NCBI GenBank assembly: GCA_011109175.1 | Contig: RDEW01000034.1 | Coordinates: 242,140-306,139, forward strand | Reading direction: 5' to 3' | Length of the DNA stretch: 64,000 nt | DNA from: Dicyema japonicum | Taxonomy: Eukaryota; Animalia; Dicyemida | Shown: positions 1 to 64,000 of the stretch, in pieces | Layout of the letters: each line of letters opens with the position of its first letter | Position numbering within the stretch: position 1 is the first letter of the stretch | Notes under the pieces: model-generated | Databases searched by the model: none | What the model saw: only the letters and a program-made list of their open reading frames with translations | What the model was told of the DNA's origin: nothing | Program-made: the position numbers and the translations under genes

Positions 1-241
1 GAGTGGTGGTGCCAACATCATAGACGAGTCAGGTTTACCAGAAAGTCCCTCAGGAGAAATAGTTCCGATTGATCTATTGGAGAATGGGGCCAGTATAGTA
101 TTTTATTATCATCGAGTCTTCGGATGCATCCCGTAGGAACAAAATCGTGTATCTTTTTCAGACAACTCCGGTCATTAAGTCTGGAAAAGATGGATGATAG
201 ACCGCCACTTTCCTACAACAAAATCAATATATGATAATTTA
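1..241 (+). mobile_element. Jockey/I-like LINE 3' end
   Basis: Ends in a TATFLQQNQYMII reading followed by an AT-rich tail; homologous to 306-700 on the other strand. Confidence 0.5.
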
Positions 242-305
242 TTAGTTAAAAATTAAATATTTAATTTTTATTCGCTTGTGAATAATTTTATTTTTTATTA
301 ATTTT

Positions 306-700
306 TAAATTATCATATATTGATTTTGTTGCAGGAAAGCGGCGATCATCAACTAAGTACCTAATGGGTGCTTATATCAAAAATCGCAAATTTGGTATTT
401 TCATAATGAGAATTATAGTTCATTGCTGAGAGATATTCTAGTTGGCGCACTCCAGTATGAAGAGGTCGTCTTCCCATCTATAAATTTTTTCCTGTGACTA
501 GTATGTTAGACTTTAAGAAATTTGCGAATTTTATGGGCCGAATTAACTTAAGGCTCACCAATGAGGATGGATCCTTGAGTTAGAGCTTATCTATAACGAC
601 TATTTGATGCACTAAGAAATCCACTAGGAGATCCATATTGTAACCGACCTCAGACTTTCCACAAGGATATCTATGAGGTATTACTTTAAATAGTTTAGGT
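306..700 (-). mobile_element. Jockey/I-like LINE 3' end (tail-to-tail with 1-241)
   Basis: 33-bp inverted repeat 209-241 vs 306-338 with one mismatch; the same terminal FLQQNQYMII coding. Confidence 0.5.
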
Positions 701-1010
701 AGAAAAATGGTGTCACAAAAAAGTAGACCTTTCTGGTCCTTTCTGAGGGGAGTATAGTCTACCTACAATTTATATTATTTAATACGACCAGCACAAATCC
801 AATCAACTTCAAAGCATTCTCCTAAATAAGAGAATTAAAGGGCCAAGACCATAAATATCGATTTGTATGAACCACCAAGGATCATAGTGGAGATGTTCGT
901 ATTGATCAACAAAAACGCTGTTATTCGTTAAATGCATTCAGCTTAGCGAATCAAACAAGAATATTTCTAAAATAGAATCTAGGTGACCTAAGTTTACACG
1001 GGTGGTATTT
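700..1010 (-). mobile_element. Non-LTR RT fragment, homologous to 7100-7350
   Basis: Shares ggtgacc(t/a)aagtttacac and flanks with ~7280-7350; degenerate FADD-region reading. Confidence 0.4.
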
Positions 1011-1399
1011 GAAACAGTTGGAGAGTAATTCGTAGACGTCTAGAGTAGTAAGCATCCAAGTAGCATAGTGGTTAGGTGTCGGGCTAAAGTGGCTTGATTC
1101 TCGCTGCTGTTCACCTGGTGGAAGGTTCCACGCATTTACGATGCCAAAATGGTTTGACGAGTGACGCCGTCATCAGTGGATACTCACTGTGGAACTGGAT
1201 TGTCTAGAAAAAACCCACACACAAGAAAAAGAAAAAAAAAGTGAAGATCATTCCTTGGTTTCTACGATTAGTTAAAATTAACTGTTTTTTACTTGAAAGG
1301 CAATACAACCGACAGATTTGTCACTTTAAGGAATACATCTTAACTAGGATTGATGTGAACGTGACTCTTCCTTGCTAATCGAGTTGATCCGTTTCATGA

Positions 1400-1900
1400 A
1401 TTTTAGTGGTCACTCGATCAGTAATGGAGTGGACTATTTAAAAGATCTTTGCAATCCTAATTGTGTTTGTGTGATCCAAGAAGTTTTCTCAGTAGCGATA
1501 AGATAAAATTGCTTTCAGGACTCAAAAACATAAATTTCCTTCACGTGGTCGAAGAACATGAACTGGGTCACAACCTTGGCCTCGTACATGTGGATGAAAT
1601 CATAGCTGTCTGGTGAGATGTATAATTATAACGTGAGCTCTTTGTATTATTCAGCAACTTTAAACTTTCAAACTGTTCGATAAAGGTCCAGCCGAGGAAG
1701 AGACGGAAATGCATAGGAAATCGATATGTGGGAAATGCGAGGATGGAAAAGATGAGAAGATTGCGACTCGAAACTCCTTCGGAATGTAAATCTATTTGTT
1801 GTAACCCACGAACGTGCAAATTCTATTACCGGAGTGAATGTGCGGAGAGGAACATGGGATAGTGGTTTGGCAAAATATTACAGATTTTCAACAGTAAAGT
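1400..1900 (-). mobile_element. L2/CR1-like RT C-terminal fragment
   Basis: IEQFESLKLL..SS..Y..H...I..RL resembles the IEQVESFKLLG motif; degraded. Confidence 0.3.
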
Positions 1901-2309
1901 ATATTGCCACTGTTAATCTGGCAAAAAGTACCAAAATTGTGCAAAAATGAGAATGTGAGACTGAGGACAGTGTAGATTACCTCAGTCATGTTAGACCGTT
2001 TATTAATATTAGCAGTTAAGAAGATATCATTTGCTGTTATGTTGATCATAACAGTTCTCCTTCCGTTGTTATATGCTCGTTCTGCCTGGGAAGTAGGTAC
2101 AATAAATAAATTTTTTACAATATCCCTTTCGTGTAAAAATCAATATTTTCTGTGGAAAAACGAAATTTTTAAATTTGTGATTGAAAAAGACAAAAGTGGG
2201 AAACTAGCATCAATCCCCGATTTTCGGTAATAAACAAAATTAAAAACATGCTCTATGTTATTCAAAGTGTAAAAAAATTAAGTTTTTATTTAAAATTAAA
2301 TATTTTATT

Positions 2310-2480
2310 ATAAATTCTAATTGGAGGAATAAGTTGAAATCGTTTCGCTTCCTAAAGAAACTTGGACGCCTAGTTACACTAAAAATCCACGACGAACGTG
2401 AGACCCGATGGCTTCTCCAGCTGATCTCTGTTGCAATCGTGAGAGGCAAAGCAACGTTGATAGTGTCGATCGGGACCATT
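2310..2480 (+). mobile_element. CRE-clade RLE endonuclease 3' end
   Basis: SFRFLKKLGRLVT..DERETRWLLQLISVAIVRGK; close nucleotide match to 50250-50390. Confidence 0.7.
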
Positions 2481-2489
2481 ATACAATCG

Positions 2490-3600
2490 AGAACTCAGGC
2501 TAATGACGTTCAACGTAAGTGGAATATCGAAAGATTGGACAAGGAAAGTACTTGTGACGATCTCAAGAAATACAAAATATCTATTGGCTGCCTACAAGAG
2601 ACGAAAATCTTAAATGAAACAACTACCGACTGATTCTCTTCCCGACTGAATGCAAGCACTCCGGCATGGAATTTGCCCTACACGTGGATTACCTCAAAAA
2701 ACTACAACGCTATTGGAGAGTCAACGACCGAATATGTGTCCTACAAGTCGAACTAAATGATTTATTCCCGTCCAAGAGTCTATTAACTGTCATAAATGTC
2801 TATGCACCACACTGTGGACGAGTAATCCATAACCCTGGTGATCTCGATGAAATCTACTCAGAACTATCAAGTACATACTCTAATGATGCTTCTCGTCCCT
2901 TATCTTTGTTGCGGGAGATATGAATGTAAAGGCCGGAATGCGAATGGGACCCGAAGAATCCTCTATTGGAAGACACGGGCGTGGAAGGAGAAATGCATCT
3001 GGAGCCTCTCTGGTGAACTTCTGGGAGGCAAATAGCCTATTCCTGTGCAACACGGCCTTCACGCACTCAGTTCGCCACAAGACGACATGGCACGGACAAA
3101 AAAAAGACTCTGTCGGGGATATCGTGAATATATAATCAAATCGACTGCATTATCTGCCGAAAGTCTGATAAACACCGGCTAGATGATGCACGTTCCTACC
3201 AGGGGTTTAATAATAATATAACCAGGCTAATTTTATTTCGTATCATAGAGACAAAAAAAACTGAGTGGACTGGATGTCATATACAAACAGTTCATTAAGT
3301 CTACAATGGAACACGAATTTAATGTCTGTGGATCTAACCTTGCTGCAACGAGTTTGGACAAGATCTAAAAAATTCAGGTAAAGACAGCAAACCTACTAAG
3401 GAAATCTTCCCATGTGGGAAATCCTGCACAGAAACTTTGAAAATACAATAGACGCGACTGGAACAGTGCCCCTGCGAAGGACTCGATTATGCGGACTCCG
3501 TCCATATCGGAAATGCGTAGAAAGCAGTCGAACACGAGAAAAGATGCAAAGACTGTTGAGGAGGCCGAAATCACTTGAATTTTGTTCCAATACACAGTTT
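2490..3600 (+). mobile_element. RTE-clade LINE, internally deleted (APE endonuclease plus C-terminus)
   Basis: LMTFNV..DLKKYKISIGCLQETK, VINVYAPH, AGDMNVKAG, IGRHGRGRRNASG..LVNF, NTAFTH..RHKTTW, NQID. RT core is missing; a C-terminal DW..A..R.W-type tail is at 3290-3600. Confidence 0.75.
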
Positions 3601-3659
3601 CAAAATACAGTTTTAATACACATAACTCCTTTTTCAAAAAAAAATTTTTCAACATAAAA

Positions 3660-4450
3660 TATCATATTTTTCATTAATAATATAATTTTTACAAATAAAA
3701 AAAATTGAATAATTGATAAAGTAAACATCGAAAAATCAAATAGTGGAGAATAACTCACATTTATTGGTAACCAAAACTATTTATATTTGACATTTTGATA
3801 ACAGCCTTCAACACCATTTGATGAATCAAATAATATTTAATAATTGACAAAGTAAAACGAGTAAATTTAAATAATATTGAAGAAAATGTATGACAATACA
3901 ACAGAAAAACACAAGAAAACAAAGATAAAACAAGAAAACAAACACCAACCACAGAAACGTGGCAATTACAAGCCAAATAAAATACTAATGTACTAAAAGG
4001 TTCGCCATATTGTAACAATTTTTAATAATAAATTTTAAATTAATATAAATTTGTCTAAATTTGTCAAAACTGACTTTAATTAATGAATTTAACTATAGTT
4101 GTGGAAAAGAACATGGGTTATTATTAATAATTGATGCACATTGCCTTTTGTAGGATTGTGACGTGGCCGGAAAACGGAATTCATGGATTCCTTTCACAGA
4201 GAACAGCTTCATCATATCCTTTCCTCCTCCCGGAACCACCACAGACTGCCGATCGACATTCTTTAAAAGAGATCGAGGAGCATATCGATTTATCGCGAGA
4301 TCCTAGAGGCGAGATGGAGGCTGTTTAGACATACACTTTGTCTGGACCTGAGGACCCACTCAAACGTATTTGGAGGATTACTTGTAGTGGACGCTCCGCT
4401 TTTTTGAGGTCGAACTAAGACAACTTTACCGACCATCCTTGATGAAGTCG
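3660..4450 (-). mobile_element. RLE non-LTR element (R2/NeSL-like) 3' end with ~450-bp 3'UTR
   Basis: Degenerate KKAE..KY..KVYV..SISPLGS RLE tail. Homologous copies at 11620-12560, 14500-14720, 19130-19330 and (UTR only) 54660-54990. Confidence 0.55.
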
Positions 4451-5989
4451 GGACATAAAGAACTAATCTGGCAGAGTGGTAGTAACCTTTTGCTATTGAT
4501 GAATTAACAATTTATTAAGAGAAAGTCATCAGAAACTGTAGACAGCACATTTGAATATCATCTGAGATTGTAAAACGAACTCCTGATAATGTTTATCGAC
4601 CAGAGAATGCTAGAGACTGTTTTTCAATGTCACGGCTTCTCTGAAGAGGAATTCCTAACCAATCGACTTTGTTTTGCTTTGGAAAAGGACAGACTAAGCG
4701 AATCTTCCTCCATTATGACCCGAAGGACTACGGTCGCAAACTAAAAAGGGAATATCGCAGTGATTGATATTATTATTTTTGTTAACAATGTCATTTATAA
4801 TAAATTTGTAAATTTAAATTTAAAATTTGTTATAGTGGGTCTTAGATTTCACGTGAAACTATGTTCAACAATTTTAAATTAACTGCATGTGAGATTAAAC
4901 GTTAAGTTTCAGGCCGAAAATAGACATGGGACATCAAACAAGTCAGAGAAATCAGTGAGGTCATATTCAGAATCTAAAATGATGATTATTTTACGATCCC
5001 TAAAATCGACGCATTGTAAATTAAACTGACGACTCCGATGTGTGATAGGTATTTGGCCTTCTGATTATCATTCTGCGAATAGATCTCAGCTTTTGACAGT
5101 CAGGACTATACAGAAGACGAAGAATTCTGAATAACCAGGTAATAACGTTTAACATGATATTGAGAAGGTAACTCTTAATTTTATTTATTTCTGAAGCACT
5201 GAAAATAGAGTTAACATTTTGATTGAAAAACCAGGACCCTCCACTTCACAAATGTTAGGGGGATAGCAAATGATTCAGTAAGTGGCACCCATATATTACT
5301 GCTTGCATGATGTTTTTCTGGAACAAAGATTAGGAAGGGAAATGTCGATCATGTAATCAGGGGGAATCGAACCGACGGATTATTGTTAGTGGTGACGTTA
5401 ACCAATTTGTGGAAAGACATAATAGTGAGAATATGAGAGTTAGAAAGACACCAAACAGTCCGTTAACGAAAGCCATGATATATCCATGTTACTATTAAGT
5501 AATGATACAAACTGTAGATTTCGATCTCCCAGAAAATATATATTTTCGAATCCATGTTTCGCTGAAAGAGGAGTCGCTCTCTATTATTATTGAATGGAAT
5601 GATACAAATTGAAAGTTTGTGAGTTAATAGTTGGTTAGTTAATTAGTTAGTTGCCACGAGCTCGTTACCTTGTAGGAAGCTGGACGTGTGGAGGTGATAT
5701 TTATTTATTTCCTCCCTGTCCCTTCGAGTTGAAGAAATCGGTTTCAATCAAAAACGTCATAGTCATATTATATGGGGCTTCTCAGCTACAAGAGAAGAAA
5801 CTCCTCGTCTCCGTTCTTATTGTGACTGTGCATGAGGATTCAGGATACACGTTAAAATCTTCCATTAACTTAAACCATATTCTCGATAATATCTTTAACG
5901 TCGATTAAAAGAAATATCGAGAATTTCTACCAATCTGGCCAACCAACTAGCTTACCAGCCAATTGGCCGTTCTACTTTATAATAATTAT

Positions 5990-6520
5990 TATCTCAACTA
6001 TATTTAAGTCAGCCTAGAAAATTAAATATACCATGTTCTCACAGGGAAATTGATCCAGCGAGTAAACAAGTTAAAGATCTTATAAGGGATTACTTGGATA
6101 GCTTCGCCAGAAAGATACACTAAACCTTCACATCAGAAGAATTTTATCAAAATAAATTAACTATGGACAAAAATAAGAAGATGCTTAGATCTACAGGCCC
6201 ACTGGGGCTAAATGCATACATCTGTATCTGTCTCTTAAATATGGAATTAATAAGATTAGGAGACTCAAGACACACTCCGTGAAGTCTATTGTTGCGAGCG
6301 AGTCAGTGGAGATTAGAGTGGATACAACAGTAGCCAAGGATACAAAGGTACAGAATAGCAAACCAGATATTTTTGTGTTTGATAAAAGGAGAGACATCAC
6401 GCTGGTCGATAGGAATCACCTTTCAACACGCATTAAAACAAGTAGAAGAAGTAGAAAAGCTGCAAAAATCTGACCACAAGCATATATTCAGACAATTGTG
6501 ATTAAGAAGACTTTTTAAGC
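5990..6520 (+). mobile_element. R4/Dong-like (microsporidia-type) RLE fragment
   Basis: SVEIRVDTTVAKDTKVQNSKPDIFVFDKRR, the RLE PD motif. Confidence 0.7.
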
Positions 6521-6699
6521 AGAAGAGGGTAGAGCATAAATACGGGTTAGTCACAGCAGAAGGCTTGTGGGAAACTATTATCGACATTGGAATGATTGAC
6601 AAAGGACATGAAATTACTTGAAAACTAAAATGATGAAATTGAGGAAAGGGAAGCTCACCGGCCCAAACTATTTACTCTAAGTGTGGATGAGCCTGGCTC

Positions 6700-7350
6700 T
6701 TTAAGAGGAGTCGAATTACTTGAGGCAGACTTTATCAGTTGTAAGTCTGGTCTACTCAAATGAGTCGTGGTCAATGGCCATTTCCAACTTCTCTCTCCAG
6801 AAGCTGTCCGTAATCCAAGAAGTTGCCAAAAGAGTCATTGGCCGCAACTTTGTGTTCGCCACTTGGAAGCAGTTTTTATTGGACGACAACGGTAGTTGGT
6901 GAAGGCAGCTACTCAGCCTAACAACTACCTCTACGAAAACATGACCAAATACCTTTAAAGCGACCCAAAATACGAGATAACCATATTTCCTTTCTGGAGA
7001 ACCATCCAGGAATCTCGTCCATTCTTTTCCAATTAATATCAAAAATCAGTACCTCTGACAGATATTAAATGCAAATCTCGATTTTGCTCATTCTTATGAC
7101 TCCAAAATAAGTTCCCTAGGTATATGGCCTGCACCGAAGTTGACTATATATACTCCAGGAATTACCTGGATATGCTATTTATTAAAGATTCTCCCAAATC
7201 AAAAATTCAAGATCCAAGTCTAGAAAAATCGAGATGTTCTTAGTGGTCAGCAAAGCGCTGTTAGTCGTTAAATTTATTCAGCTGAGAAAATCAAAAAAAA
7301 TGTTTCTTAAATAAGGATCAAGGTGACCAAAGTTTACACAAGGGTAGTAG
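6700..7350 (-). mobile_element. RLE-type non-LTR RT fragment (NeSL/R2-like)
   Basis: Degenerate FADH and PERKYG (KYLG) motifs plus a thumb-like ORF at 6752-7042. Confidence 0.45.
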
Positions 7351-7699
7351 GCATATACGTGTACAACGCCTCCGATCGAAGTGAGTTATCGTATTTTAGT
7401 CATGTTGTCGACGACGTAAGGTCAAGGTGTGGGTTGTCTAATGCTCCGAAGAGGAGCTTATGAAGGTTTTTAGGTTGATCCTTTAGATTAAATTAATTTT
7501 TTGTAATTCATTCAACCCCTTCGCGTTCATTAGCTCACCAACACCAACATACTTAGCAGACAAAAAGGTCTGATAGTGCCTAATTGTGTTTCTAATGTGG
7601 CGTTCTTCCTAGCAGACACGCTATTATGGTGTCGTGCATTCGAACGCTAACTTAGTTGACTACGTCACTGCCAAATTTTAGCCTTTTCTTATTGCCTGC

Positions 7700-8130
7700 C
7701 TGCACATGGACATAGTTGTATCTTAGTACTCCACGGATCGAGACATCCATCACATCTTTTAGACTCGAACTCTGCAACATCTATGTAGTAGTTCATCAGC
7801 GAGGTAGCATACTCAATACCATGAAGAACTTCCATGTATTTAGAGATCTTACATACAACGCTGACGTTCTACGAATTCTTTCAGTAATGTGCCGCTTTGT
7901 CTCAGACATGATAATGGACTTTGGAGATTCTGTAATACCCAGATATTTACATCCTTCGTGTTCCTCTAGGACTCTTAATATTATAAGCAACAACACAGAA
8001 TCACATTAGCTATAATTCTATTCGTGATGCTCTTTTATGATCCTCGCTACTAGTCTCTCCCACTTTTTCCTATTCGATACCATACTTCGAAAACTACTGA
8101 GGTCTTCACCGTCTTTAGTGCTTTGTTTAC
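7700..8130 (-). mobile_element. R4/Dong-like RT fragment
   Basis: EGCKYLGITE..ETKRHI..RI motif. Confidence 0.65.
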
Positions 8131-8149
8131 AAATATCAAATCACCATTA

Positions 8150-9075
8150 AGGACCTCGTGAATCGAAGTTTCCGTAAAATAAATTCCAATTTAAATTTAT
8201 TTTCCCACGATTTATTCACATCAATGTTAAACACTTTTTTGAAAGACTGCCTTGAATCCGAATGAGATATTTTTAACATAACTGATAGTCGTCTCTCTGT
8301 AATGCAGTCAGACAAAACTTTGTGGGCTTCATAACCTGGCATGGAGTCTTCCTTAGAAAAGAAATACACTTGAATAGATTTGAGTACATCCCAAAGTCAA
8401 AGGCATAAATCTAACATTATCAAAAGAGGTACATATGATTATATTCTTATAGAGTTCAATCACATTCTCTAAATCGGCAAATACTTGTATATGATCATAA
8501 ATGACCCTCGAAATCAGAGTAAAGTTCATTCTGATAATGCAAAGTCTTCCAAATATTAAAAATTTATACTTCAATGTGCCAGTTAACCGGACAGTAGCCA
8601 CAACCCTGTACAAGTTCTGTATTGTATTTGTTCCAGAATGGTAATCACTTTAAGATGAGAAGAGGACTCATGTGAACTGTTCAAGTAAACGGAACATCAA
8701 AACTGTAACCATCCAATCTGACGAACTCCTCAAATAGGTGGCTGTAAAGTCTGTATCCAAATTATAGTCAAGGAAACAACCTATGCCATGACAGAGGTCA
8801 GCAATTTCGACGCAGGAATGTTGGTATCTGTAATTTTGAGTTCGGGTTGTTTATCCCTCAAATTCCTTGCAAATTGACCTGCTAAGTGACACACACTAAA
8901 ATAAATCTGAATGATGACAAAAATGTCAAAACGACAGTGGGAAGCCGAAGGGTAGACCAAATATGCAGGACCAAGCTGTTTGATTGAATACGTTGAAATT
9001 CAGAAGTGTTTTAATAGTCACACAAAGGGATGGAAGATAAACGTATTGTAGATACAATCTTTGAATAACTACTAT
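8150..9075 (-). pseudogene. SAMHD1: SAMHD1-like HD-domain dNTP triphosphohydrolase pseudogene
   Basis: LFKDCIYNTFIFHP..EFQR..SIKQLGPAYLVYPSASHCRF..VCHLAGQFARNLRDKQPELKITD..CVEIADLCHGIG..YSHLFE parallels the SAMHD1 IKQLG..FPGASHNRFEHSLGV..KQPEL..CVQIAGLCHDLGHGPFSH motifs. Frameshifts and stops; the HD motif reads HG. Confidence 0.82.
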
Positions 9076-9165
9076 ATAACCCCCAATACTATTTTGTTGT
9101 ACATTATGTTAATTTTAAATATTCATTAATTATTTTAAAAATTTTTTTTAACAATTAAACAAATG

Positions 9166-10235
9166 TCAGTTGAGGAAACCTGCTGCGTGGATTGCGAACG
9201 AGTTCTCTCGGAGTATGGCTATTCCAATCTTTTGTCTTAGCCATAACCCTTCTCGTTGATCCCTTTTCTTTCTGGCAAGCAATCCTCCGAGTTCTTGCAA
9301 GAATTCAGCCGTCATTGGACCAACGGCTCCCGATGATTCGGTCGCAACAGGAGTAAATCGGTAGCGATCCCGAGGCAAGAATATTTCTTGATTTTTAGGT
9401 TTTCCGCGGTCGAAGCAGCTGCTCCAGGTGTCTGAACAGATTTAAAAATGTTCGTGCTTGAGAACGTGTCTATGCAAGTTGCGTCCCAGACCAAAGATCT
9501 TCCAGACGTGAAGGGGAAAAGGGTCATCCCGTCAGGTCTCTTCCCATCTCCTCGATCAAGACCCACTGGTTCAAGCTGTGCTGGGAAGCCTGAAGCCTTC
9601 AGAGCTCTGACAATCACATCATTCAGAGCAGCATGACGTGGTCCCCTTCCGGCGCTTCTTCTGCAGGACAGCGGGTGCAACCCTTTCGCATCGACTGTTT
9701 TCCCGCTTTGGCATCGGTGCTCCTGGCAAACGTCTAGTCCCAGCCTTTGTCCGATTCCAATCCTCAAAGAATCGTCGTCCAAAAAGGTCCCGAGGTTTGG
9801 GCAAGGTATTGCACCAAGCCATGCTCCAATCCCTCGACTTGAAGCTGACACCAAACAAGCCAGATGATGTTGATTTATTTCTTTTTAAGGTCTTCCAAAA
9901 TTTTGGAGCAGACAATGTCTTCCCAATTTCTTTGCTTCGTTGTGTCTTCTGGGATTTTGAGTCCGGACCCGTTCCATTTCCGACAAGCTTCGTCAAATGA
10001 CTCATTCCAGCAAAGTCCAATTGTGTCATGAAGGACTTGCCGTGTCAAATGGCTGCAGCTTGAGAGAGACGATAGGTATGCCGGGTACGCAACCTCCAGC
10101 ACCGATCTCATTCCGACACCCCAAATCCAGAGGGAAGCTTGCATTGTTTCCAACCAAGTTTGTCGAAGTGGACGTTAATTATTGACTCGACTGTTTGCTT
10201 GAGAGACTTGTCCATTGAAAGTAGAATGTCATATG
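9166..10235 (-). mobile_element. CRE-clade retrotransposon, 5'-truncated (RT thumb, CCHC zinc finger, RLE)
   Basis: GVGMRS..AYPAYLSS, GAWLGAIPCPNLG, HRCQSG..GLHPLSC..RH, EPVGLDRGDGKRPDGMTLFPF..LVWDATCIDT, FTPVATESSG, WLRQKIGIAILREN*, then an AT-rich tail. Confidence 0.92.
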
Positions 10236-10529
10236 TTAAATAATCTGTCCCGATGACACAGCTATTTATAGGGTTTCTTAACCAATGACGTCACTGTTTG
10301 AATCAATAAGGTCACTCCCAATAAATAACGTCAAAACAAGAAATGTGTGGACAGTGAGCCTTGAAAATCAGCAAAAGCGGACATTCTCATTTTGATTAAT
10401 TAGTTGTGACTTTTTGTGCTGGACTTACCAAAGATTGTAATCCTGTGGTTAATGTCGAATAGCATCACGTCCGTGGTAAAGCATCGGGTCGGGCTGATAG
10501 GTTAAATTTATTATTATAAATCATCATGA

Positions 10530-10700
10530 GACGAAATTTTTAATTTTCAAAATAAAAACATGATTGGCGTTCCAAAAGACAAAAATGAGAGAACTTTACA
10601 TCAGTCCCTTATTTCAAAGGAAAAAATTAAAACATGCTCTACGTTGTTCAGATTGTAAGCAAAATTTACGTTTTGTTCAAATTAAATATAATCACATTTT
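10530..10700 (+). repeat. Unclassified dispersed AT-rich repeat (other copy ~2160-2300)
   Basis: Shared acgaaattttta, aaagacaaaa, catca.tccc..atttc, aaaattaaaa(a)catgctcta.gtt.ttca. Confidence 0.5.
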
Positions 10701-10789
10701 GTTTTTATTGAAAAGTTTTTTACGACTCTTTCTGCTGACGAGAAGTATACGGTGGTTATGCTTTGTCGCTAGTTGGACAGGGAGAAACA

Positions 10790-11560
10790 ATCTGGAGTAA
10801 CCAAGAAAAGATTAAAGTCATGGAAAAAATTGTCGACATTTGAATGGAGGAAAAAATTTCGTATGGACAACCAAATGTTTGAATAGAATAGAAGGTCCTT
10901 TTACAGGAATTTGAATTCAGGACAAAATAATATTAATACCTCAATTGATAATGAAAAATGCGCAGATTTTTGGGAAGAATTATGGAAAGGAGGAGTCAAA
11001 ATTCGGATCAAAATGATCACTGTTAATAAAAAAAATATGAACGGTTTATGGCTGATTGCATCGATCTAAGCAATTTGGTTCATTACTATTTAAATCATTT
11101 TGGCCGTGACAGGGTATAAAAAACCAAATTTACACCATCACGAGAAATAAAGTCTATGCTGACAGGTATAACTGTTTTAATTAATGTAGTCTTTGATCTG
11201 CATCTACCAATTCTATGGAAAATTAGGAGAATATATACAAATACTGAAAAAAATGGTTTTCTATTATAACAATTCTATTCATGAAAAACCCTTCATATGA
11301 ATTTAATGTGTTCATGTGGACTTCATAAGGAATAAGAAGTAAAGATGAAATAGAATGTTTTCTCCGTACATGAATCGGTAAAAAAACGTTTGATATAGCA
11401 GACAATCTCTATGATGAGAGACTAAAATACGAAAATTCATCCAACATCCTAGTGGAAATTTCAGATCACACAATGAAAACAGATACAAAAGCGATAATCG
11501 ACAACATGACAGTTGACTCAACAAACATATCAGACTGTTGGCGTGGATATCCAACTAACA
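10790..11560 (+). mobile_element. R4/Dong-like element, internally deleted
   Basis: RKKFRMDNQMFE*NRRSFYRNL..FWEELW N-terminal motif joined to degenerate RLE-region sequence. Confidence 0.5.
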
Positions 11561-11619
11561 GTTTTGTGCTCATAATAAATATTTTTTTAATTCCAATAAA
11601 ATTTTGACATGGTAATAAA

Positions 11620-12560
11620 TTATCATATTTTCAATAATATATAATTTTTACAAATAAGAAAAAAATTTGAATAAAAGATCACAGTAAATACCGAAAAATC
11701 AAATAGTGAAGAATAACCCATGATTATTGGTTACCGATATATTATATTGAGATTTTGCTAGTAGCCTTCAACACTATTTGATGAATCCAATAATATATAT
11801 AATATTGAATCAAATTTATGGCAATACAACAAAAAATACAATAAAATACAAAAAATAAAAAATATAACCAACCACAGATTCGTGGAAACTACACGCCAAA
11901 TAAAATTCTAATGTATTGAAAGGTTCGCCATATTGTAAAATAATTTGTAAAAGAACCCTGGAGTCTGCGGGATACCCCGCCATACTTGAACCTGTTGGCC
12001 TGGACAAAGGAGATGGAAAACGTCCCGACGGGATCACAATTTTCCCATTTGAAGAGGGGAAACCTTTGGTCTGGGACGCTACTTGTGTCGACACACTTTG
12101 CCCGGCCAACATTGTCGGGAGCGCAGTAGACACACTGTATGCCGCGGAAAAAAAGATGAGGACAAGGAGAAGAACACGAAGCGCTTCGCTACTCATTCGC
12201 GTTTTATCCGATTCTTAAAATAAATAAAGTTTAAATAAATTTGTCAAAATTTGACTTTTATTAATAAATCTAATTATAATTAACTGGTGACATAAGTATT
12301 AAACGAACGAATTTATGGACTCCTTTCAGAGACCAGCTTAAGCATATTTTCTCCTTCCATTGGAACCACTACAGACCGCCGTCAGGCATTTTTTGAAAAT
12401 GATTGATGAAGATAGCGATCCATGAGGCGAGATGGAGGCTGTTTCGACATCTACTTTGTCTGGATCTGGGAACCCCCCAAACGTGGCTACAGTGGATTAC
12501 TTTGTTATGGACATTCCGCTTTTTCCGATCGAACTAAGACAACCCTCCTGGCGTGTTTTG
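11620..12560 (-). mobile_element. Second copy of the 3660-4450 element, interrupted by a CRE fragment
   Basis: Collinear with 3660-4450 (aaatcaaatagtg.agaataac, gccttcaacac.atttgatgaatc, aaaggttcgccatattgtaa, gaggcgagatggaggctgttt, cgaactaagacaac). Confidence 0.7.
11944..12215 (+). mobile_element. Internal CRE RLE fragment inserted in another element's 3'UTR
   Basis: RTLESAGYPAILEPVGLDKGDGKRPDGITIFPFEEGKPLVWDATCVDTL; flanked by taaaataa direct repeats (11936-11943, 12216-12223). Confidence 0.85.
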
Positions 12561-12869
12561 GATACTATCATAAAAGAGTAGTTTCTTGTAAGGATTGACA
12601 TCAAACTCGTCTGGTTCTAGGTAAATTCATAGACGGTAAATTCAGGTCACCAGGTTGGCAAGTTCCTAGATAGAAAAGGTCGAAATTTTAATTTTTTTAT
12701 ATTGGGTGATCCCGGCCTCTAAACAACCATCTCACTTTTGTTCGGTGTTCGATCTGATGCGCCTCCTGTGCGTTTGTGTTACTTGTGGAAACTCTGGAGG
12801 TGTCATTTTTGAATAACAGGATTAATAAAGATTTACCAACTTTATTTAACCAACAATAAAAAAGTTAAT

Positions 12870-13620
12870 ATATTTAATAATCAACAACTTTCCTCAGGCA
12901 GGTTCGATTCTGGTTGCTTAAACAACTTTGAGAGCGCCTGTCCAATTGAACCCACTGCCCATGTGGCATCTCCGGGCTCTGCCTCCTATACTCCAGTGTC
13001 AGGCTCTCTAGGGTTAGTTTTAATACAGTGGAATGTAGATAGGCTCTGTCTGTCTCCAAGCAATCTTGGTACAGATCTGCTCCCTCCATTTACTTGGTGG
13101 TCTGGCTCGTCCGTCAATTCCTCATAGGTGATCTGTAGTGCACAGCACTAGGGAGATGTAACCCAATGACCTTATTGGCTTAGCCTCTAGCGCATAAGCC
13201 ACAGCCTTATTGATACGGTTAACAATACTCCGTTAACCATTCTATGAGGGATCTTGCGGGAAAATCTACGGTCCTCAATTGGGACATTTGCCGCTGCAAC
13301 GAGATTCTGCGCAAAGACCTCACAAGCATGCTTGAGCTGCAACGTATCACAGCTCTGGTGCTCGTGTTCTCTTTGACAATTGTGGTTATCAGGTCCCTGC
13401 CACTTTAGACCAGTACCCTCTTTGCCTACAACCAGTTTCTTGAGTTCAATCATAGATTTAGCAGTACTAAATCTGTCACTGCAGAGCTCCGCCAAGTATG
13501 GCCAGCCATTCCAGGGCATTCGGGATAGCCTGCTACGTACCTGAAGGACTACCTGCCACTTCCATTCTTTTGGGCCAGCGCCACAAAATTCTCGGATATA
13601 GCAAGAATTATATTCTTACC
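12870..13620 (-). mobile_element. R4/Dong-like RT thumb fragment
   Basis: GIDGRAR..KIA..IYIP (compare LDRKTRK..RLYIP) and MPHGQW..DRRSQSCL (compare LHGQ..D..S..WL). Confidence 0.45.
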
Positions 13621-14179
13621 ATCTGGTAACGCAAGTGACCCTTCTCCATTTTTCTTTTCAACATTTTTACCAACTCGAGTGAGTTTTAACGCCACCGAAT
13701 CGAACGCACGTTGCATGTAGTCATAAAATAAAAATTATTATTTAAATAATTTTTAAATTTTATTTTCTAAAAATATGTTTTTCAGCACGTTGCTTCTTGT
13801 GGTGGTTTGGTTTTATTAGAAAATCTTGCTTATTTGATTTTCTAAGCTATGTTTATGCTATAGTCTGTATTTAAATTGTTAACAAATGCATAAATTCAAT
13901 GATGTCTGGAATTGCCGTATGATTAGTTGATTACTATCTACACTCTCTGAGAATTCTGCATTTTTGGTAGAGTTAACAAAATGTTTCCTATTACATAATG
14001 TATGGTTTAAGATCTTATATAGGACAAAAATTCTAAACCACCTGAGTGTGGTCTAGTCGATACGTTATTCTAAGAATATGATTTTGTCGACATATCAAGT
14101 CAAGATTTGATCTGACAAATCAATTATACTTTATTTTGTAAAGTTAATTTTTTTAGTGAAGAACAGTTGTCATAACTAA

Positions 14180-14510
14180 TCGATAAGAAAGAACCAAGAT
14201 GAATAATTATAAATGACATGCCTTCCCATAGAAGCAACGATACTGTGATCCTTGCTTATACTGACTACATAATCTTGGCAACAAGAGAAAGTATCGACTG
14301 GGAAATGATGTCGGTGCAGGCCATCACAAACCAAGCATTTCCCCCTAGAGAAGGGGAAGACAGTCCAGACGCTTTCTATCTCAACGATCCATGCCCACCG
14401 GTTCCAGAGATGACGAGAATCCAACCGCCTCAAGAGAGCGCTTCACAACCTTGTTGATAATGGCATTCCTCGGGAACCGCTTACTTTTAAGAAGGCACGA
14501 TAGCGGATGA
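14180..14510 (-). mobile_element. CRE RLE fragment
   Basis: RLHPLSC..RFPRNAIIN..VFPFSRGKCLV; fused to a 14500-14720 copy of the 3660-4450 family. Confidence 0.75.
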
Positions 14511-14902
14511 AGCCTGCCGATCGACATTCTTTAAAAGGGATCGAAGAGTACATCGATTTATCGCGAGATCCTAGAGGCTAAATAGAGACTGTTTAGACAT
14601 ATACTTCGTCTGGACCTGAGGACCCGCTCAAACGTAGCAATGGAGGACTAATGTGTAATGGACGCTCCGCTTTTTTAAGACAACTTTACCGACCATTCTT
14701 GATGAAGACCTTAAGGAAATCGGGAAAAGCCTCAATGACGGGGAAGATCTTGACAGACTGAAACATGGCAAAGAGACGTCAGTTATGTAAAAAGTAACTA
14801 GTAGTTTAATGGTCCGATCATTAGTCCTTTCTAATAATAAATAAATAAATCAGAGATAATTTTGGCTTCACGTGTAGATAAATTTGCCTAATCAGGCCTC
14901 TC

Positions 14903-15186
14903 AGACTGGACCCGACTACGCCATGTAACAGAATAATGGAAGAATATTTCTACTACGCCGGAAGTCGCGGATTTCGAGGCAGACCAAGAAACACACTTCC
15001 AACCTGCTTAAAAGATGACTACGAACAAAATAGTCGTAAATTGGTGACAGCGGACGATCTGGATGATGTTCGAATGAGGGCCAGGAACAAGATGGCGTGG
15101 GCGAGGATGGCGAGGAGGATGGCTGTAAAACATGGCTCAAGCGAACCCCTTTTTAGGGCCACGCGAAAGAGCTCTTAACTAACTAA
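14903..15186 (+). mobile_element. 5'-truncated RTE LINE with (CTAA)n tail and 15-bp TSD
   Basis: RLDPTTP..MEEYF..FRGRPRNTLP..DDLDDVR..A..KMAW; TSD ctaatcaggcctctc at 14888-14902 and 15187-15201. Confidence 0.88.
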
Positions 15187-15359
15187 CTAATCAGGCCTCT
15201 CTATGACTAATAATACTGCATTTTACAAGGAGCCGTATTAGCTATTGCTCCTCCTAGTCAAGACACCCACTTTATTTTTAAGCAAAGAAAAGTAGTCTAA
15301 CTAATTGTAGAGGAAGAACTAATAAATAATCTTCACTTCTTTTTTCCTTTTTGTTGAAT

Positions 15360-15760
15360 GAGAGTCCTTTATAGACGATCCAGTTCCGCTGTGAGATGTT
15401 CACTGATAAGAAAAAAGAACGCTCTGTGGAAGAATATTAACAAAAATCGATTAATTACAAAAAACCAATTAGAAAAAGTTAAAGAACAAATAGCCAAAAT
15501 TGTAAATTATAAGACTGGGACGAGGTTTAAAGCAGTCCGATTAATAAAGAAAAAAGAAGCTGCATGACAATAGAGTTGGCAGAGGTTATCACAAAAATGT
15601 TAAATAAAGTTTTGAAGGAGACTACGAACTAGATATTGGTAGCGGGTGGTTAATTCACCTACCGAAGCCAAGAAAACTAAAAGGACCTACATATAATCTG
15701 AGGTCAATTATTATATTAACGACATTACGGAAAACATTATCCCTTAATGCTGTCCATTAA
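15360..15760 (+). mobile_element. RTE RT N-terminal fragment
   Basis: Degenerate P..KP.K.KGP..NLRSIIILTTLRK motif. Confidence 0.5.
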
Positions 15761-15819
15761 TTTATGAACATTATCATCCCCTATGAGGTTCTTAACTTCC
15801 AAAGAAATGTCCACGCATT

Positions 15820-16200
15820 TTAAGCATTCCAGTGAAAAGTTACTCGTTTCTTCGTTTTGGTATGTCTGTATATATTTATATCCAGGAAATGTAGTGGGAC
15901 TACTTTTAGTAGTTTGACCTCTTAGATAAGTGCAATATCAATGGTTTTTTATTCTGCACATTCATATCCGAGGCTACTGTTGAATCCACTTGAATCTCAC
16001 AAACTTGTTCGCAGTAATAATCTACATGGAATGTTCCTTGAGTCTCTTGTCTTCTTAATTATATATTGACGACACATGTACAGCCACCTCATTATGCCTT
16101 CGTAGGTAATCGCTGTTTAGCATATGACCACAGTTTTCCGCAAAGTAGTCGACACCTTTCCTGGCAGAATTACAGAGCTATAACTGATATGACTCCTCGA
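15820..16200 (-). mobile_element. R4/Dong-like zinc finger/RLE fragment
   Basis: Degenerate VD.L...C..ML..DY.RRHNEVA and EIQVDSTVASDM..QNKKP..DIALI; a related short piece lies at 17110-17330. Confidence 0.55.
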
Positions 16201-17324
16201 AAAGTGCGAATATTATTATTATGAAATGACTAGTAACTCAAATACTGCATTTATTCTTATTGAGCAATGATAGTCTCTGATTCTCTTGGAGATAACGATG
16301 CTCCTAATCGTGAATTATTAGTAATTTATAGGTTCTTATGTGATTATGCCCTAGATATTTCTAATTACCGAAAGTATAGCAGTTTGAATGGCCGGGAAGG
16401 AAAGTGAAATTATTGAATGATACAATAAATCTATCAACAAAGAGAGTTTCTTAAACTGACAATAAAAAATAATTTAAAACGCAAAGTGGTAATATATTAC
16501 CATTATCAAATTTTACTTTTAAACTTATAGCTTTTATGGAAGGTTAACATATATGACTGTTTAATCACTATTATCTGTTCGAGAAGTAGTAGACCGTCTT
16601 CTGGTCGTCAGGACGACATGATTATTGTCTAATTCTGTACAGATACGAATCTATATGGTGAAAACAACGTAGGCACACCAAGTTGAAACTTACTTTTTGA
16701 CACGATGAATCATCAAACGCTTCAGCTTTCGAGGTTAAATTGAGAAATAGGTCCAACCTCTTCCATTTTCATCACACATTCCACCATCGCAGAAATAACT
16801 TCATTCTTAGATGGAAGAGTTTTCACTTTGGAAATCTTCATTGGTGACTTTATTTATACTCTTCAGAGAAGCTTAATATTATTTGTTTGAAAACTTATAG
16901 ACCAGCAAGAAAGAAGGTGTTATAGAGAGTATATAGAAGTCATACAAATTTGTTAAACGAGCTTATATGAGTTCAGTGAAATCTGTTTCATTATCCAATT
17001 CACAAGGTGAAAGTGCAATATGAGACATAGGTGAATTCATATCCGTTGCTAAAAGGCCACCACCAAAACCTTCAATTTGTAAGCAGATTACAAAATATTT
17101 TTTAACCAAGGCGTGAAAACAGATCCAGAAAGTTTTGATTCCTAGATAAGTGCAATATCCACTTTGATTCTGTCCGTGAATTGAACCTCTCTTCCGAGGG
17201 ACATCCAGGTAAACCTGGATCGTCTAAGATTTGGGTACCACCCCTCAATAAAGGCGTATGTACGTAAACTGGATTATCTAAATATGTTCCTTTTGCGAAC
17301 TTTCCAAGTTGAAAACAAATCACT

Positions 17325-17457
17325 ATCTTGAATGTCCTGAATTAGTAAACGATTCGTGTACAATTCGAGGACTGAACGATCTATGTGAGCAACCAGTATT
17401 TGCAGCGTCCAAGGAATGAGGCCAGGATTACTTAAGGAAGTAACTAACTAACTAACT
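17325..17457 (+). mobile_element. LINE 3' end with (TAAC)4 tail
   Basis: HYLECPEL..L.DL.EQP..AA terminal motif; taactaactaactaac at 17441-17456. Confidence 0.55.
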
Positions 17458-17669
17458 TTAAAAAAGATCCAGCCATCGTAAGATTGATCAATTTCGGAGT
17501 AACAATCTAATTATTTTAGTCATTTATTAATTTTATTTCCATTGTTTCATTATTTAAAATAATTATTTAATCCAACTAATAAAATATTAATTATTCAAAA
17601 TGAAATTTATTTTAAATATCATTATCTTAAAGCATCTAGTAATAATACATCAAATGATAATGTAGTATA

Positions 17670-17800
17670 AATTTTGCTCGATTCTTGAACCAAAAATTTG
17701 TTCTGTTTTCTACACAAACCGTATAAATCTTTCGCCTTTTACTAAAGATTTCCGTGTGTAGGGATATCAGTGAATATCCATTTTTTGTGCCTCTTTTGAG
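17670..17800 (-). pseudogene. Possible degraded homeobox remnant
   Basis: Minus strand reads YP..TRKSL....GL.RKQ.KF then WFKNRAK. Spacing from YP to W is ~74 nt against 69 expected, with frameshifts. Confidence 0.3.
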
Positions 17801-18099
17801 GTTTTTAAAAAAAAAATTTAATTACACCATAACATATTCTACATTGATTTAAAGATCCTTTAATCTCCATGCACATAAACAGTAAATCGAATATACGCTC
17901 CCAGGATGCATGTCCCATTATCTTAAGGAAACGAATCGATTTCTCCTTTATTCTTCCATTTGTCTCAATGAAACTAAACGTCGATGTTTTTTTTTAAATA
18001 AATGCAAAATTTGGCTAAAATTGTAGGATTAACGAAATAATTTTATATGAAATAAACGTCAAACAGTCCACGCTATAATTCTGTTGATGGTTCTGTGCC

Positions 18100-18760
18100 T
18101 CGGATTTTTTTTCCAGGATGTGAAGATCATCCTTCCGCATCAGAATCTGTCTAATTTTTTGACCACGCGTTCAGCTAGCGATCCGTTTATGTTGGGTATT
18201 ATCTGCCACATGAGATCCATAGAAGATTTGACTGAGGGTAGGGAAGTTGAAAGATCGAGTCTCAGTTGTGAACGGATCCCAATCCCTCCAAAACAAAGTG
18301 GTAACTTTTATCGGATCCAGCCATTTTCATAAAATGAAATATTAATATTTCTTCAACGGCGCCTCTTAACCTCTCTTGGTTCTTAAGAAATCCATGTCCT
18401 TGAAACAGGATGCTGTCCATAAATAAGTAGATGAGGCGTGAGATGGAAATTCTGGGGGAAGATAACTCTGTTATTAAGAGTTGTTAGGTTGACGACAATA
18501 GTTATACAGATTCATAGTTCTTTTGCAGGAAAGTTGGAACTTTCTTGTGATACAGCTGGAAGCCAAGAAAAATCAGTTTGGAGCTTAGAAATTTACAAGT
18601 TCCTCTGGCAGCAATCTTCACGTCAGGCGTCTAAGGTACATTGTCTATAGCAATGGATCTTAACCCATCTACAAACTTTTCTCAAGGCAATTGATTTTGA
18701 TGCAAACAGAAGTTCACGGACAGAATCTGAAAGCTCTTCCGATGAATGTGGTCAGTAAGA
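18100..18760 (-). mobile_element. CRE RT core/thumb fragments
   Basis: LLFASKSIALRK..DGLRSIAI.NV..RL..KIAA and KLPLCFGGIGIRS. Confidence 0.7.
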
Positions 18761-19604
18761 GACTTTATTGAATTGTTTAGGGTGTTTCCCATATAACAGA
18801 AGTAAGGTCCTTAATATGGCTTAATAGGCCGGAAAAACAAAGTTTAATTTTATTTAGTTGGCAAAGGGTAGGAAGGATGAATTAATTCAAAATTTCTGTT
18901 AAAAATATTTGAGCGTATAAATCGCTGATGAACTAAACAAAGCCCTCCATGGTAACTAGTAGGCTGTGAGCAAACGAATTAAGTTGCTAGTAATTATAGT
19001 AATTTTTAAAAACTATTGAGTAATTTTCACAGATATTTATTAATTGTTAAAACAAAATAAAATAAAGAAACACTCATACAGTGGCCTTCTTGACTGCTTA
19101 CCTATTCCCTCTACGATGGCGAACGAGATTCGTTCAAATAGTCAGCAGCGCTCACGAAGATCTCTTGTGGTTATTATGGTGGCACTCTAGTATTTTGAAA
19201 AGAAGTGCATTTTATCTTGGGACTCCCACGAGACTGGAGGAATACTTTGTTATGGATGCTCCGCTGTTCCCCAGTCAACCAAAAATAACCATACTGACGA
19301 AAAAGACCCTAAAGAATCGGTAGACGCCTCACGATGTGGAGGACTTACGAGACATGACGAGGAGTCTCCAAAAATGGAAGATTTCAACTAGTAATTGATT
19401 TTACGTGTTGCACATGTCACGCCTATGAGATAGCGTAGGTGCCAATAATAGTTGTAGCTGTGTGTAAAAATCCATGATATGTTCTTCATAGCTAACCACA
19501 TATGACTCGTATTTTAAGAGCGGTCAGAATTAATGATCTAACATGTAATTCCTCGTTACTCCTCCAGGTAGTTTATCTGAATATTCTCAAAGACGAGATT
19601 TGAC

Positions 19605-19915
19605 CCATCTACATGTGTTGATACATTCTCTCCGAAGAATTTGGCCGCTTTAGTCTCTGACCTAATTTATGCTTTTGAAAAAGCCGAAGATCACAAGAGA
19701 AGAAAGTACTGAAGCATTTCGGAGGATCACTTGTTTGTCCCATTTGCTGTTGAAACGTAAGGAATTTTTGGCACACAAGCTGAAGATATAGTCCGAAAGA
19801 TAGGCTCAATGATCCAAAGGGTCATCAAGGATCGACATAAGACTGGATGGCTTCGGGAGCGTATCTCAATAGCCATTGTCAGAAGAAACAACATGGCCAT
19901 TCAATCTTTCTAAAT
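19605..19915 (+). mobile_element. CRE RLE 3' end
   Basis: TCVDTFSP..KAEDHKRRKY..FVPFAVET*G..WLRERISIAIVRRN*. Confidence 0.85.
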
Positions 19916-20019
19916 TAAGTGCTCTTTTAACTTTAATTTTTTTATGTTCAATGATTACGTTTGCAAAAAAAATTTTTTTATTCAATCATTTAAATCAATA
20001 ATGTTAATTCCTGACAAGG

Positions 20020-20340
20020 TCTCCATTATCGGCTGCTGGCATCGAGCACGCATGGGAGTTATTTCTCATTGTCATGAGCTTAATTTTCTGGAAGAGGCAT
20101 CGTTTCATTCACTCTTCCGCTGTCCTCCAAGCAGTCTGATTGACATGCTAAAATCAGTGTGCTCGGGCCAAAAATGCCAGAAGTCTCAATTTAGATCTAC
20201 TGTAATTTGAACCAACCCCCAATGCCAAATACTTTTCTTTTTCAAAACTTCAGTTCTTGCTGCGAAACCCGAGCGCGAAAATGACTTAAGCAGATTCGCT
20301 TTAGTGAATCCTGTCTATATCCGCAATTGTGGTAACCCCT
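20020..20340 (-). mobile_element. CRE RLE 3' end
   Basis: Homologous to 23360-23830 and 57190-57500 (ETSGIFGPSTLI motif region). Confidence 0.65.
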
Positions 20341-21099
20341 CCAGTTGACTAATGAAAAGCAAGATTCTTTTTGTTATCAGCTACCCATTGGGCGTCTCTT
20401 ACAAGTTATCAAAAAAATAAAGTAGTTTTTAAATTTACTGATGACTTCTTTACCAATTCTTACTACCTCCCCAGAAGTTACGAGGTGATTGAGATGAAAA
20501 GCATTTTTCAACTTCCTTAGTTCACCAGAGTACGATGATCTTTGAAATGTTTTAAATTACTATAAAACCTTAATTTTCTTTTTCTTTCAATGAGAAAAGT
20601 CAGATATACTCAGAAAGAAGATAAGTGACGACAAATTGAATATATCCAGTTCTCGCTACTGCAGATGCAGAGACGAGTCCTTCTAATGTTACACAAAAGT
20701 CTTTAAGAACCATAGGTAAGTTAAGAGAACTTACTGTTATGTAAACTTGCAGAAATACATACACAAGAAATAGATAGAGTTGTGAAAATTTGTAGCCGTA
20801 GTTTCATCAGAGACATAGCAACATCAGTTCAACATACAGCAAAGCTCATTGAACTACGGTTCACTGACATTTTAAAGTTTGTAAGATATTAAAAGTTGAT
20901 TAATCGTTACTTTCGGTCACACGGTTAAATCGATTTTACGGATCGTTCTCAACCTTAAATCATTGTCAACTGGTCACAATGATTTATTTATTTTGTCTCA
21001 TTTTGAACGTCTCAGAACAAAGGAACAACTAAAAGCAACATTCAAACGTATGGAGATGCTGGACTCACAGACATCTCTATTCCTGCTGAGAACGCCTTG

Positions 21100-21620
21100 C
21101 CAGCACAAAAATTAAGCTACGTTCTTTGGGGGCACGTTGTTATCAGAAAATGCAACACCTCAAACTATCGATTCCATCTTCAGGACCACTATCGAACGTC
21201 TTACAAATGTTAATTTTGATGACCAAGGGTGGACCAAGCAACCTGACCTGTTAGCTTTGGTAATCTGGGAATCCCCTTACTAAATGATTTAGCACGCCCT
21301 GCGTATCTGTTATTCTTGTGCTCCAGTCAGTATTTGATCAAGATGATTCTCTAACTCCAAACAGAATCGATGGAGATCAGAGATATGGAGCATCTGAGAG
21401 TCAAGATGCCTGAACAGAAAGACTGATAGAGGTCCATCTGCGAAGATAAATATGAGAGGCTTCTGAACCAATCAAGCGAACACCAATGTGCTTGTCTAGT
21501 CACTGGAAGATACAAATTGAGTGGCACTGATCAATGCACTCCCAATCGGTAGCGTCGGTACCCACCATGATGACGATACTTTCCTCACCGGTAATCGCCA
21601 CATGACAGCCTTATTGCTTT
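21100..21620 (+). mobile_element. CRE RT thumb fragment
   Basis: KLSYVL..IFRTTIERLTNVNFDDQGW.QA.LPVSFG.LGI..LA.PAYL. Confidence 0.7.
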
Positions 21621-22010
21621 CATACAATAACTACGTAACAGCTTAGAATAACACGGTGGCTCTTTCAAAACATTAACTCGCGATCATGAGAGGTCCTTTT
21701 TTCACAAACTTCATTAGCAGACTTATTATAAAGTGGTCTGAAAAATGAAAATCTATTAAAATTATTTTAAAAAACCAACCTGCTATATATGTCGATGACT
21801 GTTAAGATCCATTCGGTAAGGGATAACTCGTCTAGAAATAACATGTAATAAATATAATTTTTCTGCATTTCATATTGGGTTTACGAGGAGTATGCGAGCA
21901 AATTCCGGAACTTGCGTAGATACGAAGATTTGCATTTACGTGAAAACTTTTGGGAGGGAAAGTGAGAATTTAAACACAACTTTGAATGATTTTTCAAATA
22001 ATATCATTCT

Positions 22011-22334
22011 TCACAGTAAAATATCGTAGTTGACATTCATATTCGATTTTGTTGACTCCTCCATATGAACATTCTTGTAGGGCTTTGTCAAGATCTCCAT
22101 TACAGTTTCAGTATCAAGGGAAATGAGTAATTTAAGATCTGAATCTTTGAATCTGAGATACAACCTTTTGATGATAACAAATGTACAATATTTTTCTTTA
22201 ATTATACAAAAATTATGAATCTTCTTAAGTAGTTTATATTTTCCTTGTCTCGTAAGATGTTCAGGGAATTGCAAGACGTCTTTCAAAATTTCATATTCTG
22301 AACTATCTTTCACAAAACCTCTGCAAGAAACCAA
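22011..22334 (-). mobile_element. Ginger/GIN-like integrase transposon N-terminal fragment
   Basis: 107-aa ORF EYEILKDVL.FP....KYKLLKK..NF....LY similar to the 51075-51323 ORF, upstream of an integrase Zn-binding region. Confidence 0.5.
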
Positions 22335-22499
22335 TAAAAAAAAAAAATTTGAAACACGCTAGATATTTAGGGTTGCCACCATAAAAATAAAATTCTGATA
22401 ATCAAAGATATTTGATTTGACCTTTTCAAAGTTAAAAAATGTAACTTGCCCATGCATAACCAGTCGGCCATGTGACATAGCTGGCCACTCGGACGGCCA

Positions 22500-23090
22500 G
22501 CAAAAGAAGTGTCTTACTTTATTGTACGAACAATTAATTAGGAAGACGTTAAACTATGCCTGAAGTTGGTCACTTGCATAGCACAAAAGTTGCAGCAGAT
22601 TCAAAACTCAGCATTGAGATTCTAACTGGCTGTTTGAAATCATCTCTCGTTGGGTATTGCACTGGGAGTCGAAGATCTGAGTGACCACCTTGAAATGAGG
22701 AACTAACAATATCTCAGACAATCGCTTGACCTAAACCTCCCAACCTTTCCATTATTTGAGTTCACAAATCGTAGACACATATGGGGAACATTTAATGATC
22801 TTCAAAGAACACTCCAGAAAATTCCACTTCGGGATAAAGACCAGACCTATACCGATGTAGACTTTGCGTCTACTCGTCTCATACAAACCATTGAAGAGAA
22901 CAAGATTAGCACTTCAGAAATTCGTCCAAGGGCCGTCAGACTAGAACTTTCTCGTTTATGATGTGAACATCATCAGTTTATGGTTGGGAGATAAGATCAG
23001 GATCTTCTTGATTGCTCTGTGCCACATGAGCTAGACGTCAAGGTATGGTCTCTGAGAGCGTCCTCGCAACTTTATCAATACAGTTGAATT
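22500..23090 (+). mobile_element. Jockey/I-like LINE RT C-terminus and 3' end
   Basis: TLNYA..ILTGC..LHWESKI..HL.MRG..VRLELSRL.CEHH. Confidence 0.6.
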
Positions 23091-23359
23091 CTTTCGCAGC
23101 ATTTACTAAACAAGAAATGCTGGATACTCTAACTCCATGGTTTGATAATCTATTTGATGTTTTTTTTAAATCCATCTATTATGAAACCACTTTATTCCCG
23201 TCTCTTTTTTACATATTTTACTAATTCCGACAACACACTAATAATATGAAGAATCATTGCATTAGACAAATATTCAAGACAACCACCGAGTAAATGAAAT
23301 AAGTTGACATTAATTTTAGATTTTTTTGGGAAAAACAATTTATTAACATAAAGTAAAGT

Positions 23360-23830
23360 TGTTATGACAGATCCTTATTATGACCTGCAGGCATTGAGCC
23401 CCATGGGCGGTACCTCTCATAATCGCTAGCCTAATGTTCTTAAAAAACCATCGCGCCATTCTGATTCAATCTTCCGCTTCCATACAATCCGTCTGAGTAA
23501 CCTGATAAAATCAGACGTGCTTGGGCCAATAACACCAGACGTCTCAACGGAGATCGGCTGGAAAAAGAACCGATCCACGATACCGTGGTACTTCCTACTT
23601 TTTATTTATTCGGCAGTGCTCGCTGCGAAACCCGGGTGTAACAATGACAAACAAATTACCATTGGAGAAAGTGTTCATGCACGTTGAATTCTAAGAAGCA
23701 TGATTGTTACGTCATCCAGCCTCTTTGTCAACGCCGAAGGCTCCAGAAAGCAAGTAAACCTTGCGTCTTCATAGCTCACGTGACAGTCGCGTTTAAAGTG
23801 GTGTGACGAGAGAATCTCCGGAGCTTCGTC
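23360..23830 (-). mobile_element. CRE RLE 3' end
   Basis: KYHGIVDRFFFQPISVETSGVIGPSTSDFI; tail ctcaatgcctgcagg.cataa..atcataacaactttac shared with ~57460-57500. Confidence 0.8.
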
Positions 23831-24199
23831 TGCATGACATTAAAAATGAAATCGTATCTTTTAAAAATATATATTATTACAGTTTATTACCATCAACTCC
23901 CATTTTTAAATTTTCCATATTATTGGAAAATATTTTAATTATTATTCAACCAAACTTTAATTATTATTCAACCAAACTGCCAAGTGGCGCCAACTTTAGT
24001 TTGGTGCTATGTGACTACTTGAATTGAAGCTTTTTTGTTTTTTTTCCTTTTCTTCCTCTTTAGCTCCAAGAGATTGAATTGTTATCTCGTCATGTGGTTC
24101 ATCATCTATGTGGCTTCAGATATAATCCTAAGTAATACAAAAAAGGGACATTAGTCAACAACCATCGTGGTCAAAGAGCCACGGCTGCCGACCCCTGTC

Positions 24200-25660
24200 C
24201 TAAAGGATTACAAAAAAATAGATAAACCAACTTTTATGGAATGCTGATTGGGGATCTCACTTCTAATGAGAGGCAGAAGATCATGACTATCTGCACAATC
24301 GATGTCCATACAAGGGATGCTGTAGAGAAATTTTATTCAGCAAAAAAGTTCATATTGGGCACTAACGAGTAGGTTGAGAATAGTCAAGTTTTCACGTGGC
24401 TGTGCCAACTCAGACACTGTGTGATGAAACCAAAAAGGACTGCTTCATTAAAATATGTGACGCCATCTTCAGATATTCCCATGAATACTTGGTTGTACTC
24501 CCAGAATGGTTATAACTCTACTAACTGATCGGTTGCATCCTTTAATAGCTGAAACAACTAAGGATTTGGAGAAGCTCATTGGAATTATGGCCTACATGTT
24601 CAACTGCTAGGAGAACATATGGATTGTAAGGTTCAAACTGTTTATGAATTAGTCCGCTGGTAATATTTACACATGACTGACTCAATCAGGGGTTGGAGAT
24701 GCTTTGTTGTGTTTAATAGAAAATCGGTGTAAGTATTATCAGTTGTGGTGAGGTTGATAATATTCAGGACATTAAGATAAGAAAGATATTCATTTTATGT
24801 GAAACTGGGTACTACCAACTATTGAGATATTTCTAACTATGAATTCTGTTATGCCGGGGTACTGAACTCCCGGAAAACTCGAAGGCTTTATTCAGCCATA
24901 TAGTTATCTGATTTTATGGCCATGTGTCATGTTGTCTCCGATTTTGAGATGAATTGTGAAATTGGTGAAGGCTTATCGGATGCGGAGTTTTGGCTCATTA
25001 GCTTAAAAATCTGTACAGTTTTGCAAGGAACTCATTTCCAAACAAGATCACTATAATTGGGACTTTGAGCCATCAAATAAGTCCTGGTTCTCTTAAAGAG
25101 CAGATTTACAACGACCGGAAGACCAGGTAGACTAAACATTAACATTTTAGGTTCTCATGAGAGCTTGAGGGACTTGAATATACCAAAGATAGTCACTGAT
25201 ATTTCCCATTTTTATTGGACTGATTAGAGATTTTTTCACTTCTATTGATGTCCACAGAAAAGGGAATTTAGAATTGTGAAGAACATTCGAAAGGCTACCC
25301 CTGACCTGAAATTACAACCTGAGGAAAACATTATATTAAAAGTTCATTTTGTCATAAATTGTAGGTCGTCCAATTGGTGGAACTGCTGGAGGTCTGTCAC
25401 TCTGTTTTTATCAGTGGAAATGCAGGGGTTAGTAATAGCATGACTTTGCAGATGTTTTTAAAGACACACAGGAATCTCAGATAGAAGGGACTCGCCGTGG
25501 ATCTTAATCCTAAGGTCGTCAGGAACGATGAACTCTACGGAGTATTAAACCTGGCAACGAGGAAATTATCTCAAGTATTCAAAATTATGGTTATTTTACG
25601 TGATGCTGTCTGGTTCTTGGTGAATAAAATTGTATTGGTGTGCATAATGCCTATCCCTGA
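24200..25660 (+). pseudogene. DNAH: Axonemal outer-arm dynein heavy chain (DNAH9/11/17-like) pseudogene, part 1 (linker end, AAA1, start of AAA2)
   Basis: [86 protein letters not shown]|VLMRA (24-nt intron 25127-25150), VVQLVELLEVCHSVF, DLNPKVVRNDELYGVLN. Many stops and frameshifts; the AAA1 P-loop is deleted. Confidence 0.9.
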
Positions 25661-25699
25661 AATCTACTGAGCATCAACAATCAACTCCCTAAATCCACC

Positions 25700-27960
25700 G
25701 AGTATCATCCCTCAATATCTTCTGAGTCATGCCTCGTCCTTTGCAGGGAAGTTCCCCGTACCCTGCCACTGTTAACTCTCCTGCTAATTGTCCACCAGCC
25801 ACGGATCCCGAAACAATTTTGCGCCTTCCGCACCGGGATTTGATCGAGATGGTCACGAAGAAGAGTCTCTCGCTGCCGCCATGAGGACCAACATTCGTTC
25901 TTTTATGGGAGGAACTCATATCCCCAGTTGCCCCACATCTACTAACCATACGCGGGAGACACATAATCCGAACAAGGAAGTGAAAGTGCTCCGTCTCAAG
26001 AGAACTGTTCTTACGCAGTTAATCGAAGGTGGTACCCGCGCAGTCATCAGGGTATTTTTTTCAAGTGAACTTATAAAACCGACTCCCGGAGTCTACAACA
26101 TTTTGCTGAACAAGCACTCTCTGCCACCCCACAGCCAACTCCAATTGCTCCTCCAGCCGAATTGAGTCCCCATGAATGCATCAACGATGAGGTTCTCCTC
26201 GCAATACGGAACAGTGGCGTGCTAGACCGAATGAGACCTGGCCATCTGAAAGATCTAAATCTTTGTCAGAATGTGACCAGGAACTTCGTCCTAAGAATTC
26301 AATTACCTACTTATGAACCGGATTCTGTCTGGAGTACTTCCTGAAGTTGTCCGCCATGTTCTGTTCTTTACCAACTTGATAGCCTTAAATAAGAAGGGCG
26401 AAGGAGTACGACCGGATGTGGTTGGGTTTATCTCCATAAGGCTGGCTGTTAAAATTGTTTCAGACATTCTATTCCACTCGTCACACAAGATACTCCCTTT
26501 AGGATTCTGAGGTGATAAATTTAGCCGTCAGTTGCTGGATTGGAATTAAATTGCAGTAAATACGAAATCTACAATTGTGGACATATATAAAAGATGCATT
26601 AACATGCTTTGTCATCTTTCGCGAATTTACTAGCTGGAAGTATTTCCACGCCCTATAAAGTATTTCCACCTAATATGGATATTCATCAACCAGACAAAAA
26701 TATCCTTCACGAAGAAATTGAAAATCTCGGGGATCACCTCTGACATAAACATGTCCTATTTTCTCACTTAGAAGCATCTCCGGCAGCTGGTCGAGAAATC
26801 TAGGTATAATCAAATGTATTTTTGGTGGCACTAAGACTTTTTTTAAGGATTGAAATTTTTCTACAAACAATTCATTGAGCCATTTGTAGCTATGCTTGTA
26901 TGTCATGGGGAATCAACCTGTCATTGACGAATGAGCAAAAAATCATTGACATTTAGTTTTTGACAGCCATTACTATTAATAATTTCGAGAAACTAGAAAA
27001 ACTATTCGCCTAATCACTTGAAGACCTTATCCGACGAAATAAATTTGGCTTCCTGTGCAGGCAGGGCAACTCCCACAGTACACATCCATGACGTGTTTAT
27101 GAGAAGGGTATACATCACCCCTCTCCGATTTCTATTCCCCAAATCATCTTGCACACAGTTAAGTTGCGTTGGGTCCTAGAAGGCGCACAAGGAGAAAATG
27201 AGAAATTTGATTGAGGCCTTCGAGATCTAGCGATTCTGTAACTCTCCATACCTTAAATAGCCGATTCATGATTGATAGATGAACTGCAAACCCCATTCAA
27301 TAGTGACGGCTGTCGAGTAGTAGTAGTGTCAGCCAGTAATTTATGTAACTTACACCCTGATACACTTTCGCTCTCGCATCTTGCAAGCGCCATAGGCGGA
27401 ACCCTAAGTATTAATGTGTTTATGGGTAAGGCGGGAGTGCATTTAACTAGCCTCTAATGCTCAATTCATTAATTTAATGATGGAAGATTATTCCTGGAAA
27501 TGTCACCTAAAAAATTATTTGTGACACTCTTTACGTCTTACAGACAACAATATACAAGGAACCTAAGACTACGATTAATGATGTGACAATCCATTTTACA
27601 GCTACAGAAATCATTAATCCAAGGAAGAAATCCAAGTTAGAACATCTGCCTGTGCCGACCAAATTCATTTTCCAAATAGTCCATTACAGGCCTTATCTTT
27701 AGAAAGAGGTAGCAAGTAGGTCCGTCCTCTGCCATTTTTATCACACGTCTTACTTCGCGGACATCACTTCATTTTTAGGCAAAGAATTTTCATAATGGTA
27801 ACCTTCACCAGTGGAGTTGGTCAGGGAGAAGGCATGAAGGTCCTTTTCAACAACTATGTCGTGCTAGAAGGACTCCGGTTTACGAGAATTGACCTTTGTT
27901 AAAGAGTCCATCGGGTTAGACCTCACGGCAGTAAGATCCGATATCATCAGACGTTACTTT
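25700..27960 (+). mobile_element. CRE element 5' half (N-terminus and RT) in pieces, interrupting the dynein pseudogene
   Basis: GVLDRMRPGHLKDL, LNRILSGVLPEVVR..FFTNLIALNKKGEGVRP..VG..IRLAVK (25900-26510); further same-strand RT pieces at 26940-27270 and 27690-27960. Confidence 0.7.
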
Positions 27961-28054
27961 CAGCCAAGAGGGCCTAGTATCCTATTATTGTAGACAATCT
28001 TATTTTTATATAGATACTGGGATCAACAACAACAACACCAGAGATCACGATCAC

Positions 28055-28380
28055 ACAAACTAACTAATCACGTGATACCAGCACGCTCTAGCAAATGCCT
28101 CATCTTGGCCCGATGCTTCTCCCTCGTCCCCGCACAAGCACGTATCGGTCGAGTGACTAGACCTTCGCAGTCACGACGGCGCGATCCGTGGTTCATTCTT
28201 ATCAAGGCTTCAAGAGGCATTGGTGGCTGGAGTTCTCCAGAAATCTAGCGTTCAGTGACTTTGGAGGCTCTTCTTTCGGCTAGTTTCGATCTTCAAGACA
28301 TTCGTCTAAGAGATGAGTGTACCCATATATCGCATTCATAAGAGATGCATGGTTCAATAAATTGTTTATATACAGTTCCC
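28055..28380 (-). mobile_element. LINE RT C-terminal 3' end (family shared with 61200-61540)
   Basis: Close nucleotide homology to the reverse complement of 61200-61540; IYKQ..EPCISY motif. Confidence 0.65.
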
Positions 28381-28439
28381 AAAACAGAATGCTTTCCGAT
28401 CTTCTATAAGCCTGTGAGGCATTTCAGAACAATAGTTTT

Positions 28440-30140
28440 TTTTCGCATTTCGTAATTACGCTTTTAACATGGACAAGAATGACATATGCATGTCAAAAGT
28501 CACCCCAAAGATCCTTGGGATTTTCTATAAGGAATAGCTTCATTGTTTGCCTTTAGTTCGACCGTCCGTATTCCCAGTCTCTTGTCTGAAGTAAATAGGG
28601 TTGTGACAGACTTTTCACTGATAGTAGTTAGGCGATTCTTCGATAGCCATTTGTCAAGCCGGTCCAGATTTTCTTGCAATTTCAAAATGGCAATCTGGAT
28701 GTCTGATCGCGTGAGGCAATGACGATGTCATCGGCATAAGTTAGAATAATATTATTTTTGGAGTCTGGAGTGAAAGTCCGCCATGAATAGGTTGAATAAA
28801 ACTGAAGACAAAGGGAATCCTTGGGGAATTCCGTTAGGGAGAAGCCGTGAAGTAGACCTTGACTGGCCAATGCAGACGCGTCCCCTCCGATTACTAAGGA
28901 AGTTAGCTAGCCAGAGTTTGAGCTTTCCAGGGATCTTAGGTAAATTTTCCAAGTAAGAATCCGCCTTGACAGAGAGTCGAAAGCCTTGTGGATGTCTATG
29001 GAGCAAAGTATAATCTTCATGTGTCCCGGTCTGTGCGAGAAACCATATCGTAAAATTAGTCAATGCAGATAAGTGGGTCGAAGTAGACCTTTCCTTTTTA
29101 AAACCATGTTGAAATGACAAATCCAGAGGAAATTGATTTTCGCAAGAACCAGCCTTTCCAGAATTTTCGACACCGAGCACAATAACGCGAGCGGTCTGTA
29201 TGAAGCTGGGTCCTTCTTCATTTTACCGGGTTTCTAAATTGGACGTAAGTGGGCCAACTTCCATAATGCTGGAATACAATTTTTGTTAATGGAGTGATTG
29301 AATATCTTCGTTAATGCAGCGATTCCATAGTCTCCAGATTCTTTAGGAGGATCATTGGGATCTCATCCAGTCCGTTAGAATAGGCTGTTTTAATGGCTTT
29401 CAATGTATATCTCACGTCGTTTTCAGTGAAGTGAATCGTTTCCGGTTACTTTTTCGGTTTACTGAGATGTTTCGGGGTACATCCGACTTCTTATGGTCTT
29501 TATGGGATATTTTCACATAGTATTTTATTAGGTTGTTTAAGTCCTTTTGGCTATGGTTCACATCGGACGATCTTTCATCCCTCTCGAGGCGTCTCGGATG
29601 GTCTTCCAAATTACAGTAGTGGGTCTATTTCTATTCAACGAGGACAACACATGCTTCCATCTTGATATTTGTGCTCTTGCCTCCTGTTTTTTAGTTCATT
29701 GTTCAAAGCCTTCAAGTCTAGATTTATCCTCAGAAGTTAATCGGTCAGACTTTTTGAGTTTGTTTCTTTCCTTGGTTAATGTCGACCTGCCATATCCCCT
29801 GGTGTATTTTAGGTGGTGTTTAGGTACAGATAGTGATCTCGCGTCCAAGATAGTGCGGTTTACATAAGCGACTACTTTGTCCATGGAAGTAATACCATCC
29901 AGGTGCTGCAGTAGATTGTCAGTAAGTGTACGGTAATGTGTCCAATCTGCCCGTTTATCTTGCCTCTTACTCCATTGATATTCAGTTGAAGAACCGTGGT
30001 CCGTTTCTTGCGGTTGACTAAGGGTTCCTTTCGGGTAGATGAGGATGATAGAGCATGCCGCCGGGAAACAGTTTCCTCGGAGGTGGATGTCTAATGGTGC
30101 TCTTTGGAAGAGCATTAGGTGCTCTCTGGGAGTTACCAAA
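28440..30140 (-). mobile_element. Jockey/I-like LINE (APE C-terminus plus RT), degraded
   Basis: QHGFKKERSTST, WLANFLSNRRGRV, NGIPQGFPLSSVLFNLF, LTYADDIV, LQENLDRLDKWL, KRADW. Confidence 0.88.
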
Positions 30141-30286
30141 ATTTACAGAATCGGTGAACCACATAACGCCACTCTACTGAAAAACTTAATAAATTTGACT
30201 TTTTGGAGTTATTTAATGTTATTTATTTTATATATTTAAATAAAATTTAGTGTTAACTTTTTAAATTAAAATTAGTTTTATTGTCA

Positions 30287-31752
30287 TTAAATGCTTTCTA
30301 TCGTTTCTTTAATGATTAAAATAGCTTCCAATAATTGCTCCTCTGTAATAGTCAATGCCGGTGTAAATCTAATTTTATCCACGTGGGTCGTTTTTGTGAG
30401 AATTCCATTTATCATTAATTTCCTGCAAATTTCATCTGCGTTGTATTCTATGAATTAAGCGGACATTTCGACTTTCATCGATCACGATTCCATTAAGAAG
30501 ACCTTTGCCACGGACAGTTTTTATATATTTTGGGTCGATCTTGTTCATTTCCCGTCTAAAATTTGTCCGAGGTATTCAGCTTTCTCAGCGAGGTTTTCTT
30601 CTTCGATGACCTAACAAAAATAGTGATCACATCTACCTTCAAAGCTTCTAAGGAAACTTTACATGCTAAAGGATTCCCCCCAAATGTGGATCCATGAGTC
30701 CCGGGTTTCAAGGTCAGCATTATTTCGTCATCGGCTAGAACACACGATACCTATTTGAAGGTTATAGACGAGGAAATTACTGGTAAAAATCCACCAGCCA
30801 GGGATTTCCCCAAAATGAGAATATCTGGTCTCACTTTCTCATGGTCAACGCAGATTCGCCAAAATTTTGTCAAATTCAAAATACTTGCCAGTTCTCCCAA
30901 GTCCAGTTTGGACTTCGTCCGCGATAAATAAGACGTTGTTCCTTTTCGTTATTTCCCGTACTCCTTTGAGATACCCTACTCGAGGGAGTCACGATTCCAG
31001 CTTCTCCCTGAATAGGCTCAACCATAAATGCGCACACATATGGATCTCTGCAAGCTCTCTACCAAATAAAATGTCCCCGAGTACTTCTAAGCTTTCCAAG
31101 TCGTCGTAGGGGATCATAACATTTCCAGGTATATAAGGACCGAACTCTTCATAGCACACAGGATCGCTAGATGAAGATAAAGCTGCTAAGGTCCTCCCCC
31201 AAAAATTATTTAAAGTGAAAATTATTTTGGCTTTATCCTTCGGTATTTTTTTGATTTGATACCCCCATTTTTTAGCCAATTTGCAAGCGGTTTCTCCTCC
31301 CTCACTTCCTGGATAATGATTTGGGTCAAATACCTGAATTCATAGGCAAAACCTTGTCATAACCAAACAAGTTGGTTATGTATTCCGAATATTCTGAATA
31401 AATGTTGTTATGAAAGGCACGAGATGTGAGAGTGAGAGTATTCGCTTGCTCAGTTATCGCCTTCACCAACCGAGGGTGGCAGTGTCCTTGATTCATGGCG
31501 CCGTATCCACACAGGAAGTCGTAATATTGCTTCCCAAACGTGTCCCATACATAAGGCCCTGCAGTGATAATTGGAGAGGACCTTTTCCCTCCTTAATTAC
31601 TACTCGTTGTGGAGCATAATTGTGAGCAATATATTTATCTACCATTTGAATCAGATGTGTGTCCTCTTTGTAGATTATTCCGTTTCTCACAGAAGAGACT
31701 GTTTGAAACGAATTAATTTACCCTTTTTCGAAAATTTCCTTAAAAAACACAT
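30287..31752 (-). CDS. OAT: Ornithine aminotransferase (mitochondrial, class III PLP aminotransferase), 9 exons
   Basis: Spliced translation gives [93 protein letters not shown] (PLP Lys)..[35 protein letters not shown]. Introns at 31699-31721, 31559-31581, 31309-31333, 31059-31084, 30860-30884 (GT..TG), 30751-30780, 30611-30636 and 30448-30472. One 1-nt frameshift in the run at 30558-30561. Start ATG uncertain (in-frame upstream ATGs exist). Confidence 0.93.
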
Positions 31753-31959
31753 TTGCTTCAGCTCGGATAATAAAACCAACATAATTTGCTTTAAATAGGC
31801 CGAACCGAGAATGTGTCTATTAAATAATATATCCATAACTTTCCTAGAATTAATTGTTTTTACACAGAAATTGTGATATTTATACGAAATCCAGTTTCCG
31901 TGGTCGCAGAAGCAGGCATCTTCCAATATTAAACAAAAATCCATCTAGAATCGGCAAAA

Positions 31960-32060
31960 GGGAGTTAAACATCAAGGAATCTCTTCAATTGAGTGGCGGA
32001 AAACAAATGATCGTTTTACACTGGGAGTATCTGAGACTGGTGGATCCCATAACACCACTC
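31960..32060 (+). mobile_element. CRE 3' fragment
   Basis: ctgagactggtggatcccataacaccact matches 57371-57400. Confidence 0.5.
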
Positions 32061-32329
32061 TAGTAGAATGAGGGGAGATATGGAACTGAGCATACACAAG
32101 CACGTTACGGAGGTATAACCGGATCCATGTAGTTGAACAGGAACGCTCCTCGGTTTACGGATTAGAGATTCCAGAGGCACTGGAGAGAAAACCTTCCTAG
32201 AAGTCAATCTCCCTTAAACTCTGAATTCCCTTTTCTGGTTAGCTTTAGTCTCCACAAAAATGCCCAATGGACCCTATGAGGCGTATGTGTATGGAATGCA
32301 TAGTTATATGTACGACTTGTCGACGGTCT

Positions 32330-32730
32330 AAGTATATATGTGTTTTGGCCTACACCCCTCTCTGCAGGAAGAGTGCAGCAGATCTGCCAGATATATGGCT
32401 TTGAACGAAGTCGTTAGGTGAGCTTTGGACGCCGCTGGACACCTTCCATGCTCGAACCAGTCGATCTTTGCAGCCGTGACGGATAACGACCAGATGGGAT
32501 GACCATCTTCCCCTTTGAAGCCAGGAAACCTCTTGTCTGTGACGTCTTCCCTTTGCAACCTATCCAGAGCCTGTTCTGCCGTTGAGAAAGCCGAGAGGTT
32601 GAAACGGGAAATATACGCGGTCCTACCCAAGGATTTTTTATTGGTCCATTCGTCGTTGAAACGTCTGGTTCCCTTGGCCTGCGACACTGGAATTCTTGAG
32701 TCTTCTAGGGCAGGAGTCGGCAACTGTGGC
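32330..32730 (-). mobile_element. CRE zinc finger/RLE fragment
   Basis: Degenerate G.H..SC..SKGR..RH..LN..I...L....SCRE motif. Confidence 0.6.
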
Positions 32731-33769
32731 TTGAGTTTTTTATGTGACTCTTATTGAAATTGATTACTTACATCCCATTAAAAACATTCTCAAGATAGTG
32801 TTCTTCTTCCAAAATGTTTTTTATTTATTTAAATTATTACATATTTTTGAATATTTTTATTGAAGAAATTTTACTCGCTTAATCACAAATTATGTTTGAC
32901 TCTTCAGTAAAGTGTTTAATTAAAAAAATAAGTAAAAAACGGATAGAAAACATCTTTATAAACTTCAATGGACTGAGATTTTTTGCCATCATATCAGATG
33001 ACTTTCCATAATGTCTTTTTTGCCACGGAAAATTCAACCAGAAGAAAAAGTCAAATCTGGAGAGACACTAATTCAAAGCACGGTAATTTTTCAAGAAAAT
33101 ATCCAATGTTAAAATTGAAACTTCAACATTTAATTATTGGAAACAGTCTGCCAGGACTTATAATATCGGAAGCTTCATCGTCAGTCATGAGATTGCAAAA
33201 TTTAGAATATCATTCGCGGATGGTGAATACATCAAATCTTGTTTTCTAAAATAGTCACAACAATTATTTCAAAATTGTACGAATAAAACAGATTTTAAAT
33301 CAAATTAAAAAATACATAGTTATCTGCAAAACAATTGCGAATTGTCTTAATAAGATATCATGTGGCGAGTCAAATTACTGATGTTAATTTGTAATCTTGT
33401 CTTAAGTTCAAAATGACAAGTCACAAGCCAGACATAACATTATTGGCGAAGGAAATGCAGGGTCAATTATCTCATTAATTTGATTAAATATAATTGTCAA
33501 CGTCCGTATGTGGAACTCAACAAAAACCAATCAAAATAAAAATTAGTTATCAAGATAATTCAGATTTTTCTAGTTGAATGTTGTAATTTTTAGTTAAAAT
33601 CGGTAATATTTTCAAAACATAAAATAGCAAAAAACCAGTCAATATGAATAGAGTGTCATTTTAATTAAATTTTATTATTCATAATTAACAAAAAACTTTA
33701 TTAATATTTAAAAATAATAAAAAATGAAGACTTACCTATGACACATATTCTCAAATTATTACGAATTTT

Positions 33770-33900
33770 CCCTAGACTCTAGGGAATCGGATTTCTGCAC
33801 GAACAAGAGATCCCCGTGAGTTCAACTGGTTATTTGAGCGAATCTCGCTCGCCATCCTGAGAGGGAATAGTCACCAGATCAGGACGCCCGTTTGACTTTT
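33770..33900 (+). mobile_element. CRE extreme 3' end abutting dynein part 2
   Basis: LGNRISARTRDPREFNWLFERISLAILRGNS, then an AT-rich tail. Confidence 0.85.
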
Positions 33901-33944
33901 GTTCATTCTATTTTGTCATTAGTAAAATTTTGTTTTAAAATTTA

Positions 33945-36300
33945 TCAAATTCAAGCAGAAACGCCGTAAATAAATTATTCTTGATTGTGGCATTAATCCA
34001 ATGTGGATCGAATCTATGAATATTGTAATGAATCATAACAAAGTGATCATTTACTATATTTTAGATGTTATCTTTGCTTAGCAATGAGAAAATTTCATTA
34101 AAACTTCAATGCGAATGATCTTTGAAATTTTTAACCTCAAAACTACAACCCAACGACTGTCTCGAAAGCTGGGATCCAGTTTATTTACCCCGGTGACGTG
34201 GGGCGGTCTCCTAATGTGAACAGTTGGATCGAGGCTAGAGAGGTTCAGACCGAAAAGGCAAATCTGACAACTCTGTAATACAAATTTGTCCCGACTTATT
34301 TGGAAACACTGAGGACCCGATTCAAAAAGATAACCACAATCTCGGATATTGCACCCGTCCAGGTTCAACTTCAAATCGATCCTTTAGATACTTTACAGTT
34401 TACTGGAAATTATGCTGACCCCCGAGAACACCACCCTGGACTGTTCAAACGAACTCTACGAGATATACTCTGTGTTTTCTTGCGTCTGGGCGTTTTGAAG
34501 TTATCTGTTCCAGGATCAACATGACTGAGATATATGTGAATAGCTTACTGACTACCGAGTCGAATTTTCATAGTGGTAGTCCAAGGAATTTAAGCAGATA
34601 AAGTTCCTAACGACAGGAATTCTGTTCGACTACTTCATTGACAATAAGACCTGAAATATGAGCCTTGGAGTAAGTTGATAACAAAATTTGAACTCGATTC
34701 TGACCCAACTCTTCAGGTTCAAACACAGGAAACAGTTAGAATTCTGAGGTTCCTCAACAAATTGATGGAGATTCGACGTTGAAGCTGCCGGGACCGGGAA
34801 GAGTTGTATGCGGAATAAACTGAAAGAACTCTCTGACGACTTTCTCGTGGCAAATGTTCTGTTCAAATTTTACACGACGTCGGAAAAGCCCCTGGAAAGA
34901 AGGCTGGATGGACCTCCTGGGTTGAAGAGACTCATTTACTTTGATGACCACATGAACATGCCTGAGGTAGATAGCCAACTTAAAGTAAGTCTGTTCAGCT
35001 CTACCAGAGATGTAGTATCAAAAACGACCCACAATTTTTTACTGACTGATGCTCAGGTAGACAAATAAACTAGACTCTTAGATCCTCGAAGAACAGTTCC
35101 TGGTTTTGATTAACGATCTACTGTCGACTTGAGAGATTCCCGATCTCTTTACAAACGATGAATACGAGACACCCATCTCTGGAGTCCGCAATGAATGCAA
35201 ATTAACAGTAATGATGGACACAAGAAAAAACTGCTGGAACAAGATCGTTAGGAAGGTTAGAAGAATCTTAAAGGTGAGCACGTGGAATTAGTGAAATAGA
35301 CTATACTGTGCTTTTCTCCACTCGGAATAAGTTGAGAGTCCACGAATGGCCGGAAGATGTCATGATTTCCGTCAGTTACAGACTCCTAAGTGAGGACGAG
35401 CTTTTGACGAATCAATTGGCCGAGAATGTCTCAAAACTCATGGCATTTGTCCACAAATCTGTTAATGAAATCAGCCAACAAGATTAAGCCAAAGAGAAAA
35501 GATATACAACCACCACCCAAGTAATTCTTAGAGTTGATAAAGCTATACCAGGCTTTACTGAAGTATCACCACAGGGAAAATGGGCATTAAAAACTTAAGA
35601 GTACCTCATAACTAGTCTATGATCTGAAGGAAGTTAAATTGACCATAAAGAAAAAACGGGAACAAACTAATCCAAGTAATGGGTGCTGAGTGTGGTGACA
35701 AAGTCTCTACCACCGAATCACAAGAGTCGAGTTAGTCTATCCTCAGCCAAGCTAATCGACTATATCAAGTGATAATAACTGTATGTAGACAATATCACTA
35801 AGTGACGCATGTTGATTTAGTCTAAGACGTCATTAGGTGACTAGAAGCCTTTAGTATATGGAGGAGGTCTCAACTCTCTAAAACTTGAAATCAATAGCCA
35901 TTAGGAAAAAAGTAAATGTGGTTGTTCTAAGAAAACCTAGTTTTACAGCACGGTCAGGTACACCAAAACAAAAAACCTCGGACATCTATTTTATTTAATT
36001 GTTCTCATTTTAGCCATAATAGATTTTCATTAATCTCAGACACAAAAATCTGTCTCTCAAGAAATGGGATATTAAATAAATCTACCAGAAGACCTTACAT
36101 CCTCTATAACGAACGACATGAGAATACAGCATTGTAGTTCTCTTGAAATCGATAAAGTGGATCGATGGTTATATTTTGTTAGCTTTTACAAAAAATGAAA
36201 ATCCTCTAGTTTAATCTGTGTCATGAGCCAAAGAAAATCTTCAGTATTGAAAATCTAAATTCTAACCGTAATCTCAGCAAAGCACGAGAAAATGGGATCA
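33945..36300 (+). pseudogene. DNAH: Dynein heavy chain pseudogene, part 2 (rest of AAA2, parts of AAA3/AAA4, stalk and AAA5 remnants)
   Basis: INPMWIESMNIVMNHNK|MLSLLSNEKI (22-nt intron 34043-34064), TVSKAGI, NSWIEAREVQTEKANL, LRTRFKKI, AAGTGKS, KPLE..GPPGLKRLIYF..MNMPEVD, LLTDAQ|..FLVLINDLL..EIPDLF (25-nt intron 35057-35081), LCFSPLG (26-nt intron 35274-35299), HEWPE, MAFVHKSVN. Large internal deletions. The last ~600 bp is only weakly recognisable. Confidence 0.85.
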
Positions 36301-36319
36301 CTTAATTAAAAAATTCCCT

Positions 36320-36660
36320 TTCTTACCTCTGATGGCGTCATTGGATCCACCTTATAAGGAGACTCCCAATGCCTGGCCGGCATTCAAAAGGATCCAACTA
36401 TTCATTCATGGGGACAATTTCGTTCCTTGTCGACGAGTTCTGAAATCGACCTCAACTCCATGGATGACGCCCTCTGGATCACTGTTCTTGAGGAAGGTCT
36501 TGCTGGAACGCGTCAGCATCAAGGAATTAGTTAGTTTGGTTTTATCCGTGGTCTTGAGGCAATTTTGTTTATTTATGAGATATGCCAAAATTCTTATCAC
36601 GTGGGATGGTGCGTTAATAAACAAATCAAAAAGGTCACACGTGACATGGAAAGCTCGTTT
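36320..36660 (-). mobile_element. NeSL/Utopia-like RLE 3' end (copy 1 of 4)
   Basis: Homologous copies at 40320-40700 (-), 51440-51690 (+) and 60750-60990 (+). The terminal SNDAI(R/K)W/G motif resembles the NeSL/Utopia C-terminus; clade call tentative. Confidence 0.5.
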
Positions 36661-36696
36661 ATAATATTTAAAATAAATAAATGAATAATTTTAATA

Positions 36697-38270
36697 TTAA
36701 TTTATGATTGAATTAAAAATTGGTTTGTAAGTTGGTGATGGTCTTTGGATGGTTATCGGTGAGCAACTAGCAAAGATAACGAAGATCACCCCGCAAATAA
36801 ATTGTATGCTAACCAGAAGCACGAATGTGTATAACCATTGAATTCCAGTCTCTAAAACACTCAAATTCAATTACTATGTCTGTGACTATCATTGAAGTGA
36901 CTAATATAAAAAATGCACTCAATAGTGATCCAAAGCTGTTCACAACTCCCGTAATGTACTCACTGTGATTCCTGTCGATATCTTCAATGTTTGAGAATGT
37001 AATTGAACTACATATTCCAGTACAAAAACAAGCTATTATGATAGAGAATTCCCCCAAAATTGCGTTGGATGTCAATGAAGCGAAAAGTAAGGACAATCCT
37101 GTAGGTATGAGACCTATTTGAAAAAATTGATCTCAACCGATTATGGCGAACAATTTAACAGCAATCAGCTTTTTCAAGATTTTCTTTTTTACGAGTAAAT
37201 CGCAAAAAGGAGTTCCAATGATATCTCCAAAACATATAAAGATGGGAAAGATGACAAACGGAATTTGCTAAAATAACGACATAATCAACATTTTTGACTG
37301 TTTTATGGTAAAGACCATCAATCAAGAATGGAATATATGTACATATTCACCACCAAACTTAAACTTCCGCAAATTTGAACACCAGCCACTGCTAAAATTG
37401 ACACTGAAGTAAAAATTTTCTTGATTGGTATATCCAGTAACTAAAGGTAACTTAGATTGATCATACATTGTAAACTTTTAATTCTTTTACTTATCTACTC
37501 AAGCTTTCCTTCTCATTGATTAAGATCCATGTGTTATCTATGGGAAAATCCGTTATAAATATCATTAGTAAGAGACAGCAGATCACCTCAAGGGCACCTA
37601 AGATGACGATAAAAATGACAAAAATGCTAAAATGTTAAATGGCAGTTCCCATGGTCCATTTTTATATGAATTGCTTGCCACTGCTATGTAACTAAGAAAT
37701 ATTTCCAAAGTATGAGCTAACCATAATGATTCGACACCTGACGATGCCAATTTTATTATTTTGTTTTTTTCTCTGGTGGAGTCCAATTTTGAATAAACAA
37801 ACATAGAGAAGGCAGAATTCCACCCTATTTGTTTTTTAGACAGCATTGAACCTGAATAACTCCCATAATAAATCTAGCGAATCCAACTGCATAGGTGGAC
37901 CTTTTCAAAGCTGATGGAAGTATGACAAAAATTAACGTAGATTGTATAGTCATTATTAGAATCATGAATTTTGGTCCGTATGTGTAAGACAGGAAGGGAC
38001 CGATCAGTTGAGAGAGGCTGTATCCTATGTAGAAAGTCATTAGAACACCTCCCCTCTCCAAATTTGAAAAAATAATATCTTTCTATTCCAAATGACCTGA
38101 TTTAATACATTGTGAGGATTTTTTGAATCAACAGTCAAAATAACGGCCAAGGTTATGCTGAAGCAGTGTCTTTGAGCCTCCATTATTAAAATACACATGA
38201 ATCCAGTGAGTGCCGTGAATAAATTTCCTTTGGAAATTTCTTACTGGTTAATATTCTGCCTTACCAAAAT
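36697..38270 (-). CDS. SLC17: SLC17/anion:cation symporter family MFS transporter (sialin/VGLUT/NPT-like), micro-intron rich
   Basis: Spliced peptides ERGGVLMTFYIGYSLSQLIGP, FARFIMGVIQGGILPSLCLFIQNWTPPE, WELPFNILGALEVICCLLLMIFITDFP, IPIKKIFTSVSILAVAGVQ, SNIEDIDRNHSEYITGVVNSFG and FICGVIFVIFAS follow the SLC17 TM pattern. Introns at 38083-38108, 37825-37851, 37717-37737 and 37598-37626. Frameshift in the 7-nt run at 37764-37770. The 5' end and middle exons are only partly resolved. Confidence 0.75.
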
Positions 38271-38499
38271 GTAGCATTTATGAACGCAGTAATATGCGTT
38301 TATATAGGCCAGAAAATAATAACGAACTTCGTTTCCTACAGAAGAGAATTATTTTATGAGCGACTTCAGATAGTCTTTAAGAAAAAACGAGAGAGATCAT
38401 TTTGAGCAAAAGGACTGTGTTCGTCCGCAGGACTTGATGAGACCTTACTACTAGTTATCGCCGCAGGATCCCTTAATTAAACTGAAAAAATTTTTCAGC

Positions 38500-40030
38500 T
38501 AACTAAGTAATGACAAAAAATGCTGTGTCGAGTGTTCCTGTTCACATTGGACACGTCGTGAGCGCATATCTAACGAGTTTTAAAGGTATCTAAGAAGGAT
38601 TTCGTAGAGGAGGTTCATGGTGGGTTGGATGTTAACAAAATTGCTTCAAGATGCATAGACTTTAAATTAGTTCAATCACTCAGTTTGCTGCTTCTTTCAT
38701 TATGGTTAACTTGTGCGAGGGAGAAAGAGAGATTTCCAGTAACCATGATGATTGTGTTGCTTAGGAGGATTCTTGGTGTTATTCTATAGTGCTTTTTGAA
38801 TTAGAAAAGATTAAAAAGGGTTACAAAGGAGTCAACATTGAGTCCTGCAGTTCTTGTATATCAGAGTGATGTTCGATATGCTTTATCCCTGGTAATATGG
38901 ATGATAACATCGGCGTATAAGACAGAAGGAAGTGTTTGTCGAGAGGTTATAGCATGTAATCTACACACAGGTTGAGGTTTGTCGGTAAAGTCAGAACCTT
39001 TGGGAACTCCGTTCGAAAGAAGCAGGCATTCGATCTCAAGAGAACTTGTATAAATTCTCAATACACTTTTTATTCACTTCAAGATATGTCCAAACCACGT
39101 GCAACAACAATTTATTAACTTTAGAGTTAAGAGTATTCTGGAGAGTATTACATTGAGTGCTACCTTTAAGGCTTGGACTCTCTCCCGGACCCTTCCTCCT
39201 ATTTTAATTTTCCCAAAACGTTTCTTCCAGTTTTATTTATGTGTACTGGATCTTTGATATCCTCCTGAAAGCGTTAATTTGATTCTCCACAATCCTGCTG
39301 ATTATTGCTAGCAGCTTGTTTTTGTCCTCGCTTGACAGTCTATCTCAGTTTCTTGTTTAAGGAGAGCTTAAATGCACCTCTCGTTGTTTTCTCCAGGAAA
39401 GATAAGATCTTCTCCTTCTTTGGAGAAAAGAACCATCCTTCGCACCACAAAATAGGCTAGGGAGAATAATTCTTTTAAGATGAACAGGTAGCTAACGTGC
39501 AACTTTTGTATCCATAGGAGTGACTGAAACGCTATTGTTTTCATCCCCCTTATGTCCTCCATGCAATCTTCCACGTGTCCATAGTCAACGCCCAAATGAC
39601 TCAGACTGCGTGTATTGTTAACTCCCAGTTTGTATTCAGGTTTCAGTGTTTTTCCTATTGCTTATTTAGAGTGCGCATGGTAATTTTACGGGGGTAAATC
39701 TAATCCAGGAACTAGAGGTAATCAATGCAAGGCTCCTTAGCGGAAATTTAGGAAAGATAGAAAAAACGTCAGACAGTTAGGTAAATCCCAGTTCCCGCAA
39801 TCAAACGAGCCATCCAACGTCTGTGGTCTCCCATTGTTCCCACTACCGTGCGAGAGAGCCAACCAATCGAATTTCTTTTGCCTTGGAAAAGAAATGGCTA
39901 AGCGGGTTTCCGTCCTTTTTACAGACCTGAAGGAATCCGGTGTTTGCGATTCCCTTGATCTTCCCATAATAATTTAATCCGTTAAAAGACATAAAAGTTA
40001 ATTCAACTAATATGAAATAAAGTCCATTCA
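38500..40030 (-). mobile_element. Jockey/I-like LINE, degraded (APE N-terminus to RT)
   Basis: LTFMSFNGL (APE start), LSNGVPKGS, SVLYADV. Confidence 0.7.
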
Positions 40031-40319
40031 TGACCTCTCAATGACTTCGATTTTAATTTGGATAATTCACACTATTATTTTATTTAGGTCTCAGATTTAA
40101 ACAGAATGTCTTTTTAAACACGTGTTCATTATTATCTGTAAAATCACTATTTTGAGTCTCATGTTTGTCCCCAAATTGTACGCAGCCTATTTTGTTGAGG
40201 AAACTAAACACAATGCTGTGTAGTTTTATCTTAAATAGAAAATTATTTTTTGTTTTTTGAGAGTTTTGTCTTAAAATTATGTTTATTCCTTGTGGACAAA
40301 TACTATCATGATTAAGTGG

Positions 40320-40700
40320 TGCCATGTGGTTATTTTATTAAGGTTTCCCTTCATTCCTTCTACTGGTGTCATCTGATCCACCTAACTTAGGAGACGTCCA
40401 ATATCTGGACCTCATTCAAGAGGATCCACTTCTTCATTCCAATAAGAGACTATTTTTCTCCTTGGTGACGAGTTCTGACCTCGACCTTAGCTTCTCGGAT
40501 GATGTCCTCTGGATTACTGTGCATATGGTCTACTAGAACTCATATGGATCACGGGATTAGTTAGTTTGGTTTTACTCTTGGTTTATGGAATAATTTCATT
40601 TGTTCGCAAGCATGATTTACTTCAGTTTAGTCAAGTGTAGATTGTGTTAATCTTTCAGCTTCTTAGCGATAATCACAGGTATTTGAAAGCACACCTGTTT
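40320..40700 (-). mobile_element. Same family, copy 2
   Basis: gatccacc..aggaga..ccaat..ggatcca..gacgagttctga..ttagttagtttggtttta shared with the 36.3-kb copy. Confidence 0.6.
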
Positions 40701-41019
40701 GGATTTCCATTTAGAATGGCTTTCATCTTATATTAGCTGATTTAGAAATTCTGGACATACAAGAAAAACGCGATAATTTAGAATTTTAAATAGCACTTAT
40801 TTTAGTTAAAATAAAGTTGATTGATGGCTGCTGTATTTGTGGATCATCGTATGCGTCAGAATGTCTAGGCGGGGATGCCTCAAAAATTCAGTTATTCCTA
40901 CTCTAACTAAACTTATTGATGTTCCTGATAGAGGGCTACGTCAATATTGGAAAGTACACACTCTAAACTCTCTTTGTTCCCGACATTTGACTGTAGGGTT
41001 CTATGTACAGGGTTCTCCT

Positions 41020-41165
41020 GTCAATAACGACACGTCGTCAATCACTAACGACAATAGTCATTCAATAACGACAATATTCAATCATTAATGACACGTCGTC
41101 AATCAACAACGACACTTGGACAATCAATAACGACAATATCAATCAACAACGACATAATTGCGACA
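41020..41165. repeat. Degenerate ~20-21-bp minisatellite, ~7 units (caatcaa(t/c)aacgaca...)
   Basis: Units such as caataacgacacgtcgt, caatcactaacgacaatagt, cattcaataacgacaatatt, caatcattaatgacacgtcgt, caatcaacaacgacacttgga. Confidence 0.85.
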
Positions 41166-41329
41166 AATATCTTAAACGATTAAGTCAACCATAAACTTGT
41201 TTATATTACTCACTCAAAAAGCTTTGAATTTGAAATAATAAAGTTCCATTTAACGTCACACCCAAACTCAATGAGTCGATACTTTTATTACTCCTCCCAT
41301 AATTGAATAGATTTTTACAAGTTATAACG

Positions 41330-41700
41330 CAACAATACAATAATCCAGCTGATAGGATGGAATGGCTGTTTTCCCTACAACTGCCAAAGAAATTCCTTTG
41401 GAACAAGCATACCCGACGCACATTAATAACTTTCGAAATTATTGACCCAAGCGATCTTATAAAGAGACCGTGTTGGGTCCAAGGATTCCGCTCGTCTTAA
41501 CAACTGTAGAGAGGCTGTCGTATTTTTTATCTTGAAGTGCTCGATAGTCCAAACAGCCTCCACAGCTTTCAACGCGGAATCAGTAAGTCTCGACTGGGAA
41601 AAGATGTTGATACAGGCTCCATCCCAAATCAAGTATTTACCAAGTTTTTGTCATTTTTGGGGTTGTATTGGTCGGCGAGGTTGTACAGAGAAACAAATTG
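41330..41700 (-). mobile_element. CRE RLE 3' end
   Basis: IWDGACINIFSQS..RENSHSIL. Confidence 0.75.
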
Positions 41701-43039
41701 TACTATTTTCCTTACGGATTACTAATGATTAACTTATCTTCCAATGTCATGTTTATCCAATCCTTGCATTTATGGGAACCTTTCCAATGGAGGATGCGAA
41801 TTATAAATATTAGGGAATAAACCAGGTTCACCTTGAAAAAAAGTGAACTGAGATTTTGTTACAGCAAAGATTACATATTGGGGGATAGCCAGTCATACAC
41901 CAGGTGAAGAACTAATTCTCCACAATGATCTATAAAAATCGATCATCGCCCCAATCTTCAAAGCCAGCAAGATCCTTACTACCCTTCATCAGATGATCCA
42001 CTTTACAGTTTGTTGTGGAGATTCCATGTGTCCTGTGCCACAAAAACCCTCACTCTCGTCGCAGACTAGCACTGTCAATCAATTATCACGTCCAACTAAA
42101 TAAATCGAGCACAATATCATTCAACTGGGAACCTCACAAAAAGACATCACATTGATGTCTATTGCATGAGTCCATATTTCGGAGTGGAATCCTAACACCA
42201 AAGATCCTTGACTATTTGGTAATCCGACGTGAAAGACGGAAAACTTGGGAGAGTTTTACTATCTATAATATGTCACTCGGTTCCTTACGAGATCATCCAC
42301 TGTGTCTATAGTCCCTACAAAATAATGATTGCATCGAACTGATGACTACAACCCTACAAACTTCGTCCATTCGTTTTTCCTCAATTTCATTACTAACAAA
42401 ACTCAAGAACCTAATCATTTGTGGATACTTTAATGTGAGGCATTTCTTTGTTCCATATGGAAAGCTCATGAAAAGATTTGGAAATTGAGGATCTGTAAGA
42501 TTTTTTGCATCCTCAAAAACTCGACCCTTCACACAAGAACCATCTACTCAAAATGATGGTAAACCATGATCCTCTGACCTCTCTTCAATATAAAAGTGAT
42601 AAATTGGAGCATTAACAATAAGCATTTGGTAGCAGTAATCTGATCCTTTACATTGATATTCTGTCAAATGCGACATTCTGGGCATTCACAGCTTGTTCTT
42701 TTTGAACTTGAATACACGATCATGTATACAAGAAAATTTGCCAACCATAATCAACTATGACCTCGGCAATTGATGAGGCATCAGTCAATACGTGGTTGCA
42801 TGGATGTTCTATTGATCAAATAGGCAAATGTTCAAACAATCATATGAAGCAAGAACACTATTCAAATGGACAGAATTTCTCCATTTTCCGAACACTAAGG
42901 CACAAAAACATTGATTAAAAAACGAAATAGTCCCAAGAGGAAGACCTCACCGCTAATGCTGACACCTAAGGAGACTGCTGAAAATGGGAGATGGTGCTTA
43001 TTTATTTTATTTATTTAACACCCAAACCACGGTAAAACC

Positions 43040-43520
43040 AAACTAACTATCACGTGATCTCGATTTCCACCAAAATCTTCATCCTTTCCCGGTGTTCCTC
43101 CTTCGTACCCACACAAGCTCGTACTGTGTGGCTGACAGCATTTGCAGGGCCACCTTCCCGAGTTAGTTTTATGAAGGCCTCCAGAGTAGTCGGTCCGGTT
43201 TTGTGTTTCCCACAAGTCTGCCGCTCTGTGACTCTGAAAGCTTTCTTTTGTACGTCCTCGATTTTCTTAGTATTCGTCCATGACAATGAAGGTCCCCAAG
43301 AATCACACAGTCGAGAAGCATGCATGGTTGTTTGTAGATATTTATCAAGACCGGGTGGCTACCGGTCTTCCATATTCCAGATAAACATTTCAATACATTG
43401 ATTTTCTTTTCGCACTTCAGAACAATGTTTGCCACGTGTGGTGACAAACATAAATGCCTATCCAGTGTCACGCCCAGGATCTTCAGACATTTGCTGAAGG
43501 GGATTTCAACGTTGTCCAAT
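43040..43520 (-). mobile_element. Jockey/I-like RT C-terminal fragment
   Basis: KILGVTLDRHL..HV..CEKKINVLKCL..IYKQ..IEDVQKKAFR. Confidence 0.8.
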
Positions 43521-44469
43521 TTAGAATATGACAGCTACTTTCCTGCAGCAAAATCATATATTGTATTTTTTAATTAGAAAGTAAATATTTAATTATTAAT
43601 TTTCTACGATTAATTTATTTATTTTATTATGGGTGTTAAATAAATAAAAATAACTTAACCCAAAAACACCAATAGTTAATATCTTGAAATTAATTAGGTC
43701 ATCGCGACAATCCTGATGAGCATTCTAAGCTTCTCTCGATGTTGGACTTTTGACCCAACACTATAAATTTCTTACGATTAATGTAATTTTTTATTTAATA
43801 TTTTTTGAATTTTCTATCTACAAATTCTGATCTTGTTGACTATTATTCATGAGAATCGAATTAATCTCTTCAATTTGCCTCAAAATATAGAGAAATCTAA
43901 TTTTTATAAGAAAAGCGGGTTTTCCTGATATAAGATACTGAAAAAAGGACACGTTGTTTATCAGACACGTCTGTGCAAATAAATAGATTACCTTTTAAAA
44001 TCGAAAATCAGCATTGTTTAATTAAAGTTATACCTTCTAAGATCAACTAAGGTACTGATGTTTTTCATCACAGTCAATCTTCATAAATTACTGAATTTTC
44101 AAATAATCCAATGAGTGATCAAGCCCATCAAACTTTTGGAAAAATTTGTTATCAAACGATTAATACATATTTTTTATCTATTAACTTAGTAATACGTTTC
44201 TAACCAATTCTCCACGGGGGACAAAAGTCACCGATAATCAGAGACGTAGCGATCTTAATAAGTGCAGATCATATGCGGATTTCAGCTCCTTTTCACTTTT
44301 TGAATATATCATTCGTAGAAAGTCAGTAATAAATATTTTGGGATTTCTCTAATTTAATTATACACAACATCAATTGAAGAAATTATTTTTAAATTTAAAA
44401 ATATAAATTAAAATAAATTATTAATAATCATTAAAATTTTATTCGTAGGCTACTCTTCTGAAGGTCGTA

Positions 44470-45080
44470 GAAGGGTAGGGAATGTCGAATAGTTCTCTTC
44501 CATGCAGAACTTGCACTGAACGTCATCAAGTAATCGTGTCGACAATTGAATATGCCTGCTCTGCTTGGAGATTTGCTCTTCCCTCTTCGAGGGTCGAGTG
44601 CATTAACTAACTCAGGCGAAGATCATGCGGTATATACCATATCGTTCTGAGTCTACTTTCAGAGTTGGTGACGTTGAGAAATTGTCAAGCTTCTTACGTA
44701 TCTGCAAAAAACTATGAAGGTCATTCATAGAAAGGGGTCATCGGAGGAATTCAATAGGCAATAAAAAATACACTTCAATAGAATACAAATATTGAGGACG
44801 CTAAAAACCTGAAGTATTACGCCTCTATAATTCACAAGGACTTTTTGCAGACTCAGAACTTTTTACTCATACCGAGGTTACACAAGCAGTAAGATCCATG
44901 AAGAAGTCATATACATGTAATCCAGATGGTATTCCTGAAAGTCTGCTATTGCATCTTGAAGAGATTGCAATCAGATCGATTACTTTAATTTTTAATTTGT
45001 CTTAACTCTTCACGAAGGCTACCCGTAGTAAATGGAAGAACTCAGATATCAGACCGTCTTAAAACCAGGAAAACCGAAAG
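44470..45080 (+). mobile_element. Jockey/I-like RT fragments
   Basis: IEYACSAW and PDGI..LLHL..IFNLS..WK.S.I.P.LKPGKP motifs. Confidence 0.65.
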
Positions 45081-45479
45081 TCTTATCTTCATCTTACCCT
45101 AGTTATCCCTTCCGTGTCCACTTTCGCGCCTCGTGAAAAAAAACTCGTGCTTTGGAAATTAAACCTCATTTGCCGTTTTGTCACTACCAACACAGATTCA
45201 GATCGGAACGTTCTACAATCCAGAGCAAATGTTGAAAGCCACACAAAATATTTCAATAAATTTACAAATAAAACATTTGATTTTATTTCATTAACACTGT
45301 AGTTGTTAAAAAACGAAAATAATATTAAAAAAAAACATTTCATTTTTAAATCAAAATTGCTAATGTTACCAAATTAAAAAAATTGAAATTTCAATCGAGC
45401 ATATGTAAAAAGCCACTTTTTATTTCCATATATATAATTGCTTCAATTTTCTTTATTTTATTTTTTTACTGATTCAAAT

Positions 45480-45900
45480 AACATGAATGCCACGTTTTTC
45501 ACTTTAAAAAGAATCAAAATCATTGCGCTCTATAGTGAAGGATATTCACAACGGATGATTTAAAAAATACATGTTACTCGGAATCCGATCGCTTCTATCA
45601 ATCAGTGATAGAAGCCGCCGATACACATAAATTTGGAAAAAACGACTCCTCTCAAAAGAGAAACGCTTTAACTACTATGGAGGTGCACAAAAAAGCTTCC
45701 GATTTTGTTGAGGTCTACCGGGATCACTTAAATATATTGTCTTCTTTTTTGGTATTCCCTTTTTCGTGGTTAGAGAATTATAATAATGTTAGTAGTCCAT
45801 ACATCAGACGGTTACTCACTTTCTATTGGTCAAGGAGTCCTCGAATTCGAAGAGGAAGTCGAACTGATACTAGAAGTTCTTTATGNTTGACAAACTCGAT
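45480..45900 (+). mobile_element. Tc1-like transposase N-terminal remnant (second copy 59270-59520)
   Basis: IIALYSEGYSQRMI HTH-like start; nucleotide homology with 59270-59520 (aagccgccgatacac.taaatt.ggaaaaaac). Class call tentative. Confidence 0.4.
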
Positions 45901-46676
45901 TGAAATCATGGAAACTAGATGAGGCTCTTTGGACACGTTCTCAAAATAGACATGGATCTCCAAGATAACGTGGTCATAGAAGACTTCTTCGCCTCTGACG
46001 CTTCCCGATTCCGCAGACGACCGAGGACCACCCTCCCTATGGTCCTTGAAGGGAAATTCAAAAAAATTGTGAGACGTTTAAGAGAGGGAGAGGATTAGAT
46101 AGACTATGTGAGCTTGCAAATGACAGTGGCAAGTGAATGACGATTAATGCCGGACGGTTAACTGCCAACGATGTCTGGGCACACAAATGGTTTTGTGACA
46201 AAAATACAAAAGACAAATAAAAATTTTGGAGATAAACCATTCGAGTGCTTTGACATAGTAAACAGAAACAAGCTGATGAAGGTTCTAGAAGAAATACTAG
46301 GATGAAGTTGATAAAGGTTTTCAAAGCTGATTAAGGTTCTTGAAGAAATACTTGTTGTAAGTCTCTCGAGTTGCACATGGCTTGTTATTAACATGCCAGG
46401 CTTGATAACTCAGGGCAAGAATCTTTAATGTATGAAGTTTCTGACTAAGAAAGTTCAATTTTTAAAGTTAAACTTATATCAGCAAAAAAAGAGGAATTTA
46501 AAAGAGATGCGTCAAAAATTAAACACATGACTAGAGCTTCAAGAAACTTGATCAGAATAAAATCAGGTGTACTACTTATTGGGAGTTTCATAGACTCGCC
46601 AGTGTCAGTAAAAGTGCTCCACTTTTTTGTCGCGTTATTATTACTGGCTAACGATGAAAACCTTTTTTTAGCGTGA

Positions 46677-47155
46677 TATTATCATTAAAGCACTTTTAAA
46701 AAAGCCAAAATACCTCTTACCTTGCATGTAGCAAAATAATCAATTCTTAATGTCAATCTCTTCCACACACCTCGATCGTTAATCTAGGTAAAGCGTCGTT
46801 TTCAACTCTAGTTGCTAAGGAAATAATGTGCCTCGTTTCTCGATTTGATAACAATCTCTAGATAGCAGAAGATACAAAAGAATGCATAGCTTCTGCAGCT
46901 CCTCACATTCAACGCNTATTATCATTAAAGCACTTTTAAAAAAGCCAAAATACCTCTTACCTTGCATGTAGCAAAATAATCAATTCTTAATGTCAATCTC
47001 TTCCACACACCTCGATCGTTAATCTAGGTAAACCGTGGTTTTCAACTCTAGTTGCTAAGGAAATAATGTGCCTCGTTTTTCGATTTGATAACAATCTCTA
47101 GATAGCAGAAGATACAAAAGAATGCATAGCTTCTGCAGCTCCTCACATTCAACGC
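46677..47155. repeat. 239-bp tandem duplication joined by a single N (likely assembly overlap)
   Basis: 46677-46915 vs 46917-47155 differ at 3 positions; N at 46916. Confidence 0.9.
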
Positions 47156-47639
47156 TAGGAGTATATCAAAGACCTGTGACGTTTCCATCTCGAAGAGAAT
47201 CATGGAAAAATATCAATTAATTTTAACGCTGTGATTCAAAGCATTATGGATTCGGAATTGCTATCTATTCAAAATTGACTCCTGAAATTCACGGTGTTTC
47301 GCGTGTGAGTGACGGGTTGATGCAATTCAAATACGCCTAAGCCACCACGCCTAGAGCATATAGTTTCTCGTTTGAGATTTTTATCGGACAGAAGATTCCA
47401 GTCAGTTATCGCAGTTGGCTTTTTAGAAAGTATCTAGGCACTCTAAATCGTTTTTTGAGGTTCCCCATGTTCCGGAATGAAATTAAAATAGATATTAAAA
47501 ATACTTTATGTCACAGACCAGAATGCAGAGAGTCGGAATCGCCATTCTCAAAAGCAATTGTCTTGGATCCGTGATTATTTATTTTTTTAATTTTTGAAAT
47601 CCACGTACACGACTTTTTTTATTTTTACTTCGTAACACA

Positions 47640-48420
47640 TTATAGTTCCCTTAGTGCGGCTTCGAGATAGACACAGACAGTAAGGGAAAGAGAATTTCCC
47701 TGAGGAGCACCGGTTGTAGTTTTGAAAGGCCTGGATATAGTTCTTCCAATCCTGATTAACAGATCAGTGCTAGACTGTAGTACTCGGATTATCCTTTGCA
47801 TCGATTGGTCCACAAATTGTTGTAGGACATCCATTAATTAAATATAAACATTCTATTAAATAATGTCGAAGAGATGTATAGGTCCATAATTCAGCAGTTC
47901 CGGGGAGATACTATCCGGTCTAGCACTCTTAGCCTGCTGCAAGCTTAGATGTGATAATTGTTTCCAGCATCTGCGGTTCTCAGACGAAGGGGACAGATGT
48001 GATAATTATTTCCAGTATCCTCGCATTGAGCAGTCTTTCAAAATGAGAAGCAATCAATTCGATCTGTCGTCTGGTTAAGTCCTTAATAATTGACAGTAGA
48101 AGTCATCCAGTTCACCAGGTTTTTTTCAAAAATCTACCACCATATGGAGCATCCACGTTAATGATTGTCATGTAGCTTTAGGATGGGCACATGTCATTCA
48201 TCCTGGTTTGCAGGACTCTGATCCTGTCATTGACGATCCAAAATTGATGTATTCGATGAACAAGGTGGTCATGGACCGCAAAACCTTGTCCGTGATGTTT
48301 CGATTCACGGGAAGAGAATTAGTTTATGGGTTCCATAGTGTTCACAGCATCCATCAGAGATCTTCGTTTCTTGAAAGTATTCGATAGAGATGCGGTACTT
48401 CTTTAAATCATCTCACAATG
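47640..48420 (-). mobile_element. RTE LINE remnant (APE N-terminus plus RT)
   Basis: DLKKYRISI..QETK (same family as 2490-3230) and KTTTGAPQGNSLS...VYLEAALREL. Confidence 0.75.
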
Positions 48421-48559
48421 CTTTCCTCATCCATGTCTTCGAGATCCCTCTGACGTTAAAAGAGAGTAGATTAAGGCCACCCAACTGAGTCTTGTGTTTT
48501 TAGGCTGAATTTTTAAAGCCACGTCACCAGTTCTGTCATGCTGATCATTGGCTCCCCAA

Positions 48560-48900
48560 AACGAGTTCATGGTGGAGTAGGAATGTCGAACGGTTCTTTT
48601 CCATGCAGAACCAGAACTGAACGCCACCATAACAGGTGAATCGCATGATGTCACGCTAAAAAGACACGTTTGCATCCTACACTACTACAACCCCCACTTT
48701 TTGGAAGAGTCCACGAGGAACCATGGTCATGGATTCCTGTGTTTCTGCAAAGAGCTAGGAAGCCCATTAAGGGATGATATCAATTAAGCAGAAGAACGTA
48801 GATTAGGAGATAGCTTCTCTTTCGTCCCAATCGCTTCCGAAATAGAAGGAATTAATAAGGAAGTCATCAATAAAATGTGGAATGCAATCACGTCTCAACC
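48560..48900 (+). mobile_element. CRE RLE fragment
   Basis: AEE..LGDSFSFVPIASE..G. Confidence 0.5.
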
Positions 48901-50059
48901 CAAGACCCCCTAAACTGAGGTAGTTTTCAGAAGGTTTTGAAATTTCCACTATCCGCGTAATTCTCCTGTATCTTTTGGCATCTGGTGCTTGATTTTTCTA
49001 TTAATTTCAAAAAAGTGTGCTGGAATTGAACAATATTTCAATTTAGGTGACGTGACAAAGATGTATTTCAATTTATCTAGATTCTATTAATAGCCCTGAA
49101 TATACCGGTAATGATTAAGTGTCAATTATCGTATAATTATGAAATATCTAGTTTCCACGGTCTGTGTAAGACGCTTTTTTCTAACCATCACGTCTATTTA
49201 CATCAGGAACCTTTACAGTGGAGTTAGAAATAGAGTCATTTGTTAGGGATGTCAGCCGTGCAGAGAGCGTTTCTCTAGAGAGGTGGATCACATGACACTT
49301 CTCAATAAGAAGGCACAGAACAGTAAAAAATACTTTGACCAAGAAATGTAGCAGTGTGAGAATCGAAATGACAACTAATCGAGACACATGTGACGGCAAT
49401 CGAATGCAATGTACGACCTTTCCACTAGCAGTTGCTACAACTATTGAGAACTTTATGGAAGAATTGATAAATATAAAATTTGGATGGAAATTGATTTTAT
49501 TTGAATTTTTCAGATATAAAAAATAATGACAAATTTTTTTAAATTAATAATTTCAATGTTAGCTAAAAATATTGAACATCCAATATTTTCATAGTTTAAT
49601 TGACTAATATCCACAGACACGTACTCAGTAAGTCCAATTTGAGATAATTATCAAATTTCTAGTAAAAAGTCAGATATGTCTCAGCATATAAGTTAGGATC
49701 CACTCACAAGCTAAGGGACAGGTTCTCAAAAAGTCGAATTTGAGAAAATTAATAAAATTTGTACGTATTATTTTGGACAACTATTATCATGTGACTTAAA
49801 AATGTGAATTCCGTTGAGGGAAGTCTCGAGGGCTCACAAGTGATCCAAAAACTGCTGTTTTCGGAAATTGCATAAAGTCAGTTTAAGACTAATTAAATTT
49901 ATAGAATTAAACTTGGATGCACTACAGCAAATAAATTATATAAGAAAGGTTACCGGGGAAATTAATATTGTCAAGTGAAACTGAACAAAACTCTCAGTGA
50001 TCACGCATGTTTGGATTATCTCATTACTGGGTCATTTATTTAATTATTTAATGTGTCGC

Positions 50060-50390
50060 GAGCTCTGAGAGTGATCCATCTATGTCAATCAATGTCAAAA
50101 ATAAAAATAATCCCTTTTTTGCAAATCCAACATTGTCGGGAGCGCGGTATACACACAGCATGCAGCGAAAAAACGATGAGGGAAAAGGAGAAGAAATAGG
50201 AAGCGCTACGAGACCGATTTTCGTTCTATTCCATTGTGGTCGAGACAACTGGAGGAATAAGTGGGAGATCGCTTCGCTTTTTAAATAAACTTAGACGCCT
50301 AACTACACCAAAAAGCCACGACGCATGTGAGACCCAGTGGCTTCTCCAGTTGATCTCTGTTTAAATCGTGAGAGGTAATGTCGGCGGGGA
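50060..50390 (+). mobile_element. CRE RLE 3' end
   Basis: VETTGGISGRSLRFLNKL..ETQWLLQLISV..VRGN. Confidence 0.75.
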
Positions 50391-50699
50391 CCACTTTGGA
50401 TGAGTTGCTGTGTTAGTTAGTTGTTACTTTTAAAATGTGTTATTTTGTTGCTACAAAAAAATATCAAAGTTAACTGAGACCACTTAAAAAAGTGATAAAC
50501 TAGTAATTAAAAAAGTGATAATTAACTAATATTTTTGGTGGTTTTGAATTTTGTTAGACAATTTCTCGACAAAAGTAACTAGATTCCCATACGGATGTTC
50601 AAATTTTTTTAATCTAAGAGAAGGATAATTATTTAAATACGAACCTTTAACAAATTAAAAATAGAATACAATATCTCCACATCTAACTCATATTTTGAT

Positions 50700-51330
50700 C
50701 GATGAACTCCCATCTTCCTATTCATTCTTCTATAATACGAAGACTTCAAGTTTACCCTTTCAAAGTTATACTGGAACTCATCGGCTTTACAACTCATCAT
50801 CTTACTTTTCTACATCTTCCAATTCTTCTATATTAAAAATTCTGGATTTTCGTGAACATCTGATTCCAAACCTTGGAAATAGCATAAATTTATACCTTTT
50901 TAGGTCAATCAAATCAATCAGAAATCTCTCATTAGGTACATAACAAAAAATATGACTCAGATCGTTGTAACTTTTCAGTAGCACTGCAGACAGGTATATA
51001 TCGCAGTCTCTTCCACCTGACGTATATTTTAATGAAGCATAATCTATTTCCAAACAATTCTTCCAAAGTATTTGTCAAGAATGGTTAGCGTCATGCATCG
51101 CTTCGGCACTTATCCGCATCTCCTCTGTTGGTTGGGCGATAACGAGCCTGTGATTAGATAACGAATCTTCAAGATAGAGATTTCCGTCTATCAAAAAGAT
51201 GTTCTCTGCCTTCTTTTTAAGTCTATACTTCCGAGCTGCTGATTCATTCAGGTCTCGTGCTCCGAAAATGCATTTTATAACGTTGTACTCTTGAGTATTT
51301 TTTATAGTAACTTTGTTAGGCATCTGGACA
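50700..51330 (-). mobile_element. Ginger/GIN-like (KRBA2/SCAND3-type) DDE integrase remnant
   Basis: RKYRLKKKAENIFLIDGNLY..MHDANH (Zn HH)..C.I..ERFLIDLIDLKRY; catalytic core deleted. Confidence 0.65.
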
Positions 51331-51439
51331 ACGTGATTAGTGTGGTTACTTTTTTGATTTTTTTGTCAAAAATTATGGTATGCCGACAAAATTGGTGTAA
51401 ATCTATTATAAAATACTATTACATATAATAAATTAAATT

Positions 51440-51690
51440 TATTCCAAAGACCAAGGGAACCAAACTTACTAGCTCATGATCTTGACTCGTTCCAGCGTTG
51501 CAGAACTTGTCTCTAGGTAACGACATTGACTCCGGGGAAAGAATATTGGATCCTCTTGATGCTGGCCAGGCATTGGGCGTCTCGTCAGTAAGGTGGATCC
51601 AATGACGCCATCAAATGGAGGGAAAATAATTTTTGAAACACTAACCACATAACTCCACATGGCGCCACGCGGTTGACGTGATAATAATTA
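51440..51690 (+). mobile_element. Same family, copy 3 (with ~70-bp deletion)
   Basis: ggatccaatgacgccatca, ccaggcattggg.gtctc; deletion shared with copy 4. Confidence 0.65.
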
Positions 51691-51714
51691 TTATTACCTA
51701 ATATTATATTATAT

Positions 51715-51930
51715 AGGATTAATTAATATTGAACCTTACGAAATAAAGAAGGAAGTAATTTTAATTGAAGTGGGGATTACCTCACAAGACCGACTAAAGC
51801 AAGTTGAAGTTGAGTAACTTCACAAATATGACTTGCTAGCAAATGAACTTTCGCTGCTCTATGAATGCCAAGTGAAAATTATTCCAGTGGTTTTGACATG
51901 GGATGGAGTTGTCTCAAAATTCCTGACGTT
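51715..51930 (+). mobile_element. R4/Dong-like (microsporidia-type) RLE C-terminus
   Basis: VILIEVGITSQDRLKQVEVE*LHKYDLLANELSLLYECQVKIIPVVLTWDGVVSKF. Confidence 0.85.
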
Positions 51931-52379
51931 TCCACCGCGAATGGAACAAAAAGATAGTATTGATTAATTTTTATTAAACACGATAGATGTTGACACCTGT
52001 CAAATCGCGTGTCATCATTCTCAGCGCTCGCTACATAGTAAATCTGAATGTACCAGGAAGAGGTTATAAATCAATTAAAACAACAATAATAACAATTTAT
52101 TATCGAAGAGTTTAGAAGTTTTATGGAAGGTGAAGTCAGTGTAATGAATGTATATTTATTTCCCATGGTAGGAATGAGAACTATCCCTTCAAGTATCACA
52201 TCCAAATTTATTACTGTGATAACCATTCTACAGGAATAGAAATAGTAATTCTTTTAAAATCTCTATCAAATGAGCTAGTTTACCAAACAAAAAGTATAAA
52301 AAATGAATGCTCTAAAGCTAGAGTTGCAAAACTTTCCATCCATCTTAGCAAAATAAAAAAAAACATCATTATCCTAGAA

Positions 52380-52980
52380 TTACTTTGTCAAAGAAAATGA
52401 AATAAAAGTTCTAAACAAATTAGGTGATTTCAGACCGACAAGGGCCACCAGTAAGGTTTATTTTCTGATGAAAGTTTTCCTTAATAAAAAAATCTGAGGA
52501 AGCACTCAGATTAGCTAGAAAAATGCTCAACGAGGTCTTCAGGGTGTAAACCATCTTAATCATAAGCTCAACCTGGGAGTTAGAAAATCATAAACTGGCG
52601 AATCAATGTGGACTTGTGTGGTCCCATAATATGGAAATCCAAAGATACAATTATTAAACTTGGAAATTCAGAAATTTGAATTTAGAGTTTAATCGGGGGA
52701 TCAAATCAATGATGACAATTCCCTAATTCAATGTAATAAAAATAAAGAAATTTTTTAGTGAAAATAGGTCAATGACATTCGGATATTTTCGGATAGATTT
52801 AGGGATCTCGCCTGTGAACTGTTGTTGGAGAAGGATAGCCATAAAGAAAAGAGAAGTACTCGATTATTATAAATCGCGGTCATTGGCTTTCAAGCAATTG
52901 GAGAAGTAAAGCACTCAGCCAAAGATACAATTATTATGACTTGAAAATGCAAAATATTGAATTTGAGAGTTTATTCTGAG
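52380..52980 (+). mobile_element. Degraded LINE RT fragments with a local ~55-bp direct duplication
   Basis: GDFRPTRATSK (GFR..RST motif); ccaaagatacaattatta..ttg.aaat.ca.aa.ttgaatt repeated at ~52640 and ~52919. Confidence 0.35.
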
Positions 52981-53689
52981 ACATACAAGTATGACTTTGA
53001 CTTATCCTCAGAAAGCGCGCGAAAAGAAAATAAATTTATTCCAGGTTTGTAGTGACAACCCAACTAGGGGACTGACTCAGAATCAGTGGGAAACTGTCAT
53101 GAATTTGATCAAGGTTCACTTTCAGTCCTAATGACAAAGATAGGAAGTTTTCCCTCAGTTTGATGTGGATTATTTGGATTTAGGACCGATTTGTAGACAA
53201 ACACTATTCCTCTGACTCTTCGAAAAGAATGAAGTCGGTATTATAGCCTCCCTGTCGTTTTTGACTAACTGTTTGCTCACCGCTTATTTTAGATGAGCGG
53301 ACCGCAAACATTACAGCTATCTTCACTGATCCGGTCATTATAGACCGCATTATAACGGAACCCGAGTCAAATGTGAAAAGTTCTTATGGAACGTTTCCAG
53401 CATTTTATGCAATATCGTCTACCACGTGCATGGTAAACCAATTTACTTTTCAAAAAGAAATAACTTTGATTTATTAAAAAACGGAATTGTCAATATTATC
53501 AAAAAGATCGCTTTGAGAAAAAGCTTCTCCCGATAGTTGCCGGGACAAATCTCAGACTTTATAACCAAAAACTAGGGATATTACATTCAGCTAAATTTCA
53601 CGGGTATCCTCAAGTTGACGTCCAAGAGGATGAACAAGCCATTTTTCGTAGCAAATATCACATTTATGTTATAAAAACGGAAGATTCAA

Positions 53690-54430
53690 CCTCAGAGGAT
53701 TACCCCACAAAGATATTTATCAATCATTTCCGTTAAATAATATTAATGCTTAACTACGCAGTATGGAAACGCCCTTTATTCTGCTTGGGTTGATGTGAAG
53801 AAGTCCTTTGATTCTGTTGACCATAAATATTTATTTCATGTATTGGACTGTTCAGGAATACCCCGTTGAATTGTTAACTTTGTGAAGACCATAGTCAAGA
53901 AGTGGACTGTAAATCTCCACTTAGATGGAAGAAGAATTGGTTCTGTAAAACTGGGACGTGGAATTCTGCAAGGAGATTCATTATCCCCTCAACTATTTGT
54001 TGTGGTAATGGAACCCTTGAGCAGGATCCTTAACTCTATGTTCCCAAGACTCCAAATTAATCAGGAGGATCCTAATACTCTGACTTTTCTGCCAATCATT
54101 TGGTGTTCATTGATGACCTAAAGATAATTGAGCTAAAAGAAGATACTGTTATTAAAATTCGGAAAAGTCAGTCTCTAATGTTAAATCGTCATCATGTTGC
54201 GAGACTCTGGAAGGAGTCAGTGAATATCGATATTTGGGTGTTTTTGAAGACGAAAGAAGTAATGTTCTTGAACAAAGTTATGGAGTCCATTTTTTGAAGA
54301 CAAGGGAAGTAATGTTCTTGAAAATAAAGTTATGGAGTCCATGTTAAGAAGAGAATAGCCATGATTTCAAAAACTAAGTTAAATTCTGCGAAATTGTTTG
54401 GTGCAATAAATGAATACGCAATTTGCCACT
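53690..54430 (+). mobile_element. R4/Dong-like RT core
   Basis: SAWVDVKKSFDSVDH, GRGILQGDSLSPQLFVVVMEPLSRILN, NHLVFIDDLK, LFGAINEYAI. Confidence 0.9.
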
Positions 54431-55439
54431 TCGATTCATTTCCGTTAATTCCGTGATTGACTATTGTTCCGTGTTATTCCTATTTTTCATTTAGTGTAAC
54501 AGAAATATAAGCAGGAGAATATAAACTTCTTTGTTGGTTCGGTGGAATCCAAATGCTAAAGCTGCATCAACTTCCCCAATAAATACTTGTGAAACATGAA
54601 AATAATCAATATATTGAAAATCCAGCTAAACTAATAGATATACCAAGTAGAACAAATAAAATACAAACCAACGAAGAGAGCGGCAATTATTGTAAATATT
54701 CTAAAGAAATCACACAAAGAATACATTGCAATAGAATTTGAAAGGACAAATCAAATAGTGGAGAAAAATCCATATTTATAGGTTACCGAAACATGTATAT
54801 ATAATAGACATTTTGATAACAACCTTCCGCACTACTTGATGAATCCGTGGAAAGTAGAATATAATTTAGAATATAAAAAAATACAACAAGAACAGCTAGA
54901 ATGTGACAGCAACACACTAATAAAATATTATTAAAAAGTATACCACAATGTAAACCAATTTTTAAAAATAAATTAATATTAAATTAATTTTTAAGCTATT
55001 TAATAAACTGAATTAACACTAAGTGAATAACCAAACAGGGCTAATGTTTCTGGCAGAAATCTTGGATGAGCCAGCCGATTATAAAATTAAGTTTATATTT
55101 TTAATTATATACACGAATGTTGATATTGAACTGGAATGATTTATATAGGATTCGAGTAGATTGGAATCAACGACTGTTGTCAATAATAATCCTACCTTTC
55201 TCCCTGACCAAACCCTCTGATGAAGATTGCATCATGAAAACTATTCCGCTAAAGAATGAAGTGATGTCCGCGACGGTTGGATGTGAGACAAAAATGGAAT
55301 AGGGCGAACCTACTTCTCCACCTCTTTTCGAAGTGGAGCCTGTAATGAAATATTGGAAGATGGATTTGGTCGGCACAAGCAGATGTTCTCCCTTTGGTTC
55401 CTTCCTTGGATTAGTTAGTTATGACTGTTTGTGCTGGGC

Positions 55440-56140
55440 TTACAATGGTAAGCCTGGGGTTAATTAGAATAATAAACCTGGAAGGCCAAGAGATGACTCA
55501 GCGTCTTTTAGACCAGTGTCACTACTATGTTCCATGTCAAAAATCCAGGAGAGACTTGTGTTCGGGAGAATAAACGAATTTTTAGCAGAGAGGCCTTTTT
55601 ACTTCGATTCAAAAAGATCCACGTCTACATATTTATAAACATTGACTGACATTCGAGTCGGATTTACAAAAAAGCCTAAGCAATTAAAAACAGTGCTTTG
55701 TTCGATCGACATATAAGTCTCGAGGAAGATTCTATAGAGAAAAATATTTCAATCGGAGATCCCAGGGAAGCTCATGCTTTAGATCACCAACTTTCTAAGG
55801 GGAAGTGTATGCCTCGGAGGTCTGAAATCAATTTCACGTCTCCTCCACAACGGAGTCCCTCAAGGATCTCTATTATCCCCTACTCTGTTTAACTTCATTC
55901 GTCCGGTCTCTCGACACTTGAATCTAATAATGATGCTCTACTCTCGTATGCGGATGATATTGTGTTGGCTTCGTGAGATCGGGACATTCAAAAGGCCACA
56001 GAATGAATATCCACGTCCCTTTTACCTCGGACAAAAGATTGGAAGGAAGACAGTCACCTTGAAGTTAAACAAGGTCGACATCTCTTTCAAAAGATGTCAA
56101 AAAATCTTGGATGTGACAATTGATTGCATTTCTGTTTGAC
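55440..56140 (+). mobile_element. Jockey/I-like RT
   Basis: KPGK..DDSASFRPVSLL, RSTST, NGVPQGSLLSPTLFN, SYADDIV. Confidence 0.85.
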
Positions 56141-56369
56141 ACACACGTAGACGTCTCCCGAGTCTATCGCCTTGTCCATGTTCACTAGAAGAAAAACCAA
56201 TACAAGTACGTCACGACCTCAACCTTCAGACAAATTAATCACTTATCTAACTGGTTATTTTTTTGAAACACAAAATGCTATCAAATTGAGCTCAACGTGT
56301 ATCGTTTGCATAAATATGTCAAATTTTTAATTTATGGGTCAAAAATTGAATTAATTTACAAAATTAAAT

Positions 56370-57140
56370 TTACAGTTTTTTTAAATCAATTTTACGCTTT
56401 TTCTGTATTCTGTTAGCGTACCAAGTCCTTATAGTATGCTCCGGCAGATCAAAGGTTTTTGCAATTTTTTGAATCTCTAGTTTGTACGGATAATTGTTCT
56501 TATTAAAAATATTCTCCAACTTCTTTTTGATATCTCCTTTAAAACATCTTCTTTTCTTGACAGTTTGACACGGTAACAAACTGATCTTGGATTTAGAGAG
56601 GCTGTCTCTCATTATTTGATCCAAAATATCGACAAACTGAGGTCTAAGGTTCTCCATTTTTAAAAAAGGCATTTTCCCAGTTTCAAAACGACAAACCGTC
56701 GATTGACAAATGGGGTATTCATGTTGCTCCATTAGCGATGCGATCTCATGTTGCGAATAGCCAAGTCTCTTACGCTCTCTCATAAAGAAATTGGAGAAAT
56801 GATAAATGTCTGACTCTGAATTTTCTATTTCAAAATAACTGTTGGCATGGACATGTGATCCATTTGGTTGATGGGGGCAACTCCAGAATAGATCATTACT
56901 ATCCTGTCTGGAAAAATTGTCGGTCTCTTGATAGTAATGATGTTCATCCGATTCGAAATTGCCCACAGAGTTGTAGTTCAGGAAATTATATGAATTCTCA
57001 GGGTCATCTGCATAAAAGGGATCTGTAAATTTCAAATGAGAGCAATTACAGGAATAATCGAAGTCGTTTTCCACGAAGTCATTATCGGGAATCGTATAAT
57101 TTTTGAAATTGTTATTATTGCTCATCAGAATGCGAAGCAC
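56370..57140 (-). CDS. Divergent POU-domain homeobox transcription factor (intronless, 256 aa)
   Basis: Open 256-aa ORF. POU-specific-like segment FMRERKRLGYSQHEIA..ICQSTVCRFETGKMPFLKMENLRP, ~19-aa linker, then homeodomain KKRRCF..LENIFNKNNYP..IAKTFDLPEHTIRTWYANRIQKKRK (L16, F20, Y25, P26, L40, W48, N51 and Q54 kept). POU class not assignable by eye. Confidence 0.88.
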   Translation of the reverse strand: MLRILMSNNNNFKNYTIPDNDFVENDFDYSCNCSHLKFTDPFYADDPENSYNFLNYNSVGNFESDEHHYYQETDNFSRQDSNDLFWSCPHQPNGSHVHANSYFEIENSESDIYHFSNFFMRERKRLGYSQHEIASLMEQHEYPICQSTVCRFETGKMPFLKMENLRPQFVDILDQIMRDSLSKSKISLLPCQTVKKRRCFKGDIKKKLENIFNKNNYPYKLEIQKIAKTFDLPEHTIRTWYANRIQKKRKIDLKKL

Positions 57141-57189
57141 ACGTGTACGGGAATTTACACTAAAATATTCCCAACGTTACGAAACTACG

Positions 57190-57500
57190 TTAAACGATGT
57201 AAACTAGTGATCGATCATGGTTTCTCTCGTCAAGTCTACGACCACTGCTGGGTTAATCCAGAAGCAGCATAAAAGGTTGAAAACGTCCATACCTCGCAGT
57301 CGTGGGAACCCATCCAGTGGATGGGGGAAATAAAATGATCATTTACATGCCACCCTGGCAGTGTGCGCCATCTGAGACAGGTGGATCATATAACACCACT
57401 ATATTCTAACAGAACATTGGCCTCGGGATTGTGAGAGGTAATTCCCATTGCATGCTCAATGCCTGCAGGCCATAATGGAGACCTATCATAACAACTTTAC
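57190..57500 (+). mobile_element. CRE 3' end directly upstream of the POU start codon
   Basis: Tail homologous to 23360-23450; degenerate RLE coding. Confidence 0.6.
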
Positions 57501-57623
57501 TTAATTTTAATAATTGTTTTCACATGATTTTAAAGTTAAAATGCAATAATTTGTATATTTTTATTACCATAAAAAATAATGTTAGTTTCATAAATTATGT
57601 TAATATCGAAAACATTTTATTAA

Positions 57624-57960
57624 TCATGTTAATTCGATGAGAAATTCATCTGCAGTTATCCTAGAGATAATTAATTCTTTATTAAAAATAAAATTACAGG
57701 GTGCAGTCCTAGCTTCAAATCTGCTCAAATAACTAACAGCGTTCACAGAAGTCCTCTGACAAGCTGAGATTAGTTTTGGGCACGATGGGCATAGGGGAAA
57801 AGACGATTGTCTAATCCTGTACAGATGCGATAGTAAATCCACGTGGTGATCACAAAGTAAACGCGCCAAGTGGACATGAACATCCCGCGCTATGGAAGCT
57901 GGTGGACTACGTTCCAGAAGCTTGTTGATAACAAGGCTTCTAATGGCTTTAGTTGATACC
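57624..57960 (-). mobile_element. Jockey/I-like LINE 3' end
   Basis: ARLLCDHH..LSHLYRI..PLCPSCP terminal CCHC-like motif. Confidence 0.65.
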
Positions 57961-59699
57961 CGGTCATGGACTGCGATTGATAGGGCTCAGTATCGTCTCT
58001 TGTATTGAAGATATAACATTCTAAATACATTTCAATGACAGAGATATATTAACAGTTGGGAGTCCAGAGTAACGAGGTAGGAATCCTTTTCTTTAATTCC
58101 CCTTGAACTTTCCAACTTATTTGTCCCATGTAATAATAGTTACGTTGTACTGAAAGTAAGATCTTCTTTTGCAAATCTAGTAGACCCTCCCAACTGTAGC
58201 TATATCTCAGTCAAGGAAATCATTTTATAAGTATTATTGTATTGATTTATCTAATCACTAGAAATCACTCCCACATGGAAAAGAAAACTTTTAACTCATC
58301 TTTATTCTTTCTCTCCATACGTGAGTCAGACATCTATCCTCTATGGCATTCAATGGGATATCCTCGTAATCACCGCTTAGTTGATCCTCAGTTTAATTAG
58401 ATGGAGAGATGAACCCATCATCAGACATCTTAATTCAATGCCTTTACTCGATTACTATACTCTCCTGAGTTTTCTTTAGTTCGAGTGATTGAATTTATGC
58501 CCTCTTTGTTTCTATAGGTAATTGTCCATATACTTTTGAAGCACTAGATAGCTCCATCATAGATAAACAGTATTTGTAACAAAATATGGTATATGTTGAA
58601 AGATAGATGAACTGAGTCAAGAATGTTAGTCAGATGCTTATGCTCAATTATCATATCTTCCAATAAACCATGTGGCCACGTAAAATGTAATTCCGTTGAG
58701 TATTGTCCAGATATAGAAAAGTGTTAGATAAATAGTCTTAAAAAAGCAGATTTATCATCTCTGTTGTGGTCTCAAGAATAGATGGAACATATCTCCCTTC
58801 TTGCTCATAGTATCAATATTTTTGAATATCTTTTTACATCAGGAGGACTCCCTTCGGATCGTATCGCTTTTAAAAGGCGCATGCATGAAAACAGCCACAG
58901 AGTTTCGTTTCGAGTCAACTCTTTTTAAGCTTTTTTGTGGCTGCTTCATGCAGGTGTAGTGGATCAGCTAACCTTTCTTAGATGGATTTGATTCATGGTG
59001 ACATTATTCCAATGAAAACACATCCAAAAAAACAGTGAGTGACCCTGGACCCCTAACTCTCTTTCTCTCGACATATAAAGAACGTTCTGACAAGAGTCCT
59101 TAGAAAACTCATAACCTTTTAAACTCCTGGACCCAGCCTCACAGGAATGCGCAGCCGTCTTATACTACTAGTTCTTAAAGCCGACAATGGAGTACGCCAT
59201 GCCTCATGGGCTTTCGGAATTTCAAACTTCTACAAAATAAATTCCTTAAGAAAAAATGCTTAACTATTTCCCCATTACTCGAAATTTCGGCAATCCGAAA
59301 CAATAATTACGGCTTCATCACTATCTGCGACTCGGAGTTATCGCTTCTAGCAATCATCAATAAAAGCCGCCGATACACGTAAATTGGGAAAAAACTCACG
59401 CCTCTCCAGAAAAGAACGTCGTGGATTTAGAAAAGCTGTGGGTACTGTGGAGGAGCACAGACGAGCTCTCGATTCCGTTTAGCACGACCAGGAGGAAGTC
59501 AAAACGATGCTAGAAGTTACCACCATTGTGAATTACTTTCGTAGTTTCCTCACCATGGTTATTTTAGTGAGTGTATTCCGCGTATTACTGCTATTTTTAA
59601 TTTATTGAGAACAGAATGGAACTGAAAAGTCAAAGGAAGCTTTTTGTCTCTGTATATTGAGCTTACAAACGGTCTCTGAAATCATAGTAAGAATTCAGA

Positions 59700-60300
59700 T
59701 TTGAATGCAAATTATAATGAATAGGAGACAAAAATACTTAGAGTCGTCAATCAACACGTTTATTAGATGAATTTCACTTTGGTTTAGTATCTCTTCAGGA
59801 ACCTTCACCAGCGTGTTTCTATTTATTATTTCAAGCCACTTGAAAGGTACATCGCCCGGAACTTACTGAGTGTTTGAATGTAGCATTGCAGAGATATAAT
59901 CTGATCACCAGAAAGATTCATTAAGTTTTTCCTGTGTGATCCAATACATAGGTCTCTATCAGGTGCTATTCCAGCTCTAGCATTCCAGTCTCCAGCAATA
60001 AATAAGAAGTGGGATGAGGAGAGTTCAGCACATTCAATTGAGAGGCAATCATAGAACTCTTTATGTTCCTTGCTACTGTTGGGGGAACTAATCACGGATT
60101 TCATGATTCTATTCGATTATTGATACTCTTGTTTGCTGACATATTGTTCAATGCTATTAAGCACAGCGGAACCAAGACCATAATTCGGGTATCCGGAGGA
60201 GAAGAACATAAACGTATAGTCAATAATACTGATCATGTGTTGCTTCTTTATCTTGATTTCTTCTAGACAGAAGATTGATATTTGTAGCTTCTAGAGCTAG
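59700..60300 (-). mobile_element. RTE APE fragment
   Basis: EFYDCL..FLFIAGDWNARAG..CIGSH. Confidence 0.7.
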
Positions 60301-60329
60301 CTCACACCTCTTCTGATCATCGTTTAAGA

Positions 60330-60740
60330 CACGTGTGTTTAGGAAGCCAATTTTATTGTGTTAGTAAAGGCGACACTGTTCCGAACAAGTGTCCTCGACT
60401 ACGAGAGATCCTGTTAATGTTTAGTTTCAGAAGTTCGGAGAAATGCCTGAATTCGGGAATGCATAGACACCTCTTCCCATTCAAAATTATCAAATTCCTC
60501 GCTAAAGCTCGAGAAATCTAAAATAAGAAAATACTACAGCTTCTCCAACAGATTCAACGTGTAGCCCATTGTCGTCGAGACGACTGGAATCTTTGATCCA
60601 AAGACTGTCTCTTTTTTTAAGATCGGTTGGATCAGTGGTATTGAAAGTGTCCAACGAGCATTTGAAAATAGAATCGCTGTTACAAATGATTTCTCTGGTA
60701 TTCGTGAGGAAAAACAGCCACTCCATTCTTTTCAAAAATT
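60330..60740 (+). mobile_element. CRE RLE 3' end
   Basis: EKSKIRKYYSF..PIVVETTGIFDP..QMISLVFVRKNSHSIL*. Confidence 0.8.
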
Positions 60741-60749
60741 AAAAGTATT

Positions 60750-60990
60750 CTAAAGACCAAAGGTAACCAAACTAACTGCTTCATCCTGCCTCGTTCCAGC
60801 GTTCCAGAACTTTTCTCCATGTAAGGACATTGTCCCCCGGGAAAAGAATAGTTGGATCCTCTTGATGACTGCCAGGCATTGTGAGTCATGTGGATCCAAT
60901 GACGGCATCAGAGGAAGGAAAACAATTTTTGACCAACTAGCCACATAGCACAACATGGAGCCAAGCGACCAACTTTGATTATTTTGTTAT
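60750..60990 (+). mobile_element. Same family, copy 4 (with ~70-bp deletion)
   Basis: ctcgttccagcgtt.cagaactt and ggatcctcttgatg..ccaggcattg shared with the 51.5-kb copy. Confidence 0.65.
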
Positions 60991-61039
60991 TAAGCTGTGT
61001 TACTTTAAAAAATTTTTATTGTATTTATTTTTAAAATTA

Positions 61040-61180
61040 TTTTTTAAGATCATTTTATTTTGAGTTGAAAACAATGGATGACCTCGATGAACTAAGAGAT
61101 CTTGCGAAACGGCGAGGCCTTTGGATGCGATTGGTGCAAAGGGTGGCCGGCGCGCCACAAGGGAACCTTAATTGACTTTT
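61040..61180 (+). mobile_element. RTE 3' end (family of 14903-15186)
   Basis: LKTMDDLDELRDLAKRRGLW. Confidence 0.7.
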
Positions 61181-61199
61181 GTTTTTATGTGTTCTTGGC

Positions 61200-61540
61200 A
61201 GTGCTGATAATAATAATATTTTGAGTACTATATACAAACAATACGTTGAACCATGCATCTCTTACGCAGTGATATCTGGGGCCCATTCATATCTTGGACA
61301 AATGTCTTGAAGATCGAGGCTAGGCGAAAAAGAGCCTCCAAAATCATGGAACGGTGGATTTTTGAAGAGTTCGGTCACCAATGCCTCTTAAAGCCATGAT
61401 ACGAATGAATCATGGAACGCGCTGTCGAAACAGCGAAGATTCAGTCATTCGACCAATAAGCTCTCGTGTAGGATCGAGGGAGAAGCATCAGGCCAAGATG
61501 AGGTCCCTGTTGGAGCATGTTGGGATCACGTGACTAGTTA
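61200..61540 (+). mobile_element. LINE RT C-terminal 3' end
   Basis: IYKQYVEPCISYA..W; homologous to 28055-28380. Confidence 0.7.
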
Positions 61541-61749
61541 GTTTATATTACCGTTGTCTCTAGTGTTATTATTATAATCGTCTGGATCAGGTAGCACACA
61601 TTTCGTACTGCGTCAATCGTTTTCATTTATTGTTGTAATAATTTGATAAAGAATTAGAACTTGTTCACAATTCCTTGGTTTAAGTCTATTGTAAGTTTTT
61701 TAAAGTTCTTGAATTGGTTTCAATGGTGCATAATATTAATTTATTACTA

Positions 61750-63184
61750 TCTCAATAATCTTCGCTTCCCCCAGTGACGATTTTGTTAAACTGTTTACTA
61801 TTATCTCTGTAGCTGCACAAAGTTCTCTTGAGCACTTTGCTTGTATATAATTTAGGCTTGAGAGAAGATTGCATTGCTCTCATCTCCAAGTAATCTCCAA
61901 TCGGAAGGATCTTTGAGTCCCAATGAAGATGATCGATAGGGTTGATATGAGAGAATTCGAAATTCAAAAATTTTGTTACTTAGAACCCGCCTTGATGTAG
62001 GATCAAACTACTTGATTAGGTCAATCTAGGCAAGGAATTTAATGAATTTCCTGTTCTTCCAGCCACTTCGACGCGTAAAGAATTTTTTCAAGTGGTTTCT
62101 TGACACCACGTTTGTGCTCGACAATCAAACTTTCTAATGTTTTCCTTAACACTCATAGGAGACAAAAAATCACATTGAGTTTAATTGTTGAATCTACCAG
62201 TGATTGAATGGAAGCAGTACAAAAGTGTCACTTTTAGAAGTATTTTAACGGGTCTGTCGTGGAAGAACTATTTTTTGTAAAATTAAACAGAATAATCAGA
62301 CAGTAATCAAATCCACATCAAGGCAACAGATTTCAAACTGCAAAATTTCGGGAGTTTAATGTCTTAATCAAAATGTGTCATGCCCTACATGATCTTCTTG
62401 ACTTCACAAGGACACTCACTAAAATTACTAGGATGACGAATTTGTGAAAAGAATTCATAACGTATTGTAATGAGTCGATCATATTTGGGATTTCCTGCAT
62501 TATTTTGACCTTTTCCTCAACTTGCTCAACCAACTGATAAGTGAATGATTTTAGTTTGAACTCTGTGTTCTTTATTAAGGTCGGAACCAGGACAATATTC
62601 TTGTTGATGTCGTTCCTGAATTCAATTAGAATTACAAACCTTTTATTTTCTAGTTCAAGCAATTTCTCTTTTTTATAATCTCCAGCACACAATTTTGTCA
62701 ATTAGCTTCGCCGATATATCATTTCTCTCTTTTGGAATAACGAGATTGTCACTTGTCTTATTTCTGAGTAACTTTTATACGACCACGATGGGTTTGAATT
62801 TGTATTTTATATGCACATTGGACCAGAGGACACAGTCGCTACAGATTAAAAAAGAACACGTGTTGCAGTGTATTTCCCTTTTTTTCTAGTGAACAGTCAA
62901 ACTAAATATATAACAGGTTTTTACAATTCTGAGAATCCTTGGGAATTCAGTGATGTTCCATTTTTCAATAACCTCACCAGCCCAACTACAGTTGACAAGA
63001 TTATCAATTTTAAGTGAGGACATGATTTTTGACATTTGTCTATCTACTTCTTCACACAGTCAAGACAACACATTTAGAGCAGTTTGGACAAAGGACAGCA
63101 TTTACTAGTTTATTGAAACAAATGAAACAAATAAAAATGTCTGCAATTAAAATAGAATTTATTGAACCAGAAAAACACCGTCAT
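61750..63184 (-). pseudogene. TRIM37: TRIM37-like RING-Bbox-coiled coil-MATH pseudogene
   Basis: DIFICFICFNKLVNAVLCPNCSKMCCLDCVKK*..SCPH..DNLVNCSWAGEV (RING, compare [35 protein letters not shown]). B-box HCNTCSFLICSDCVLWSNVH..FKPI. Coiled-coil ORF 62378-62701. MATH-like LHWDSKILPIG..DYL. In-frame stops and small deletions. Confidence 0.78.
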
Positions 63185-63229
63185 AGCCAGAATGAAAAAA
63201 ATGCAGGTGATCCCGGACTCCCTCAGACG

Positions 63230-63480
63230 TCTTCACATGCTCGGAATTGAAGGACGCCTCTTACTTGTATAACAATTCGGGTAGAATAATTCTCATAAAT
63301 ATGAAAAAGAACGTCTAAGTGTTGACACCCAGTTTTCGCGTACAGATATGTACGTGTAGCGTTTATTTTCTCCTTGGTTCAACATCCTCCAGAAATGAGG
63401 CTTCATGATTAATCGTAACACCCAGGTAGCTGAGCCATCGCACTTTTGGCACTCCGATCGCGTATGGCAGGCCATGGTGA
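63230..63480 (-). mobile_element. LINE RT thumb fragment
   Basis: LSYLGVTINHE..IILPELLY. Confidence 0.5.
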
Positions 63481-63699
63481 CTTCTGATAAGGCTGTTCAG
63501 AATCCGGTAATAATTTATCAAAAAGAGCATTGGGTTCTCAACCTGTGATGGGGATTTTACTAGGGAATAGCATGTCGACGGTACTATAATTTTGTGTTTC
63601 GAACCGTTTAGTAGATTACTTAGAACAGAACGATCACTAACTGACTGTTAATGTGATGATAAATGGATGGCATTTTGTATTTATTGATGATGTAAAGTT

Positions 63700-63950
63700 G
63701 ATGAGCATGAACCACTAGCCAGTTACTGAAATACATTGCCTTAGAAGTTGGCGACACAAAATCTGATAATAATGACCCGTATGTGATGAGTTAACACAAG
63801 TGCTAGAGGAACATGAAACGTTAAACCACAGTCCCTTGTCAGATACAAAAACGAATCGGTAGAGTAATTGAAAGAGCAATCCGAATTTGGAAGGCAGATA
63901 TAAATGCAAAGAATTCATTCCAAACAACGATCGACCATTCATTTTTCTGT
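63700..63950 (-). pseudogene. Possible ubiquitin-specific protease His-box remnant
   Basis: NSSHTGHYYQIL....TG*WF resembles the USP H-x-G..GHY..W box. Single short motif only. Confidence 0.25.
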
Positions 63951-64000
63951 TTAACTGCTATATTAAACTGATTGAGTTCGAGCTAGAAGATTATGTTGAT

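Follow-up and report, generated by a model that had tools for sequence, protein, structure and literature searches.

How does a multi-exon ornithine aminotransferase (OAT) gene come to lie, introns included, on the opposite strand of a retrotransposon that itself splits a dynein gene? This question is raised by a 64,000-nucleotide stretch of the Dicyema japonicum genome (contig RDEW01000034.1, positions 242,140 to 306,139), called here the window, whose first letter is position 1. Two dynein halves (24196-25604 and 33940-35709) are separated by an 8.3-kb insert (25605-33939), and both ends of this insert are formed by the two halves of one ~2.9-kb non-LTR retrotransposon, TE-A. In place of about 730 bp from the middle of TE-A there are 5.7 kb (26661-32340) containing repeats, a young LINE and the minus-strand OAT gene. 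Most probably, the locus is a stack of ordered nested events, with OAT-bearing DNA acting as break-repair filler in a TE-A copy that lay in a dynein fragment. The features of the locus are as follows (numbers with the prefix C denote other scaffolds).

24196-25604, plus strand: part 1 of the dynein heavy-chain pseudogene fragment, copied at the DNA level from C112 2182516-2180931 (DNAH9/17 type), blastn 81-88%
25605-26660, plus strand: TE-A 5' part (leader, end of the PHD-like finger region, first half of the reverse transcriptase, RT), 74-80%, collinear with six copies of 2.7-2.9 kb
26679-27227, no strand assigned: Repeat B, unclassified interspersed repeat, >30 genomic copies at ~80%
27228-27604, no strand assigned: low-copy spacer, its only other occurrence being the C87 copy
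27605-28025, no strand assigned: older LINE-related repeat fragment, with matches in C57, C90, C168 and C146
28026-30183, minus strand: young 5'-truncated LINE with a (TTG)n 3' tail; RVT_1 match; insertion specific to the window copy
30287-31752, minus strand: predicted OAT paralogue with 9 exons and 8 introns; Pfam Aminotran_3; human OAT E = 1e-28
31753-32340, minus strand: non-coding DNA upstream of OAT, co-transferred with the gene; elsewhere only in C235 (93-95%)
32341-32710, plus strand: TE-A 3' part, endonuclease-like motif region, 70-84% to C2, C35, C57, C101 and C24, collinear with the 5' part
32711-33777, no strand assigned: secondary 1.07-kb repeat insertion within TE-A, also present in C235
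33778-33939, plus strand: TE-A 3' end (ORF end and ~45 nt of 3' UTR) adjoining dynein part 2; placed by alignment of 3' ends; closest copy C57, 83%
33940-35709, plus strand: part 2 (AAA2-AAA4) of the dynein heavy-chain pseudogene fragment; blastn to C112; Pfam AAA_7 and AAA_8

The outermost layer is the dynein fragment. Four blastn blocks link it to a parent gene on C112 (window 24196-24544 to C112 2182516-2182158, 87.5%; 24549-25604 to 2182070-2180931, 80.6%; 33940-34990 to 2180922-2179790, 81.4%; 34992-35709 to 2178765-2177948, 75%), in agreement with the initial annotation, which had placed both parts in collinear order on one strand. It had also put the loss at the break at about ten codons; in fact the fragment lacks only 8 nt of parental sequence there (TATGCGAG), less than 3 codons. 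Its description of a dead dynein gene is accurate as to decay but not as to the destruction of a gene of the organism's own, the sequence being a 3.1-kb partial DNA duplicate that covers AAA1-AAA4. Part 1 differs from the parent by ~25 indels, mostly not multiples of 3, and gives tblastn matches in shifting frames; part 2 carries ~24 indels and a ~1 kb deletion at 34990/34992. The parental 24-nt intron is kept, which rules out an origin as a retrocopy and, together with these ~49 indels and the 1-kb deletion, marks the fragment as an unprocessed (duplicated) pseudogene. The parent consists of long open exons with strong dynein matches, to DNAH9 (2.5e-90) and DNAH17 (1.5e-76) far ahead of other dynein classes, and its predicted product is an axonemal outer-arm beta dynein heavy chain of the DNAH9/DNAH17 type. 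The insertion point corresponds to an exon of the parent (coding ...LFSVIMRDLSNASG...), ~19 nt past the 24-nt intron, where the parent is contiguous and has neither intron nor OAT. Since the parent keeps its long open exons and is undisturbed at this point, no working dynein was lost at the locus.

The next layer is TE-A. Window pieces 25725-26660, 32341-32710 and 33778-33913 are collinear in one 2.7-2.9-kb element present in six genomic copies (C2, C24, C35, C90, C57 and C101), and the family has at least seven genomic copies. Against the six reference copies, the two window halves have the same orientation and are complementary (element positions ~1-1490 and ~2220 to the end), homology to TE-A stopping at 26660. 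The question whether the two retrotransposon ends belong to one subfamily can be answered in the affirmative: the 5' leader is common only to the C57 copy, and C57 also provides the closest match to the 3' end (83%). Where TE-A meets dynein part 2, this 3' end is intact; on insertion, 8 bp of the dynein target were deleted and no target-site duplication arose. The 1.07-kb insertion, which C235 also has, is missing from other copies and many read contigs, where ~32676-32710 is joined straight to 33778-33829.

TE-A is predicted to encode, in a single ORF, a PHD-like zinc finger at the N-terminus, an RT in the centre and, towards the C-terminus, a Cys/His motif with RPD...D...K behind it. In the better copies, Pfam returns RVT_1 at E = 2e-5 and 24.8 bits, under the 29.6 cut-off in a decayed copy, and PHD at 21.2 bits, also under its curated cut-off. 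An Atlas feature search places RVT_1 families nearest among the clusters listed (top score 0.96). Reading by eye reveals a YxDD-type motif (LWYLDDA) and, in the C24, C2, C90 and C35 copies, the series CxCx9Hx3C ... RH ... E ... RPD ... (D/E)xT ... K. The C-terminal endonuclease-like domain has no Pfam or PDB sequence match, and a PDB sequence search with the RT plus C-terminal domain gave no matches. TE-A copies whose ends lie inside aligned flanks show no common target sequence. Elements of the CRE clade have target specificity for spliced-leader genes. The initial annotation had labelled the element CRE; with no visible target specificity, and with a dynein fragment as the target here, this label gives way to a broader, putative placement among restriction-like-endonuclease (RLE) non-LTR elements. 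TE-A is best described as a putative RLE non-LTR element that could only be narrowed to the R2/CRE/NeSL/R4/HERO group. The RLE clades are CRE, R2, R4, NeSL and HERO (Kojima and Jurka 2015, PMC4640811). TE-A resembles them in its one ORF, its putative finger-RT-Cys/His-RPD...D...K order, its defined 3' end, its variable 5' junction and the lack of target-site duplication. Unlike CRE, R2, R4 and NeSL, its copies share no target, a behaviour closer to HERO; a further difference is its PHD-like N-terminal finger.

The innermost gene was modelled on the minus strand with a coding sequence from 31752 to 30287 and exactly 8 introns, so that the 8-intron OAT gene antisense to its surroundings, as first annotated, is confirmed. 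Its exons are:

Exons 1-5, minus strand: 31752-31722, 31698-31582, 31558-31334, 31308-31085, 31058-30885
Exons 6-9, minus strand: 30859-30781, 30750-30637, 30610-30473, 30447-30287

Introns 1-8 measure 23, 23, 25, 26, 25, 30, 26 and 25 nt. Two exons match Pfam PF00202 (Aminotran_3; E = 9e-22 and 8e-11), and the best PDB match of exon 3 is human OAT (E = 1e-28). Bacterial-type acetylornithine and GABA transaminases in PDB score 1e-9 or weaker, with the exception of a 5viu chain, named acetylornithine aminotransferase (6.5e-27). Exon 6 contains a 10-residue match to ...LGK(A/S)L(S/A)GG..., which, after human OAT, we take to be the PLP-binding lysine motif. By sequence similarity, the gene is an ornithine aminotransferase, a class-III PLP aminotransferase.

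The window OAT, previously regarded as a relocated housekeeping gene, is not the only one, a genome search having found four OAT loci: the window, C235 and two strongly constrained paralogues on C334, both of which contain homopolymer frameshifts as assembled that may be assembly errors. All eight intron positions are identical in the four loci, which means that the copy moved as DNA. The DNA-level route that had been proposed is thus borne out, both by these introns and by the non-coding DNA co-transferred with the gene (~590 bp upstream and 100 bp downstream). A simple insertion of OAT into TE-A, in contrast, does not describe the locus, the incoming DNA having replaced ~730 bp of the element. 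The assembly contains no donor locus for the window OAT lineage among the four OAT loci found.

Several repeats surround the gene. The LINE noted earlier within the interval does carry RVT_1 on the minus strand (28026-30183) but is not part of the original insert, being absent from C87 and C235. It has dozens of genomic copies (85-93%); since both C87 and C235 have a precise empty site with the junction 28025|30184, it is a later insertion confined to the window copy. In these two scaffolds, the older LINE-related repeat (27605-28025) adjoins the OAT 3' flank. The 78-aa ORF of Repeat B has no Pfam match. Two look-alikes were discarded: an ORF at 26670-26906 ('FQFLREGYF') recalling a Gln/Glu-tRNA synthetase C-terminus has no Pfam match and belongs to a >30-copy repeat, and a second, inverted OAT fragment at 27225-27503 (two 15-nt inverted matches) is no better than chance (E = 0.38) and lacks similarity at the protein level. 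Between 22 and 39 kb, scans for Rfam families and tRNAs found nothing.

The nesting order initially suggested, from dynein fragment to retrotransposon to OAT DNA, is upheld by the parent being contiguous across the break and by the TE-A halves being complementary. Five steps would account for the locus, and alignments show the first, second, fourth and fifth of them. First, a 4.5-kb middle piece (AAA1-AAA4) of the C112 outer-arm beta dynein gene was duplicated at the DNA level with its introns and then decayed. Second, a ~2.9-kb TE-A with a complete 3' end inserted in an exon-derived part of this fragment. Third, a break within TE-A would have been repaired by at least 3.5 kb of genomic DNA, with the loss of ~730 bp of the element; the filler would have brought in, on the other strand, an old OAT paralogue complete with its 8 ultra-short introns, its flanks and adjacent repeats. 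The order and the DNA nature of this third step are directly visible; for its mechanism, we infer end-joining or replication-template switching, as in segmental duplication. A 12-nt direct repeat (26638 and 26658) is the sole, weak junction signature. Moreover, because no copy of the pre-OAT state (dynein with uninterrupted TE-A) was found in the assembly, it is also by inference that the filler is taken to have arrived in a single step. Fourth, parts of the composite were duplicated to at least C235, C87 and C101. Fifth, the young LINE inserted ~100 bp past the OAT stop codon, in the window copy only.

Unlikely, although with some points in its favour, is a transfer by ectopic recombination or long-tract gene conversion, in which OAT once lay between TE-A sequences elsewhere and was carried with its flanks to the dynein-borne TE-A. 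TE-A is indeed multi-copy (at least seven copies), TE-A sequence bounds the OAT segment on both sides, and the region is full of partial duplicates with edges in repeats. However, such a transfer requires a donor whose OAT already lay in or between TE-A sequences, oriented as here and broken at exactly complementary points, and no such donor occurs in the assembly, where there are only four OAT loci.

It is very improbable that the OAT segment was captured through RNA, by TE-A reverse transcription switching to an antisense transcript of the OAT locus and back, followed by insertion of the chimera. OAT is antisense to TE-A, and in such a transcript its introns would never have been spliced, precisely because of this orientation; TE-A sequence is, moreover, replaced and not merely interrupted. 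Yet DNA from the promoter side and pieces of other repeats form part of the cargo, as is typical of genomic DNA; none of the other TE-A copies carries OAT cargo, and the other OAT-bearing copies also hold dynein flanks. Since they include these flanks, the latter copies are segmental duplicates and not retrotransposed. There is accordingly a very slim chance that an RLE non-LTR element was the vehicle that delivered a potentially working intron-containing gene to a new locus via an antisense read-through transcript.

An assembly artefact, with repeats wrongly joined and OAT not truly between the dynein halves, can be given hardly any credence. The genome is 49% repeats and was assembled with scaffolding and gap closing (PMC6736024), and over 2.1 kb the assembly disagrees with every read contig at ~12 sites. 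However, the stretch is gap-free (no N gaps in 24-36 kb), and every internal junction recurs in at least one independently assembled paralogous copy, diverged by 5-12%, so that the misjoin once envisaged as a refutation is countered. Parts of the composite recur on at least three other scaffolds (C87, C101 and C235), such partial copies being 2-15 kb long and 88-96% identical. The 25605, 26660 and 28025|30184 junctions were assembled independently in C87, the first of them also in C101, and the right-hand junctions 32341 and 33940 in C235. C87 and C235 are separate copies, since they are only 89% alike where they overlap; this mutual identity, their 5-12% divergence from the window and their differing flanks dispose of allelic haplotigs or a single locus. 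C101 was considered as a pre-OAT state, but its TE-A breaks earlier (window 26498) and is followed by Ns and a LINE, which makes it uninformative. Finally, the idea of an old nested gene, with OAT already housed in a large intron of a functional dynein, is refuted by the exonic, contiguous and OAT-free insertion point in C112.

The break-repair reading of nested events involves known processes and no new mechanism; what it describes, nested insertion combined with segmental duplication, is a fairly ordinary case in a parasite genome rich in repeats. As with nested TE insertions and unprocessed pseudogenes, the locus has an intron-keeping, decayed partial gene, an interrupted retrotransposon and a younger LINE with an empty site. 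Unlike in ordinary nested TE insertions, the nested pieces include one that is no transposon, an entire multi-exon host gene, flanks included, that has been conserved better than the DNA around it. When break repair or template switching duplicates or relocates genes segmentally, introns and flanks are also kept, and here ~730 bp of the recipient was lost and a short direct repeat lies at one junction; what differs is that the assembly holds no donor locus, which makes duplication with loss of the source indistinguishable from true relocation. Host gene sequence within a mobile element is likewise known from Pack-MULEs, Helitrons and LINE transduction. In contrast to Pack-MULEs and Helitrons, a whole gene and not fragments is involved, the composite spreads with non-TE flanks, and inspection of the two boundary sequences at 26661 and 32340 showed no Helitron ends or TIR. 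Nor is OAT an ordinary transduction or retrocopy, since its introns are kept and the gene is antisense. The locus thus offers a cleanly ordered example of gene reshuffling in a very small (67.5 Mb), half-repetitive parasite genome, in which retrotransposons, entire genes and partial gene copies are inserted into each other and then duplicated afresh.

What state is the OAT copy in? With the frameshifts bridged, there are no stops in 420 codons, and the term near-intact is fair, but it has to be qualified by three lesions: a +1 at ~30987, a -1 between 30561 and 30560, and an AG-to-TG change in intron 5. The +1 of the assembly is absent from every read contig of four runs; at the -1, read unitigs of three runs stop exactly, which suggests two variants. 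These read contigs are intron-containing and evenly covered and therefore represent DNA, the run search having listed no RNA run, and OAT is listed nowhere in the supplementary tables that accompany the genome and stage-expression papers. Against the C334 paralogues, dN/dS is ~0.01-0.02 with dS saturated. Between the window and C235, OAT exons differ by 2.6% and introns by 1.6%, compared with 6.6% for the adjoining dynein pseudogene; because the low divergence extends to the introns, this could reflect gene conversion and not selection. Polarised non-synonymous changes number 2 on the window copy versus at least 5 on C235. On this evidence the lineage was a working gene through most of its history, and the window OAT is its best-kept member; the odds are about even between this copy being still functional and its having been disabled only recently. 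If it is dying, the locus would show one of the three OAT lineages in the process of being lost, consistent with the reported simplification of dicyemid pathways. If it is expressed, a conserved metabolic gene would have survived relocation into a defunct transposon that lies within a defunct gene, and would serve to test an ultra-short GT-TG intron in nature. Seven of the eight introns are GT-AG; the exception, intron 5, has its acceptor TG at 30861-30860, which is confirmed by read contigs and common to the dead C235 copy.

In the window, a copy of the ornithine aminotransferase gene (OAT, minus strand) lies inside a non-LTR retrotransposon (TE-A), which itself interrupts a dynein sequence. 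As the initial annotation had observed, the dynein halves are collinear, retrotransposon sequence opens and closes the interval between them, and OAT sits inside it; of its interpretation, the nesting order and the DNA-level route of OAT stand, while details have to be corrected. Such a locus is of a familiar type, combining nested insertions with segmental duplication. The window corresponds to C268:242140-306139. The assembly comprises 67,542,437 bases in 377 scaffolds with ~37% GC, and is described as 67.5 Mb in 377 scaffolds with 36.7% GC, 49% repeats, a mean intron of 38 bp and a heterozygosity of 1.24% (PMC6736024); the ultra-short introns of Dicyema japonicum are also described in PMC13644364.

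The parent of the dynein sequence is a DNAH9/DNAH17-type outer-arm dynein heavy-chain gene on scaffold C112 (~2,177-2,185 kb, minus strand). Its exons are long and open as far as they were inspected, and match DNAH9 at 2.5e-90 and DNAH17 at 1.5e-76. Four blocks of the window align to it:

24196-24544, dynein block 1, 87.5%
24549-25604, dynein block 2, 80.6%
33940-34990, dynein block 3, 81.4%
34992-35709, dynein block 4, 75%, preceded by a ~1-kb deletion relative to the parent

Part 1 stops at C112 position 2180931 and part 2 restarts at 2180922, with only TATGCGAG missing. Of the parent, the fragment has just ~4.5 kb, corresponding roughly to AAA1-AAA4 (Pfam AAA_7, AAA_8), and no dynein sequence beyond it is found elsewhere in the window. 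Since it also keeps a parental 24-nt intron, directly upstream of the break, and carries ~49 indels relative to the parent, the majority not multiples of three, it is an unprocessed, partial and dead duplicate: dead, as initially described, and not a whole gene. That OAT is an old gene already nested in a dynein intron is refuted by the parent, where the insertion point has no intron and no OAT.

Window 25725-26660 matches TE-A copies on C2, C24, C35, C90, C57 and C101 at 74-80%, and in these six copies the matches to 32341-32710 and 33778-33913 come next, collinear and equally oriented, as parts of a single element of 2.7-2.9 kb. Only the C57 copy has the unusual 5' leader of the window copy, and the 3' end of the window copy also matches C57 best (83%); the two ends therefore come from one element and one subfamily. 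Pfam matches to the products of better-kept copies are an N-terminal PHD-like finger (PF00628) at 21.2 bits and, for the reverse transcriptase, RVT_1 at 24.8 bits, both below cut-off; RVT_1 families were nearest among the clusters listed in an Atlas feature search. With a C-terminal motif read by eye as CxCx9Hx3C, then RH...E...RPD...(D/E)xT...K, the architecture appears to be that of non-LTR elements with a restriction-like endonuclease (RLE; PMC4640811). The window copy keeps the family ORF end and a ~45-nt 3' UTR abutting dynein part 2. As for the original label, CRE, the data go as far as a probable member of the RLE group; neither a target-site duplication of TE-A nor a target common to its copies was seen, so nothing supports the narrower assignment to the CRE clade.

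TE-A homology ends at 26660 and restarts at 32341. About 730 bp are absent between the halves (C2 650868-651594) and are replaced by a 5.7-kb filler; the features here, including an insertion into the TE-A 3' part, are:

26679-27227, repeat B, unclassified interspersed repeat, >30 genomic copies at ~80%
within the filler, low-copy spacer
27605-28025, older LINE-related fragment
28026-30183, minus strand, young LINE with RVT_1, dozens of copies at 85-93%
31752-30287, OAT coding sequence, within the filler
within the filler, 590 bp of OAT upstream DNA
32711-33777, secondary repeat insertion of 1.07 kb interrupting the TE-A 3' part

Other TE-A copies and many read contigs join ~32676-32710 directly to 33778-33829. 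Repeat B has a 78-aa ORF on its minus strand, ending in ...DFQFLREGYFCLVDE, which resembles a Gln/Glu-tRNA synthetase C-terminal motif; its Pfam search gave no match. The k-mer depth in read contigs is very high (30-100x the single-copy level) over 33425-33990 and 32297-32719, which places the 3' region of TE-A and the repeat directly before it among the most abundant sequences of the stretch compared with the reads.

The OAT model comprises 9 exons separated by 8 introns of 23-30 nt, with exon 3 giving a match to human OAT at 1e-28. A genome search found four OAT loci in total: the window, C235:272.8-274.0 kb, and two on C334 under strong mutual constraint (omega, dN/dS, 0.06-0.08):

C334:1481940-1483200, minus strand, OAT paralogue
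C334:1765580-1766803, plus strand, OAT paralogue

All eight intron positions are common to the four loci; the copies therefore arose from DNA, and the DNA-level move first deduced from the kept introns is established. Against the C334 pair, the window OAT has saturated dS, dN of ~0.16-0.20 and omega of ~0.01-0.02; the window lineage is therefore an old paralogue on which purifying selection acted during most of its past. The C235 copy is dead (an 85-bp deletion and several frameshifts). Since the window and C235 copies split, their OAT exons have diverged by 2.6% and the introns by 1.6%, whereas the neighbouring dynein pseudogene differs by 6.6%; polarised non-synonymous changes number two in the window OAT (one absent from reads) and at least five in C235. 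This pattern is compatible with continued constraint on the window OAT; gene conversion could account for it as well. In the assembly, each C334 copy carries one to three single-base frameshifts within homopolymer runs: one has GGGG shortened to GGG, the other has TTT lengthened to TTTT plus a -1/+1 pair. Errors of assembly or haplotype are the probable cause; were the frameshifts real, they would leave the assembly with no intact OAT.

As assembled, the window OAT has an extra T at ~30987, a base missing between 30561 and 30560, and a TG instead of AG acceptor at intron 5, as in C235. One sample, sequenced in four runs, gave read contigs that confirm the TG, have one letter fewer at 30987 at full depth, and contain the conserved E codon at 30978. 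The longest contigs listed for three runs stop exactly at 30560, which suggests two variants there. Bridged for indels, the gene reads 420 codons without a stop. At ~12 sites in the 2.1 kb of 30184-32340 all read contigs of these four runs disagree with the assembly, whose allele has no read-contig support; the assembled haplotype seems minor or different, or locally mis-called.

The composite of dynein fragment, TE-A and OAT-bearing DNA recurs in part elsewhere, at 85-96% identity to the window:

C87, window 18473-22445, 25197-28025 and 30184-30424, then an N gap
C101, window 20885-25309, 25598-25674 and 25937-26498
C235, window 27671-28025, 30184-38632 and 43604-45266

More pieces lie on C157, C2, C311 and C14. 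C87 and C235 are just 89% alike over their overlap and are therefore separate copies. Since other copies independently reproduce every internal junction and window 24-36 kb has no N gap, a misjoin is unlikely. The young LINE is absent from both C87 and C235, which show a precise 28025|30184 join, and is therefore the latest event. The nesting fixes the order: dynein fragment, TE-A, OAT-bearing DNA, re-duplication, LINE. In C87 (a 23-kb scaffold), a ~300-bp sequence occurs twice at the start (positions 1-800), followed by the N gap at the very point where its copy of OAT would be expected to go on; this gap may hide a third copy of the window lineage.

As to the means of transfer, we infer that a gap in TE-A would have been filled, through break repair or template switching, by DNA copied from another locus. 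We favour this because it fits the 730-bp replacement, the flanks and neighbouring repeats carried along, the direct repeat of 12 nt at the left edge of the filler, and a region evidently prone to piecemeal copying. Two alternatives are less likely and have less support: that TE-A copies recombined ectopically, and that an unspliced antisense transcript was captured at the RNA level. Because no donor locus of the window lineage is left in the assembly, relocation and duplication followed by loss are indistinguishable.

Downstream of the dynein fragment, 36650-39100 and 41000-43600 hold further low-copy duplicated blocks, with copies on C2, C311, C157 and C14 at 85-93%, and a ~540-bp repeat at ~43000-43540 has >30 copies at 86-89%. 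Taken together, the neighbourhood is a mosaic of segmental duplications.
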